Origin: Euglena gracilis
Lineage: Eukaryota
NCBI GenBank assembly: GCA_039621445.1
Contig: CP154954.1
Location: forward strand, 37,805,703 to 37,869,702
DNA: 64,000 bases
Reading direction: 5' to 3'
Under the pieces are notes generated by a model, which had not been told where the DNA came from, made no database searches, and saw only the letters and a list, made by a program, of their open reading frames with translations. This document shows, piece after piece, positions 1 through 64,000 of the stretch; positions within the stretch are counted from its first letter, which is position 1; every line of letters starts with the position of its first letter. A program made the position numbers and the translations under genes.

Positions 1-944
1 GTTTCTGATGGCTACTTACAATTGGTTACCAGATGGGCTAATGGCCATTTTTTAGTACCTTTTGCAGCATTCGGCCCATTACCTCCTCTGTATGGGCTAT
101 TAGGCCTGGTACAGTTCAGAGGGATACAGCCCACAATTTGGACCCATTTCGACTCACTAGAATAATTTTTAGGAGCACTTATGTGCAACTTTTCATTTAA
201 ATCATTGATTTTCTACAATTTTTGGTCATGTTTCCCTATTCTGGCACTCATATCCCTAATGGGAGTGACCACGAGGCACTATGCCAGAGTGGAATGCAAA
301 AGGATGTGCTGGTAATGGTAATTTTTCCTCTGCTCAAGATGTCATAGACATGTTTTATTTGTATTTTCAAGCGCATTTTTGCTTTTTTGCGATTTTTTTG
401 CACAATTTTACAGCTTTTTGGGTGATGTGGTGTTATTAGACACCCAAATCCCAAAATCTATACAACAGCAAAAACGCAGTGCTATTGGACACTCTCAACA
501 AGCACTATGTGCACTTGGCAAATTTGCAGTTTTAAATGACTCAAAATGCAATAAAGTTGCACTTTTGGTTACAAAAGTGCAACTCTCGACGCAGATTCTG
601 CATTTCTGCCCTAAATCCTGATAGGGATTTCCTTAAAAATCTGATAAAAGTCAGTACTTCTCAGTGGCATAGTCACTAATGATGAGATTTAGTCATATTT
701 TCAGTATTTTTCCCTGTTTACCACACCAACGGCATTCTTTCCCCCCTCCCCGCTTCATTCAGTTGGATCGATATAGTTCGGAGGACCCAATGGTCATCAT
801 CTGCAACACCAATAGTGTCATTCTGCAAGGTTTATAAAAACCAGACCTCAGAAATGGTGAAAAGCAGCTTTTTGTGATGAATCTCACAGCACTGGAACAA
901 TGTTCAATCCTTTTATGTGCATTCACAGTTGATTTGCGGTTTTT
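1..944. repeat. AT-rich dispersed repeat, copy 1 (runs off window start)
   Basis: Aligns by eye to 14972-16282 (gtttctgatggcta... to ...tttgcggttttt). ORFs 379..621 and 15252..15569 translate almost identically. Confidence 0.9.
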
Positions 945-1928
945 CAAAGTGGTATAAGCCACACCAACCACAGTTGTTCTGTGAATTGGCAGCAGCCTGC
1001 CACAATTCCAAATTTTTTTTTGCGGGTGTACACCTCACTATGATTTTTTGGGCAATCTTCCGAATTCTTTTGATTCGGGTATACACCCAGTAGTATTTTT
1101 GTGCCTTGCATCTTCCGCAAGACAATGTTTCTGGGCGATAAAGCCTACCCCCCCATTATTTTTGGCTAAAGCCAACCCTTCAGCCAACAGGTTGCACACC
1201 CAAGGCACAAATGCCAAATCTACAGTTTTTAGGGCTACTGCCCGTTACTCTGAGGTATAAGTCTCTGTGGATACCCCATCGACCACACCGTGTTCGCGCT
1301 GCACTGTGAAGGCTTCACAGCGGTATATGCCGCCAGTAAGAAGACGCACAGCGTACAGCGCGCACACCGCAATAATAGCCTCAAGTTGTTACTTTTCGGC
1401 CTTAAGGCCCCATAAGACTGCCAGACAACAAAAATTCTGCATAAGGTGTTTTGACCAGCCCCCCACTCCTCTCCTCTTTCCCCCCCTGGGCAACATCGCT
1501 GTCGCCGGCAGTTGGTTTTGTTAGAAGGCTTTTTTCCCTGGTCAGGTATGACTGGCCAGGTGCCCCCTCCTTCCACACCCACCCCAGAATTCGTTTTCCG
1601 ATCATGGAATACACCACCCCAAGTGCCATAGGCACACCCAAACCTGGGCGGATGGGAATTTCTGGAAAGAAAACCTTCCAGCATCACTTTCCAAGCGGGC
1701 TCTTCCACTTCCACCCCTTTACCGCAAGAAGTAGTTAGCCGCATAAGCGGGTAAACTCTTTTGCGCGTTTTGGGTTTTTGGGTTCCCCTCTCTTCCTACC
1801 GTTTCTTTTTCAACCTTGTGATAGAGAAGCAGACCCAAGATATGCTTTCCTGGTGTACATTCCTTAGTCTCAGAGCTCTGCTTGAATCCTTGCTGGCCTG
1901 GTCCAGTAAGGAAATCGGGCAAAGCCCT

Positions 1929-1938
1929 GGGAGGGGGA
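1929..1938 (+). other. Polypurine tract of an LTR retrotransposon
   Basis: gggaggggga lies 2 nt upstream of tgtaaaga, where similarity to the LTR at 8615 begins. Confidence 0.6.
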
Positions 1939-1940
1939 TG

Positions 1941-2320
1941 TGTAAAGACAAGAACATGGCACTGGGCATAGCAGCAGACTGCAGAATGTACAATGTCATG
2001 CTAGATAGCACTATTCCATGTTCTGCAACACAAATTGCAGCATTAGGAATAGCCTATCCTATCTCGGATTTGCCTTCTCTTTTCACAGGTGGTATTATTG
2101 TTTTGTTTTGTGTTTCACAAGCCCAAACAGGCAAAAAGAAGATTTGGAGACTTGAACTCCGATAGGAGAACACAACTGGAACTGAAGTTCCAAAAATCAC
2201 ACCTGGTTTGCCTTGTGCTCTGCATAAGCCCAAAGGCAATATAAACTAATAGTTAAGTCAAAGAATTTCTTTTTTGTTACTCTCCTGGTTCTGTTCCCAC
2301 GCGAGGGTGTAAGTAGGCCG
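1941..2320 (+). repeat. Truncated 3' LTR related to LTR 8615-9118
   Basis: Starts TGTA after the PPT. 2209-2319 closely matches 8908-9018 (tgccttgtgctctgcataagcccaaaggcaat...taagtaggcc), with patchy matches upstream. Cut off at about 2320. Confidence 0.7.
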
Positions 2321-2559
2321 TTAGCGCCATCCTTGAGCTCGATTTTGCAAACACCGAAACGGACCGCGAATCGCGGGGTCGACGTCACAGGCGTAAACTG
2401 GGTTCTGCAGTACACCATGGAATCCGCAAGTAATTCGCGAACAATAGTCAGCAGACTTGGGGTGCTGGTCCGCACTCTCAATGCCCGCGGGAAATCTCCG
2501 TTGAGGGTGTGGCATCCCCATTCGTACCAAGGTATTCTTGGCGCACGCAAATCGGATAT

Positions 2560-2985
2560 TTCGAATGAGTCAAAGAAACAAACGCGAGAAATGATTTCTT
2601 TAACGGGTGGCAATAATATACCACAAATATCCTCAAATAGTGGTACATCAGCGGGTAAATCCCACCAATGGAAACACACATAGGATAATTGGTGAAACCA
2701 ATCCGCATTCGGATTGACGGGTATGAGGAGAGCTCCTCGCGCTTCATCGCGGAGGAGCTCCACCACATCCGGGATACGTTTTGGGGGAGGGTGCATCCAG
2801 AGCACCGTATCACCCCAAAATTTTAGAAATGTGTTGGACTGTCGCGACCAATATCGCGACAAGCGCGCATGTGCTTTTGATGAAAACCTATCAGTTTCCA
2901 ACGACAAATCGAAGGAATCAGCCAAAGCCGCGATTTTGAAGAACCATTCCTCCAAAATACGGTATTCACCAAAATTGAATTGTTC
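2560..2985 (-). CDS. DIRS/Dam-type DNA N6-adenine methyltransferase-like domain (part of ORF 2197..3057)
   Basis: GEYRILEEWF..ETDRFSSKAHARLSRYWS..LWMHPP..GALLIPVNPNADWFHQL..LFEDICGILLPP is colinear with the DIRS MT domains in this window (GDYTLNLNIF..EVDMFCTPSNKKFPKF..YANPP..CLLIVPHWASTSWWRQL..LFTNCWGEEMPPP). Confidence 0.8.
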
Positions 2986-3739
2986 CATACACGCACCGCG
3001 TAGGTGTCGACCTGGTTCGCGGGTTGAAGAGCGGTAACGCAATTCAGGGATCCGCAAACATAGGTCAAGGGTGTGTCATCCACACTCCCCAGGGGCATTC
3101 CCAAGGGTTGATGGGTTGGATGGGTGCATCCATCCAGTCCATATCATGCCGGATGGAGGTGGGGGAGGTGTGTGACACAGATTTCGTGGTCCCAAACAAC
3201 AAGGCAGTACCTCGTTGTTGGAGCACTTGGTGTACGGTCGCACACTGCGATCCGGAACCAAGTGTATGGGTGAGCGAAATCTTGATTAGTGTACAATAAT
3301 CTGGCTGGGCGGAAATTCTCCTACAGTGCACGCACTGGAAGGAAGTGTCAGGGTAGTGGTCCTGGTCGCGCATGTTGGTCTGGTGAGGGTGTGTGTAAAA
3401 GTTTGGATGCGCTTTTGTAGCTGCTGGGGGATGTACAGATGTATCTAAAAGCGATACATCTGGTGGAAAACGGCGTATTAGTGCAGCTTGGCGACTACTC
3501 GACACCGTTATATCTTCAGGCCTTTGGGCTTTCGTCTTGTAACCCAGTGGAACGAGGGTGGTACCGCTACTCGCTTGCCCTGCCTCATGGGGAACGGAAG
3601 TTGGTGTGCCAGTGGGCAGGGGGTGAACTTTCTCGGTACACCCGGTGTAGGAAACGTTGGTTGGTGTGGTTGGGTGAAGTTTCTTGAAAGCGGTGTGGAA
3701 AAATTGGTCATCGTCGCGGTTGAAGCCAGAGGTGATGAA

Positions 3740-4110
3740 GGTTTGGGGGGCAATGAAGAGATTGGTGATGTGCGCAAACCGTGGGAGTGGAAATCCACTA
3801 CCAGCCGGTGCTGACGTAAAAAGGGGTATCCCAGAATTACGTCAGAACCATGGATTCCGGATTCATATACCCAGGTATCCGGAAAATTTTGCGGTTGGGG
3901 GGGGGTGTGAGTGATGCTTGGGGATGAGGGGTAGGACAATATCCAAAAAGCATCCCCAGTCACCACCGCACATGGGGGTGCTGTCAGCCGTCGTAATTTT
4001 GATCGGCTTCCTGGCTTGCACCAAGAGGGGGGTTGGTATCAACCCGATCCGAAAAAAGTAGTGCAATGCGACAACCAGTGTCAATGAGAATTTAAATTTT
4101 GCACAAAAAA
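3740..4110 (-). pseudogene. Retropepsin-like aspartic protease (frameshifted)
   Basis: ILIDTGC, then KPIKITTADSTPMCGG and SDVILGYPFLRQHRLVVDF, spread across reading frames. Confidence 0.8.
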
Positions 4111-4919
4111 ATTGGATTTTGTTTTCCGCCTGGACTAAAAGTTCCATGGGGGGTAGGCAAAGTGAAGGGTCTGGCGAAAATACGTTTTCTTGCCAGCTTT
4201 CCCATGAACCTTTTCCTACTTCGCACAACATTCCCAGCGGAAATTTGGAGTGGGGGGTGGGGGACCCGAAAATATTCCGGGTACCGACCAGAAAGGCAGA
4301 TGGGCAGGGAGGGTAGGGTTGATCAGGTCCTACCTCCATCTGTTCATCAGCCAAGATGTCCGTGCACTCGGACCTCGGGCTCCCCTACCCCAAGTCCGAA
4401 CCGGCCGAATAGCTGGCTATGGGCCTTTTTAGAGTTATAAACGGATTTTAACGTGCGCACCGCCACGCGGGCCTCGTCGAAATCGGTATCCGTGGTCTCA
4501 TCCCCCTCCCTCCTCGAAGCCGGGGTGTCATCCTCCAAACAAGATATCTTTGAAACCGACTTTATGGCGGTTGGAGGAGTGACCCTTGTCACCGCGATTC
4601 ATACCGCGATGACGTTCGCCAGGGCGGGGAGAACGAGAACGCGGGCATTTGGATGAGTGGTGAAAACTCGATCCAGGAAGCGAACACCGAGATTTGTGTC
4701 GCGATTCTGGGTAACGGGGGGATCGGTTTCTCGATTTCCCGTCAAACCGTCGTGGTGAGCAGGTATCCCGTCGACCATGACCGGTGTATCGGGACTTTCC
4801 CGATGAGGATCGCGAAGAAGCTGATCCGCTTCGCGAACGCGATCGCGATGTCTCGCGATAAGAATCACGCTTCTTGGCCGGGGCGCCGGGTCCTACCCCG
4901 AGGGGTACCGTGTTTCCGC

Positions 4920-5216
4920 TCATCGGGGAACGGGGATCCGGGGGCTAATACCACCGGAACGGGGACGCGATGACCGTGAATTGCCCGATTGGCGTGAAAA
5001 TGCGGAGGAACCCGAACCCCGTGATGGGGTCGAGCCTCGCGGACTCTGAATACGCTTACGCGCTTCAGGATTAGGACAATCCCGAGACATATGTCCCGCT
5101 TTGTTGCACAAAAAGCACACTTTACCCGTGACTTGGTCCGAAGAACGCGGATTTCGCGTTTTCGATCCCGTGGGAGGTGAAGTGGGTGAAACCGGTGATT
5201 TTTGCAATGCGTTCAC
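4920..5216 (-). pseudogene. gag nucleocapsid region with CX2CX4HX4C zinc knuckle
   Basis: CFLCNKAGHMSRDC, followed by an S/R-rich low-complexity tail. Confidence 0.85.
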
Positions 5217-5317
5217 CGAACCAGCCGGTAATCCAGCGGTTGGGTGTGCGGTATACGCGGATTGAATCTGACCAAGAAGCTGTGATGGCTTCAGTTTTGC
5301 TTGGAAACGTAGTTCCA

Positions 5318-6638
5318 GACAAAAGAAAGAATAATTTCGGACTGTCTACAGTTAAATCGCCATTTCACCCCCCAGAAGTTCAGACTGGAACACATGGGAA
5401 GTATCTTTCCATATTTGAAAAGGTGTTGGTTCTGTTGAAAAATAGATCCGAACGATGCTTATTTTCACCTAAAGCTGCACAGCAGCCTGGAAAAACATGT
5501 TTGCATGCAATTGGGGGGGTAAATTTAGCTGTTTCAAGCTGCATGCTTTGGCATCAGCAGCCTGCACCAAAAATTCATGATTCAAATGAGAGTCTGGGAA
5601 AGAAAATGGAGAAAGTAGGGGAAAGTGGTTTTTTTCTACCTGGACGACATTTTGCTGTTAGCCCCCAGCAAAAACACAGCAGTCCAACATTTGGCAGAAG
5701 TGAAAAAAGATCTCCTACTGGCAGGTTTCAGATTAAACCTCCCCAAATCCTGTTTGGAACCCACACAGGAGATAAAACATTTGGGCCAGTGGGTCAATTT
5801 GAAAAAGACCAAATGGAAATTCCTCAGGAAAAACTGAAATCCTTAAGGAAGGAGCTCGGCAAAGTGCTCACAGCACAAAAAATGAGCTGCAGAAAACTCA
5901 GCTCCATTGTGGGACAAGTCAGAAGTTATTTAGTCTCCATGCCATTTCTCAGAATTCTGACAGATAACTTTGCAAAATGGTGGATCTGCACACAAAGTGG
6001 GGTTGGGACCACACCCTAACCATTCCCCAGGGGGCAAAGGTTCAAATTGTGGAATTAAAAGCATTGTTACAGCCGGGTGTTGGCAGGGCATTTCAATCCC
6101 AGGCCTCTCAAAAACTCTTTTCGGACAGCAGCACCTGGCAATGGGGGGGGGGGGTCTGGACAAAGATTCAGGGCAAAAGGTGCAAGATTTTTGGAGGGAC
6201 TTGCACGTCCCTCCTATCAATCAAAAAGACGTTGCAGGCTGCAGTGGAAACTGTAAAAGCACTAGACCACCAAACCAAAAGCACCAAACCAAAGCAAACA
6301 ATTGTGCTTCATGTGGACAGCCAAGTGGCTGTAAGTTATCTAACAAAGTGGGGAGGCAAAAAGCCCTACCTAAATTCCATCTTAAAACCCCTGCTCTATC
6401 ATTGCCAAGAAAAGAAAATCAATTTGCAGGTGGTTTGGGTTCCCACAAAGGAGCAACTGGCAGACTCCCTGACCAGGGAGCAAAAGGACCCAGGGGATTA
6501 TACCCTAAACCTAAACATCTTTCACCAAATTCTTCAATTATTCAGAAAGGACATCACCTCAGAGGTGGACATGTTTTGCACACCCAGTAACAAAAAATTC
6601 CCTAAGTTTGTTTGTCGATACCCCCACCAAGGGGCTTG
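5318..6638 (+). mobile_element. Internal fragment of DIRS retrotransposon (RT, RNase H, start of MT), degenerate
   Basis: FYLDDILL RT motif; LFSDSS and LHVDSQ..LADSLTR RNase H motifs; close reverse-complement match to 26440-27750. No termini. Confidence 0.9.
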
Positions 6639-7055
6639 TGACTCATGGGCGCTGAGTGCCCAAAACAACATAACCTAACCCAACCCAACCTGATGACTCC
6701 CCAGTTAGGATTAGGAAAATCTTATCAGGAATTTCAATCAACTGACTCCATCTGTCCCTGTGCAGGGCTCTGTATCTCTGTCTGTCACTCTGTCAGTTTG
6801 TGTGTTCAAGAATTATCTGGATCAGTTATCTGGAACAGATCATCTTACCCTTGGTTTGGACTTTGGTACTTTCTTCCTTTGTGGTTTGCTTGCATTGTGC
6901 TGGTGGATTAGCTGATTGCTTGTGTATTTTTTTATCAATTGGAAGGTGTGAGCCAACCAACACACCTGTTTCCACCCCAAAAACCCTCAAAAAAGAAAGA
7001 AAATGCAATTTTTAAAACAAGCCGCGAGAGGAATTGAACACAACCTGGGCAGGGT

Positions 7056-8339
7056 GAAGGTTGGGTTTTGGGTTATGGGTCCCCCCCAAAATTTGTTTTT
7101 TGGGTACCCCCCATAAAAAAACACCAAAAATTTGTATTTTTGGGACCCCCTCTTTGAAAAATTTAACACCTAGCCCCTAATAACCTAAAAAAGGCCAATT
7201 TTGGCCAAGGCAAGCGATTTTTTCAAATTTTTCTGCACCTGCGGCGCCAAAAGGGTTATCTCATTATCTCACCCCCTCTGGGCCCCCCGGGGGGTCCAGC
7301 CGGAGCAACCCCAACCCCCCCCCTCCCCCGGGCGCAGCTTTAAATAATCCCTGGGGCTGCAGCCAGAATCGAACGAACCACCGACCCCCCACGTGCAAAG
7401 CAGAATTCCAGTCCAACACGTCCAAAAGGATGGAAGCGCACCGGGGGAGGCAGTGCTTATGCAATGCCGGTGTTCATACACCGGGGGGAGGGGGAATGGG
7501 ACAAAAAAATTGTGGATTCTGATGAGGGGTGATCGTTGGAATCCAGACGATTATTTTAAGAGGAAAAATCATGCCCTGCAGAATTGTGACCTCTGGTTGG
7601 GGGGCAGGGGGGTGTGATCTAAAACCTCCCCCCAAACAATGCCCCCCCCCAAATAATCCCCCCCCGGGGTCCGCCTTCGGCCACCGAAATAATACCCTCC
7701 CCCCCCCCGGTTTCGGGCCGAAGGCCCGGTTTTTTGACCTGGAAATGTAGGTAAAAATCACAAACTCTGACAACGAAGTACGAAAAAAATCGATTTTTCT
7801 GCATCATCTGGCCTCCAAAATATGCTAAATTTCATGAGAAAGTACAAAATATGACCCCAAAGGGGGTTTTGGCACTATTTTTGCTCCTACGGAACGAAAA
7901 AATTTGGGAAATAATACCCCGCCTCTCGGGCCGGGACTTCAGGCGAAAAAATAACGCTCGGCGGGTATTCTTTGGGGGGGGGTTACATGTCTCGAACAGA
8001 AAATTGCCTTTTGGGGCATTTTGAAAGGCCTTGTGGCTGAAAAAAATTTAAGGATTCAAAATTGTGCTGACTAAACTAACTGGACTAACTGGGTGGGGGA
8101 AGGTCTGACTACTGGAAAAAAAACGCCAGAAAGCGTTTCAAGCAGGCGGGGAGTGTTCAGGACAACTCTGAGCGACAGTCCCTTTGTGACTTTGCGGATG
8201 TCGGCCATTGTTCCCCGTGGCTTTCTCTCATCGTCAATGGAGACCCAAAAATTTGATTTTTGGGTACCCCACCAATATTTTTGGGCCGATTTTGCGACCC
8301 CCCCCCCAAAAAAAATACAAAAAACAAAACCCAACCTTG
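7056..8339. mobile_element. Composite MITE (aaggttgggttttg / caaaacccaacctt TIRs) with nested insertions
   Basis: About 14-bp inverted termini; imperfect flanking duplication (ggcagggt / gcaggggt). Confidence 0.5.
7620..7986. mobile_element. MITE, same family as 58152-58553
   Basis: Colinear similarity (ggtttcgggcc.aaggcccgg.ttttttgacctg.aaatgtaggtaaaaatcacaa) and inverted taaacc..caaa / tttggg..gtta ends. Confidence 0.7.
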
Positions 8340-8614
8340 GCAGGGGTAAAGATCCTACGCAAAGGGGTGCCGTCCCCGAGGAACTGAAAACTCAGGGACA
8401 GGCCCCACGAATACAACATGGTCGCAGAGGTAGACTGCCCAATTTTGATTCCCCTCCAACATGCGGCTACGAACAACAAGCTGAAAAACGACCAGAAACT
8501 GAAACAAACTGACGCTGACATGCCAGCTGCCGAAACCGCCATCGCCAGGCTGGTGGAGCCGGCGGAGGGCAACTCAGCCATGTACCAACCACTGGATGTG
8601 CCAAGTGCCTTATG

Positions 8615-9118
8615 TGTACCAGGCAGCCGTAAGGCCATGGTACTGTGTATGTAGGTATAAGCCTACGGGCAGATATAAGTCTGAGCCCCATACACAGTAC
8701 AATGCGACGTGGTGTTCCTAAAGATGGCCAACGGCCTGAATTAGGAACACCTCACCTTTATTCTGGTTCTCCTCTCCACAGGTGGTATTTGTATTCTGAT
8801 TTTCTTCTTCACTTGAATTTCAAGTTTGATTTGTTTCTTTTGAAGTCCGAAACGGACAGCCAGGTCACTTGGAATTTTCTTTCTGTAGCCCATAGGGCTT
8901 CTCTACCTGCCTTGTGCTCTGCATAAGCCCAAAGGCAATAAAAACTAATAGTCAAGTGAAAGACTTTCTTTTTTGTTACTCTCCTGGTTCCGTTCCCACA
9001 GGAGGGTTTAAGTAGGCCCACAGGCAGTGGGAATAGAGTCAGGGGACGTTCACTTGTTAGCAGAGTAGCTTACGAACCTACACATACTTCACAAACAGAA
9101 AGACTACCAAGGAGTACA
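8615..9118 (+). repeat. 5' LTR (504 bp)
   Basis: Bounded by TGTAC...GTACA, followed 2 nt later by a PBS; homologous to 1941-2320. Confidence 0.75.
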
Positions 9119-9120
9119 CT

Positions 9121-9130
9121 TGGTAGCAGA
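9121..9130 (+). promoter_or_regulatory. Primer-binding site for initiator tRNA-Met
   Basis: TGGTAGCAGA is complementary to the 3' end (..UCUGCUACCA) of eukaryotic tRNA-iMet with an AGCAGAG acceptor stem. Confidence 0.75.
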
Positions 9131-9401
9131 TTCGGTTCCTTTCCTACGCCCCTTCTCCCCCTCATCTAAACAGGTGACTTCAAACAGTGAGTGGTGCTGA
9201 GCCTATAGGCTACAAAACATCCACGAGCTGTTTGGAGCCAACTTCCAAGCACAGGTACAAGCTTCAGGAGGTTCTGGGCAGTATACACTGCCACATCCTT
9301 CTAAGTTTGTTCCTTTGCTTACTTTTTGGGGTTTCTTGTGTTTGTTTCTGCAAAAAGATGTGGAGAGCTCAAGCACCAACACACTATTTGATTATTAAGA
9401 A

Positions 9402-12400
9402 TTGATAAGTTCTTTGAGAAAGTTTGATGAAGATTTTTCGCAGGAGTATACGCTCCAACCCAAGTGTGTGGCCCTATATGGGGCAACTCCCAGCTCTATT
9501 GAGCATCCCCTCACCCCAGTGGTTTCCAGCTCTATTGAGCAACCCCCCACCCCAGTTTTCAGCTCTATTGAGCATCCCCTTACCGTAATTTTCAGCTCTG
9601 CCGAGCATTCCCCCACCTCGCTTTCCAGCTCTATCGAGCATTCCCCCCACAGCTCTATCGAGCAACCCCCCACCCAACGGGTGCTACACCTAATGGTGTC
9701 CAGCTCTATCGAGCATCCCCCCATAGTGGCCAGCTCTATCGAGCAATTACCTCCAACACCCAGCTCTATAGAGCATTCCCCCACCGTTCCCAGCCCTATC
9801 GAGCATTCCAACACCCAAAGGGTGCAACACCTAACGGTATCAAGCTCCATGGAGCATCTCACCACCTATGAGTTTCCACACCTAACGGTGTTTGATTTAG
9901 GCGATAACCCCGCTGCACAATGGATTCAACGCCTATCGGCGTGTGGCTTTATCGAGCAACCCATCGCCCAGTGTGATTATCAGCCTTTGCTGCAAAGCCA
10001 GTCATCTTGTTGTACTTCTATGCATCCGGATGTCGCCACGGTGCCTACAGGCACAATTGACAAATGTCCTCCAAAGGACGACACACCCGCACAAAACTCC
10101 CATGGACTGAGCGAAAAATGGTGTGAGATGCAATCCAGCAATGATGCGGCATTTTTGCACATGCAACATAGTTTGCAAAATTTGTTTGCAAAAGTGGAGC
10201 CAACAACGGCACTTTTTGAGCACAAAAATCCTGATATGGGAGCTCTTGTTACCTTGAAGCAGTTCGATACCTTAGCTGCTGCATTCCAGGAAGCGCAACA
10301 GCGCATTATGCAACTGTGCCGTGAATCGGCAAATTTTCACCATATGCACACCCAACCTGGTGAAGGTTTGGCTTCCAGCACTTACGTGCAGCAACTGGAG
10401 GAAAGACTTTCCCGGTTGGAGCAAAAATCATGTAGGTGTGGTGAAAATTCTGCTGAAATAACAAGTTTTTACGCCCATATCACGAATATCGCAAGCAGGC
10501 AGGATGCTTACCACCAACGGTGGCAGAATAATATTGTTGACATCCAAACCGCAATTGCGGTGTTACAGAACCGCAACGCAGTACCATGTTCACATAATTC
10601 AGAATTTCAGCGATTTTCTGCAGATAAGCGTGATGAAAATCACCAAGTCAGAAAACAATTTAGTGACAGTCCGATACGGACCGAGGAAACAGTGAATCAG
10701 CAAGTCAAAAACTTGCAAAAAGATTTCTCGGCGCTATCCGCGCAAGTCTCGGGGTTTTTGGAACAGCCAGTGGCTGAAAACGAGCGGAATCCGCAACATA
10801 CCCCTCCTTCCAAACCATCTCCACAACTGGAGTCTATTTCCGAAGCGGTGCACACTCTAGCTGTGCGACTACGGGAATTGGAAAGTGGTTTTGGAAAAGT
10901 TTCGCAAGATTCCTGGTCTTTTTCTTGCAAAATCCCTCTTCGACGATATGTCCAAACACCGCAGGCGTATTAGGCGTTTGCAGGAAGATATTGGTGCAAT
11001 CGCCGATCATCTGAAAATTCTCGATGATTTGGAGAAACATTTTTGTGTCTTTGCAGAAAATTTGGATCAAATACACACGCAATTGCGATGTTTACAACAA
11101 AAAGTGTTGTAGGCACACTTGCCGCAGATTCCAGCTCCAAAAGCGCTAATAGCGCACCTTTTGCAGAGCCTATTGGCACATTGCCACAAAATTACGATTC
11201 TGCTCATTCAGTGGTCCCTCCCCCAGCGGTACCAGTCCCATTGGACCATTTTTTGGATGATGGGGTTGGTTTTCAAGAGAAAGCCAAGCAAAACCCTCAA
11301 AGAAATCGAAAAATTTGGGAATATGAACTTTGTCACGGTATGAACCGCACTCCTGCACATGGTATTGATCCTGAGATGCATCAGCATCACCGCTCACGTA
11401 TTCGTGATTCACCAAGTTTACAAGGTACCTATGGTACACCAAGCGGAATATTGAATGCGCATTCGCAACATACACCTAAAAGTACACTTGGTGCAACTAC
11501 CGAGGTACCCGCGCATAGTGCGGTTTTGCACCCAGGCCCATCCTCCGTAAATACCACCGAAGGGCCATGGGATTCTCAGAAAAATTCAAAGGAATCATCG
11601 CTATCACGAAAAAGGTGAAGCCCCAATGAGATGGTGACCCCACAGCGTGGAAACAGTTTTGGCGCGATTGGGAATATTATTGGGAATATTATTGGGATCT
11701 GAAAGGACAAACCCATAACGAAAATCCAGAGGTGATCAAAATGGAATTCATAGATTGTCTACCAAAAGATAAAAAGGAACGCGCTAGACAATTGGTCATA
11801 CGCTGGCACATTTCTTTTCAGGATTTGGTTGAGCAATATGCTTCATCATGTTCCAGTTTGGTTTCCAGAATCACTCTGGAGAAAAAATGTCGGCAATATG
11901 CCCCCCATGACCGAAAATGGAGGTCGATAGACCTATGGTACTCAAAATGGCTCTGTTTGGCAGCCGAAGTAGACGAGTTAGGTGAAACCCAAATGAAAGA
12001 GCAATTTGACACAGTATTGCACTTTACACCCAAACTCATCAAAGAATTTCACCACGAGGAACTCGCAGGACGTATTTTGACGCTCGATGAGCGATGGAAC
12101 TATGTTTCCAAACAGTTGAAGCTATCACAGCTTCTCGGACAAATCCAGTCGGCTTATATACCCGCTATCCAAGTCAGTTCTGTGAAAAAAGTGTCACACT
12201 TACCAAATACCGCTGTAGCGGAATCCAAATTGCGCAATTCGCGCTCTTCAGAAGAATTTTCTGACAAATTGTGCTTTTTATGTAACAGAAAGGGTCCTAT
12301 ATCTTGCAATTGTCCAAATCCCGCAGCGCGAAACCACAACACAAGAACAAGAGGATCAGCCTCAGATGATACCAGTAAATATCCGCACTCACGATCCACA

Positions 12401-12532
12401 TGTTCACTGTGCGGATCCACCAACCACCCCTCACCCAAATGTCGCTATGCGACCCCTCCCCACCCAAGCCAGAGTCATCGCGATATGAGTTGCAGTTCAA
12501 AAGATCATACTTCAGCCGAAGGCACAAGGTAG
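9402..12532 (+). pseudogene. Very long gag-like ORF1 (repeat region, coiled coil, capsid-like region, zinc knuckles), frameshifted
   Basis: ORFs 9402..10973, 11043..11618 and 11732..12532. Degenerate knuckles CFLCNRKGPISCNC and CSLCGSTNHPSPKC. Lies downstream of LTR and PBS. Confidence 0.7.
9490..9960 (+). repeat. In-frame coding repeat (SSIE[HQ]P) with variable spacers
   Basis: About 11-12 copies of agctctatYgagca, spaced by multiples of 3. Confidence 0.9.
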
Positions 12533-13440
12533 GTCAACGAACAACCTCTACCGAGGATTATCACTCGGCTTCGGGCAGGGAGGGGGATGATACCCCACGT
12601 AATAAAAGTGACCATCCCTACTTTAGCACTCATAAATTCAGAGGCGTATATGCGTCCAAAAAGTCAAGGGCTGATACGGCCATTGGTTCGGATTTTGAGT
12701 AAAGACACCCGAAACCCAGGGATGCGGACTACAGAGGCTACTAGAAAGGAGGTGACAGGAGTCATGACCCTAGTCATCCCCTGCCCAGTATCCTTTCTGG
12801 TCATAGTTCCAGGATTTTCCGGTGTCCCCGCTCAAAATTCTGCCAATTTTTTGACATATAGACAGTTTTGTGTTTCCGGTTGTGGTGCATCATGGGATAC
12901 GCCATGAATAACCTTGTGGTTGAATGGATTTACGCTCCAAGAATGCACACAGCTCCGCAAACTTCTTTCCCCCGCAAAAACTTCCACTATTCATCATTTT
13001 TACACACCGTTTTCGATGACAGCAATACCGTTTTCCACAACACTAACACCGTTTTCAACCCAGGGGTAAAGAGAAAGTGCCCCCCCCCCTACCCACCGCA
13101 TACTCACAAACGTTCCATATGCGGTAGGGGTAACAAGTAGCTTAACCCCCCATCGTTTCACTGGGTGCCAAGACGAAAGCCCTAAGGACTGAAATTCGAA
13201 TGGTGTCGAGCAGTCGCCCAGCTGCTTTCATTTTTCTTTTTCCACCAGGTTTGTCGATTGCAGACAATCCTGTACAACCCCCGCAGCTAAAATTCGCATA
13301 CAATTTTTCTTACACACTCCACCCCCCCCCAGACCAACATGCGCGACACCGACAACTACTCAGCACCTCCCCCCAAGGTGTGCACTCTAGGAGAAATTTC
13401 CACACAACCAACAACCACACACAAAAGGACATAACTGAAA
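12533..13440 (+). mobile_element. Post-gag region of the plus-strand LTR element, homologous to 3300-4530(-), protease deleted
   Basis: 12565-12720 matches the reverse complement of 4375-4530; 13140-13400 matches the reverse complement of 3310-3560. No DTG motif in between. Confidence 0.75.
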
Positions 13441-14971
13441 CCAAACTAACCACCACAACCCGCGCCTATGGCGCCCCCACCACTCAAGCGCCTATGGCGC
13501 CACCCACCCTCGCGCATATCGCAAATCTTGCGCATAATGCCCCCCCGCCGCGCTATGTGGCGCCCCCAACCACCGCGCCTATGTCGCTCACACCCCCGCG
13601 CATATTGCGCTCCCCACGCGCACAGCGCTCATCTCGTGCCTATTGTTTTGCACACCGTGCATAGCGCGCACCTCCCCGCCGCGCATAGTGCGCAGCCAGC
13701 AAACAGCCCCCCCCCCCACAAGATGCGCCCACCCCCGCCCTCCCCCCACACGTGCATAGCGCAAATCTCGCACAATTGTGTATACCTTACAAATGGGTAT
13801 CTGCCCAACCCAACCATACTATTTTGGGAATAAGTCCCAAAGATGTTTGTGTACAAATTTCACAATGGCATTTTTGTTGTTGATTTGCAAACCACATGCT
13901 CAAATGCGGATTTGGTTTACTTAAGCAACAAAAGCAACCAACCCCCCTCCTTTGACCACGAACTTGTTGGCCACATTGGCGAACACCAAAGGTGTTTTGA
14001 TCATTCAAGCGCACAATTGCGCTCACTTCAAATTTATTTGCAAAAACACAAGATGTGTGATAAGTTTTTGGGATACATTGCAAATACTGCATTTTTCCCA
14101 CGAACTTGCACAGCTTTGTAAAGAACAGCTATTTTGTGAACAAAATGGCCTTTTTCTTATTGCAGAAGTGAATCCCGATAGGGAAATAAGTTAAATTCCT
14201 TGAGAAAATCTGCAACATAGTTGCCCACCACCCAAAATGAAGAAAATTCATTCAAACACGCACTTTTTTTGGACTTACCCACTTAGCCTTAGGTCTATGT
14301 GACCAATACACCCTATGATGTGCAAGGCCTATGGGCCATTACCCATGTGGTCCATGGGTCCATAGGACCAATTTGCACAAATTGCAAGGACCAAAAGGAC
14401 CAAAGGTTCACAAATCCATATTATAAAGTGAAAAGTCCATAGGACCTCAAAAAATGGCACAAAAAGCCATATTGCGTGGCTGAAAGTGGCTGAAATCGCC
14501 AAAACAAGCCAAATAGGCTAGTTTTATGCAGATTTGCATAAGTTTCACTTTGGCATAGCCTCAAAACCCCCACAAAAGCTTCAAAATTTCTGGCACCTCG
14601 TACCATGAGGTTTTGATTGTATGTAGTAGTGCCTATGAGATAGAAATAAAAAGTTGTCTTTCTAGAATAAATTATGGAAGCTTGTAGCAAAATCTCACTC
14701 ACAGAGCCAAAAAAGGTCAAAGATGTACCTGAGCGCCTGTAGCTGGCCGATAGTCCATGTTACCCCTCATTCGAAAGCTCGTTCGATGAGCCGTCCAGCG
14801 GTGCAAACAAATCGCTGTAACTCTGCACGGTACTCTTATTTGAGGAGGTCGTGAAAAATTGAATTAAGCCCAGCCAATCCGGCCAAAAGCCAAATTTTGA
14901 GCCAGATCTTGTACGATTGTGTACCAGACTGACAAATCAGCCTGAAAGGCTTCTATACTGTTCCCTACATC

Positions 14972-16282
14972 GTTTCTGATGGCTAATTACCATTGGTTAC
15001 CAGATGGGCTAATGGCCATTTATTTGAACCTTTGGCAGCATTCGGCCCATTACCTCCTCTGTTTGGGCTATTAGGCCTGGTACAGTTCAGAGGGCTATAG
15101 CCCGCAATTTGGAGCCATTTTGACTCACTAGAATCGTTTTCAGGAGTACTTATGTGCAAATTTTCTTTTAAATCATCGATTTTCTACAATTTTCGGTGAT
15201 TGTTCTCTATTCTGGCACTCATATCCCTAACGAGAGTGACCATGAGGCACTATGCCAGAGTGGAATGCAAAGGGCTATGCTGATAATGGCAATTTTTCAT
15301 TTGCTCATGATGTAATAGACAGGTTTTACTTGTATGTTGATATTTTTGCACAATTTTACAGCTTTTTGGGTGATGTGGTATTATTAGACACCCAAATCCC
15401 AAAATCTGTAAAACAACAAACATGCAGTATTATTGGACACTCTCAACAAGCACTATGTACACTAGGCAAATTTGAAGTCTTAAATGACTCAAAATGCAAC
15501 AAAGTTGCACTTTTGGTGACAAAAATGCATCCCTCGGCGCAGATTCTGCATTTCTGCCCTAAATCCTGATAGGGATTTCCTTAAAAATCTGATAAAAGTC
15601 AGTATTTCTCAGTGGCATAGTCACCAATGATGAGATTTTGTCATGTTTGCAGTATTTTTTCCTGCTTACCACACCAACGGCATTCTTTTCCCCGCCCGCT
15701 TCATTCAGTGGGCCCTCTTATCGATATAATTCGGAGGACCCAATGGTCATCATCTGCAACACCAATGGTGTCATTCTGCAAGGTTTATAAGAACCATAGC
15801 TCAGAAATGGTGAAATCCAGCTTTTTTTTGACCCACATTTGGGATTCCCTGTGCAGATCACCCGCAAATTTTCTGAATGTTGATCAATCACCACGTATTC
15901 AGCGAATATTTCGCAAATCTGTTCAAAATTTCAGAGCGAATCATCAAATGGTGCGTGCCACAGCACCATATTCATTGATTATTGCTCATTTTGTGAAGTT
16001 CCCCCGTTTCTCATGTGTTTTTGTCATTTGTGACCTACTGGTCTGAACTCAGTGTCGCAATATGCGATTTTGACCACGTGTGCGCAATATGCGTACATGT
16101 GCAATTTTAGTTGTTTTTTTCTTGTGCACAATATGTGGATACCCACAATTTTTCATACGCACACTTTGCTTTTGGAGGTATCATGCCTCTGATTGTACTG
16201 AAAGGTACAGAGTGATGAATTTCACCGCACTGGAACAATGTTCTATCATTTTATGTGCATTCACAGTTTATTTGCGGTTTTT
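14972..16282. repeat. AT-rich dispersed repeat, copy 2 (about 380 bp extra at 15830-16211)
   Basis: Alignment to 1-944. It may extend further upstream. Confidence 0.9.
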
Positions 16283-19200
16283 ATGGTCCAGGGGTCCAAG
16301 TCCTGGACCTTGACCCGAACGGTGGAGGTCACCTGTTGAAACTCAGCAAAAAACACAACATGCCAGCCTTCAAAAAAATTCAGGATCCCAGAAGAACTGA
16401 TTCAGGACCTGGCGGGGTTCCACGAACGGCTACGGCAAACCAGCCAAGCCCAGGTCGCGCAGCAACAACCGCTGCAGCAGCCCAACCTGCCCGGAATGCA
16501 CGACAAAACATGCTCTCACAGCGTAGCCCAGAACTGACAGGTCAACAGCCAAACCCAGATTCAACTGACAAAAAAGATCCCGACCAAACATTCATCTTCC
16601 AAAACGACTGTGTGAACCGGTGTCCAAACTCCTGCTAGGGCAGGTCATCAGCAGAAAGAAATCAAAACAACTCCTCATTGAAGACCATGCTGTGTTGCCG
16701 GACGGCAAAAAAAAATGTTCCTACAGGCCCTGATTGACACGGGAGCACAGGCAAACCTGGTGATTAAGAACCTGATTGCCCAACAAAATTTCAGACGGTC
16801 ACAAAAACCCTTGGCCCTGATCACAGCGGACGGAACAAGGATGGGAGGACTACACGAAGTCATACTGGAACTGCAGTTTTCATCACGGCCAACTGGACAG
16901 CAGCCGCAGTGGTTCACCTATGAGGGCCAGCGATTGTAGGTGTGGGAAAACCCCCAGCTGGTGTTGTTCCATCCACGGACACCCGAGGATGGCATCCACT
17001 TCTATGTCAGCGTCATGGAACGTTCCAAGGGTGGACCATTCCTTTGTTCTGTCCGTGTTGTGCAGGAACAGAAACACAGGGAACAGAAAATACACCAACT
17101 TCAGAAAAACACTTCAGCGCTTCGAGCAATGAATTTGCAGATTCCTGCTGAACCGGGCCAGGACGAGGAAAGACTGTCCGAAGGCGAAACAACACTGGAA
17201 ATACTGGCAAGACAACTTCAGAAATTGGCAAAGAAATCTGACAGGGTTCACGGTGTTGTGGTGGTGCCAGAGCAACAGGAAACGCAAGGCGAAAAAGTGG
17301 CAGAACTGGTGAAAAAACTGCGGCAGAACTATGAAGTAGTGGTCTTGCGAGACAGAATCTACCCAGACCCCCCATAACGCGGACCACCGGGTTTTGGAAA
17401 GATCGAGCTGAAGCCTGGAACAGTGGCGAAAAAAAAAGACCCATCCACATCTCTAACCAATTCGTCCACCATGTCGATGAGCGCCTGTCAGCGTTCTCCT
17501 GTCATGTCCTGAAAGTGGAAGACGGGAGGAGTGACTGGTCCAGCCCCACATTTGTGGTGTCCAAAAAAGGTGGAAAATGGAGAGGGGTGGTTTATTCCAG
17601 AGCACTGAACGAGGCAACAATCACAGACGCCCATCCCCTCCCTAGGATACCAGGCATCCTAGTTCAACAAGGACAACGGGCCATGTACAGTGTACTGGAC
17701 CTGAAAGACGCCTTCCACCAGGTACCACTGAAAAAAGAGTCCAGACCCTACACCTGCTGCAGCACACCCAAGGAAACAAAACAGTGGAGAGTGGTGGTCA
17801 TGGAAATGAAAAACGGCGTACCAATTTTCCAGAGGGTGATCGAGTACAGCCTGGAGCAGGTACGTGATATTGCAAACCACTACGTGGACGACATTATTGT
17901 AGGAACCGTATGGCAGGGGTCTGAAGACAAAAACCTCGAACAACAGGACAAGTACATCAGAAGGGAGATGGAGGCACTGAAAAAAAAACAGCAACACATG
18001 GCAGACATCAAGAAATGCAAATTTTTCGTGAATGAGGTGTGATTATGTGGACACGTGCTCGGTGGTGGACAAGGAAAACCTACACCTGGGAAACTGATGG
18101 CCTTGGAGAAATGGGAGGAACCAAAAACGGTCACATCCCTGCGGGCATTCCTGGGATTCACAAACTACTACGCCTCATACATCCCAGGGTATGCGGAATT
18201 GGCAGCAGACCTGATGGAAAAACTGAAGGTAAAAAAGGGACAGGGGAAGAAAGGAAGCCTGACACCTGTGTTTTTAGGTGAAAAAGAGAGAAAATCCTTC
18301 CAGACCACCAAAGAAAATCTCCTGGGAAGCCTGAAACTGCAAACGGTGAACCCAGACAAACCGTCCATACTCAGGGTGGATGCAAGTGGCAGATCCGTAG
18401 GTGCGGCTCTGGAACAATTAGCGGAGGACACTGCAGATAAACCAGACCCAACAACAGCCATGACCAAGAAAACAGTACCCGTAGCTTTCTGTTCACAAAA
18501 CCTGACACCTGGACAGGTTCGCTCGTGGTCTCCTAGGGAGAAGGAGACCTACGCAGTGACCCTGGCCCTGCAAAAATGGGATTCCTGGATACAAATGCAA
18601 CCGGTACTGGTGTTTGCGGACCACAAGTCCATTGAGGCATGGGCAACGGAGGCGCTGGACACCCCCAGTGGACCAGCTGGACGTAGGGCTAGGTGGCACG
18701 AACTGCTTTCGCGGGTCGACATAACCGTAGCACACGTACCTGGCAAAGACAACACGGTCGCCGATGCCTTGAGTATGTGGGCCTACCCCGCCTCACAGGC
18801 ATTCGCCGACGTGAGTATCCACGGGAGTGAGGAGGACGACCGACTCATGAAAGAAATCATCAAACAGGAGGAAAAGGAACAGAAACCTTGTATGGTGATC
18901 AACGTCGCAGACCTGACACAGGCAAAAAAACAACTTCAAGAACCCGTCACTGCGGCCGTCACAACAAGGGAGGGAGCCAAAACGGGTGAAGATTCGCCCA
19001 CAGTTCCTGGTTCAACGGAAAATGATGACACCCCTCAGAAAAATTCAAAAACACCTCAAAAAAATGCAAAACGACAAAGAAATTGGTTGTGAAGGAAACG
19101 ACTGTGGTGGAACCAAGCAAAAAACTGGCTGAGGCAACCCCAAGGGAGACCACGGATGAGGCGGGAAAAATGATCCGACCAGACCAACCAAACAACAAGA

Positions 19201-19985
19201 CCCCAGAAAATTCAAACACGGCCGAGGGACCATCCACTGAGGAAGACCCACCAAAGCGAAGACCCCTGGAAGAGGACCCTGTGGAACCTCTAACAACAAC
19301 AGTCTCAACAAAACAACAGGACGGACAAGGTGCGCCGGCCTCAACGGGGACACCCGTTGGACCTCCATCAAGGGGAGTGCACGCCCCGGAGATCCAACAG
19401 GGGGAATCGAAAGGGGTGATGGACAGGGAATGGAAGAACGAGTATGAAAGTTGCCCAGTGTACCTGTGCTCAAGGACGTGAAGGAAACGGGTTGAAAAAC
19501 TGGCCTGACGGGTACCGATTCGACAACGGCAGGCTCTACAAAAACGGTCTCCTATGTGTACCAAGTGGGTTGACTGGAAATATAATTCGGTAACATGACG
19601 AAACAGCCGGGCACCCAGGGTCAGCCCGACTGTGGGACCAGATTGGAAAGTGTTTTGTGTTTGCGGAGCACCAGGATGCAAAAAAACTGACAAGCAAAAT
19701 GATGACGATGTGTGAAACCTGCCAAGCAGCAGAACACAGCCACCTACCATACAAGTGCCCCATTGAACCGACACCAATTCCTGCACACCTGATGGACAGT
19801 GTTGCCATCGACTTGTTCTCACTACCTGAAACGACCTTTGAAGGGAAGAAATACGCCACGTTGGCGTTGTGGGGGACAGGCTGAGTGGGTGGATGGTTGC
19901 AACCCCCCACCTGGCCAAGGGACTCACGGCAGAAAAGGTTGGAAAAGAAATGTTCAAACAGTGCGGAATTTTTGGGATGCCCTGA
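16283..19985 (+). mobile_element. Ty3/gypsy pol remnant (protease, RT, RNase H, integrase N-terminus), no LTRs seen
   Basis: ALIDTGAQANLV; WSSPTFVV..LDLKDAFHQV..YVDDIIV; VDAS..EKE..DHK..NTVADALS; HDETAGHPG..CETC..VAIDLF. Domain order is PR-RT-RH-IN. Contains stops, frameshifts and two inversions. Confidence 0.95.
17515..18780 (+). pseudogene. gypsy reverse transcriptase / RNase H
   Basis: ORFs 17515..18042 and 18055..19092 are separated by an in-frame TGA. Confidence 0.95.
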
Positions 19986-20286
19986 CACACGGACCCCGTG
20001 GGCAGCGCACAGTGTTTTCCACCAACCGGCTGTGAAATGGGAGCCCCGGTCTGAGCTCTACCACCGAGTAGGATGCGGTTTCTTTTTGCCGTCCAAAAAA
20101 ATTAGTATTTCGCATTCGTCAAATTTTTCCGTTTTTTTTAATCTTCCGTAACGATTGATGGCCCTTTTTTTCAGCGAATAGAGCAGTGCTTGATGCTCCT
20201 TTCTTCTTGGTGCCGAAGGGCAATTTAAGAATAAGCGGGACCTCCGGACCCGGCGAAACACAGCATGAGGGCCTCACAAGGGCAAA
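19986..20286 (-). mobile_element. DIRS element C: 5' remnant (continues at 29582-29600)
   Basis: cttcttggtgccgaagggcaatttaagaat matches the leader of element B (29426-29456). ggcctcacaagggcaaa + gtgcggagcccgaggggtc rebuilds a DIRS 5' terminus. Confidence 0.7.
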
Positions 20287-20689
20287 TCGAACTCCCTCGA
20301 GGCCAGCCGAAAAGTGATGAAGGGACACCGAGGGCGAAGCACAAAGACATTGTGAGGCCATGCCCTGCTCGCCGGCGGTTTGTTGTGTGATTGTTCGCTG
20401 CGCTGGGTTAGGAGGTCCCGCTTAGTGCCGCCTCGCCGGAGTTGGCTGCATTCTCTCCGACGTGACGACCATGGCGCTGTTTCTTTCTGTGGGGGGGTCC
20501 CACCACCCCCCCCCCTGGCCACCATCTTCTGACCGAGGGCGTATGAAGCCAAATTTTTGTATATGGGTGGGGGGGTCGGGCTCACAATGTCTTTGTGCTT
20601 CGTCCTTGGTGTCCCTTCCTCCCTTTTCGGCCTGCCTCGAGGGAGCACGAGACACCTCGGGCTACGCACTTTGCCATTGTGAGGCCAGA

Positions 20690-21620
20690 TTGTGCACTGA
20701 AAAAAGGGTGGCCAGGACATTCTCCAAAGAACCTTGGGCACCAAGTCTTTGATAATGGGCTGTGAAAGCCTCCACCCCCTTCCATTGACCAATTTCACAA
20801 ACTTCTTGGGCAGAAAGGCCCAATTTTTTTTTAGCAAACCAACCCCCTCTGGTGGAGTGGGGTCCCCAAACCTGGGGGGGGTACCCCTGTTTGGTCAAAA
20901 AGTTTTTGGTGATAGAAGCAATGGTATCTGCCTTAACGGCTTTGTAGGAGGGTTTTAACGTAATTAAAAAGGGGGCACCCAGGTTTCATAAAGAAACGTG
21001 TTGCTGCCACATGTGCCATAATTAAATGAAATGGGCTGATTTGGGGGCACTGGGGAATGGAGACAACTCGCTCCCACTTGTGGAGTTTTTGACCTTTACG
21101 TTTTATTTTGATGTAGGGTCCCCCACCCCCAACACACTGGTGGTTCTTTGGACCTGTGCCAAAATAGAACTTCTGTATAAGCAGAGGATTCGTGAACAGA
21201 AAATGGGTCGTGTACGCAATTTACATATATCAGAGGGCAGGGGGGACTGTGCCAGCCCCAGGAGGATTGGGAGGGGATCCCAGAATGCACCATATTTCTC
21301 CAAATTTTGGTTCCAAAGCCTTTTATAAGGTGCCAACATGGCATGGAACCTCAGGCCACCAAAGCCAGGGATCAAGAGCATAGCACTGTATGCATTGCGT
21401 GCTTGGGCCTTTGAAAATTGAAATAGTTGAATTAAAGCGTCGACCACTTGGTCAGTGGTGGCTTCAAGGGGGGGTACCCTCATTTTGTCCAAAATTGCCC
21501 ATAAAAGTGTAAAAGCGCTTTGATAACGCTTTAAACTGGGGTTTCTTCCCAGGAAATCGTTAATGGTCGAATTTTGTACTTGCTTCCCCTCCAAAATTTG
21601 CCTGAGCAAATCATGCAAAG
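20690..21620 (-). pseudogene. Tyrosine recombinase of element B (frameshifted)
   Basis: LCLYRSS, WGPHSTRG, GQWKG..FTAHYQRL. Confidence 0.85.
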
Positions 21621-22060
21621 CAGGGGCCACCAGGGGGGTGGCATTTTTTCCCTCCTGTAATTGGTGAACATACCCTTGTAAGGGGTGATTTTCAGGCAGG
21701 GGGTCCCTGGTACTTTCAGTTTTATTAATTGTGGCCAGCATGTGGCTGAATACCAGTAGGGGGTGACCATCAAAACTTTGGCTTCTGGAAACATTCTTAA
21801 TCTGGGGAGAAAATTTTGAATTACAGACCAGGGGGGGGTTTGCATAAAGATCCCTCATGTTGTCCAGTGGACAATGCAATGCATCCACTGCTGTGGCTTC
21901 CCAGTGGGGCAACCTGGCCACAAATTGTGGCAGTTTTTTGTTGCCTGGTGAGGCAAAAAGGTCTTTTTTTCATGTTTATGTCATTTTTGAACTGCTGACT
22001 CAGCCATTGAAAAAGTTTGGGGTCCAGGGAATAATCCCCCCTGTCCATTTCCCACCTGCT
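21590..22060 (-). pseudogene. N6-adenine methyltransferase-like domain of element B
   Basis: DRGDYSLD..AVDALHCPLDNMRDLYANPP/WSVI..VLMVTPYWYSATCWPQL. Confidence 0.8.
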
Positions 22061-23366
22061 TATGGGGTCTGCCAGGCATTCCTTTGATGGGACCCACTTT
22101 ACTTGCAGGTTTATGTTGTGCTTCATGCACCATTTGAAAAAGGGCCTTAGCATGGATTTGAAGGGGTCTTTTCTGCCCCCCCCCTTTTGTTAAGTAATAG
22201 TAAATTAATTGATTCTCCACTGACAGGGACACAGTTTCTCCTGGCTGGCTGAGGCTTTGAACTGTGCCTATTGCTGCACTTAATTCTTTGACATTTATGT
22301 GCAAAATGGAGTTGTCCCTCCAAAATTCTTGCACAATTTTGACTGTTCGAATGTGCAGCCCCCCCCCAGGCATGGGTGCTGCTGTCTGAGTGCAACTCCC
22401 TGGTTGAACTTTGGGGGAAGGGTCTGCCCCCCAGGTGTACAGCAGAATTTTTATTTCCCTTAATTGGTCCTTTATTCTTTGGGAAATGGGATGTTTTGAG
22501 TCCCAGGGGGCTGTGGAATTTTCCACCAAAAAATTTGCCAGGGCATCCGTAAAGGCCCTTAGAAATGGCAAGGCGATTATATTGCATCTGATTTGGCCCA
22601 AAATGGCAGCCAGTTGTCTTTTTGACATGTAACCTTTTTTCACCATTTTTCCCAGCTCCTTTTTTACTGTTTTTATTTTCTGGGAGGGGCACCTGTAATT
22701 TTCCCTCTTGGAAGTTTAGTTGAGATCCAAGGTGATTTACGATTTGGGTGGGCTCCAGGATGGACTTTTTCACATTGAGTTTGAATCCTGATTTAATTAA
22801 ATCCCTGACCACTGTGTTCAGGTGATTTTGTAAGATGTTTTGCGTTGGGGCCACCAGTAAAATGTCGTCCAGGTAAATAAATACCTGGATGCCATTTTCC
22901 TCCACATCTTTTCGAATGTCCTCATTACTGACATAAAAATCTGGGGCATTACATTCAGGCCAAAACAGCCTGCCTGTAATTCCCAGTTCTGCCCCCCCAC
23001 CTGATGTCTTAGAAAAGGCCTTAGGGCCTGGCTCACTGGGATGTGGAAGTCAGCATCCTTTAAATCTATTTTGGCTGCCCAGTGGCCTTTTTGCAAAACT
23101 GGAAAAATGTGCTGGATGTGATCCAGCTTGAAAGGTTTCACTTGGAACCTTTGATTTGTTTCCCTGCAATCGCTTATTAGTCTCCATTTTGTCTGTTCCC
23201 CTTCTGGTTTCGAAATCAGAAACCAGGGGATTAGATGCTGGGTGGTTGAATCCCTCACCCTCTTTACGGATCCAGATTTTTCGTAATCCCGCAGTATTTT
23301 TTCTGCTTGGTCCAGGTTCAAATTTGCCCTGGGTTTTGGGTGGGTGGACAATTTTTGTGGGTTCAC
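22050..23366 (-). pseudogene. RT / RNase H of element B
   Basis: KWRLISDCR, KIDLKDADFHI, CFGLN, YLDD, HINVKEL, LADPISR. Confidence 0.92.
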
Positions 23367-23491
23367 CCAAGGGGTTTGAATGCCATCCCTGATTAGTTGA
23401 CATGTTGTTGGGGGGGGATTTTTTCTCCACCATTTCAGGCTCTTTTGTAGCCTTTGATGGGAGGGTGTCTCCCCATTTTTCCTCCATGGAA

Positions 23492-24667
23492 TTAATTTCT
23501 TGGATTAGATGATTTTGGGGGGGCTGGGCTGGGGGTGCTGGACATTTTGGGCTTTTTCGCAGCCTTTGATGGAGGAGGGTGTCTCCCCATGTTTCCTCCA
23601 TTTTTCTGGGGGATGTGCATGCACTCTCTCCCTCTCTGCTCACCTCTCTGGATGATCTTGTTGTTGGAAGACATACCATAGGGCTTAATGCCCCTGTTTG
23701 GCCTATCTGGTCTTCTCCACGTTGCTGTCGTTGGTTGACATACCATAGGCGGGCCTCTGTGGGTCCCCCCCCTTGATTGAACCATCGGGAATTGAGAAAT
23801 AATTGCTGGAGGGGTTCCTGCCCCTCCCTCCAAAAGGACCACTGTGGGTCCCTTTTCCTCCTGAGGCTGGGCCATTGAAAGGGCCACTGTGGGTCCCTTT
23901 TCCCCCCTTTTTTGGCAGAGGGCCTCTGTGGGTCCCTCGGGGGATTTCTCCAGCAGCATTCTTAGCTTCTTGGTGGCCACTGTGGGTCCACCCTGCTGGT
24001 TGGGGATGATGCCCCTTAGCTTCTTGGTGGCCACTGTGGGTCCACCATGCTGGCCTCCAAGGCCTCCATGTATAAATCTTTCTCCATAATCCATCTGTTG
24101 GTCTTCCAGGCCTGGAGTTCTTCTTCGCCTCCAACCCACTGGAAATCTGGGGGGGCTGCTGTGGCCACCCACTTCCCTCTTGAGAGGGGCTGCTGTTCCA
24201 GATGAATTGGGGGGTTTGACAGACCTTTTCTTCCCCTTCCTGAGGGGATTTGTCTGTGAAACTGGCCTGCATGGCCCTTGTAGTTTTGACCTCCTTGGCC
24301 TTGGTTCCATCTCCCCGTATTCTGGCCAAATTGTGTACAGGTGACTGGGCACCTGTGGGGGAGATGCCCCTGATATGTGGGCTTTGGATCTCCAATTCTG
24401 AAGCATGTTGGGCCCCCATGGCCCATCTTTTGCCCCCCAAAGGGCTGGGGCTGACTTCTGTTTTCTGGGCCTTCTGGCCACAGTGGTCCAAGGACCGTGG
24501 CCGTCACTGGGGGGGGTTTGTGCTGGGAAATTTCTGGGGTGGGGGTCTGGGGAGGGAAACGGCCACGGTTTGCCACGTGTCGACTGCATCTCCAAGCTCT
24601 CCAGCTGCTGCGGCCACTGCTCCAGGACGTCCCTGACCAAATAATTCCACTTTCTTTCCCACTGCAA
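23492..24667 (-). CDS. gag-like low-complexity ORF of element B
   Basis: 391-aa ORF at the ORF1 position; GPTVA repeats. Frame assignment is uncertain. Confidence 0.55.
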   Translation of the reverse strand: MQWERKWNYLVRDVLEQWPQQLESLEMQSTRGKPWPFPSPDPHPRNFPAQTPPSDGHGPWTTVARRPRKQKSAPALWGAKDGPWGPNMLQNWRSKAHISGASPPQVPSHLYTIWPEYGEMEPRPRRSKLQGPCRPVSQTNPLRKGKKRSVKPPNSSGTAAPLKREVGGHSSPPRFPVGWRRRRTPGLEDQQMDYGERFIHGGLGGQHGGPTVATKKLRGIIPNQQGGPTVATKKLRMLLEKSPEGPTEALCQKRGEKGPTVALSMAQPQEEKGPTVVLLEGGAGTPPAIISQFPMVQSRGGTHRGPPMVCQPTTATWRRPDRPNRGIKPYGMSSNNKIIQRGEQRGRECMHIPQKNGGNMGRHPPPSKAAKKPKMSSTPSPAPPKSSNPRN

Positions 24668-24886
24668 TGCTCATTGAAGTCGAAATTGAAATTTGATTAT
24701 TGGCTTTTCAATTGATATTCCTCTGGTTCGTGTCCTTCTGGATATTGAAGTGGTATTTCGGACTCCCACGACAGAGAAAGGGGGAGGAAGGGACCAAGAG
24801 GGCGAAGCACAAGAAGATGGTGAGGTCCTGCTTTCCTTGCCGGCTGTTCTGTTCTGGTGTGTTTGTGCGTGCGCGGGGGGTGCTTC

Positions 24887-26389
24887 TTACTGCGCCTTTG
24901 TTGCCGGAGTTGGCGATGATGAGGCCTCGTCCGACACCTTGGCGAAGTGGAACCGTCGTGGCCCGCCCCCCCCCCCCTCACGCATGGTTGCTTGCTGGCC
25001 CCCCCCCCTCGATGGGGATGGTGGTCTCTTTCCGGTGTTTTTCCGGGTGGGTGATTGGGGCTGCTTGGTCGGGGGTCCCCTTTCTGGTTGGGATGTTTTT
25101 CTTTTTCTGCTGATTTTTTGGGTGGGGGGGTTGGGCTCACCATCTTCTTGTGCTTCGCCCTCTTGGTCCCTTCCTCCCCCTTCCTCTGTCGTGGGAGTCC
25201 GAGACCATTCGGGCTCCGCACTGCGAGATGGTGAGGTACTGTGCACCCCCCTTTGGGCCATAATATTTTGAATTTTTGAAACGACACCAAGTCGCAAATA
25301 ATGAGCTTGGAAGGCCCCAATATTTTTCCACTGACCCAGCTGCTGGACTTCTTCCACTTGTAAACCAGCATTTTTCCACCATAAAACCCCAGCCCCTCTA
25401 GTGCTGTGGGGTTTCCAGTGGGTGGTGTCCACCCCCCCCTCTTGCAGAATTTCTTTTGTAAGGGAATTCACTCTTTCTGATGTCAAAGGTCGTTTACCAT
25501 CCAAAGACCATAACAAATTATTTTTGTGCCCAACCATGTGGGCTGTCCTTTCCACATACTCTTTCAATAGGTGCCAGGGGCTGATGAGGGGGGTGTGTGG
25601 AAAATTCAAAAATTCCTCCCATCTTGGGAATTGCCACCCTTTTCTTTGCAATAATATGAAAATTTTTTCTCCCACGAAACTTATTTTTCGCTGTGTCCTG
25701 GCTAAATCAACCCCCCTGTGGAGGGCCAAAAGCCTCCAACAAATGATGAGTCTGTTTCTGAGCTCTTTCACAGAGAGTTCTGAGAGGGGTCTTGATTGTC
25801 TGATGATGTTGTTTAGAAAATCAGTGGGGTCCCAGAAATGGGCATACTTGCAGACATTGGAATTCCATTTCCTTTTCACTGGAGACAAAAGAGGGGAAAA
25901 CCTCAATGACCCAAACCCTGGGAGTAATAAAACTGCTGCATATGCATTTCGTGCAGTGTTGAGGCTGTGAACAGCCAAATCAAGGATGGCCTCGGCCATC
26001 TTGTGGACAGTGCAGTCCTGCAGGGGCACCCCTTTGTGCAACAATTGGCCCACCAATGTCCTGAAGGCTGAATCATATCTCTTGACATTTCCCAGATTTT
26101 TTATGTAAGTGTCAATACTGGACATCGAAACTTCCTGGGATTGTAATATTTGCCTGACACAATCAAGCAGGCCAATTTCCACCTTGGGGGGGGCATCTCC
26201 TCCCCCCAGCAGTTGGTGAACAGACCCCATTGGGGGGGTACTAGCAAAACTTTGCTGCCTGGCTTTCTGATTGCCATTAATTGGCGCCACCATGATGTTG
26301 AAGCCCAGTGGGGTACGATCAACAGACAAGTCAGGTCTGGGTTTACCACTGAACCCATTGGGGAATGATGCTCCAGGGGGGGTTTGCAT
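24887..26389 (-). CDS. Tyrosine recombinase of element A
   Basis: 500-aa open frame with catalytic R (LHRGVDL), HSTR, W (LGQW) and Y (QAHYL). Confidence 0.92.
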   Translation of the reverse strand: MQTPPGASFPNGFSGKPRPDLSVDRTPLGFNIMVAPINGNQKARQQSFASTPPMGSVHQLLGGGDAPPKVEIGLLDCVRQILQSQEVSMSSIDTYIKNLGNVKRYDSAFRTLVGQLLHKGVPLQDCTVHKMAEAILDLAVHSLNTARNAYAAVLLLPGFGSLRFSPLLSPVKRKWNSNVCKYAHFWDPTDFLNNIIRQSRPLSELSVKELRNRLIICWRLLALHRGVDLARTQRKISFVGEKIFILLQRKGWQFPRWEEFLNFPHTPLISPWHLLKEYVERTAHMVGHKNNLLWSLDGKRPLTSERVNSLTKEILQEGGVDTTHWKPHSTRGAGVLWWKNAGLQVEEVQQLGQWKNIGAFQAHYLRLGVVSKIQNIMAQRGVHSTSPSRSAEPEWSRTPTTEEGGGRDQEGEAQEDGEPNPPTQKISRKRKTSQPERGPPTKQPQSPTRKNTGKRPPSPSRGGGQQATMREGGGGGPRRFHFAKVSDEASSSPTPATKAQ

Positions 26390-26610
26390 AAACTGGGGGG
26401 AGGCCCCTCAAATCTGCCTTCAAGGCATCCACCAGCAAAGCCCCTTGGTGGGGGTATCGACAAACAAACTTGGGGAATTTTTTGTTGCTGGGTGTGCAAA
26501 ACATGTCCACCTCTGGGGTGATTTCCTGTCTGAAAAACTGAACAATTTGGTGAAAGATGTGAAGGTTTTAGGTTTAAGGTTTAGGGTATAATCCCCTGGG
26601 TCCTTTTGCT
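26150..26610 (-). pseudogene. N6-adenine methyltransferase-like domain of element A (frameshifted)
   Basis: DPGDYTL..EVDMFCT..YANPPW..CLLIVPHWASTSWW. Confidence 0.85.
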
Positions 26611-28020
26611 CCCTGGTCAGGGAGTCTGCCAATTGCTCTTTTGTGGGAACCCAAACCACCTGCAAATTGATTTGCTTTTCTTGGCAATGATACAGCAGGG
26701 GTTTTAAAATGGAATTTAGGTAGGGCTTTTTGCCTCCCCATTTTGTTAGATAACTTACAGCCACTTGGCTGTCCACATGAAGCATTATGGTTTGTTTTGG
26801 TTTTGCCAGACTTTTTACTGTCTCCACTGCTGACATCAATTCTTTTTGGTTGATGTGAAGGATGTGCAGGTCCCTCCAAAAATCCTGCACTTTTTGGCCT
26901 GAGTTTTTGTCCAGCCCCCCGCACTGCCAGGTGCTGCTGTCTGAAAACAGATCCTGAGAGGCCTGGGATTGAAAGGCTCTGCCCACACCTGGCTGCAAAA
27001 ACGCTTTTAACTCCACAATTTGATCTTTGACCCCCTGGGGAATGGTTAGGGTGTGGTCCCAACCCCACTTTGTGTGCAAATCCACCATTTTGCAAAGTTG
27101 ATCTGTCAGAATTCTGAGAAATGGCATGGAGACTAAATAGCTTCTGACCTGCCCCACAATAGAGCTGAGTTTTCTGCAGCTCATTTTTTGTGCTGTGAGC
27201 ACTTTTCCCAGCTCCTTTCTTAAGGATTTTAGTTTTTCCTGTGGGATTTCCAGCTGGCCCTTTTTCAAATTTACCCACTGGCCCAAATGTTTTATCTCCT
27301 GTGTGGGTTCCAGACAGGATTTGGGGAGGTTTCATCTGAAACCTGCCAATAAAAGGTCCTGCTTTATTTCTGCCAAATGTTGGGCTGCAGTCTTTTTGCT
27401 GGGGGCTAACAGCAAAATGTCGTCTAGGTAGATGAAAACTACCTTTCCCTCCTTTCTCCACTTCCTTTCCCAGACTCTCATGAGAGTCATAAACTTTTGT
27501 GGCAGGCTGCTGATGCCAAAACATGCAGCTTGAAACTGCCAAGTTTCCCCCCCCCACTTGCATGCAGACATGTTTTTCCAGGCTGCTGTGCAGTTTTAGG
27601 TGAAAATATGCATCTTTCAGATCTATTTTTCCACAGAACCATCCTTTTCTTAGGTATGGGAAAATGTTTCCCATGTGTTCCAGTCTGAACTTCTGGGGTG
27701 TGAAATAGTGATTTAACTGTCGACAATCTGAAATTAGTCTTTCCTTGGTCTTTTCCCCTTCTTTTTTTGGAAATTATGAAGTAAGGGACAAAATGTTTTG
27801 CCTCCTCTGGAGGGATTTGCCCGGTTGCCCCTGCACATTCGTATTCTCTCAGAATTTTTTGGGCAGTCATTACTTCCTGGGGGGCTTTGAAGGGAACTCT
27901 TAAGGACATTAGAGGGGGGAGGGGAAGATCTGCCATGACCCCTTCCCTTATCAGGTTTAATACCTCTCTGCTGGCACCTGCCTTTTCCCAATGGGGGATA
28001 CTGGCCTGCAGGGCTTTGTA
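26600..28020 (-). pseudogene. RT / RNase H of element A (frameshifts mostly at homopolymers)
   Basis: HWEKAGASREVL, KIDLKDAYFHL, CFGISSLP, IYLDDILL, FSDSS, HINQKEL, LADSLTR. Confidence 0.93.
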
Positions 28021-29026
28021 AGGGGGCACCCCTGGATGTAATGTGTCTGGGGATTCCACAGGCCCCATCACTGGGGTCCTTCCCCCTGGCTGCCCCATCA
28101 CTGGGGACCTCTCTGGCTGCCCCATCGCTGGGGTCACCTCTAGCCCTGCCATAGGGCTGCTCAAAGACAGGCTTTCCCCCTGTTTTTGAAAGATGGGGGA
28201 AGGTCTGTTTCTGCAGTGGGGAGGTACATATATAGCTGGGGGGTGTGGGCTGATTATCTTCTGGGGGGGCCCTGGTGTAGCCAATCTTGGGCCTCCCCCC
28301 CAAGGGCTGTGGTCTTGAATGCATTGGCCTCCCATGGCCAGCTGATTTTGATTGAAATGGCCTCCATTGGCCTTGATATTTTCCCTCTGGCCTCCATTGG
28401 CCTCTTGGATATAATGGCCTCCATTGGCCTTCCCCTGAAGGGGGGGCTGCTTGCTTGGATGGGCAGCTCGTGAGGGGTTTTTGTTTGAGGGAGCTGTGGG
28501 GTAAGTTGGACATACCTTTCCCCAGTGGGATCTTCCCAGGTTGGGATACAGGCTGCCATAGCCTTGCAACTGGGCCCACTGCCCTCTTGAATGCTGGCTG
28601 CCATAGCCTTGATTCTGGGCCCCAGGCCCTGTTAAATGATGGCTGCCATAGCCTTGAGTTTGATTTGAATCCTTTGGATTTCTGATATCCCCAGAGAGGC
28701 TGCCATAGCCTTTGCTTTTTCCCCTGGAGGGGGAGGAATTGGGAAAAAGGGGTGGAGTCTGTTGGACCTGTGATGGTAGTCCCCCTCTGTCTTCTCTTCC
28801 TGACCACTGCTGTCCATGGTCCATGGCCATCATTTTGAGTGGGGGATCCTGAAAACTTTGAATTGCTGGGGGGTGGGGGGGTTGCGATGGCCACGGACTG
28901 ACGTGCTGCTGCCGCCTCATCACCTTCTGCAGCTGCTGCTGTGTGTCCACCTTCCCCAGCTGTTTTCTTGGAAGTTCGTTGGAATTCTTCTTGGCAGTCT
29001 GAATTTCTTTGCAGCTCATTCTTCAT
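27734..29026 (-). CDS. gag-like ORF1 of element A (overlaps a second 510-aa open frame)
   Basis: 430-aa low-complexity ORF with RLWQP and GQWRP repeats at the ORF1 position. Confidence 0.6.
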   Translation of the reverse strand: MKNELQRNSDCQEEFQRTSKKTAGEGGHTAAAAEGDEAAAARQSVAIATPPPPSNSKFSGSPTQNDGHGPWTAVVRKRRQRGTTITGPTDSTPFSQFLPLQGKKQRLWQPLWGYQKSKGFKSNSRLWQPSFNRAWGPESRLWQPAFKRAVGPVARLWQPVSQPGKIPLGKGMSNLPHSSLKQKPLTSCPSKQAAPPSGEGQWRPLYPRGQWRPEGKYQGQWRPFQSKSAGHGRPMHSRPQPLGGRPKIGYTRAPPEDNQPTPPSYICTSPLQKQTFPHLSKTGGKPVFEQPYGRARGDPSDGAAREVPSDGAARGKDPSDGACGIPRHITSRGAPLQSPAGQYPPLGKGRCQQRGIKPDKGRGHGRSSPPPSNVLKSSLQSPPGSNDCPKNSERIRMCRGNRANPSRGGKTFCPLLHNFQKKKGKRPRKD

Positions 29027-30972
29027 GGAAGTCCAGTGTGATGCTGTCTTCTTAATTGAAATATTTCTGGGATAATTCCAGTTGAACTCGACGACTTGAA
29101 TTCTTCCTCCTGGAAGTCGAAGGTCAGCAAAAAGTTTTTATCCACCAGTTGATAATTCGCCGGTCTTCGGTGAATGTAATGCTCCTTGTAAATATTTTCC
29201 AAGTGAACTCGTAGCAGTAAAATTCTTTCTCCTTGAGGTCGAAGGGCAGAATTAGGAATCAGCCAACTCCGGCAACAAAGAGCAGTAAGAAGCACCCCCC
29301 GCGCACGCACAAACACACCAGAACAGAAGCCGGCAAGGAAAGCAGGACCTCACCATCTCGCAGTGCGGAGCCCGAATGGTCGACTTCTTTTCTTGTTCTT
29401 CTTCGTTCGTGAACTCTTTTCCTTTCTTCTTGGTGTCGAAGGGCAAGTTAAGAATCAGCCAACTCCGGCGAAAAAGGCACTAAGCGGGACCCCCTAACCC
29501 AGCGCCGCGAACAATCACACAACAAACCGCCGGCGAGCAAGGCATGGCCTCACAATGGCAAAGTGCGGAGCCCGAGGTGTCGTGCGGAGCCCGAGGGGTC
29601 GGCCGCCATCCCCACGTTCGGCAAAAGCCATGCTTTTTATGGCGGTTCTTTTTTTAAAAAAAAAATGCCTAATAAAAATAAAGCAAACAGCAGAACTCCA
29701 TGGGGCAACGAACATTACAAAAGGGCAGTACCCAGCCAAACAAGCGACGGAAAAGCAAATGCACAGCACCTGATTTGCGCAATACTCCCTCGTGCCTTGG
29801 GAGAGAAGAACTCGAGGGACAGATTCAAATCTAGCAGACAAAAACAAAATGCCAATCCATTTGCCTTAAAAGACAATTCGAAAAATGAACAATCCAAAAT
29901 CAAAAACCAACACAACATTGCTTCCTTTGTGAAGAGAAGAAGGTCTGATCAAGTCAATTTCAACACCAAAAACACGCATTCAAAAATGCATCTGAACCAT
30001 ACCTTTTATTCATTTTGCTTACACTTCTTCAAAATAATTTTAAAGATCTTCTATACACAAGCAAATATATTGCATTACAATAATATGCACCTTCTGGCCC
30101 TTTTTGCACCCCTCCCCCAGCCCCATGGATATCCACCACTACCCTCCGGTCCAGGAGGGGACACCCTCACCTAAACAGTGGTGGCCTGGGTGGCCAATTT
30201 TTCCCCCCTCCCCGCCCCTTCACCCCCATCCAAAATCCAAAAACCAACCTAAATGCTCCATCCTTATATCACTGAAAAACACACAACACACAAAAAACTC
30301 AAATCAGCTTTGCGCCTTTGGGAGGCGTGTTGGCAGCCAAAAAAAAATCGGAGGGTGTGGGGGGGGAGTGAAGAGGGGGGATCCGGGTAACCAACTCACT
30401 CCGATTGACTTTTGGATAGGACGGAGAGGACCAACCAGTCTTGGATATAAATGGTGATAGGTAGGAGAGGGGATCCCAAAGTTTGGAACCGGGGTCCAAT
30501 TTTTGCGGTGAAGGGGAAAAAATTCAAAAATCCGCTCCCACCCCATATGTCATCCTTTTCCCTGAACAAAAGAACTAAATGTTTGCCGGAGGCGTGTTCA
30601 GCCTGTTCGGGGGGGGGGGGAGGGGGGGCTTCATCACTTTTTTAGTCTCGAGATATTTTGACCACTTTTTTTTGTCGGAAGCCATTTGGACTACCCTCGG
30701 GGGGGGGTGTCAAAAAATTTTGGAAACTGCCACTTTGCGACTGGAATTTTTTGGGCGAGCCGGGCCCTTCCGCCCCCGGCGTCACTCCACTTTTGAAAAC
30801 CAGTCGCACTGAACCATCAGCACTACCCCCCCGGGGGGGGGGGGGGGTCACCAAAACTCAGTCACCTGCCAAAAAAAATTTTCCGGCGTCTCACCATTGC
30901 CCACTCCCGCCCCCCCCCGAGGGGGTCCAAAACCAGTGCCGTCACCCACCCCCCCTGGACTCTGCAATTGTC

Positions 30973-31915
30973 TGAGCCGGGGTCATGGTGATAATCCACC
31001 GCTTGGTGGCCCCAAATCATATTTTCCTCGAAACATCGAAAAAATAATTGCCCAACCCATGTGTTATGGCCTCCTGGACAAGGAAAAACTGTTTTGGCGC
31101 TGAAAATAAATGTTTTCGACCTCCAGCCCCCCGTTTTTCAGCCCGAAATCCATGCGTTTTGGGTTATTTTTGGTTCGAGTTTTTGAGCCGAGAATGAGTG
31201 TTTTTCGACCCCCCCCTCCCCGGCCCCCGATTTTTTAGCCCAAAACCCATGGGTTTTGGAACATTTCCCGGAAAAAATTCCGGAAATTTGTCAAAAATTT
31301 CTGGACACGCTGGGCCAGGCCGGGCCGGGCTGGTCCGCCCGGTCCTGCCGAGCGCCGGGCTGCCAGGCTGGGTCGCCGGGCCGGGCCGGGCTGGGCCAGG
31401 CTGCCCTGACTGCCACACGTCCCAAACACCTGCTGCAGCATGGAACCATCGCACACGTGAAGAGCTCAGCACTACACAAAACCTGGTTATAGTGGGGGTC
31501 ATTGAATTCTCGTCTCTTCTGAGTTAGAGCGAAGCTTACAACCGTTTTTTTCTTTTCAGTCGCAGGACACTGGATATCGAGTTTCCGAATCACCTCCATT
31601 TGACCCACAACTCCCCGCCAGGCCCGAGTTACTCACCCGCGAAGCGGTCCAAACTGGGTAGGATTGGCCCGCGCCCCCCCTCTTCTGGCTCTGCCATTTC
31701 GCCGGGGTTCAGAAATTGGTAAAAAATCGATTTTTTTTTAAAAAATATCTCGAGAAAACGTACATTATTTCTGGAAGTTGGCAACTTGGCGTACCGGCCT
31801 GACCCGGCCCGACACGGCCCGGCCTGCAGCCCGGTCGCCCAGTCCAGAATTCTTTTGACCCGAAAATTTTTTCGCTTTTTTTAAATTTGTTAACCCGAAA
31901 GTGACCCAGAACACA
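30973..31915. repeat. Direct repeat, partner at 48750-49498, bracketing the macrosatellite
   Basis: gagccggggtcatggtgataatccaccgctt...gacccagaacac is present at both sites. Confidence 0.85.
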
Positions 31916-32076
31916 TGGGTTTCATGGGTTCGGGCCACAGACGGGGCCCCGGGGTCAAAAAATGCTGGTTTTTGGCTCGAAAACAGTTTTTCCTGGTCCG
32001 GGAGGCCAAAAAACAAGGTTCTAGGCAGAAATTTTCGATGTTTTTCGACTTTTTTGATCCAGAGATGACCCAAAGT

Positions 32077-35000
32077 GGGCTCCCGGATCTGGCCTGGGGG
32101 GGGGGGGTTGTGGGCCGACCCTAGGGTCGGCCCACGGTCGCCAAAGGTCGCCAAAGGTCGCTATAGTCGACCCCCCCCCCGAGGCTGTGGAGTGGGTGGC
32201 GACCCTAGAAACCCTTTGTGGGCCGACCCTAGGGTCGACTTAGGGTCGGCCCACCCCACGACCTCCCCCCCCCCCTACAACCCTAGGGTCGACTTAGGGT
32301 CGGCCCACCCCACGACCTCCCCCCCCCTCCAAAGAAAAAAATGAAATTTTCGGACCGTTTTTAGGGGACAAATCCTTTCTGTAACCCAGCTGTTTTGGGG
32401 GGCAAATCCCTGTTGTTGCCCAACTGTTGGAGGGTCCCAAAATAACAAAATTCCTTGTGTTACCCACCCGTTTTGGGGGACAAATCCCTTTTGTTGGCCA
32501 ACTGTTCGAGGGCCCCAGAATAACAAAAATCCCTTGTGTTGCCCACCCGTTTTGGGGGGCAAATCCCTTTTCTGGCCCAACTGTTCGAGGGCCCCAAAAT
32601 AAAAAATCCCTTGTGTAACCCAGCCGTTTTGGGGGCCAAATCCCTTTTGTTGGCCAACTGTTCGAGGGCCCCAGAATAACAAAAATCCCTTGTGTTGCCC
32701 ACCCGTTTTGGGGGGCAAATCCCTTTTCTGGCCCAACTGTTCGAGGGCCCCAAAATAAAAAATCCCTTGTGTAACCCAGCCGTTTTGGGGGCCAAATCCC
32801 TTTTGTTGCCCAACTGTCCCAGGGCCCCAAAAGAAAAAAAATCCCTTGTGTTACCCAGCCGTTTTGGGGGGGAAATCCCTTTTCTTGCCCAACTGTTCGA
32901 GGGCCCCAAAATAATAAAATCCCTTGTGTTACCCACCCGTTTTGGGGAGCAAATCCCTTTTGTTTCCCAACTGTTCGAGGGCCCCAAAATAAAAAAAAAT
33001 CCCTTGTGTTACCCAGCCGTTTTGGAGAGGCAAATCCCTTTTGTTGCCCAACTGTTCGAGGGCCCCAAAATAACAAAATCCCTTGTGTTCCCGACCCGTT
33101 TTGGAGGGCAAATCCCTTTTGTTGCCCAGCTGATTTGGGGGGCAAAACCCTTTTGTTGCCCAACTATTCGAGGGCCCCAAAATAACAAAATCCCTTGTGT
33201 TACCCAGCCGTTTTGGGGGCAAATCCCTTGTGTTGCTCAACTGTCCCAGGGCCCCAAAATAACAAAATCCCTTGTGTTACGGACCCGTTTTGGGAGGCAA
33301 ATCCCTTGTGTAACCCAGCCGTTTTGGGGGGCAAATCCCTTTTCTTGCCCAACTGTTCGAGGGCCCCCCCAAAAAAAATCCCTTGTGTTACCCAGCCGTT
33401 TTGGGAGGCAAATCCCTTTTGTTGCCCAACTGTTCGAGGGCCCCAAAATAACAAAATCCCTTGTGTTGGGGGGCAAATCCCTTTTGTTGCCCAACTACTC
33501 GAGGGCCCCAAATGAACAAAATCCCTTGTGTTACCCACCCGTTTTGAGGGCAAATCCCTTGTGTAACCAAACTGATTTGGGGGGCAAAACCCTTTTGTTG
33601 CTCAACTGTTCGAGGGCCCCAAAATAACAAAATCCCTTGTGTTACCCACCCGTTTTGGGGGGCAAATCCCTTGTGTAACCAAACTGATTTGGGGGGCAAA
33701 TCCCTTTTGTTGCCCAACTGTTCGAGGGCCCCAAAATAACAAAATCCCTTGTGTTACCCACCCGTTTTGGGGGCAAATCCCTTGTGAAACCGAACTGATT
33801 TGGGGGGCAAAACCCTTTTGTTGCTCAACTGTTCGAGGGCCCCAAAATAACAAAATCCCTTGTGTTACCCACCCGTTTTGGGGGACAAATCCCTTTTGTT
33901 GCCCAACTGTTCGAGGGCCCCAAAATAACAAAATCCCTTGTGTTACCCACCCGTTTTGGGGGGCAAATCCCTTTTGTTGCCCAACTGTTCGAGGACCCCA
34001 AAATAACAAAATCCCTTGTGTTACCCACCCGTTTTGGGGGGCAAATCCCTTGTGTAACCAAACTGATTTGGGGGGCAAATCCCTTTTGTTGCCCAACTGT
34101 TCGAGGGCCCCAAAATAACAAAATCCCTTGTGTTACCCACCCGTTTTGGGGGCAAATCCCTTTTGTTGCTCAACTGTTCGAGGGCCCCAAAACAACATAA
34201 TCCCTTGTGTTACCCACCTGTTTTGGGGGCAAATACCTTGTGCAACCCAACTGATTTGGGGGGCAAAACCCTTTTGTTGCTCAACTGTTCGAGGGCCCCA
34301 AAATAACAAAATCCCTTGTGTTACCCACCCGTTTTGGGGGCAAATCCCTTGTGAAACCCAAATGATTTGGTGGGCAAAACCCTTTCGTTGCCCAACTGTT
34401 CGAGGGCCCCAAAATAACAAAATCCCTTGTGTTACCCACCCCTTTTGGGGGCAAATCCCTTTTGTTGCCCAACTGTTCGAGGGCCCCAAAATAACAAAAT
34501 CCCTTGTGTTACCCACCCATTTTGGGGGAAAATCCCTTTTGTTGCTCAACTGTTCGAGGGCCCCAAAATAACAAAATCCCTTGTGTTACCCACCCGTTTT
34601 GGGGGCAAATCCCTTGTGTTGCTCAACTGTCCCAGGGCCCCAAATTAACAAAATCCCTTGTGTTACCCACCCGTTTTGAGGGAAAATCCCTTGTGAAACC
34701 CAACTGATTTGGGGGGCAAATCCCTTTTGTTGCTCAACTGTTCGAGGGCCCCAAAATAACAAAATCCCTTGTGTTACCCACCCGTTTTGGGGGGCAAATC
34801 CCTTGTGAAACCCAACTGATTTGGGGGGCAAAACCCTTTTGTTGCCCAACTGTTCGAGGGCCCCAAATTAACAAAATCCCTTGTGTTACCCACCCGTTTT
34901 GGGGGGCAAATCCCTTGTGAAACCCAACTGATTTGGTGGGCAAAACCCTTTCGTTGCCCAACTGTTCGAGGGCCCCAAAATAACAAAATCCCTTGTGTTA

Positions 35001-35897
35001 CCCACCCGTTTTGGGGGGCAAATCCCTTGTGTAACCGAACTGATTTGGGGGGCAAATCCCTTTTGTTGCCCAACTGTTCGAGGGCCCCAAAATAACAAAA
35101 TCCCTTGTGTTACCCACCCGTTTTGGGGGCAAATCCCTTGTGAAACCCAACTGATTTGGTGGGCAAAACCCTTTCGTTGCCCAACTGTTCGAGGGCCCCA
35201 AAATAACAAAATCCCTTGTGTTACCCACCCGTTTTGGGGGCAAATCCGTTTTGTTGCCCAACTGTTCGAGGGCCCCAAAATAACAAAATCCCTTGTGTTA
35301 CCCACCCGTTTTGGGGGGCAAATCCCTTTTGTTGCTCAACTGTTCGAGGGCCCCAAAATAACAAAATCCCTTGTGTTACCCACCCGTTCTGGGGGCAAAT
35401 CCCTTGTGTTGCCCAACTGTTCGAGGGCCCCAAATTAACAAAATCCCTTGTGTTACCCACCCGTTTTGGGGGGCAAATCCCTTGTGAAACCCAACTGATT
35501 TGGGGGGCAAAACCCTTTTGTTGCCCAACTGTTCGAGGGCGCCAAAATAACAAAATCCCTTGTGTTACCCACCCGTTTTGGGGGGCAAATACCTTGTGCA
35601 ACCCAACTGATTTCGAGGGCCCCAAAATAACAAAATCCCTTGTGTTACCCACCCAGGGTTTTGGGGGGCAAATCCCTTGTGAAACCCAACTGATTTGGGG
35701 GGCGGAGGTCGTGGGGTGGGCCGACCCTAGGGTCGGCCCACGACCCTAAGGCGACCCTGGGGTCGGCGACCCTAGGGTCGGCCCACTAGGGGGGTCTCGC
35801 GGACGGCTCCTTGGGCGACCTTTGGCGACCGTTGGCGACCGTGGGCCGACCCCAGGGTCGGCCCACAACCCCTCCCCCCAGGCCAGATCTACACCCC
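32077..35897. mobile_element. Non-autonomous TIR (Mutator/foldback-like) element with internal satellite
   Basis: 9-bp TSD acccaaagt (32068-32076, 35898-35906), present once in uninterrupted units; imperfect TIRs of about 200-250 bp. Confidence 0.88.
32365..35700. repeat. Satellite of ~79-bp and ~113-bp units made of ~34/45-bp aaatccctt subrepeats
   Basis: aaatcccttgtgttacccacccgttttggggggc + aaatcccttttgttgcccaactgttcgagggccccaaaataacaa, with an optional third subunit. Confidence 0.97.
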
Positions 35898-38800
35898 ACC
35901 CAAAGTGCATGGGATTCGGGCCAGAAACGGGGGGTGGGGGGGGCAGGGGGGAGTTTGAAAAACACTCATTTTGGCATGAGAACAGTTTTTCGGGTATGGG
36001 AGGCCAAAAGAACACCGTTTGGAACAAGAAAATTTTTCCGATGTTTTTCGACTTTTTTGACCTAAAAATGGCCAAAACGGCTTAGTCAAAATAGGCCAAA
36101 ACTGTACAAAATGACCGAAATTGACCAAGAAGGGGCCATAACTCAGGATGGGCGGGGAGTTGCGAGGAAATCAAGATACTGTTAGACAGGGCATTTTAAG
36201 GGCTTCAATTTATTTCTCGGAAATTTCCTTTAATTCCCCACCATTTTTAAGAAATCTCAGAAAATCGACTTTTCGACCCCCTCCAAAAAAAAAGCGGCCA
36301 AAACGGCTAGTCGCAAGCCTGCCGTGCAGTTTTGGGCCGTCAATCGGCCATATTTGGCGGGGCAGCTGCGGGGAAATCAAAGTATTGTTGGATAGGGCAA
36401 TTTAAGGGCTTCAATTTAGGTCTCTGCACATTTCTTTTTGACTTTGTATCATTGCCGAAATATTTGGAAACCTGATTTTTTGCCAAAAAAAAACGCCCCC
36501 CCCCCCAAAACACCCCAAAATGACCATTTATGGCCATAAAAGCGCGCCAGAACACAGGCCAGGCATGTTGGCAGCCAAAAAAAAAACGGCGTTCAGGGGA
36601 GGGGGAGGTGATAGAGGGCCTCCAGGGAAACATTTGCTGATCGACAACCAGAACAGCGCGGCAGGCTTCCAACTCATCCTTTCTGGCCGATTTCTGGGCC
36701 AAAAAAAAAATCGATTTTGCTGATTTTTTTGAAAAATGGTGGGGAATCAAAGGAAATGTACAGAGACCTACTTGGAGCCCTAAAAATGCCCTGTCTAACA
36801 GTATTTTGATTTCCCCGTAACTTCTCGCCCAACCCAAATTTCGGCCCATTTTTTTTGGCCAATTCTGGCCATTTTGTACAATTTTGGCCTATTTTGACTT
36901 CAGCCGTTTTTTGGCCATTTTTAGGTCAAAAAGGTCGGAAAAAAATCCCCAAAGCAATGTTTTTTTTTGGCCTCCCAGACCCGGAAAAACTGTTTTCAGG
37001 CAATGGTTTGAACAAGGTGAAAGAAAACCATTTATGTGCTGCACTCTAACATCACTGGCCTGCATTACAAACTTTTTGGCAACAGGACCCCCCGAAAATG
37101 TGATGCAAAACCACAGCAGGTTTCGATATAAAGAACATATACACCCTCACCTAAACAGTGGTGGCCTGGGTGGCCAATTTTTGGCCCGGCTCGAAGCGCC
37201 GGGCCGAAAAATCTTCACCCCCAAAAAATCCAAAAGTCCTCAACCTAAACCCCACACACCCTTCCTCCTTATATCAGAACCCTGAACACACACAAAAACG
37301 CACACAAAAAACTCAAATTCAGCTTTGCGTCTTTGGGAGGCGCGTTGGCAGCCAAAAAAAAAACGGGGTTCGGGGGGGGGGGGGTAATAGAGGGCTTCCA
37401 GATGTACCGACACTTCCGGAATTAATGTACGTTTTCTCGAGGTATTTTTGGCTTGTCTGTTTTGAGTTAGAGCGAAGCTTACAACCGTGTTTTTCTTTTC
37501 AGTCGCAGGACACTGGATATCGAGTTTCCGAATCACCTCCATTTGACCCCCAACTCCCCGCCAGGCCCGAGTTACTCACCCACGAAGCGGTCCAAACTAG
37601 GTAGGATTGGCCCGCGCCCCCCCTCTTCTGGCTCTGCCATTTCGCCGGGGTTCAGAAATTGGTAAAAAATCGATTTTTTTTAAAAAAATATCTCGAGAAA
37701 ACGTACATTATTTCTGGAAGTTGGCAACTTGGCGTATCGGCCTGGCCCGGCCCGACACGGCCCGGCCTGCAGCCCGGTCGCCCAGTCCAGAATTCTTTTG
37801 ATCCGAAAATTTTTTCGCTTTTTTTTAAAATTTTTCATGGGTTCACGGTTTCATGGGTTCGGGCCACAGACGGGGCCCCAGGGGTCAAAAAATGCTGGTT
37901 TTGGGCTCGAAAACAGTTTTTCCTGGTCCGGGAGGCCAAAAAACAAGGTTCTAGGCAGAAATTTTCGATGTTTTTCGACTTTTTTGATCCAGAGATGACC
38001 CAAAGTGCATGGGATTCGGGCCAGAAACGGGGGGTGGGGGGGGGGGCAGGAGGGGGGGTTGAAAAACTCTCATTTTGGCATGAGAACAGTTTTTCGGGTA
38101 TGGGAGGCCAAAAGAACACCGTTTGGAACAAGAAAATTTTTCCGATGTTTTTCGACTTTTCTGACCTAAAAATGGCCAAAACGGCTTAGTCAAAATAGGC
38201 CAAAACTGTACAAAATGACCGAAATTGACCAAGAAGGGGCCATAACTCAGGATGGGCGGGGAGTTGCGAGGAAATCAAGATACTGTTAGACAGGGCATTT
38301 TAAGGGCTTCAATTTATTTCTCGGAAATTTCCTTTAATTCCCCACCATTTTTAAGAAATCTCAGAAAATCGACTTTTCGACCCCCTCCAAAAAAAAGCGG
38401 CCAAAACGGCTAGTCGCAAGCCTGCCGTGCAGTTTTGGGCCGTCAATCGGCCATATTTGGCGGGGCAGCTGCGGGGAAATCAAAATATTGTTGGATAGGG
38501 CAATTTAAGGGCTTCAATTTAGGTCTCTGCACATTTCTTTTGACTTTGTATCATTGCCGAAATATTTGGAAACCTGATTCTTTGCCAAAAAACGCCCCCC
38601 ACACCCCAAAATGACCATTTATGGCCATAAGGGAGGCCAGGCATGTTGGCAGCCAAAAAAAAAACGGCGTTCAGGGGAGGGGGAGGTGATAGAGGGCCTC
38701 CAGGGAAACATTTGCTGATCGACAACCAGAACAGCGCGGCAGGCTTCCAACTCATCCTTTCTGGCCGATTTCTGGGCCAAAAAAAAAATCGATTTTGCTG

Positions 38801-41800
38801 ATTTTTTTGAAAAATGGTGGGGAATCAAAGGAAATGTACAGAGACCTACTTGGAGCCCTAAAAATGCCCTGTCTAACAGTATTTTGATTTCCCCGTAACT
38901 TCTCGCCCAGCCCAAGTTTCGGCCCATTTTTTTGGCCAATTCTGGCCATTTTGTACAATTTTGGCCTATTTTGACTTCAGCCGTTTTTTGGCCATTTTTA
39001 GGTCAAAAAGGTCGGAAAAAAATCCCCAAAACAATGTTTTTTTGGCCTCCCAGACCCGGAAAAACTGTTTTCAGGCAATGGTTTGAACAAGGTGAAAGAA
39101 AAACCATTTATGTGCTGCACTCTAACATCACTGGCCTGCATTACAAACTTTTTGGCAATAGGACCCCCCGAAAATGTGATGCAAAACCACAGCAGGTTTC
39201 GATATAAAGAACATATACACCCTCACCTAAACAGTGGTGGCCTGGGTGGCCAATTTTTGGCCCGGCTCGAAGCGCCGGGCCGAAAAATCTTCACCCCCAA
39301 AAAATCCAAAAGTCCTCAACCTAAACCCCACACACCCTCCCTCCTTATATCAGAACCCTGAACACACACAAAAACGCACACAAAAAACTCAAATTCAGCT
39401 TTGCGTCTTTGGGAGGCGCGTTGGCAGCAAAAAAAAAAAAACGGGGTTGGGGGGTGGGGGGGGGGTAATAGAGGGCTTCCAGATGTACCGACACTTCCGG
39501 AATTAATGTACGTTTTCTCGAGATTGTCTGTTTTGAGTTAGAGCGAAGCTTACAACCGTGTTTTTCTTTTCAGTCGCAGGACACTGGATATCGAGTTTCC
39601 GAATCACCTCCATTTGACCCCCAACTCCCCGCCAGGCCCGAGTTACTCACCCGCGAAGCGGTCCAAACTGGGTAGGATTGGCCCGCGCCCCCCCTCTTCT
39701 GGCTCTGCCATTTCGCCGGGGTTCAGAAATCGGTAAAAAATCGATTTTTTTTAAAAAAATATCTCGAGAAAACGTACATTATTTCTGGAAGTTGGCAACT
39801 TGGCGTATCGGCCTGGCCCGGCCCGACACGGCCCGGCCTGCAGCCCGGTCGCCCAGTCCAGAATTCTTTTGACCCGAAATTTTTTTCGCTTTTTTAAATT
39901 TTTCATGGGTTCACGGTTTCATGGGTTCGGGCCACAGACGGGGCCCCAGGGGTCAAAAAATGCTGGTTTTTGGCTCGAAAACAGTTTTTCCTGGTCCGGG
40001 AGGCCAAAAAACAAGGTTCTAGGCAGAAATTTTCGATGTTTTTCGACTTTTTTGATCCAGAGATGACCCAAAGTGCATGGGATTCGGGCCAGAAACGGGG
40101 GGTGGGGGGGGCAGGGGGGAGGTTGAAAAACACTCATTTTGGCATGAGAACAGTTTTTCGGGTATGGGAGGCCAAAAGAACACCGTTTGGAACAATAAAA
40201 TTTTTCCGATGTTTTTCGACTTTTTTGACCTAAAAATGGCCAAAACGGCTTAGTCAAAATAGGCCAAAACTGTACAAAATGACCGAAATTGACCAAGAAG
40301 GGGCCATAACTCAGGATGGGCGGGGAGTTGCGAGGAAATCAAGATACTGTTAGACAGGGCATTTTAAGGGCTTCAATTTATTTCTCGGAAATTTCCTTTA
40401 ATTCCCCACCATTTTTAAGAAATCTCAGAAAATCGACTTTTCGACCCCCTCCAAAAAAAAAGCGGCCAAAACGGCTAGTCGCAAGCCTGCCGTGCAGTTT
40501 TGGGCCGTCAATCGGCCATATTTGGCGGGGCAGCTGCGGGGAAATCAAAGTATTGTTGGATAGGGCAATTTAAGGGCTTCAATTTAGGTCTCTGCACATT
40601 TCTTTTTGACTTTGTATCATTGCCGAAATATTTGGAAACCTGATTTTTTGCCAAAAAACGCCCCCCCCCCAAAACACCCCAAAATGACCATTTATGGCCA
40701 TAAAAGCGCGCCAGAACACAGGCCAGGCATGTTGGCAGCCAAAAGAAAAACGGCGTTCAGGGGAGGGGGAGGTGATAGAGGGCCTCCAGGGAAACATTTG
40801 CTGATCGACAACCAGAACAGCGCGGCAGGCTTCCAACTCATCCTTTCTGGCCGATTTCTGGGCCAAAAAAAAAATCGATTTTGCTGATTTTTTTTGAAAA
40901 ATGGTGGGGAATCAAAGGAAATGTACAGAGACCTACTTGGAGCCCTAAAAATGCCCTGTCTAACAGTATTTTGATTTCCCCGTAACTTCTCGCCCAGCCC
41001 AAGTTTCGGCCCATTTTTTTGGCCAATTCTGGCCATTTTGTACAATTTTGGCCTATTTTGACTTCAGCCGTTTTTTGGCCATTTTTAGGTCAAAAAGGTC
41101 GGAAAAAAATCCCCAAAACAATGTTTTTTTGGCCTCCCAGACCCGGAAAAACTGTTTTCAGGCAATGGTTTGAACAAGGTGAAAGAAAACCATTTATGTG
41201 CTGCACTCTAACATCACTGGCCTGCATTACAAACTTTTTGGCAATAGGACCCCCCGAAAATGTGATGCAAAACCACAGCAGGTTTCGATATAAAGAACAT
41301 ATACACCCTCACCTAAACAGTGGTGGCCTGGGTGGCCAATTTTTGGCCCGGCTCGAAGCGCCGGGCCGAAAAATCTTCACCCCCAAAAAATCCAAAAGTC
41401 CTCAACCTAAACCCCACACACCCTCCCTCCTTATATCAGAACCCTGAACACACACAAAAACGCACACAAAAAACTCAAATTCAGCTTTGCGTCTTTGGGA
41501 GGCGCGTTGGCAGCCAAAAAAAAAAAACGGGGTTCGGGGGGGGGGGGGGGGGGGGAATAGAGGGCTTCCAGATGTACCGACACTTCCGGAATTAATGTAC
41601 GTTTTCTCGAGATATTTTGGCTTGTCTGTTTTGAGTTAGAGCGAAGCTTACAACCGTGTTTTTCTTTTCAGTCGCAGGACACTGGATATCGAGTTTCCGA
41701 ATCACCTCCATTTGACCCCCAACTCCCCGCCAGGCCCGAGTTACTCACCCGCGAAGCGGTCCAAACTGGGTAGGATTGGCCCGCGCCCCCCCTCTTCTGG

Positions 41801-44800
41801 CTCTGCCATTTCGCCGGGGTTCAGAAATTGGTAAAAAATCGATTTTTTTTAAAAAAAATATCTCGAGAAAACGTACATTATTTCTGGAAGTTGGCAACTT
41901 GGCGTATCGGCCTGGCCCGGCCCGACACGGCCCGGCCTGCAGCCCGGTCGCCCAGTCCAGAATTCTTTTGACCCGAAATTTTTTTCGCTTTTTTAAATTT
42001 TTCATGGGTTCACGGTTTCATGGGTTCGGGCCACAGACGGGGCCCCAGGGGTCAAAAAATGCTGGTTTTTGGCTCGAAAACAGTTTTTCCTGGTCCGGGA
42101 GGCCAAAAAACAAGGTTCTAGGCAGAAATTTTCGATGTTTTTCGACTTTTTTGATCCAGAGATGACCCAAAGTGCATGGGATTCGGGCCAGAAACGGGGG
42201 GTGGGGGGGGCAGGGGGGAGGTTGAAAAACACTCATTTTGGCATGAGAACAGTTTTTCGGGTATGGGAGGCCAAAAGAACACCGTTTGGAACAAGAAAAT
42301 TTTTCCGATGTTTTTCGACTTTTTTGACCTAAAAATGGCCAAAACGGCTTAGTCAAAATAGGCCAAAACTGTACAAAATGACCGAAATTGACCAAGAAGG
42401 GGCCATAACTCAGGATGGGCGGGGAGTTGCGAGGAAATCAAGATACTGTTAGACAGGGCATTTTAAGGGCTTCAATTTATTTCTCGGAAATTTCCTTTAA
42501 TTCCCCACCATTTTTAAGAAATCTCAGAAAATCGACTTTTCGACCCCCTCCAAAAAAAAAAGCGGCCAAAACGGCTAGTCGCAAGCCTGCCGTGCAGTTT
42601 TGGGCCGTCAATCGGCCATATTTGGCGGGGCAGCTGCGGGGAAATCAAAATATTGTTGGATAGGGCAATTTAAGGGCTTCAATTTAGGTCTCTGCACATT
42701 TCTTTTTGACTTTGTATCATTGCCGAAATATTTGGAAACCTGATTTTTTGCCAAAAAAAACGCCCCCCCCCCCAAAACACCCCAAAATGACCATTTATGG
42801 CCATAAAAGCGCGCCAGAACACAGGCCAGGCATGTTGGCAGCCAAAAAAAAAAAAACGGCGTTCAGGGGAGGGGGAGGTGAGCGAGGGCCTCCAGGGAAA
42901 CATTTGCTGATCGACAACCAGAACAGCGCGGCAGGCTTCCAACTCATCCTTTCTGGCCGATTTCTGGGCCAAAAAAAAATCGATTTTGCTGATTTTTTTT
43001 GAAAAATGGTGGGGAATCAAAGGAAATGTACAGAGACCTACTTGGAGCCCTAAAAATGCCCTGTCTAACAGTATTTTGATTTCCCCGTAACTTCTCGCCC
43101 AGCCCAAGTTTCGGCCCATTTTTTTGGCCAATTCTGGCCATTTTGTACAATTTTGGCCTATTTTGACTTCAGCCGTTTTTTGGCCATTTTTAGGTCAAAA
43201 AGGTCGGAAAAAAATCCCCAAAACAATGTTTTTTTGGCCTCCCAGACCCGGAAAAACTGTTTTCAGGCAATGGTTTGAACAAGGTGAAAGAAAACCATTT
43301 ATGTGCTGCACTCTAACATCACTGGCCTGCATTACAAACTTTTTGGCAATAGGACCCCCCGAAAATGTGATGCAAAACCACAGCAGGTTTCGATATAAAG
43401 AACATATACACCCTCACCTAAACAGTGGTGGCCTGGGTGGCCAATTTTTGGCCCGGCTCGAAGCGCCGGGCCGAAAAATCTTCACCCCCAAAAAATCCAA
43501 AAGTCCTCAACCTAAACCCCACACACCCTCCCTCCTTATATCAGAACCCTGAACACACACAAAAACGCACACAAAAAACTCAAATTCAGCTTTGCGTCTT
43601 TGGGAGGCGCGTTGGCAGCCAAAAAAAAAAAACGGGGTTCGGGGGTGGGGGGGGGTAATAGAGGGCTTCCAGATGTACCGACACTTCCGGAATTAATGTA
43701 CGTTTTCTCGAGATATTTTGGCTTGTCTGTTTTGAGTTAGAGCGAAGCTTACAGCCGTGTTTTTCTTTTCAGTCGCAGGACACTGGATATCGAGTTTCCG
43801 AATCACCTCCATTTGACCCCCAACTCCCCGCCAGGCCCGAGTTACTCACCCGCGAAGCGGTCCAAACTGGGTAGGATTGGCCCGCGCCCCCCCTCTTCTG
43901 GCTCTGCCATTTCGCCGGGGTTCAGAAATTGGTAAAAAATCGATTTTTTTTAAAAAAATATCTCGAGAAAACGTACATTATTTCTGGAAGTTGGCAACTT
44001 GGCGTATCGGCCTGGCCCGGCCCGACACGGCCCGGCCTGCAGCCCGGTCGCCCAGTCCAGAATTCTTTTGACCCGAAAATTTTTTCGCTTTTTTAAATTT
44101 TTCATGGGTTCACGGTTTCATGGGTTCGGGCCACAGACGGGGCCCCAGGGGTCAAAAAATGCTGGTTTTTGGCTCGAAAACAGTTTTTCCTGGTCCGGGA
44201 GGCCAAAAAACAAGGTTCTAGGCAGAAATTTTCGATGTTTTTCGACTTTTTTGATCCAGAGATGACCCAAAGTGCATGGGATTCGGGCCAGAAACGGGGG
44301 GTGGGGGGGGCAGGGGGGAGGTTGAAAAAACACTCATTTTGGCATGAGAACAGTTTTTCGGGTATGGGAGGCCAAAAGAACACCGTTTGGAACAAGAAAA
44401 TTTTTCCGATGTTTTTCGACTTTTTTGACCTAAAAATGGCCAAAACGGCTTAGTCAAAATAGGCCAAAACTGTACAAAATGACCGAAATTGACCAAGAAG
44501 GGGCCATAACTCAGGATGGGCGGGGAGTTGCGAGGAAATCAAGATACTGTTAGACAGGGCATTTTAAGGGCTTCAATTTATTTCTCGGAAATTTCCTTTA
44601 ATTCCCCACCATTTTTAAGAAATCTCAGAAAATCGACTTTTCGACCCCCTCCAAAAAAAAAGCGGCCAAAACGGCCAGTCGCAAGCCTGCCGTGCAGTTT
44701 TGGGCCGTCAATCGGCCATATTTGGCGGGGCAGCTGCGGGGAAATCAAAATATTGTTGGATAGGGCAATTTAAGGGCTTCAATTTAGGTCTCTGCACATT

Positions 44801-47638
44801 TCTTTTTGACTTTGTATCATTGCCGAAATATTTGGAAACCTGATTTTTTGCCAAAAAAACGCCCCCCCCCCCAAAACACCCCAAAATGACCATTTATGGC
44901 CATAAAAGCGCGCCAGAACACAGGCCAGGCATGTTGGCAGCCAAAAAAAAAAAACGGCGTTCAGGGGAGGGGGAGGTGATAGAGGGCCTCCAGGGAAACA
45001 TTTGCTGATCGACAACCAGAACAGCGCGGCAGGCTTCCAACTCATCCTTTCTGGCCGATTTCTGGGCCAAAAAAAAAATCGATTTTGCTGATTTTTTTTT
45101 TGAAAAATGGTGGGGAATCAAAGGAAATGTACAGAGACCTACTTGGAGCCCTAAAAATGCCCTGTCTAACAGTATTTTGATTTCCCCGTAACTTCTCGCC
45201 CAGCCCAAGTTTCGGCCCATTTTTTTGGCCAATTCTGGCCATTTTGTACAATTTTGGCCTATTTTGACTTCAGCCGTTTTTTGGCCATTTTTAGGTCAAA
45301 AAGGTCGGAAAAAAATCCCCAAAGCAATGTTTTTTTTTGGCCTCCCAGACCCGGAAAAACTGTTTTCAGGCAATGGTTTGAACAAGGTGAAAGAAAACCA
45401 TTTATGTGCTGCACTCTAACATCACTGGCCTGCATTACAAACTTTTTGGCAATAGGACCCCCCGAAAATGTGATGCAAAACCACAGCAGGTTTCGATATA
45501 AAGAACATATACACCCTCACCTAAACAGTGGTGGCCTGGGTGGCCAATTTTTGGCCCGGCTCGAAGCGCCGGGCCGAAAAATCTTCACCCCTAAAAAATC
45601 CAAAAGTCCTCAACCTAAACCCAACACACCCTCCCTCCTTATATCAGAACCCTGAACACACACAAAAACGCACACAAAAAACTCAAATTCAGCTTTGCGT
45701 CTTTGGGAGGCGCGTTGGCAGCCAAAAAAAAAAACGGGGTTCGGGGGGGGGAGGGTAATAGAGGGCTTCCAGATGTACCGACACTTCCGGAATTAATGTA
45801 CGTTTTCTCGAGATATTTTGGCTTGTCTGTTTTGAGTTAGAGCGAAGCTTACAACCGTGTTTTTCTTTTCAGTCGCAGGACACTGGATATCGAGTTTCTG
45901 AATCACCTCCATTTGACCCCCAACTCCCCGCCAGGCCCGAGTTACTCACCCGCGAAGCGGTCCAAACTGGGTAGGATTGGCCCGCGCCCCCCCTCTTCTG
46001 GCTCTGCCATTTCGCCGGGGTTCAGAAATCGGTAAAAAATCGATTTTTTTTAAAAAAATATCTCGAGAAAACGTACATTATTTCTGGAAGTTGGCAACTT
46101 GGCGTACCGGCCTGACCCGGCCCGACACGGCCCGGCCTGCAGCCCGGTCGCCCAGTCCAGAATTCTTTTGACCCGAAAATTTTTTCGCTTTTTTTAAATT
46201 TGTTAACCCGAAAGTGACCCAGAACACATGGGTTTCATGGGTTCGGGCCACAGACGGGGCCCCGGGGGTCAAAAAATGCTGGTTTTTGGCTCGAAAACAG
46301 TTTTTCCTGGTCCGGGAGGCCAAAAAAACAAGGTTCTAGGCAGAAATTTTCGATGTTTTTCGACTTTTTTTGATCCAGAGATGACCCAAAGTGCATGGGA
46401 TTCGGGCCAGAAACGGGGGGTGGGGGGGGGCAGGAGGGGGAGTTGAAAAACTCTCATTTTGGCATGAGAACAGTTTTTCGGGTATGGGAGGCCAAAAGAA
46501 CACCGTTTGGAACAATAAAATTTTTCCGATGTTTTTCGACTTTTTTGACCTAAAAATGGCCAAAACGGCTTAGTCAAAATAGGCCAAAACTGTACAAAAT
46601 GACCGAAATTGACCAAGAAGGGGCCATAACTCAGGATGGGCGGGGAGTTGCGAGGAAATCAAGATACTGTTAGACAGGGCATTTTAAGGGCTTCAATTTA
46701 TTTCTCGGAAATTTCCTTTAATTCCCCACCATTTTTAAGAAATCTCAGAAAATCGACTTTTCGACCCCCTCCAAAAAAAAAGCGGCCAAAACGGCTAGTC
46801 GCAAGCCTGCCGTGCAGTTTTGGGCCGTCAATCGGCCATATTTGGCGGGGCAGCTGCGGGGAAATCAAAATATTGTTGGATAGGGCAATTTAAGGGCTTC
46901 AATTTAGGTCTCTGTACATTTCTTTTTGACTTTGTATCATTGCCGAAATATTTGGAAACCTGATTTTTTGCCAAAAAAAACGCCCCCCCCCCCCAAAACA
47001 CCCCAAAATGACCATTTATGGCCATAAAAGCGCGCCAGAACACAGGCCAGGCATGTTGGCAGCCAAAAAAAAACGGCGTTCAGGGGAGGGGGAGGTGATA
47101 GAGGGCCTCCAGGGAAACATTTGCTGATCGACAACCAGAACAGCGCGGCAGGCTTCCAACTCATCCCTTTCTGGCCGATTTCTGGGCCAAAAAAAAAATC
47201 GATTTTGCTGATTTTTTTGAAAAATGGTGGGGAATCAAAGGAAATGTACAGAGACCTACTTGGAGCCCTAAAAATGCCCTGTCTAACAGTATTTTGATTT
47301 CCCCGTAACTTCTCGCCCAGCCCAAGTTTCGGCCCATTTTTTTTGGCCAATTCTGGCCATTTTTGTACAATTTTCACTTGAAGATGATGGCCATTTGGGC
47401 CCCAGGAGAATTCTTGACCTACTTTATGCTTTATCATCAGTTTGTGGTTTGCCAAAACTGACCCTTTTAAGCGACGCCTGACGCCAACCCTTGGGCTGTT
47501 TATGTCCGTTCAAAGGGCCATCGCCCAAAAGGTTGGAAGTCACCAGATTTCAGGTAGGCTGAGCAACTGCATAATGCGGAGTCGTGTCTCATGAAACGTC
47601 ACGGATAATGTGAAAAAATGCTCCATAGGCATTGAATG

Positions 47639-47857
47639 TAACCCCCCAAATAAGACACCCCCCCCCCGGTGTGTTATTTGGGCACCCGAGGTGGGGCCCC
47701 GGGGGGGGGTGTTATTTGGGGGGATGTGTTATTTTTACATGGAAAACCAAAGGAAAACAGGGGGGTGTGTTATTTGGGCGCCCGAAATCGGCCCCCGAGG
47801 GGGGGGGGGTAATTTGGGGGGGGAGTTATTTGGGGGGGTGTAATTTGGGGGGGGTTA
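47639..47857. mobile_element. Small MITE (taaccccccaaata TIR) inside a ~615-bp insertion that interrupts the macrosatellite
   Basis: Inverted termini with internal ttatttggg repeats. The unit sequence stops at 47373 and resumes at about 47988. Confidence 0.65.
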
Positions 47858-50800
47858 TCGATGTTCAGCAATGCAGGTGGGGATTTTTTGTTTCAAATGT
47901 GACAGCTCGGATTACCAAGATTACATTTGAGAGAATAATGGATGGTATGCTGCATAGGAGCATTCTAAATGTCCTCCTCATGAAAAAATTTTGGCCTATT
48001 TTGACTTCAGCCGTTTTTTGGCCATTTTTAGGTCAAAAAGGTCGGAAAAAAATCCCCAAAGCAATGTTTTTTTTTTGGCCTCCCAGACCCGAAAAAACTG
48101 TTTTCAAGCAATGGTTTGAACAAGGCAAAAGAAAACCATTTATGTGCTGCACTCTAACATCACTGGCCTGCATTACAAACTTTTTGGCAATAGGACCCCC
48201 CGAAAATGTGATGCAAAACCACAGCAGGTTTCGATATAAAGAACATATACACCCTCACCTAAACAGTGGTGGCCTGGGTGGCCAATTTTTGGCCCAGCTC
48301 GAAGCGCCGGGCCGAAATTCTTCCCCCCATTCTGCCCCCCAACACATCCTCCGAAATTCCTCAACCTAAACCCCACACACCCTCCCTCCTTCTATCAGAA
48401 CCCTGAACACACACAAAAACGCACACAGAAAACTCAAATTCAGCTTTGCGCCTTTGGGAGGCGTGTTGGCAGCCCAAAAAAAAACGGAGTTCGGGGGTGG
48501 GGGGGGGTGATAGAGGGCTTCCAGAGGTACATTTGCTGACCGACAGTTTCGGAATTAATGTACGTTTTCTCGAGATATTTTTGACCGATTTTTGGACCTC
48601 AACTAAATGGGATAGTCGGAAGAGGACCCAGTTTGGACTTATTCGCGGGTGAATAACTCGGGCCTGGTGAGGAGTTGGGGATCAAACAGAGGTGATTTGG
48701 AAACTCGGGATCCAGTCTCTTGCGACTGAAGAATAAGATTTTGGGAACAGAGCCGGGGTCATGGTGATAATCCACCGCTTCCCGAGGTGGCCCCCAGGGG
48801 GTCATATTGTTCCTCGAAACATCGAAAAAATAATTGCCCCAAACCATGTGTTATGGCCTCCTGGACCAGGAAAAACTGTTTTGGCGCTGAAAATAAATGT
48901 TTTCGACCTCCAGTCAGGCGGTCCTGCCGAGCGCCGGGCTGCCAGGCTGGGTCGCCGGGCCGGGTCGGGCTGGGCCAGGCTGCCCTGACTGCCACACGCC
49001 CCAAACACCTGCTGCAGCATGGAACCATCGCACACGTGAAGAGCTCAGCACTACACAAAACCTGGTTATAGTGGGGGCCGTTGAGTTCTCGTCTCTTCTG
49101 AGTTAGAGCGAAGCTTACAACCGTTTTTTTCTTTTCAGTCGCAGGACACTGGATATCGAGTTTCCGAATCACCTCCATTTGACCCACAACTCCCCGCCAG
49201 GCCCGAGTTACTCACCCGCGAAGCGGTCCAAACTGGGTAGGATTGGCCCGCGCCCCCCCTCTTCTGGCTCTGCCATTTCGCCGGGGTTCAGAAATTGGTA
49301 AAAAAATCGATTTTTTTAAAAAAAACATATCTCGAGAAAACGTACATTATTTCTGGAAGTTGGCAACTTGGCGTACCGGCGGCCCGGCCCGGCCCGGCAC
49401 GGCCCAGCCTGCAGCCCGATCGCCCAGCCCAGAATTTTTTTGACCCGAATTTTTCTTTGCTTTTTTGAATTTGTTGACCCGAAAATGACCCAGAACACAG
49501 GGGGTGGTCGGACCTGCCCTCTCAACACGGAGGGGGGGGGGGGGCAGACCCGACCCCCCCTCCTACCTTGAAACTGAGGGGAGGCCGAAAATTTTTCGAT
49601 TTCATGATGGACAGGCAAAGGGCCGGAAATGGGGTCCAAATCGGTCAAAAATCCCTGATTTTTCTTTGAAAATTGATCCAAAAAATGTCATTTTTTGAAA
49701 TTTCTGAACATTTTTTGGGGGGGAAAACACCAACACATCCAAAAATGGACAATATGTCCAAAAGTCAGCAAAAGGGGCGTTTTTGCTCATTCTGCGCGCC
49801 GGAAGAAAATTTTCTGCTATTTTTGGCACCCATCAAGGAGGGTGGAGGGGGTCCGGACCCCCCTCCCAACATCTAGGAGGGGGGGGGGGGTCGGGACCCC
49901 CCTACCAACTACCTCAATACCGAAGGGCTTCCCTTCCATCCCTGCGGGCCGGGCGTGTTGGCAGCAAAAAAAAAAAAACGGCGTTCAGGGGGGGGGGGAT
50001 AGAGGGCCTCCAGGGAAACATTTGCTGATCGTCAACCAGAACAGCGCGGCAGGCTTCCAACTCATCCTTTCTGGCCGATTTCTGGGCCAAAAAAAAATAT
50101 CGATTTTGCTGATTTTTTTAAAAAATGGTGTGGAATCAAAGGAAATGACCGGAGACCCAATTGGAGCCCTAAAAATGCCCTGTCTAACAGTATTTTGATT
50201 TCCCCGTAACTTCTCGCCCAGCCCAAGTTTCGGCCCATTTTTTTTTGGCCAATTTTGGCCATTTTGTACAATTTTGGCCTATTTTGACTTCAGCCATTTT
50301 TGGCCATTTTTAGGTCAAAAAAGTCGGGGGAAAAAACCCCAAAACAATGTTTTTTTGGCCTCCCAGACCCGGAAAGACTGTTTCCAAGCAAAAATGAGTT
50401 TTTTTCGACCCCCCCCCCCGGGGCCCCATTTTCGACCCAAAACCCATGCGTTCTGGGTCATTTTCACGTCAAAAAAGTCCGGGGCCGGGCCAGGCCGACG
50501 GGCTGCCGGGTTGGGCCGCCCTGGCCACCACATGCCCCAAACAAATGCGGCATGGCACCATCGCACACGTTCAGAGCTCAGCACTACGCAAAACCTGGTT
50601 ATAGCTGGATGGGCGGGGTTATGGTGGGACGGGCGGGTTTATGGCTGTACAGTGACTTTGGGGTGGAAGAAATTTCTGACGATTGGTTTCTCTTTATTTG
50701 GCCAAATATAGAACCATATATTTGTCATTGGTGGGGGAGTTTCTTTAAAAAAAAACAATTTCAGAAAACTTGACGTGGCGCTAGGAAAGAGGATACGCAG

Positions 50801-50914
50801 TAGTTTAACCGGTGGGTGGGGGTCCAACTTTGTTACCAACTCCATTTTTGCATTTTTGCGCCCCAATGCGCACCTTTCCGTTGAATTTCGGATTTGGGCA
50901 AGAGTGAGGATTTG

Positions 50915-51115
50915 GATTAGGGTTAGGGTTAGGGTTTGGGGAAAAGGTTCGGGTGAAATCAGGCAGAAATTTGGGTCTCGATAAAGGCCGACATCAAGGT
51001 CTAAACTGGGCCAAAATTGGGCCAAACTGCATCATTCTCCTTGAACCCTAACCCGATTTCCGAACCCTAACCCTGACACTAAATTTAACCCTAACCCTAT
51101 TCTTCAACATTAACC
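50915..51115. repeat. Short degenerate TTAGGG and CCCTAA tracts in inverted arrangement
   Basis: (ttaggg)3 at 50917-50934; ccctaa copies at 51046-51098. Confidence 0.7.
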
Positions 51116-51711
51116 CCAGAAAAACCCCACTCGCGGAAAATATTTTATTTTAAATTTTTTTTGTATTCTTTCCACCCAAATTCAATTTCTGATGTGAAAT
51201 GGGTATTGGGCTTGTTTGACCAAATATTTGCCTGGACCAATATGCACTTTGTCGCTTTCGATTTTTTTCTTGCATCAAAGCAGTTTTTTTTATCACGACC
51301 TTTTTATCCTCCTCCTTTTGTAATTCCTGTTCTGTGTTCTTTTGATGGCTGCAGGTTCTTTGTGTCACTGGTTGCATGAACACCTCATCATTCATTTATT
51401 GGAAGCATCATCATGAAATCCATACTGAGGTTTGGAATACATCATGAACTTTAATATTGAATGGAAGTGGAGGGCAAGGGAGAAAAAATAAATAAATAAA
51501 TAAAAAGAACTAACATCCCTTACAAACAACAAATACAAAACCTTTCAAATGAAAAACCCCTGGCCTGGAACTTTGACCACCCCTTGCCACCTGTGAAGGA
51601 AATCAAACAAGGCGGGAAATTGTCAAATCCCTTGAAACGGCATATTTCGAACAAAATGATTGCCATACAATGAACATGCACACTGGGTGCTGCTTGACAA
51701 TGTCGCACCAA

Positions 51712-51878
51712 TTACTGTACTTGCACCTTGTTCATGGCTTTGACGAATTCAGTGAACTGCACCAGCCCATCGTTGTTGCTGTCATAGACCTCAAACAGCT
51801 GATTGACTTTGTCCTCAGTGAGCTTCACATCTGATGCTTTAGCTAATGCTAATCCAAACTCGCTCTTTGTTATCGCTC
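51712..51878 (-). CDS. Probable terminal exon of an EF-hand calcium-binding protein
   Basis: (G)AITKSEF..LTEDKVNQLFEVYDSNNDGLVQFTEFVKAM*: canonical DxNxDGxVxFxEF loop. A CAG acceptor ending at 51879 falls inside the preceding EF loop. Upstream exons were not found. Confidence 0.8.
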
Positions 51879-52768
51879 CTGATAGGCATGCGCATTTGGC
51901 AAAGCCAGCACACCCATCAACAAAGATCAACAAAAAATGAAATCCAAAAACCATCAGATGACGCTGATTGACATTTTTCAAAAAACGCCCAAATTTCCCC
52001 TTCATCCAAAGAAATTCAACCAAGTTTAACCGGGGGGGATAAGCACAAAACGGCAAACGGCCCCCCAAATATGCGCTAAAATACGCTGGAATATGGGCTA
52101 AATATGCGGGAAAATATGCGGAAATATGCGACTTTTCAAAAAAATTGGACCATATTTGGAAATGTTCAAATCATATCAACCCATTTTGGGTCATTTTGGG
52201 ACCATTTCTGCCCATAACTGGCCACAATCAGCTGTTCTTGGACCATTCGCCACCAGTTAGGGACGTTTTGGTGCCATTATAGACCAGTTTTGAGAACTTT
52301 TTAGGACAGTTTTGACTGGCCATTTTCGGTCATTTTCCGCAAACCTGGAGGACACTGCGATGGAAAATGGCCTAAATGACCAAAATGACAGCTGATTGCC
52401 CCCCCCCCAAAATTTTTGGCCAACAGTGACCAAAAATTACCAAAAAGGCCAACATTGATCCAAAATGACTGTGGCTCAGAATAACCCAACGTGAGCCAAA
52501 TTTGCCAAAAAAAAATCAAAAAATGGCCAAAAATAGCCCCCAAAACAAAAGCAAATAGAAAATAGCCTAAAATGGTTGCGCACATGTGGACATCGCCTGG
52601 ACAAAGTTTCAGCGACGGCCTCCAACATGGGCAGAGGGTCTGCATGGGGGGGGGGGGGGTCACCCAACAGCTTTTTTTCAGCCAGTCCAAATTTCCAGGC
52701 CTGAAGGACCTGGAGGACTCCTCTCTGGGAGGGTCCTTAAGCGACGCCCTGTTGGGTTGTTATGGGAC

Positions 52769-53027
52769 CAGGGGTTTTTTAAGACCGGGGGGGGTCCCCC
52801 CACCCACCCCCCCCCTGGGGGGGCCCCCCGGGGGGGGGGGGGGGGGGGACCCACAAAAAATGGCCGAAAAATCGCGAAAAGTGCTAAAAATAGCATTTTT
52901 CGGCGCCTGCGGCGCCGAAAAGTATATCCCACCCCCCTCCGGGGGTCCCCCCGAAGGGGGGGGGGGCTCGGCCGGACCCACCCACCCTACCCCCCCCCTC
53001 GGGGGTCCACGACTAAAAAAACCCCTG
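52769..53027. mobile_element. hAT-type MITE (259 bp)
   Basis: TIR caggggtttttt / aaaaaacccctg; perfect 8-bp TSD tatgggac. Confidence 0.92.
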
Positions 53028-56000
53028 TATGGGACACCCTTGAAATCATCGTCAAAACTTCCCGGGCGATAACGGCTGCGTTTTACGCACGCCCACCGCG
53101 GGCAAAATTGCGGCTATCCGCCCGCCGCCCTTCGCAACAGTTAGGTAAAGGATCGCCGACCTCTAGCCGGGGCAGAGCGCTCGTTTTTGGAACGCCGGCG
53201 CAGCCGATTTCGGCCGAAAATGGCCGAAACCGTCATGATGGACGTCATGAAAACGTCAAAATGGCCGAAAACGTCAAAATGATCGACATTTTTTCAAAAA
53301 ATGAACTCAAAAATTATTTTCAATTCCTGCTTCTCTGTTTCGCTGTTGAAAGAAATGGTGATGGAACAGGTACCTGAAAAATATGAATGTATTTAATCAT
53401 GGATGATTATTCATGCTTTTGACAGATTGACAAAATTGCAGAAAAATTTCGGTAAATTGTTATTGAGGGAACTGATTCTTCGAGAAGTTAACTTTTGCAT
53501 TCAATTTTTTTTCGAAAAAGCAAATTATATTTGCAACTGTTTATTCTCACTTTTCACTTTTGCCAAACACAAATAACACAAACTTTCAAAAAAAACCTTC
53601 TGAAAATAATTTAAAGAGAAACACTGTGACGGCAAGAGAAACTATCATTGAAAATTTTAAATTTTTTTTATATCTGTTACTTAAATGAAAATTTATGCTG
53701 AAGCCTTTCTCCCCGCTGAGAGAATCAATATTATTTGAAAAAAGCTCCCTAGAATCAATTTTGGGTTGGAGAAACAACCAAATTGGTGGTTTAACAACAG
53801 CCCCCCCTCCAGGTCCAACCTCAAAAAACCCGGATGACATTGTGGGGCCTTGCATCACTGCAGTGTGCTGGTGCATCGACACACAGCGCTCGTGCCATGG
53901 TGCATATGTGGCGCACAACAAACAATGGGATGCGGCCGGGATGCAGCCAGTCGCAAAAAAATTCCTTGGTGGTCGCGGCAGAAAGGAGTATTTTTCTGGT
54001 TACGGCAACTGCGAGCATCCATCAGGTGCCACAGGGCAGTTGGGGAGGACACATGGACTCATGTACACATTGGTTAATGACTGAAATTTGTCAGAGGGGT
54101 TAATGACTGAAATGGTGCTGAGGTGCTTTCAAACAGACAAAGCCGTCATTGAAAAATTGGCGTTGGCCACGAAGAGAGGTCTTTGGTGGCCGGGGTCGTG
54201 CACATGTGCACACGATTGGGGGGTCTCTGGGAAAGCTCGCATTTCTGAAAACGTGTTACACAGGAGTGTTAAACCTGATTGAGCTGCACACTGAAAACGT
54301 CCCACACTCTTGGTTCCCTTGGCTTACCCTGCTTCCCACACTCGGCTTATCCTGCTGCGGCTGGGGGTGTCTTCATCTGTTTTCCCAAACGCGCGCAGAT
54401 GCGTCCATCAGTGCATGCCAGGATCTGTAATATGGCAGGGATCGCGTATCTTCTCGCGCAAACAGGTACACACGCCGATTGACGCCAAAGGGTTTGGGTG
54501 TGGGTTGCCCTTCGCCCTGAAATGGTATTGTGCAGTGATTGATTGAGAGACGACATTTCAGGAATGTTTGCTTGAAATTAGTCAGACATCCCAGCATAAA
54601 AGCAGTGTAACGAGGCTATTTTCATTTTGACTCAGCTGCCCAGTGCTGTGACTGGGGACAGTGTCTGCCTCTTTGCTTTGTGCTTTTTGCCAGGGGTTCC
54701 AAAATTGGGGCCGTAAAGGGTGACTGGCGTCATCCAGCGCTGTCGCACACCACTGACCCCACTGCCATATCCATGTCCAAAATGGCCCTCCCCAGCCATT
54801 CTCCTGCGGCAGTGAAACCTCCCACACCTGTCACCTCGGCACCTTGCACAGCACACCCCATGTCTTGCACTTGTCTTGCCCGGCCACTGAAAGCTCCTCT
54901 TCTGCGTTGGACGCATGGCCCTCAGCCGCCAAAGCAAGCCTCCCATGTTGCAACTGTTAGTGTCGATCGGCTCATTGCGGGAAATCAGCCATGGATTTTT
55001 TTGTGGTTGCAGACGATATTCGCTCGCAACTAGGGCTCCGAGCAGGTTCCTGGGGGTGACAATCCTGGGGTCCCTGACAAGGTCGGCGTCACTTGGTCGG
55101 GCCGACCACTGGGGTCGATATCGACCAGCAGAAATTCGCTTCAACCCCAAGAGAGAGATGGGTGATTTCCTGATTTCATTTTTGCCAGCCGAGGTTTCAA
55201 ACACGAGCCATGACAACCCCTGTAACGTGACAAAACCGTGTCATTGGATGCACTTCTCGAGGTTCAAACCCCGAGACACTGTAGCCATGGGTAACACGTC
55301 CGAGGGTGGTGTCCGGCACAGTGTTTCGAACATGGGAAATTGAAGCATTTGGGCACGTCGTAAGTTCGCTCGCACATGCACCCAAACCGGCCAAAATCCT
55401 AAGTGTCACTCTGGCATTCTAAATAAAATGCCTTGAAATATGCCCTACATTTTTTGGCCAAAAATGCATTTAAATGCCTTGAGAAATTCATCATGATGCA
55501 GAGGAAAGATGAAATCACAAAATCTCGGCAAAAGCAGGCAAACTTCAGGGGGAAAAATTATTTCTGGCATCGCTGGTCTATCCACCTCAGGATCATCAAT
55601 CCACCTAAATAAAATTTTCAACTTTTTAACTTTGATTGGCATCGATTCGATCCCCAGAAAATGCCTTAAAAAATGCAAAAAAAATACCTTAAATGCCTTT
55701 GAAAAGTTAGAAAATGCCTGAAAATGCCTGACAAATCTACAATATTCTGCTTTAAAACTATGCCTCGTAAGTGAGCAACACTTAACAAGCTGTTGTTAAT
55801 ATTTGGGAGGTTTAAATCATTTTTCAGACAACTGTGCCAGGATGATGATGCTGATGATGATGAGCCCAAGTTGTTCTGAAAACCAGACTTGCTAGAACGA
55901 GCGGGGATGAGATAGAACAAGCGAATGGCCACTGCAGATCCCCCGAGGAGCTGCCAGACCTGTTTGCCAAAACTTGTCAACAATTTTGCTGTAAATTATG

Positions 56001-58151
56001 GGACGTAGATCGGTGAGCATCACTCTCAATTCTCCAAAATGATGTTGGAAAACGTTGACATTTTAAGATTCAGAAGAATCTGGGGAGTCAGCTTTGCCAA
56101 AAAAAAAATCTGATTTGCTTGTCTTCTTTCTGCCTTATTGTTGCCTTTTATCTTCCGAAGGTTTCAGTTATTTTTTTTAAAAAAAACCAGCAAGTTGAGC
56201 TGGAAAAGTATTGCACCACTGGATCAGAGGCATGCATCTTTTTTGCTGAGCCTGGATTCCATTCTTCCTAAACCAGTCAGCCACTTTTTTCCAGAAAACC
56301 AGTCAGTCACCCCGGCCCCGGGGGAGGGGGGGGGGTCTCCACTCTGGAATCCAAAGGAATTGACCACAAATGTGGAGAAAATGGACCAAAAATTATTTAG
56401 CGTGCCTTAGGCGCCTGGTCACTTTGGTGCCTTTCTTGCCGAACCTCAGGGAAGGTGGGAGTTTGGGCCAAAATCCAGTCAATCACTATATATACATATA
56501 TATATGCATATATACATATATATATAAACACACTCATTCACCCCCACCCCCAGCAGGGGGGGCAATGACTAAGGGTTTGCATTATCAGAGGCCAGTGGCT
56601 GGTGGCTGGCGGAAGGCTGGATACATCCCCACCAGGAGGGGAAGAGGTCTTCCAACACCTTTCCATGCATTTTGGTTGGGCCGAGAGGCACACCAGAACG
56701 AGAAGTGTTCAGGGCCAAGAAAGCATCCTTATTTGTGCCAAATCTGGATGATGTGAACCTTCGCAGGTCCTGGTGCAATCGGTTCAAAACACTTGGAGTG
56801 GTTGCAGAATGTGCATTTGACTTTGGGGGAAACAGACCAATACAAAGCAGAGATGTGTTTGATTAACAAGATTGTGGACAATTTCCACAACATAGATTTC
56901 TGCCATGCACATGGCGTGGAGGGAAACTGAGGCCAGAAATTTATTCAGGTGTTCGACACACATTTTGTGATTCCTTGTTCAACGTCACTTTCGTCCTCAT
57001 CATCAGCAACAAACAAACAATCCTGACTCAGCCTTGCACTATGCAACTCCAGCAAACTTCTAGGCGAGTGTACAAGACCGCCCAAATGGGGAGTTTACAT
57101 ATAAACCCCCCAAGTTATATACCCCAAAAATATGCCCCCCCCCCTGGCCCAGGACTTCGGCTGCTCAAAACAATACGCCCCCCTGCATCACCCCAAAGAA
57201 AGCAAAGAAAAAAAAAAAAAAAAAAATATCCTCCACGAGCAGCATATTTTGGCAAAAATGACTGTCCAAAGGTTCAACCCGTTCTTGTAAAGTCTCGTGG
57301 GACATTCTGTTTGAGTTGCTGGACGTCACACCATTGCTTCACCGCTTTGTTTTGTTTTCCCGGCAAGGTTCACGGCAAGCATTCTCACATTTCCGTTCCC
57401 TCAAGCATGCATTCCCTCCGAATTCATATGAGAATTTTTTCCACATTTTGGGTTCGGTGAATTTGGCAACCGAAAATGTGGTGTTCCCCCGTGACCCGAA
57501 CCACCCCCTGTGTATGTGACGCTTCTTTCCGCAGCTTCTGCAGATTCAAGTGCAAGAAATGACAATGCATCGAGATTGAGCAATTACCATGCTGGAACCT
57601 GGATGGAACCTGGTTTCGAAACGATTTGGAAGACGATGATGAAGATTTGGATGATGGATGATTATGAAGGTGATGTCTCTGAAAATGACAGTATCAAAAG
57701 TGTATTTGATTCAGCAAGGGAAAGCATGAGGTTTGTCGAAAATTGAAAACAACAGCCAATTTTGATTGTAACCGGTTTTTTTGAACCCCATTTTATTTTT
57801 GCCAATCAATGGGAACCAAAATCTTGTGAAATGTGACACAAAGCTGTTGAAGCAGCCCTCGGTGGGGACAATTGGATTGACAATTGGAAAAAATTTTTGG
57901 GGAATGCAAAAGGAAAACGGCAAATCGGTGCCGGATAACATACTGGATCATTTTTCCAGTGTGAGATTGAGGCAAGCGTTCCAGGAAAAGCCTCCCGAAA
58001 TTTGCACCGAAAAATTTGCACCGAAAAATTGCCAAAATTTCGCCATTCGGGGGGTGTTGAGCAGCAGTTGTTCCGGTGATAATTGGGTTTTTGGGGCCAG
58101 GGAACCCAGCCTGGTTCCAGTGCCAAACGGTAGACTGGGGGGGGTAGTGGG

Positions 58152-58553
58152 TAAACCCCCCCAAATAATACCCCCCCCCCCAAATAATACACGCCCCCCT
58201 TGGGGTCCCACTTCGGCCGCCAAAATAATACCCCCCCCCCGGTTTCGGGCCAAAGGCCCGGATTTTTGACCTGAAAATGTAGGTAAAAATCACAATTTCT
58301 GACAACAAATTACGAAAAAAATCAATTTTTCTGGCTCATCTGACCTCCAAAAAATGGTGAATTTCACAAGAAAGTGCAAAAAATGACCACAAAGGGGGGT
58401 TTTGGGTGCTATTTTGGGTTTTACAGGATTTCGAAAAAATTCGAAAAATCTGGGAAAAAATAATAATCCCCCCCCCAAATAATACCCCCCCCTCGGGCCG
58501 GGATTTCGGGCGAAAAAATAATGCCCTGGGGGGATATTATTTGGGGGTGTTTA
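58152..58553. mobile_element. MITE, same family as 7620-7986
   Basis: TIR taaaccccccaaataat / attatttgggggtgttta; possible TA target. Confidence 0.75.
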
Positions 58554-58844
58554 GTTGGCCGACTAGGTCTAGTCGGTAGCTCGTCAGCGAAACGGGGGGA
58601 GGGTAGTGGGTATTCGGCCGACTACCCATTCTAATGTGCAAAACCGCCGAATTTTAAGCCCCCTGAAAAAAATCACATCAACACCAGTCAAAGCCCACCC
58701 AAATGGCTCCAGAACTCCCCAATCGGTGGTGAATATGCAAAAAAAATTGCGGGGAAAATGTCCATTTTGGGCCACTTTTGGCAAAAGAACACCTCTCCCC
58801 ATTGGATTTTCAATATAAGTCAAAATTTGCATAAGAAGGATTTA

Positions 58845-59110
58845 GCCCTCCAAGTATATTGCCAACATAGAAGGGATTTTGTTATTTGAGGGGGGGGCGG
58901 AGCCCCTCCCCCCCCCCCCACCCCGCCTGTGCCAAAGTGAGCCACAAAAATGACTTAGCCCCCGAGTACGTTGCCAACATAGAAGGGATTTTGTTATTTG
59001 AAGGGGGGTGCGGGGGGGGGGGGCGGAGCCCCCCGCCAATGCCAAAGTGAGCCACAAAAACGACTTAGCCCCCGAGTATGTTGCCAACACAGAAGGGTTT
59101 TTGTTATTTG
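58845..59110. repeat. Three ~120-bp tandem units
   Basis: gccaacatagaagggattttgttatttga occurs three times. Confidence 0.8.
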
Positions 59111-59340
59111 AGGCTCGAATTGGGGTGGAGGGAGGTGTTTTCTGCCTCTCGTGATGCAGAATGCTTGCATTTCCCTAGGATTTCCATGTAATTCTTGTTT
59201 CATCATTGGTTTTTTACCCCTCCGGACGCCCATCAAGGGCCCACCGACCCCCACCGACCAAAGATTTCCATCTGAGGGTGTTTATGTTGGTGTAAGGCAC
59301 TTAATTGGACCCATCCGGACCATTTCCGGGAGATTTGGGC

Positions 59341-59634
59341 CAGGGTTTGATATAAGGAGGGCGTACATGGTTTAGGTGGGGGGGTGTCCCCCTCCTGGCC
59401 CGCAGGGGGGTCCGGACCACCCCCCCCCCCCCCACCTGCCAGGGGGGTCCAGACCGACCCTCTGGCGCTTTGCGCCGAAAATTTTTTGCATTTTTGGCAC
59501 ATTTTTGCCCAAAAAGTGCCCAAAATGGCATATATTTTGGGGAGTCAAATATTTTCGGTCACCCAGACCGCGCCACTGTTTAGGTGGGGGGTGTCCCCCC
59601 CACCCCCCCCCACCTGTTCTTATATCCAACCCTG
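59341..59634. mobile_element. hAT-type MITE (294 bp)
   Basis: TIR cagggtttgatataag / cttatatccaaccctg; perfect 8-bp TSD atttgggc. Confidence 0.92.
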
Positions 59635-59794
59635 ATTTGGGCCCGCCACAGACCATTTTTATGACCGCCAACTGGCCACCGATTAGTTTGCATACAATTT
59701 CCTTCATGGGGGGGTTTAAAAGTCGGCGGTTGACCCGTTGGTACATTAGAGAGGGTAATGGGCCAACTAGTCGGCCGACTACCGACAACCCTCC

Positions 59795-60131
59795 CAGACA
59801 ATTTTTTAAGCACTGTCCCCCCCCCCCCCCCCCGGGGTGACTGACTGGTTTTTTCAGAGTGACTGACTGGTTTTGGGTGGGGGGGGTCGGCCAGGGGTGG
59901 GCAAAAGTGGCTTGAGTGACCCCGGCGCCAAAGGCGCCGGGAAAATTTTTTTGGCCTAAAATGGCCCAAAGTGACTGGAAATTGGCCGTTTTTCTGAGTG
60001 GCTGACCCCCCCGGGGGGGAGGGGGGGTAGTGACTGACTGGCTTCCCAAAAAAAAAGTGACTGACTGGTTTTTCAAAAAGTGGAGTGACCCCCCCTCCCC
60101 CCCCTCCCGGGGGTCGGTAAAAAATTGTATG
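59795..60131. mobile_element. MITE with gtgactgactgg subterminal repeats
   Basis: TIR cagacaatttttt / aaaaaattgtatg; imperfect TSD. Confidence 0.65.
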
Positions 60132-61261
60132 ACCCCCCCCACCCCGTCTCGCCGACTAGTTACCGACCAGGCCAAGTCGGCCGACCAATTGGGTAGTCGG
60201 CCGACTGCCCAATACCCCCCCCCCCCAGTCTACCGCCATGCGCCCCCTGGTCCTAGAGGCTGGTCGCACTTATTGGCAACCCCCTTTTCTGGGCATTGAC
60301 GCAACCTGGCCCCGAAAGTGATTGCCCCCACGCCTCGATTTAACAGCCAAAAACTGTCAGAATTTTTGCAACTCGGGGGGTTGAGCAGCTGTATTCCCCC
60401 CTCCCCAAATGGCAAAAATTTGAATTTTTTTGTGCGTTAGTCGGTTCTGGGGTTTTTGGGGGTGGGGAACCCAGCTGACCTGGTCCCGGGGACAGGTGGC
60501 AAGTTTTAGCACCACCTGAACCGCTGCTGGTCATCATCCCACAATTGCAAAATTTTGGCAATTTTTCGGTGCAAATCGGGGGCGATTGTTCGCTGCATGA
60601 CCGCCCCCCCCCCCCCAAACGACAGTGTCAAAAATTTTGGTTTGTGAAGGAACAGGTCCCGGGGGCTGGTGGCGCTTTTTGGCACCCCACATTTCCTGCA
60701 TTCAATCTGGCCTTGAAAATCACGCCCCCACGGCCCGATTGTCAAAATTTTGCAATTCGGGGGGTTTAGAGCAGCTGTATTCCCACCCCCGAATAACAAA
60801 ATTTTAAGAAAAACCCCTCAATGATCCCATTAATACCAGAACCAGTGCTGCTCAACCCCCCCAAATAGCAAAATTCTCACAATTTTTTGGTGTTTATCAG
60901 GGGGGGGGCATGGGGGGGCGTGGGGGCGTGACTTTCGGGGCCAGATTGCCTCAATGCCAGGAAATGGGGTTGCCAAAGAGCGCCACCAGCCCCCGGGACC
61001 AGGTCAGCTGGGTTCCCCATCCCCAAAAACCCCACTGTTTCGTAAGTGAGGAAACAGATCTTGGCCTGAAAATCACGCCCCGTGCCCTGGTTAACAGTTG
61101 AAAATTGTCAAAATTTTACAATTCGGGGTGTTGAGCAGCTGTATCCCCCACCTGAGTGGCAAATTTTTGACTTTTTTTTGTGTTTTTTTTGCATGCTGTG
61201 TTTTTGCCAAGAATTTTATGTGGTTGTCACTCCCCACACCTCTTGGCATTCAGGTACTCTC

Positions 61262-61512
61262 CAAGGAGGAGAAGGAGGAGGAAAATGAAGGAAAAAGAAG
61301 AATGAAAAAGGAGGAGGAAGAGGAAGAAGAGGGAAGAAGAGGAAGAAGAGGAAGAAGAGGAAGGAAGAAGGAAGGGGAAAAAGAAGAAGGAGCAAGAAGA
61401 AGGAAGCAGGCGATGGAATACGAAGGAGGAAGGAGAAGAAGGAAGAAAGAATGATCAGAGAAGAAGGAAAAGGGAATGATCAGAGAAGGAGAGGGAGACA
61501 ATGGAAGAGGAA
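61262..61512. repeat. GA-rich low-complexity tract
   Basis: ggaagaaga and gga repeats. Confidence 0.9.
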
Positions 61513-61544
61513 GGTGGCCATCGCCAACACCCACCTCCTCGCTT

Positions 61545-62109
61545 CCAGCCCAGTGCCCCGCACTACCACAAAATAGCTTGTGGTTGACAGTTTTTTTTTG
61601 TGAATTGGTCGCGTTGTTGTTTCCCCCGCGTGGTTATGCAATATAGCACCGGAACAAAGCTGTGTGTGTTTTTTTAGGAAGCTTGCATCCACGCAGACAC
61701 ACACACACACACACACGCACACGCGCGCGCACACACACACACACACTCACGTGCGCGCGCACACGCACACGCACACGCACTCACATATATGCACGCACAG
61801 AAGGTGCGAGGAACACAGCACATGCAGAGCAGGCAACACAGTTTGTTGTGGAGTTTGCGTTGTTTGTGTGAGTTGGGGGAGGGCACTGACGGGAGGCAGC
61901 GGCGGCCAGGCGGCGCAGGAGCGGGGGCAAGTGAAGGAGCGGGGGCGGGCCATCGAGCCATGGCCAGCCCGATACTCGCCTCCCCCTGCCAGACCAGTGC
62001 CCCCTGCTATCACAGAACAGGCCGTGGTCAACAATTTTTTGTGAATTGCATGCATTCCCCCCAGGTAACAAAGCTGAGAATTTTTTTTGAGAATGCTTCC
62101 ACACACGCG

Positions 62110-62155
<46 letters not shown>

Positions 62156-62350
62156 CGAACGCGGGCACGCATGCATATGCATGCACAGAAGGAGGGTGGA
62201 ACACATGCTTGCATCACATGCAGAGTGGACAAAATAGTTTGTGGTGGAGTTTGAATTTTTGACATGTTTGTGTGAGCAAAGGGATTGAAGGGAGGCAGCA
62301 GGCCAGGCAGCAGGAGCGGGGGCGCGCTGTGCGGGTACGCTTCCCCCACC
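61545..62350. repeat. Tandem ~445-bp duplication, each copy with a (CA)n/(CG)n microsatellite
   Basis: ccagtgcccc...gtgaattg at about 61550 and 61995; microsatellites at 61697-61795 and 62101-62152. Confidence 0.8.
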
Positions 62351-62719
62351 TCCACCTGCCCACCAGTCGGCTAGCTGCCAGGTGTGTGCTGCTGCCTCAG
62401 CAAGAAGGGGGGCTGGGTGTGTGCAACTGTGTGTATTGTATTTCAGCAGAAAGAAACCGACAATGATGTCAAGAAAAATATACATAGCGGATTTCCAGGT
62501 TGCCCATTTTTCAAAATCAGAAATGTTGTGCCCCGGGCACGTTTTCGTTGTTTTTTTTTTGCTGGCTTTTGGATTTTTTTGGTGTTATCAGCTTGTGGAC
62601 AATGAAGGGCAAAGTTTGATTGCAAGGCACAGCCGTGTTCCTGAGGCCAAAGATGATTTTTGTCATTTTCGGATTTTTCACCCAAGAAATTCCATATTTC
62701 CAGAATCAGCACGTTTCCA

Positions 62720-62960
62720 AAATGACAAAAAGCAAGCTTTTGGATTTTTTTTGGAAAGAAGGTGAAAAATGGCTCAAAGCTTGCGCCCATGTTGCAAAAA
62801 CAACCAAATTTGTGAAATTTTCCCGAGTCCCCTCCAGCACATTCCCAACATCAATTTTCCCTCAGTTTTTCCAAAGGCCTCCAACATCAATCCCCCCCCC
62901 CCCCTGTGCACTGCACAGAAGCTGGTCTGTGTGCAGACGGGTCTTTGTGTCACCGGATGG
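62720..62960 (+). pseudogene. Possible hAT transposase C-terminal dimerisation-domain remnant
   Basis: LLDFFWKEGEKWLKACAHVAK..VPSST..RSWSVCRR loosely fits the W..P.LA..A...P.SS..ERxFS pattern. Confidence 0.35.
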
Positions 62961-63471
62961 CAGGGTGACAGACATGTGGCCATTTGCTGATGTTTTGGTT
63001 TCATTGCTTGGCAGTTGGAAGTGCAGGAGTGAACTTTCTGAACACCCACCCAACAGCACCCGGGAGAAAATGACCCAAAGTCAATGGGTTGGTAGCCCAA
63101 ACCGGGGGGGGGGGGCGCTGGCGGGTCGAATAACGCTCATTTTCGGCCCAAAAATGGTTTGTCTGGGTCCGAGAGGCCAAAAAACATCGTTTCGGGCCCA
63201 AAAAAATTCGCGTTTTATCGCTTTTTTTGACCTGAAAATGACCCAAGGGGGTCCATCCACGTAGCAGCTTTTTTTTATATAACAGTTTCATGTTCCTGTC
63301 CATCCAGATTTTCGATTTGGTGGATGGAACAGGTTTTTGGTATTGCAGTTCACTCCACAGCCGAAAGCCTGTGGGACATTTTTGCTCATTTGGTGCCGAA
63401 GGCCCCAAATATGTGTATTATCTTTTCTGGCTTGCTTGCCATTCATTGATATCTGACGCTCCGGTTGGCGC

Positions 63472-63747
63472 CAGGTTGTTTTTTTTACCAACCCCAGGGG
63501 GGAGTGGGGGTTCGGAGTGCCTGTGAGTGCCTGCCCAGGCAGGCACTACCCCCCCCCCCTGGGGGGTCAGATTTTTGGCTCCCCGGCGCTTTGGTACCGG
63601 GTCTGTGCTAGGGCACTTGGCCCGTGTGCCCTCCCCCCCCCCCCCCCCCCCGGGGGTGGGTTGGATCAGGAGTGCCTTGGAGTGCCTGCCCAGGCAGGCA
63701 CCCCCCCCCCCCTGGGTGGGGTCGGCACCCGACTAAAATATGGCCTG
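63472..63747. mobile_element. hAT-type MITE (276 bp)
   Basis: cagg...cctg ends; TSD gttggcgc / gttggcac (7 of 8 match). Confidence 0.75.
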
Positions 63748-64000
63748 GTTGGCACAGGAGGAGTTCTTTTTTGGAATAAATATTACTTTTTATTGAAGTA
63801 TATCATTTAATTATAATGCCACTCCTGCTCCTGAGGGGGGGGGGGTTCTGCCAAAATGGCATTCATGCGGCCAGCCGGTCATGAAGGGTTTTCCGCTTGC
63901 CAACCGCCATGGTGGGTTCCCCACCCCCCTGCACCGTCGCCATGGACACTGCTCCTGTTCCTGTTCCACAGTCCCACTCTTTCAGGCTGCGCGACGCTCG

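Follow-up and report, generated by a model that had tools for sequence, protein, structure and literature searches.

What kind of element carries an adenine methyltransferase-like (MT) domain between its protease (PR) and its reverse transcriptase (RT)? The question is raised by a gypsy-type fragment, here called copy A, in a 64,000-nucleotide stretch of Euglena gracilis DNA, which we call the window. The earlier note on this DNA did not know the architecture as a described family. It is, however, already in print: such elements have been named DAM-LTRs and reported, E. gracilis included, by Fernandez-Moreno et al., bioRxiv, May 2026 (10.64898/2026.05.21.726589). Copy A is almost certainly a DAM-LTR, that is, a Ty3/gypsy element with a phage/DIRS-type Dam-like N6-adenine MT domain in Pol, which in this chromovirus-like lineage lies between PR and RT.

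On the minus strand, copy A runs from a CCHC knuckle through a DTG protease, a long linker and a Dam/DIRS-like MT domain to the start of a gypsy-type pre-RT segment. Its parts are as follows.

2321-5317, minus strand: copy A, gypsy-type element fragment, both ends cut by unrelated repeats
4400-5317, minus strand: C-terminal part of gag, zinc knuckle and Arg/Ser-rich tail; 5' end cut at 5317 by a DIRS fragment
5076-5117, minus strand: CCHC zinc knuckle CFLCNKAGHMSRDC (Pfam zf-CCHC, E 2.3e-6, 27.9 bits, cut-off 20.8)
3800-4384, minus strand: aspartic protease, frameshifted; ILIDTGC at 4071-4091, DVILGYPFL at 3817-3843
3068-3841, minus strand: PR-to-MT linker, open frame of 258 codons
3509-3556, minus strand: conserved block PLGYKTKAQRPEDI in this linker
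3296-3340, minus strand: decayed Cys motif FQCVHCRRISAQPDY in this linker
about 2520-2994, minus strand: MT-like domain, uninterrupted, in the open frame 2197-3075 (292 codons)
2878-2898, minus strand: MT motif ETDRFSS
2782-2799, minus strand: MT motif IV region, WMHPPP
2695-2730, minus strand: MT motif LLIPVNPNADWF
2653-2667, minus strand: MT motif WWDLP
2321-2519, minus strand: MT-to-RT linker and first residues of the RT-leading segment, with one frameshift; cut at 2320 by another repeat
2357-2398, minus strand: pre-RT segment VYACDVDPAIRGPF in a shifted frame, followed by CKIELKDGA at 2323-2349

Every element of the order that the earlier note had read on this strand, from CCHC through PR and MT to pre-RT, could be located with coordinates, and the MT stretch, which it had called uninterrupted, sits within a single open frame of 292 codons. 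The protease is frameshifted, since ILIDTGC and DVILGYPFL lie in different frames with a third frame between them. No protease match was obtained in the Pfam scan of the pieces of copy A themselves. Residues 8-329 of P0159, a database relative, align with 4270-3296 (tblastn E 7.7e-16), and P0006 does so at E 4.5e-20. Over the MT-to-RT region, tblastn aligns P0159 in two separate frames (2970-2314 and 2509-2357). The pre-RT segment matches ...RIYPDPP*RGPPGFGKIELKPG of the gypsy element near 17.37-17.43 kb; the likeness to the pre-RT of that element at 17.4 kb had been pointed out before, and the matching residues are indeed present.

Both boundaries of copy A, 2320 and 5317, are exact in the DNA self-comparison of the window: 2209-2319 equals 8908-9018 at 93% identity, and 5317-5600 equals the DIRS stretch 27751-27467 at 86% identity. 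Copy A stops at 2321, 9 residues into the RT-leading segment. Because RT, RNase H, integrase and LTRs are absent, its assignment to gypsy rests on homologues and on these 9 residues, in agreement with the earlier description of the RT as missing and the assignment as indirect. The frameshift in PR, the frameshift after the MT domain, the loss of RT, RNase H and integrase, and the loss of the 5' part of gag mean that copy A cannot function. As a single locus it is a dead fragment without function.

Is the MT-like stretch truly related to methyltransferases? With its 224 residues as query, phmmer returned 180 matches under the threshold E<=1e-3, of which 62 also passed E<=1e-10; the best had E 7.8e-39. 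Relatives were found by this exhaustive search only; word-index protein searches with the stretch gave nothing among longer or similar-length proteins. Likeness to Dam by chance, or an unrelated domain, has to be weighed here. Copy A does match Pfam Dam (PF05869), the profile against which the earlier note had proposed to check the translation (E 0.008), but its 16.3 bits are below the gathering cut-off of 28.1 bits, and the aligned part is confined to about positions 20-110 of a model of 169. The profile search of the MT alignment against solved structures also gave 0 matches at E<=10. On the other hand, the hits in three independent libraries are all to N6-adenine or DNA methyltransferases of phage type: besides Pfam, PHROG 111 'DNA methyltransferase' matches copy A at E 2.1e-4 and members of its family at E down to 9e-19, and TIGR01712 (phage N6-adenine methyltransferase) matches the family at E down to 3e-9, under its cut-off. 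Many relatives, which are tied to copy A at E down to 7.8e-39, score above the Pfam Dam cut-off, such as P0066 (47.2 bits) and P0024 (39.7 bits), and in the conserved blocks D-x-F-[AS]-S, NPP-x and P-x-W-x4-WF the alignment to the Dam profile is colinear. A chance likeness is extremely improbable. We infer the MTase fold of the domain from sequence families only. The colinearity with the DIRS MT domains of the window, another claim of the earlier note, is confirmed, since a profile of the LTR-type relatives detects the DIRS MT fragments of the window at E 1.2e-4 to 3.7e-4; the 179 bits that copy A itself scores against this profile arise by construction, as its sequence belongs to the profile.

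The order of domains was read from a Pfam scan of 87 phmmer hits and cluster members, many of which are short fragments. Dam is followed by RVT_1 in 11 of them, and in five (P0017, P0031, P0097, P0152 and P0159) RNase H and integrase come after RVT_1; P0152 and P0159 end in a chromodomain. A weak protease match stands ahead of Dam in 4/87 (P0003, P0014, P0046 and P0067), and it is RVP in the last three. Neither Phage_integrase, the tyrosine recombinase domain, nor an RT ahead of Dam was present in any of the 87. P0159, an intact polyprotein of 1677 aa, consists of PR, the Cys motif, Dam (459-529), RVT_1, RNase H, Integrase_H2C2/rve, SH3_Tf2-1 and Chromo (E 1.2e-9), and is colinear with copy A over window positions 4270-3296 and 2970-2314 (tblastn). 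A pattern search located the Cys motif, C..C.R.(6-10).DCGC, in 9 relatives, and inspection by eye added P0003; the motif precedes the MT domain by about 150 aa. A FastTree tree built on 103 MT domains places copy A with P0002-P0012 and P0159 in a 14-row clade (support 98). The 13 clade members that were scanned all stay under the Pfam Dam cut-off; the best are P0011 (27.0 bits) and P0002 (26.6 bits). No confirmed DNA locus was obtained from JGI metagenomes queried with P0159.

The gypsy-type LTR lineage with an adenine MT module between PR and RT, as proposed in the earlier note, is thus borne out by the order in intact P0159, P0017, P0031, P0097 and P0152. PR, MT, RT, RNase H and integrase in one ORF, which it had looked for, exist at the level of the lineage in P0159, a member of the same 14-row clade. 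It had also named what would speak against its reading, namely no hit to the MTase fold, other copies lacking the domain, and full copies continuing into a DIRS-type RT/YR. Instead, matches to MTase families were obtained, other copies and relatives carry the MT domain, and in full copies what follows is RT and integrase of the gypsy type.

Copy A might still be a one-off chimera, in which a piece of DIRS was inserted by chance between PR and RT of one gypsy copy, or which arose by misassembly. The neighbouring repeats of the window bear on this.

11630-13410, plus strand: copy B, comprising gag, CCHC, PR and the linker as far as the Cys-motif region, where it is truncated (tblastn and blastn)
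16.7-19.1 kb: Dam-less gypsy, PR 16721-16849, RT from 17428
24.9-29.1 kb: DIRS, with MT fragment 26104-26580 and Phage_integrase ORF 24890-26407(-)

MT-bearing DIRS fragments do occur in the same window, and one abuts copy A at 5317; according to Fernandez-Moreno et al., nested insertions may explain some of the Euglena cases. However, the MT domain of copy A is only distantly related to the DIRS MTs of the window (none by tblastn at E<=0.01, about 1e-4 by profile), and independent intact polyproteins from other records share the order, the linker blocks and the Cys motif. Copy B is another, more diverged representative of this kind of element: the gag part of copy A matches 12113-12379 (tblastn E 1.2e-19), and its linker DNA at 3302-3670 equals 13410-13037 at 73% (blastn). 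Copy B shows no MT domain, as a chimera would predict, but it is merely truncated at 13410, upstream of the expected MT start, and is therefore uninformative on this domain. A search around copy B and the neighbouring gypsy (7000-21000) found no direct repeats of at least 60 nt. The best match to the DIRS recombinase ORF (24890-26407, minus strand) is EG_transcript_21508 (eukprot EP00667_Euglena_gracilis) at 96% identity, the next best standing at 56%, which makes E. gracilis the probable host. The window also holds a generic EF-hand ORF, and its Rfam search gave no match.

Sequencing runs of the host DNA add to the case against a chimera. Over window positions 2000-5700 there are 24,381 contigs in DNA run X1 and 30,717 in X2, all at least 80% alike, with 30/30 bins covered; their summed depth is no copy number, and the unrelated flanks are similarly deep. 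Diverged contigs of 360-719 nt from the two runs, at ~85% identity, span 2846-3250 and join the linker to the beginning of the MT domain, and one contig covers 2391-2693. All parts of copy A are highly repeated in the host DNA runs. A chance chimera or misassembly is accordingly a very remote explanation, and the DAM-LTR reading is retained.

RNA reads on the stretch of copy A are too few and too dissimilar for a claim that this copy is expressed: run X21 has 107 among 12.9 million reads and run X24 has 159 among 8.3 million, most of them less than 90% alike. Separately, a leaf-litter metatranscriptome run contains 8% of the sampled words.

In active N6-adenine MTases, an aromatic or hydrophobic residue comes after (D/N)PP in motif IV, and Fernandez-Moreno et al. 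give the same pattern for active Dam-type enzymes. Copy A and its nearest relatives depart from it twice, with His for the catalytic Asn and Pro as the fourth residue; the reading MHPP instead of ANPP, made in the earlier note, corresponds to WMHPPP at 2782-2799. Since its motif IV is HPPP, which it has in common with P0013 and P0045, the MT domain encoded by copy A is most likely not an active methyltransferase. In an hmmalign-based count over 137 relatives, the first residue is N in 94, H in 25, C in 13 and another in 5, so that Asn is absent in 43/137. NPPF occurs in 46/137, and most relatives have F, I, L, V, Y or W after NPP.

This raises the possibility that the architecture is as described, but that the Dam module of the chromovirus-like clade is no longer an enzyme and serves as a DNA- or 6mA-binding or structural piece of Pol, catalysis being dispensable for transposition. 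The 14-row clade mixes N (9), H (4) and Y (1) at this position, with the H rows not grouped together; elsewhere in the tree whole subclades have H (10 rows, HPPD/HPPN) or C (6-8 rows, CPPF), and P0159 carries HPMF although its 1677-aa polyprotein is intact. The absence of any scanned clade member above the Pfam Dam cut-off and the negative heterologous assay of Fernandez-Moreno et al. point the same way. Yet most relatives keep NPP with a hydrophobic or aromatic residue, and 6mA is higher on DAM-LTRs, those of E. gracilis included, in the same preprint. Many of the database proteins are single contigs and possibly decayed copies, so some of the substitutions may reflect decay and not selection. 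The binding or structural role is itself putative. Loss of enzymatic function in this clade is, on balance, rather unlikely. Still more doubtful is a fuller version, in which copy A would belong to a divergent, probably euglenid clade of Dam-chromoviruses that stays below threshold in HMMs, was largely missed by the published screen and has a conserved Cys4 motif upstream of the module; here Asn would have been replaced several times in intact polyproteins, and the module, once a writer of 6mA, may have become a part of Pol without catalysis that binds, for instance, DNA or 6mA.

Taken as a whole, copy A is very probably a dead, doubly truncated DAM-LTR copy. For the Dam module of intact elements, Fernandez-Moreno et al. 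propose a model of self-marking by 6mA; a mark on the cDNA of the element had also been suggested in the earlier note. The module would be made as part of Pol in intact elements, and its substrate would be the reverse-transcribed DNA of the element itself or the RNA-DNA intermediate. New insertions would then carry 6mA, or attract the 6mA machinery of the host, and may thereby sit in transcription-permissive chromatin. Taken by itself, the claim that intact elements place 6mA on themselves is plausible but somewhat doubtful: the preprint saw no gain of 6mA in a heterologous E. coli assay, and the 43/137 motif IVs without Asn, that of intact P0159 among them, also count against self-marking.

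The present analysis independently confirms, from raw sequence, gypsy-type LTR elements with a DIRS/phage-type adenine MT module, for which the prior support was one 2026 preprint. It adds detail on one lineage: the module lies between PR and RT, a Cys motif precedes it, its HMM scores are below the cut-off, and the catalytic Asn is often absent. If variants without Asn occur in active elements, the idea that elements write their own 6mA would need revision for this lineage.

DIRS elements have their MT domain after RT and RNase H, together with a tyrosine recombinase, and are not known to carry a protease or integrase. The MT domain of the DIRS1-group tyrosine-recombinase retrotransposons belongs to the same family as that of copy A and is colinear with it, and the DIRS of the window at 24.9-29.1 kb, with its MT fragment and Phage_integrase ORF, fits this picture. 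In copy A, by contrast, the MT domain precedes RT and a protease is present, and the relatives have a DDE integrase and no recombinase (0/87). We rejected a DIRS identity for copy A, in which a DTG protease and an RT-leading segment flank the MT domain.

Chromoviruses, Ty3/gypsy elements with a C-terminal chromodomain, share PR, RT, RNase H, integrase and Chromo with P0159 and P0152, and the RT-leading segment of copy A is similar to its counterpart in the Dam-less gypsy at 17.4 kb. The relatives of copy A differ from them by about 500 extra residues between PR and RT, composed of the linker, the Cys motif and Dam. The Dam-less gypsy passes from PR at 16721-16849 to RT from 17428 without any of the three. 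Phage-type N6-adenine DNA methyltransferases (PF05869, TIGR01712 and PHROG 111) have blocks colinear with those of the family, and motif IV is NPP-x in most relatives, whereas it is HPPP in copy A. According to Fernandez-Moreno et al., no retrotransposon Dam is known to be active.

The closest known system is the DAM-LTRs. What these, their Euglena group and copy A share is a Dam-like domain of DIRS origin in the Pol of a Ty3/gypsy-type element. Copy A has the Dam-like domain; its lineage, as seen in P0159, has the polyprotein with gypsy RT, RNase H and DDE integrase; and the scanned relatives, many of them short fragments, are without a tyrosine recombinase. Some DAM-LTRs carry a chromodomain, as do P0152 and P0159, and for both DAM-LTRs and the family of copy A the proposed role is tied to 6mA. 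The EpiLTRs of the preprint have a DNMT domain, whereas the Pfam scan of P0159 found none. In the main text of the preprint "protease" has 0 occurrences, and the position of Dam between PR and RT is not put into words there. Asn-Pro-Pro is described in it as kept in almost all DAMs, in contrast to the relatives of copy A, of which nearly a third have no Asn. Its screen used an HMM E-value threshold of 1e-5, and its set comprises 10,030 proteins (10.64898/2026.05.21.726589). Because only 2 of the 13 scanned members of the copy A clade reach this E-value (Pfam Dam, hmmscan), the clade may be under-sampled in the preprint. Beyond what the main text of the preprint puts forward, the Dam of the copy A clade is too divergent for standard HMM cut-offs, and its catalytic Asn is often replaced.

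A fragment of a gypsy-type element lies at 2321-5317 on the minus strand (copy A), and it carries a Dam/DIRS-like N6-adenine methyltransferase-like (MT) domain between protease and the segment that leads into RT. Its parts are as follows.

5076-5117 (-), gag tail with the CCHC knuckle CFLCNKAGHMSRDC (Pfam zf-CCHC, E 2.3e-6)
4071-4091 (-), aspartic protease motif ILIDTGC
3817-3843 (-), aspartic protease motif DVILGYPFL, in a frame different from that of ILIDTGC, the stretch between the two lying in a third frame
3068-3841 (-), linker from protease to MT domain, a reading frame open for 258 codons
~2520-2994 (-), MT-like domain, within a 292-codon open frame (2197-3075), with the blocks ETDRFSS, WMHPPP (2782-2799), LLIPVNPNADWF and WWDLP
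2357-2398 (-), RT-leading segment VYACDVDPAIRGPF, in a shifted frame
2323-2349 (-), CKIELKDGA, following VYACDVDPAIRGPF

The minus-strand order of CCHC knuckle, protease, MT-like domain and pre-RT segment, which the earlier note had read from the sequence, was borne out, as were the uninterrupted MT stretch and a motif IV departing from NPP. The limits of the fragment are also exact, both edges meeting repeats matched elsewhere in the window: the sequence at 2209-2319 recurs at 8908-9018 (93% identity), and that at 5317-5600 recurs in a DIRS element at 27751-27467 (86% identity). The supposed likeness to the pre-RT linker of the gypsy element near 17.4 kb was recovered in the last segment of copy A, which resembles ...RIYPDPP*RGPPGFGKIELKPG directly upstream of the RT of that element. 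Copy A has no RT, RNase H, integrase, LTRs or 5' part of gag, is frameshifted in the protease and again past the MT domain, and has HPPP as motif IV. It is a dead fragment and does nothing. Evidence for expression of the stretch is weak: 107 of 12.9 million and 159 of 8.3 million RNA reads (runs X21 and X24, respectively) fall on it, mostly less than 90% alike and continuing into unlike sequence. About 14 X21 reads at 3116-3270 share fixed differences and continue at either end into unlike sequence, which suggests a diverged family fragment inside another transcript.

The domain order is a trait of a lineage. An exhaustive phmmer search of 1.84 billion representatives with the 224-residue MT stretch of copy A (P0001) found 180 proteins at E<=1e-3 and 62 at E<=1e-10 (top E 7.8e-39). 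We scanned 87 phmmer matches and cluster members (24 + 59 + 4) with Pfam, two of which (P0109 and P0147) are spurious low-complexity matches. Dam is followed by RVT_1 in 11 of the 87 (P0006, P0017, P0022, P0024, P0025, P0031, P0033, P0063, P0097, P0152 and P0159), five of which (P0017, P0031, P0097, P0152 and P0159) run on into RT_RNaseH and integrase, with a chromodomain at the end of P0152 and P0159. A weak protease match lies upstream of Dam in four (P0003, P0014, P0046 and P0067). Continuation into a DIRS-type element was looked for, and neither a tyrosine recombinase nor an RT upstream of Dam was found by Pfam in any of the 87. The intact polyprotein P0159 (1677 aa) has protease (VLIDTGS), a ...PGHKTK... 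block, a Cys motif and Dam (459-529), followed by RVT_1 (712-882), RNase H, Integrase_H2C2/rve, SH3_Tf2-1 and Chromo (1616-1651). It is colinear with the window, aa 8-329 on 4270-3296 and aa 434-669 on 2970-2314, and a further HSP in another frame (2509-2357) marks the frameshift past the MT domain of copy A. These relatives support the earlier proposal of a gypsy-type lineage with a Dam module between protease and RT.

Contigs from two DNA runs of the host organism at least 80% alike to 2000-5700 numbered 24,381 (X1) and 30,717 (X2) and covered 30 of 30 bins. Contigs of 360-719 nt, about 85% identical, bridge the linker to the MT start (2846-3250), and a single contig spans 2391-2693. Because summed contig depth is not copy number and unrelated flanks are equally deep, the contigs show only that the parts are abundant and are continuous at the bridged junctions. 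A one-off chimera, in which a DIRS piece fell into one gypsy copy, is rejected in view of the intact relatives of the same order and the bridging contigs.

Pfam Dam (PF05869), the proposed HMM check, matches copy A with 16.3 bits (E 0.008), short of the 28.1-bit cut-off, and PHROG 111 'DNA methyltransferase' does so at E 2.1e-4. Many of the phmmer relatives pass the Pfam cut-off (e.g. P0066, 47.2 bits; P0024, 39.7 bits), and relatives reach E 9e-19 with PHROG 111 and E 3e-9 with TIGR01712 (phage N6-adenine methyltransferase), the latter under its cut-off. A sequence search of solved structures with the family profile gave no match. A plain tblastn with the MT stretch did not find the window DIRS MT domains at E<=0.01, whereas a profile from LTR-type relatives picked them up at 26104-26580(-), 26346-26567(-) and 5968-6675(+) (E 1.2e-4, 1.5e-4 and 3.7e-4, respectively), in agreement with the kinship claimed earlier. 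Together with the Dam-family hits, this assigns the putative MT domain, as judged from sequence, to the DIRS/phage Dam family, yet at a distance from the adjacent DIRS copies. A cluster containing a fragment 63% identical to the MT domain of copy A includes EP00667_Euglena_gracilis_P027005 (EG_transcript_32993).

Other elements in the window are listed below.

11630-13410 (+), copy B, a second, diverged element of the same kind, with gag, CCHC, protease and linker
16721-19089 (+), gypsy-type element, with protease (16721-16849) and RT + RNase H (17428-18987; 34% identical to P0159)
5317-6700 (+), ~21100-24700 (-) and 24890-29137 (-), three DIRS-type copies that include RT, RNase H and MT fragments

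Copy B is 73% identical to copy A DNA over 3302-3670. It ends at 13410, at the Cys motif position and upstream of the expected MT start, so it is uninformative on the MT domain. The gypsy-type element has no Dam between protease and RT and is thus a Dam-less relative in the same window. The third DIRS copy has an intact 506-aa tyrosine-recombinase ORF (24890-26407(-)), 96% identical to EukProt EG_transcript_21508 (next best, 56%). Together with the EP00667 cluster member above, this makes E. gracilis or a very near relative the most likely host. CpG observed/expected is 1.03 in copy A and 0.77 in copy B, against 0.59 over the window as a whole and 0.23-0.33 in the part rich in DIRS (20001-28000), so neighbouring retroelement families are strongly unlike in CpG decay. 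The window also holds a tandem array (36000-47500; unit ~2.1 kb, 5-6 copies, mostly 96-100% identical) and a satellite (32370-35703; 77-79-bp unit, 111/155-bp higher-order periods, ~40 copies in all). The only non-transposon coding signal noticed is an open frame at 51715-52170 (-) whose end encodes two paired EF-hands (Pfam EF-hand_7, E 7.5e-9), possibly an exon from a gene of the host for a calcium-binding protein.

A FastTree of MT domains used the 103 rows, out of 155 profile matches, in which 100 or more columns were filled; it left out the 52 shorter rows and the motif IV columns. Copy A falls in a 14-row clade (support 98), adjoining P0002 (support 95). None of the 13 scanned clade members reached the Pfam Dam cut-off, and two (P0002 and P0011) reached hmmscan E<=1e-5. 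The relatives P0003, P0005-P0008, P0010, P0030, P0053, P0158 and P0159 bear a conserved Cys motif, C..C.R.(6-10).DCGC, about 150 residues upstream of Dam (nine by pattern, P0003 by eye), which is decayed in copy A (FQCVHCRRISAQPDY, 3296-3340 (-)) and perhaps forms a small zinc-binding module. The Dam module itself lies between protease and RT, about 110 residues before the RT-leading IELK(E/D)GAKP segment.

Motif IV varies among the relatives and does not always read NPP. All four of its columns are filled in 137 of the 155 aligned relatives, and in these the motif begins with N (94), H (25), C (13) or some other residue (5). Four sequences read HPPP: copy A, P0013 (69% identical to copy A), P0045 and one more. 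In the clade of copy A the counts are N 9, H 4 and Y 1 (about 8, 3 and 1 with two near-duplicate pairs counted once), with the H rows scattered and not grouped, and the intact P0159 has HPMF. Elsewhere in the tree, His replaces the catalytic Asn throughout a subclade of 10 rows (HPPD/HPPN) and Cys does so in one of 6-8 rows (CPPF); another group has NAPF/NGPF and includes the intact 1991-aa chromovirus polyprotein P0152.

In intact elements the Dam module would be produced as part of Pol and may act on the DNA or RNA-DNA intermediate of the element that encodes it, so that new insertions would be linked to the host 6mA system. A preprint proposes that the domain marks reverse-transcription intermediates and that insertions thereby enter 6mA-marked permissive chromatin; it reports higher 6mA on insertions of such elements in two ichthyosporeans and E. 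gracilis (10.64898/2026.05.21.726589). We tentatively take this self-marking model as the leading one for intact elements. In the clade of copy A, the module might instead be kept for a non-catalytic role, because Asn was lost repeatedly, even in the intact P0159, and heterologous expression in E. coli gave no 6mA gain (10.64898/2026.05.21.726589). However, many of the database proteins are possibly decayed copies, and we consider such a role rather unlikely.

The earlier note knew of no described family with the architecture of copy A. A full-text literature search brought up one paper on it, the preprint, dated 22 May 2026, which gives the name 'DAM-LTRs' to elements of Ty3/gypsy type whose Dam domain derives from DIRS, claims their first report and covers E. 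gracilis, so the architecture is already described (10.64898/2026.05.21.726589). In its main text, four or more captures of the domain from DIRS are inferred, a Euglena group of DAM-LTRs and DIRS is listed in which some members bear chromodomains, and no DAM-LTRs are reported from Metazoa or Streptophyta (10.64898/2026.05.21.726589). The placement of the module between protease and RT, the Cys motif, the divergence of the clade of copy A and the varied motif IV go beyond that main text, in which the word protease does not occur and the Cys motif goes unmentioned. Since its screen used E<=1e-5 (10.64898/2026.05.21.726589) and the clade of copy A is divergent, this clade may have been under-sampled there. 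P0142 (JGI/IMG record, 1114 aa) has the copia-like order rve, Dam, RVT_2, with Dam between integrase and RT, consistent with the 'Chloro-Ochrophyta' description in the preprint. The preprint's main text states that the Asn-Pro-Pro triplet is retained in almost all DAMs (10.64898/2026.05.21.726589), whereas 43 of the 137 relatives here are without Asn at the first position of motif IV.
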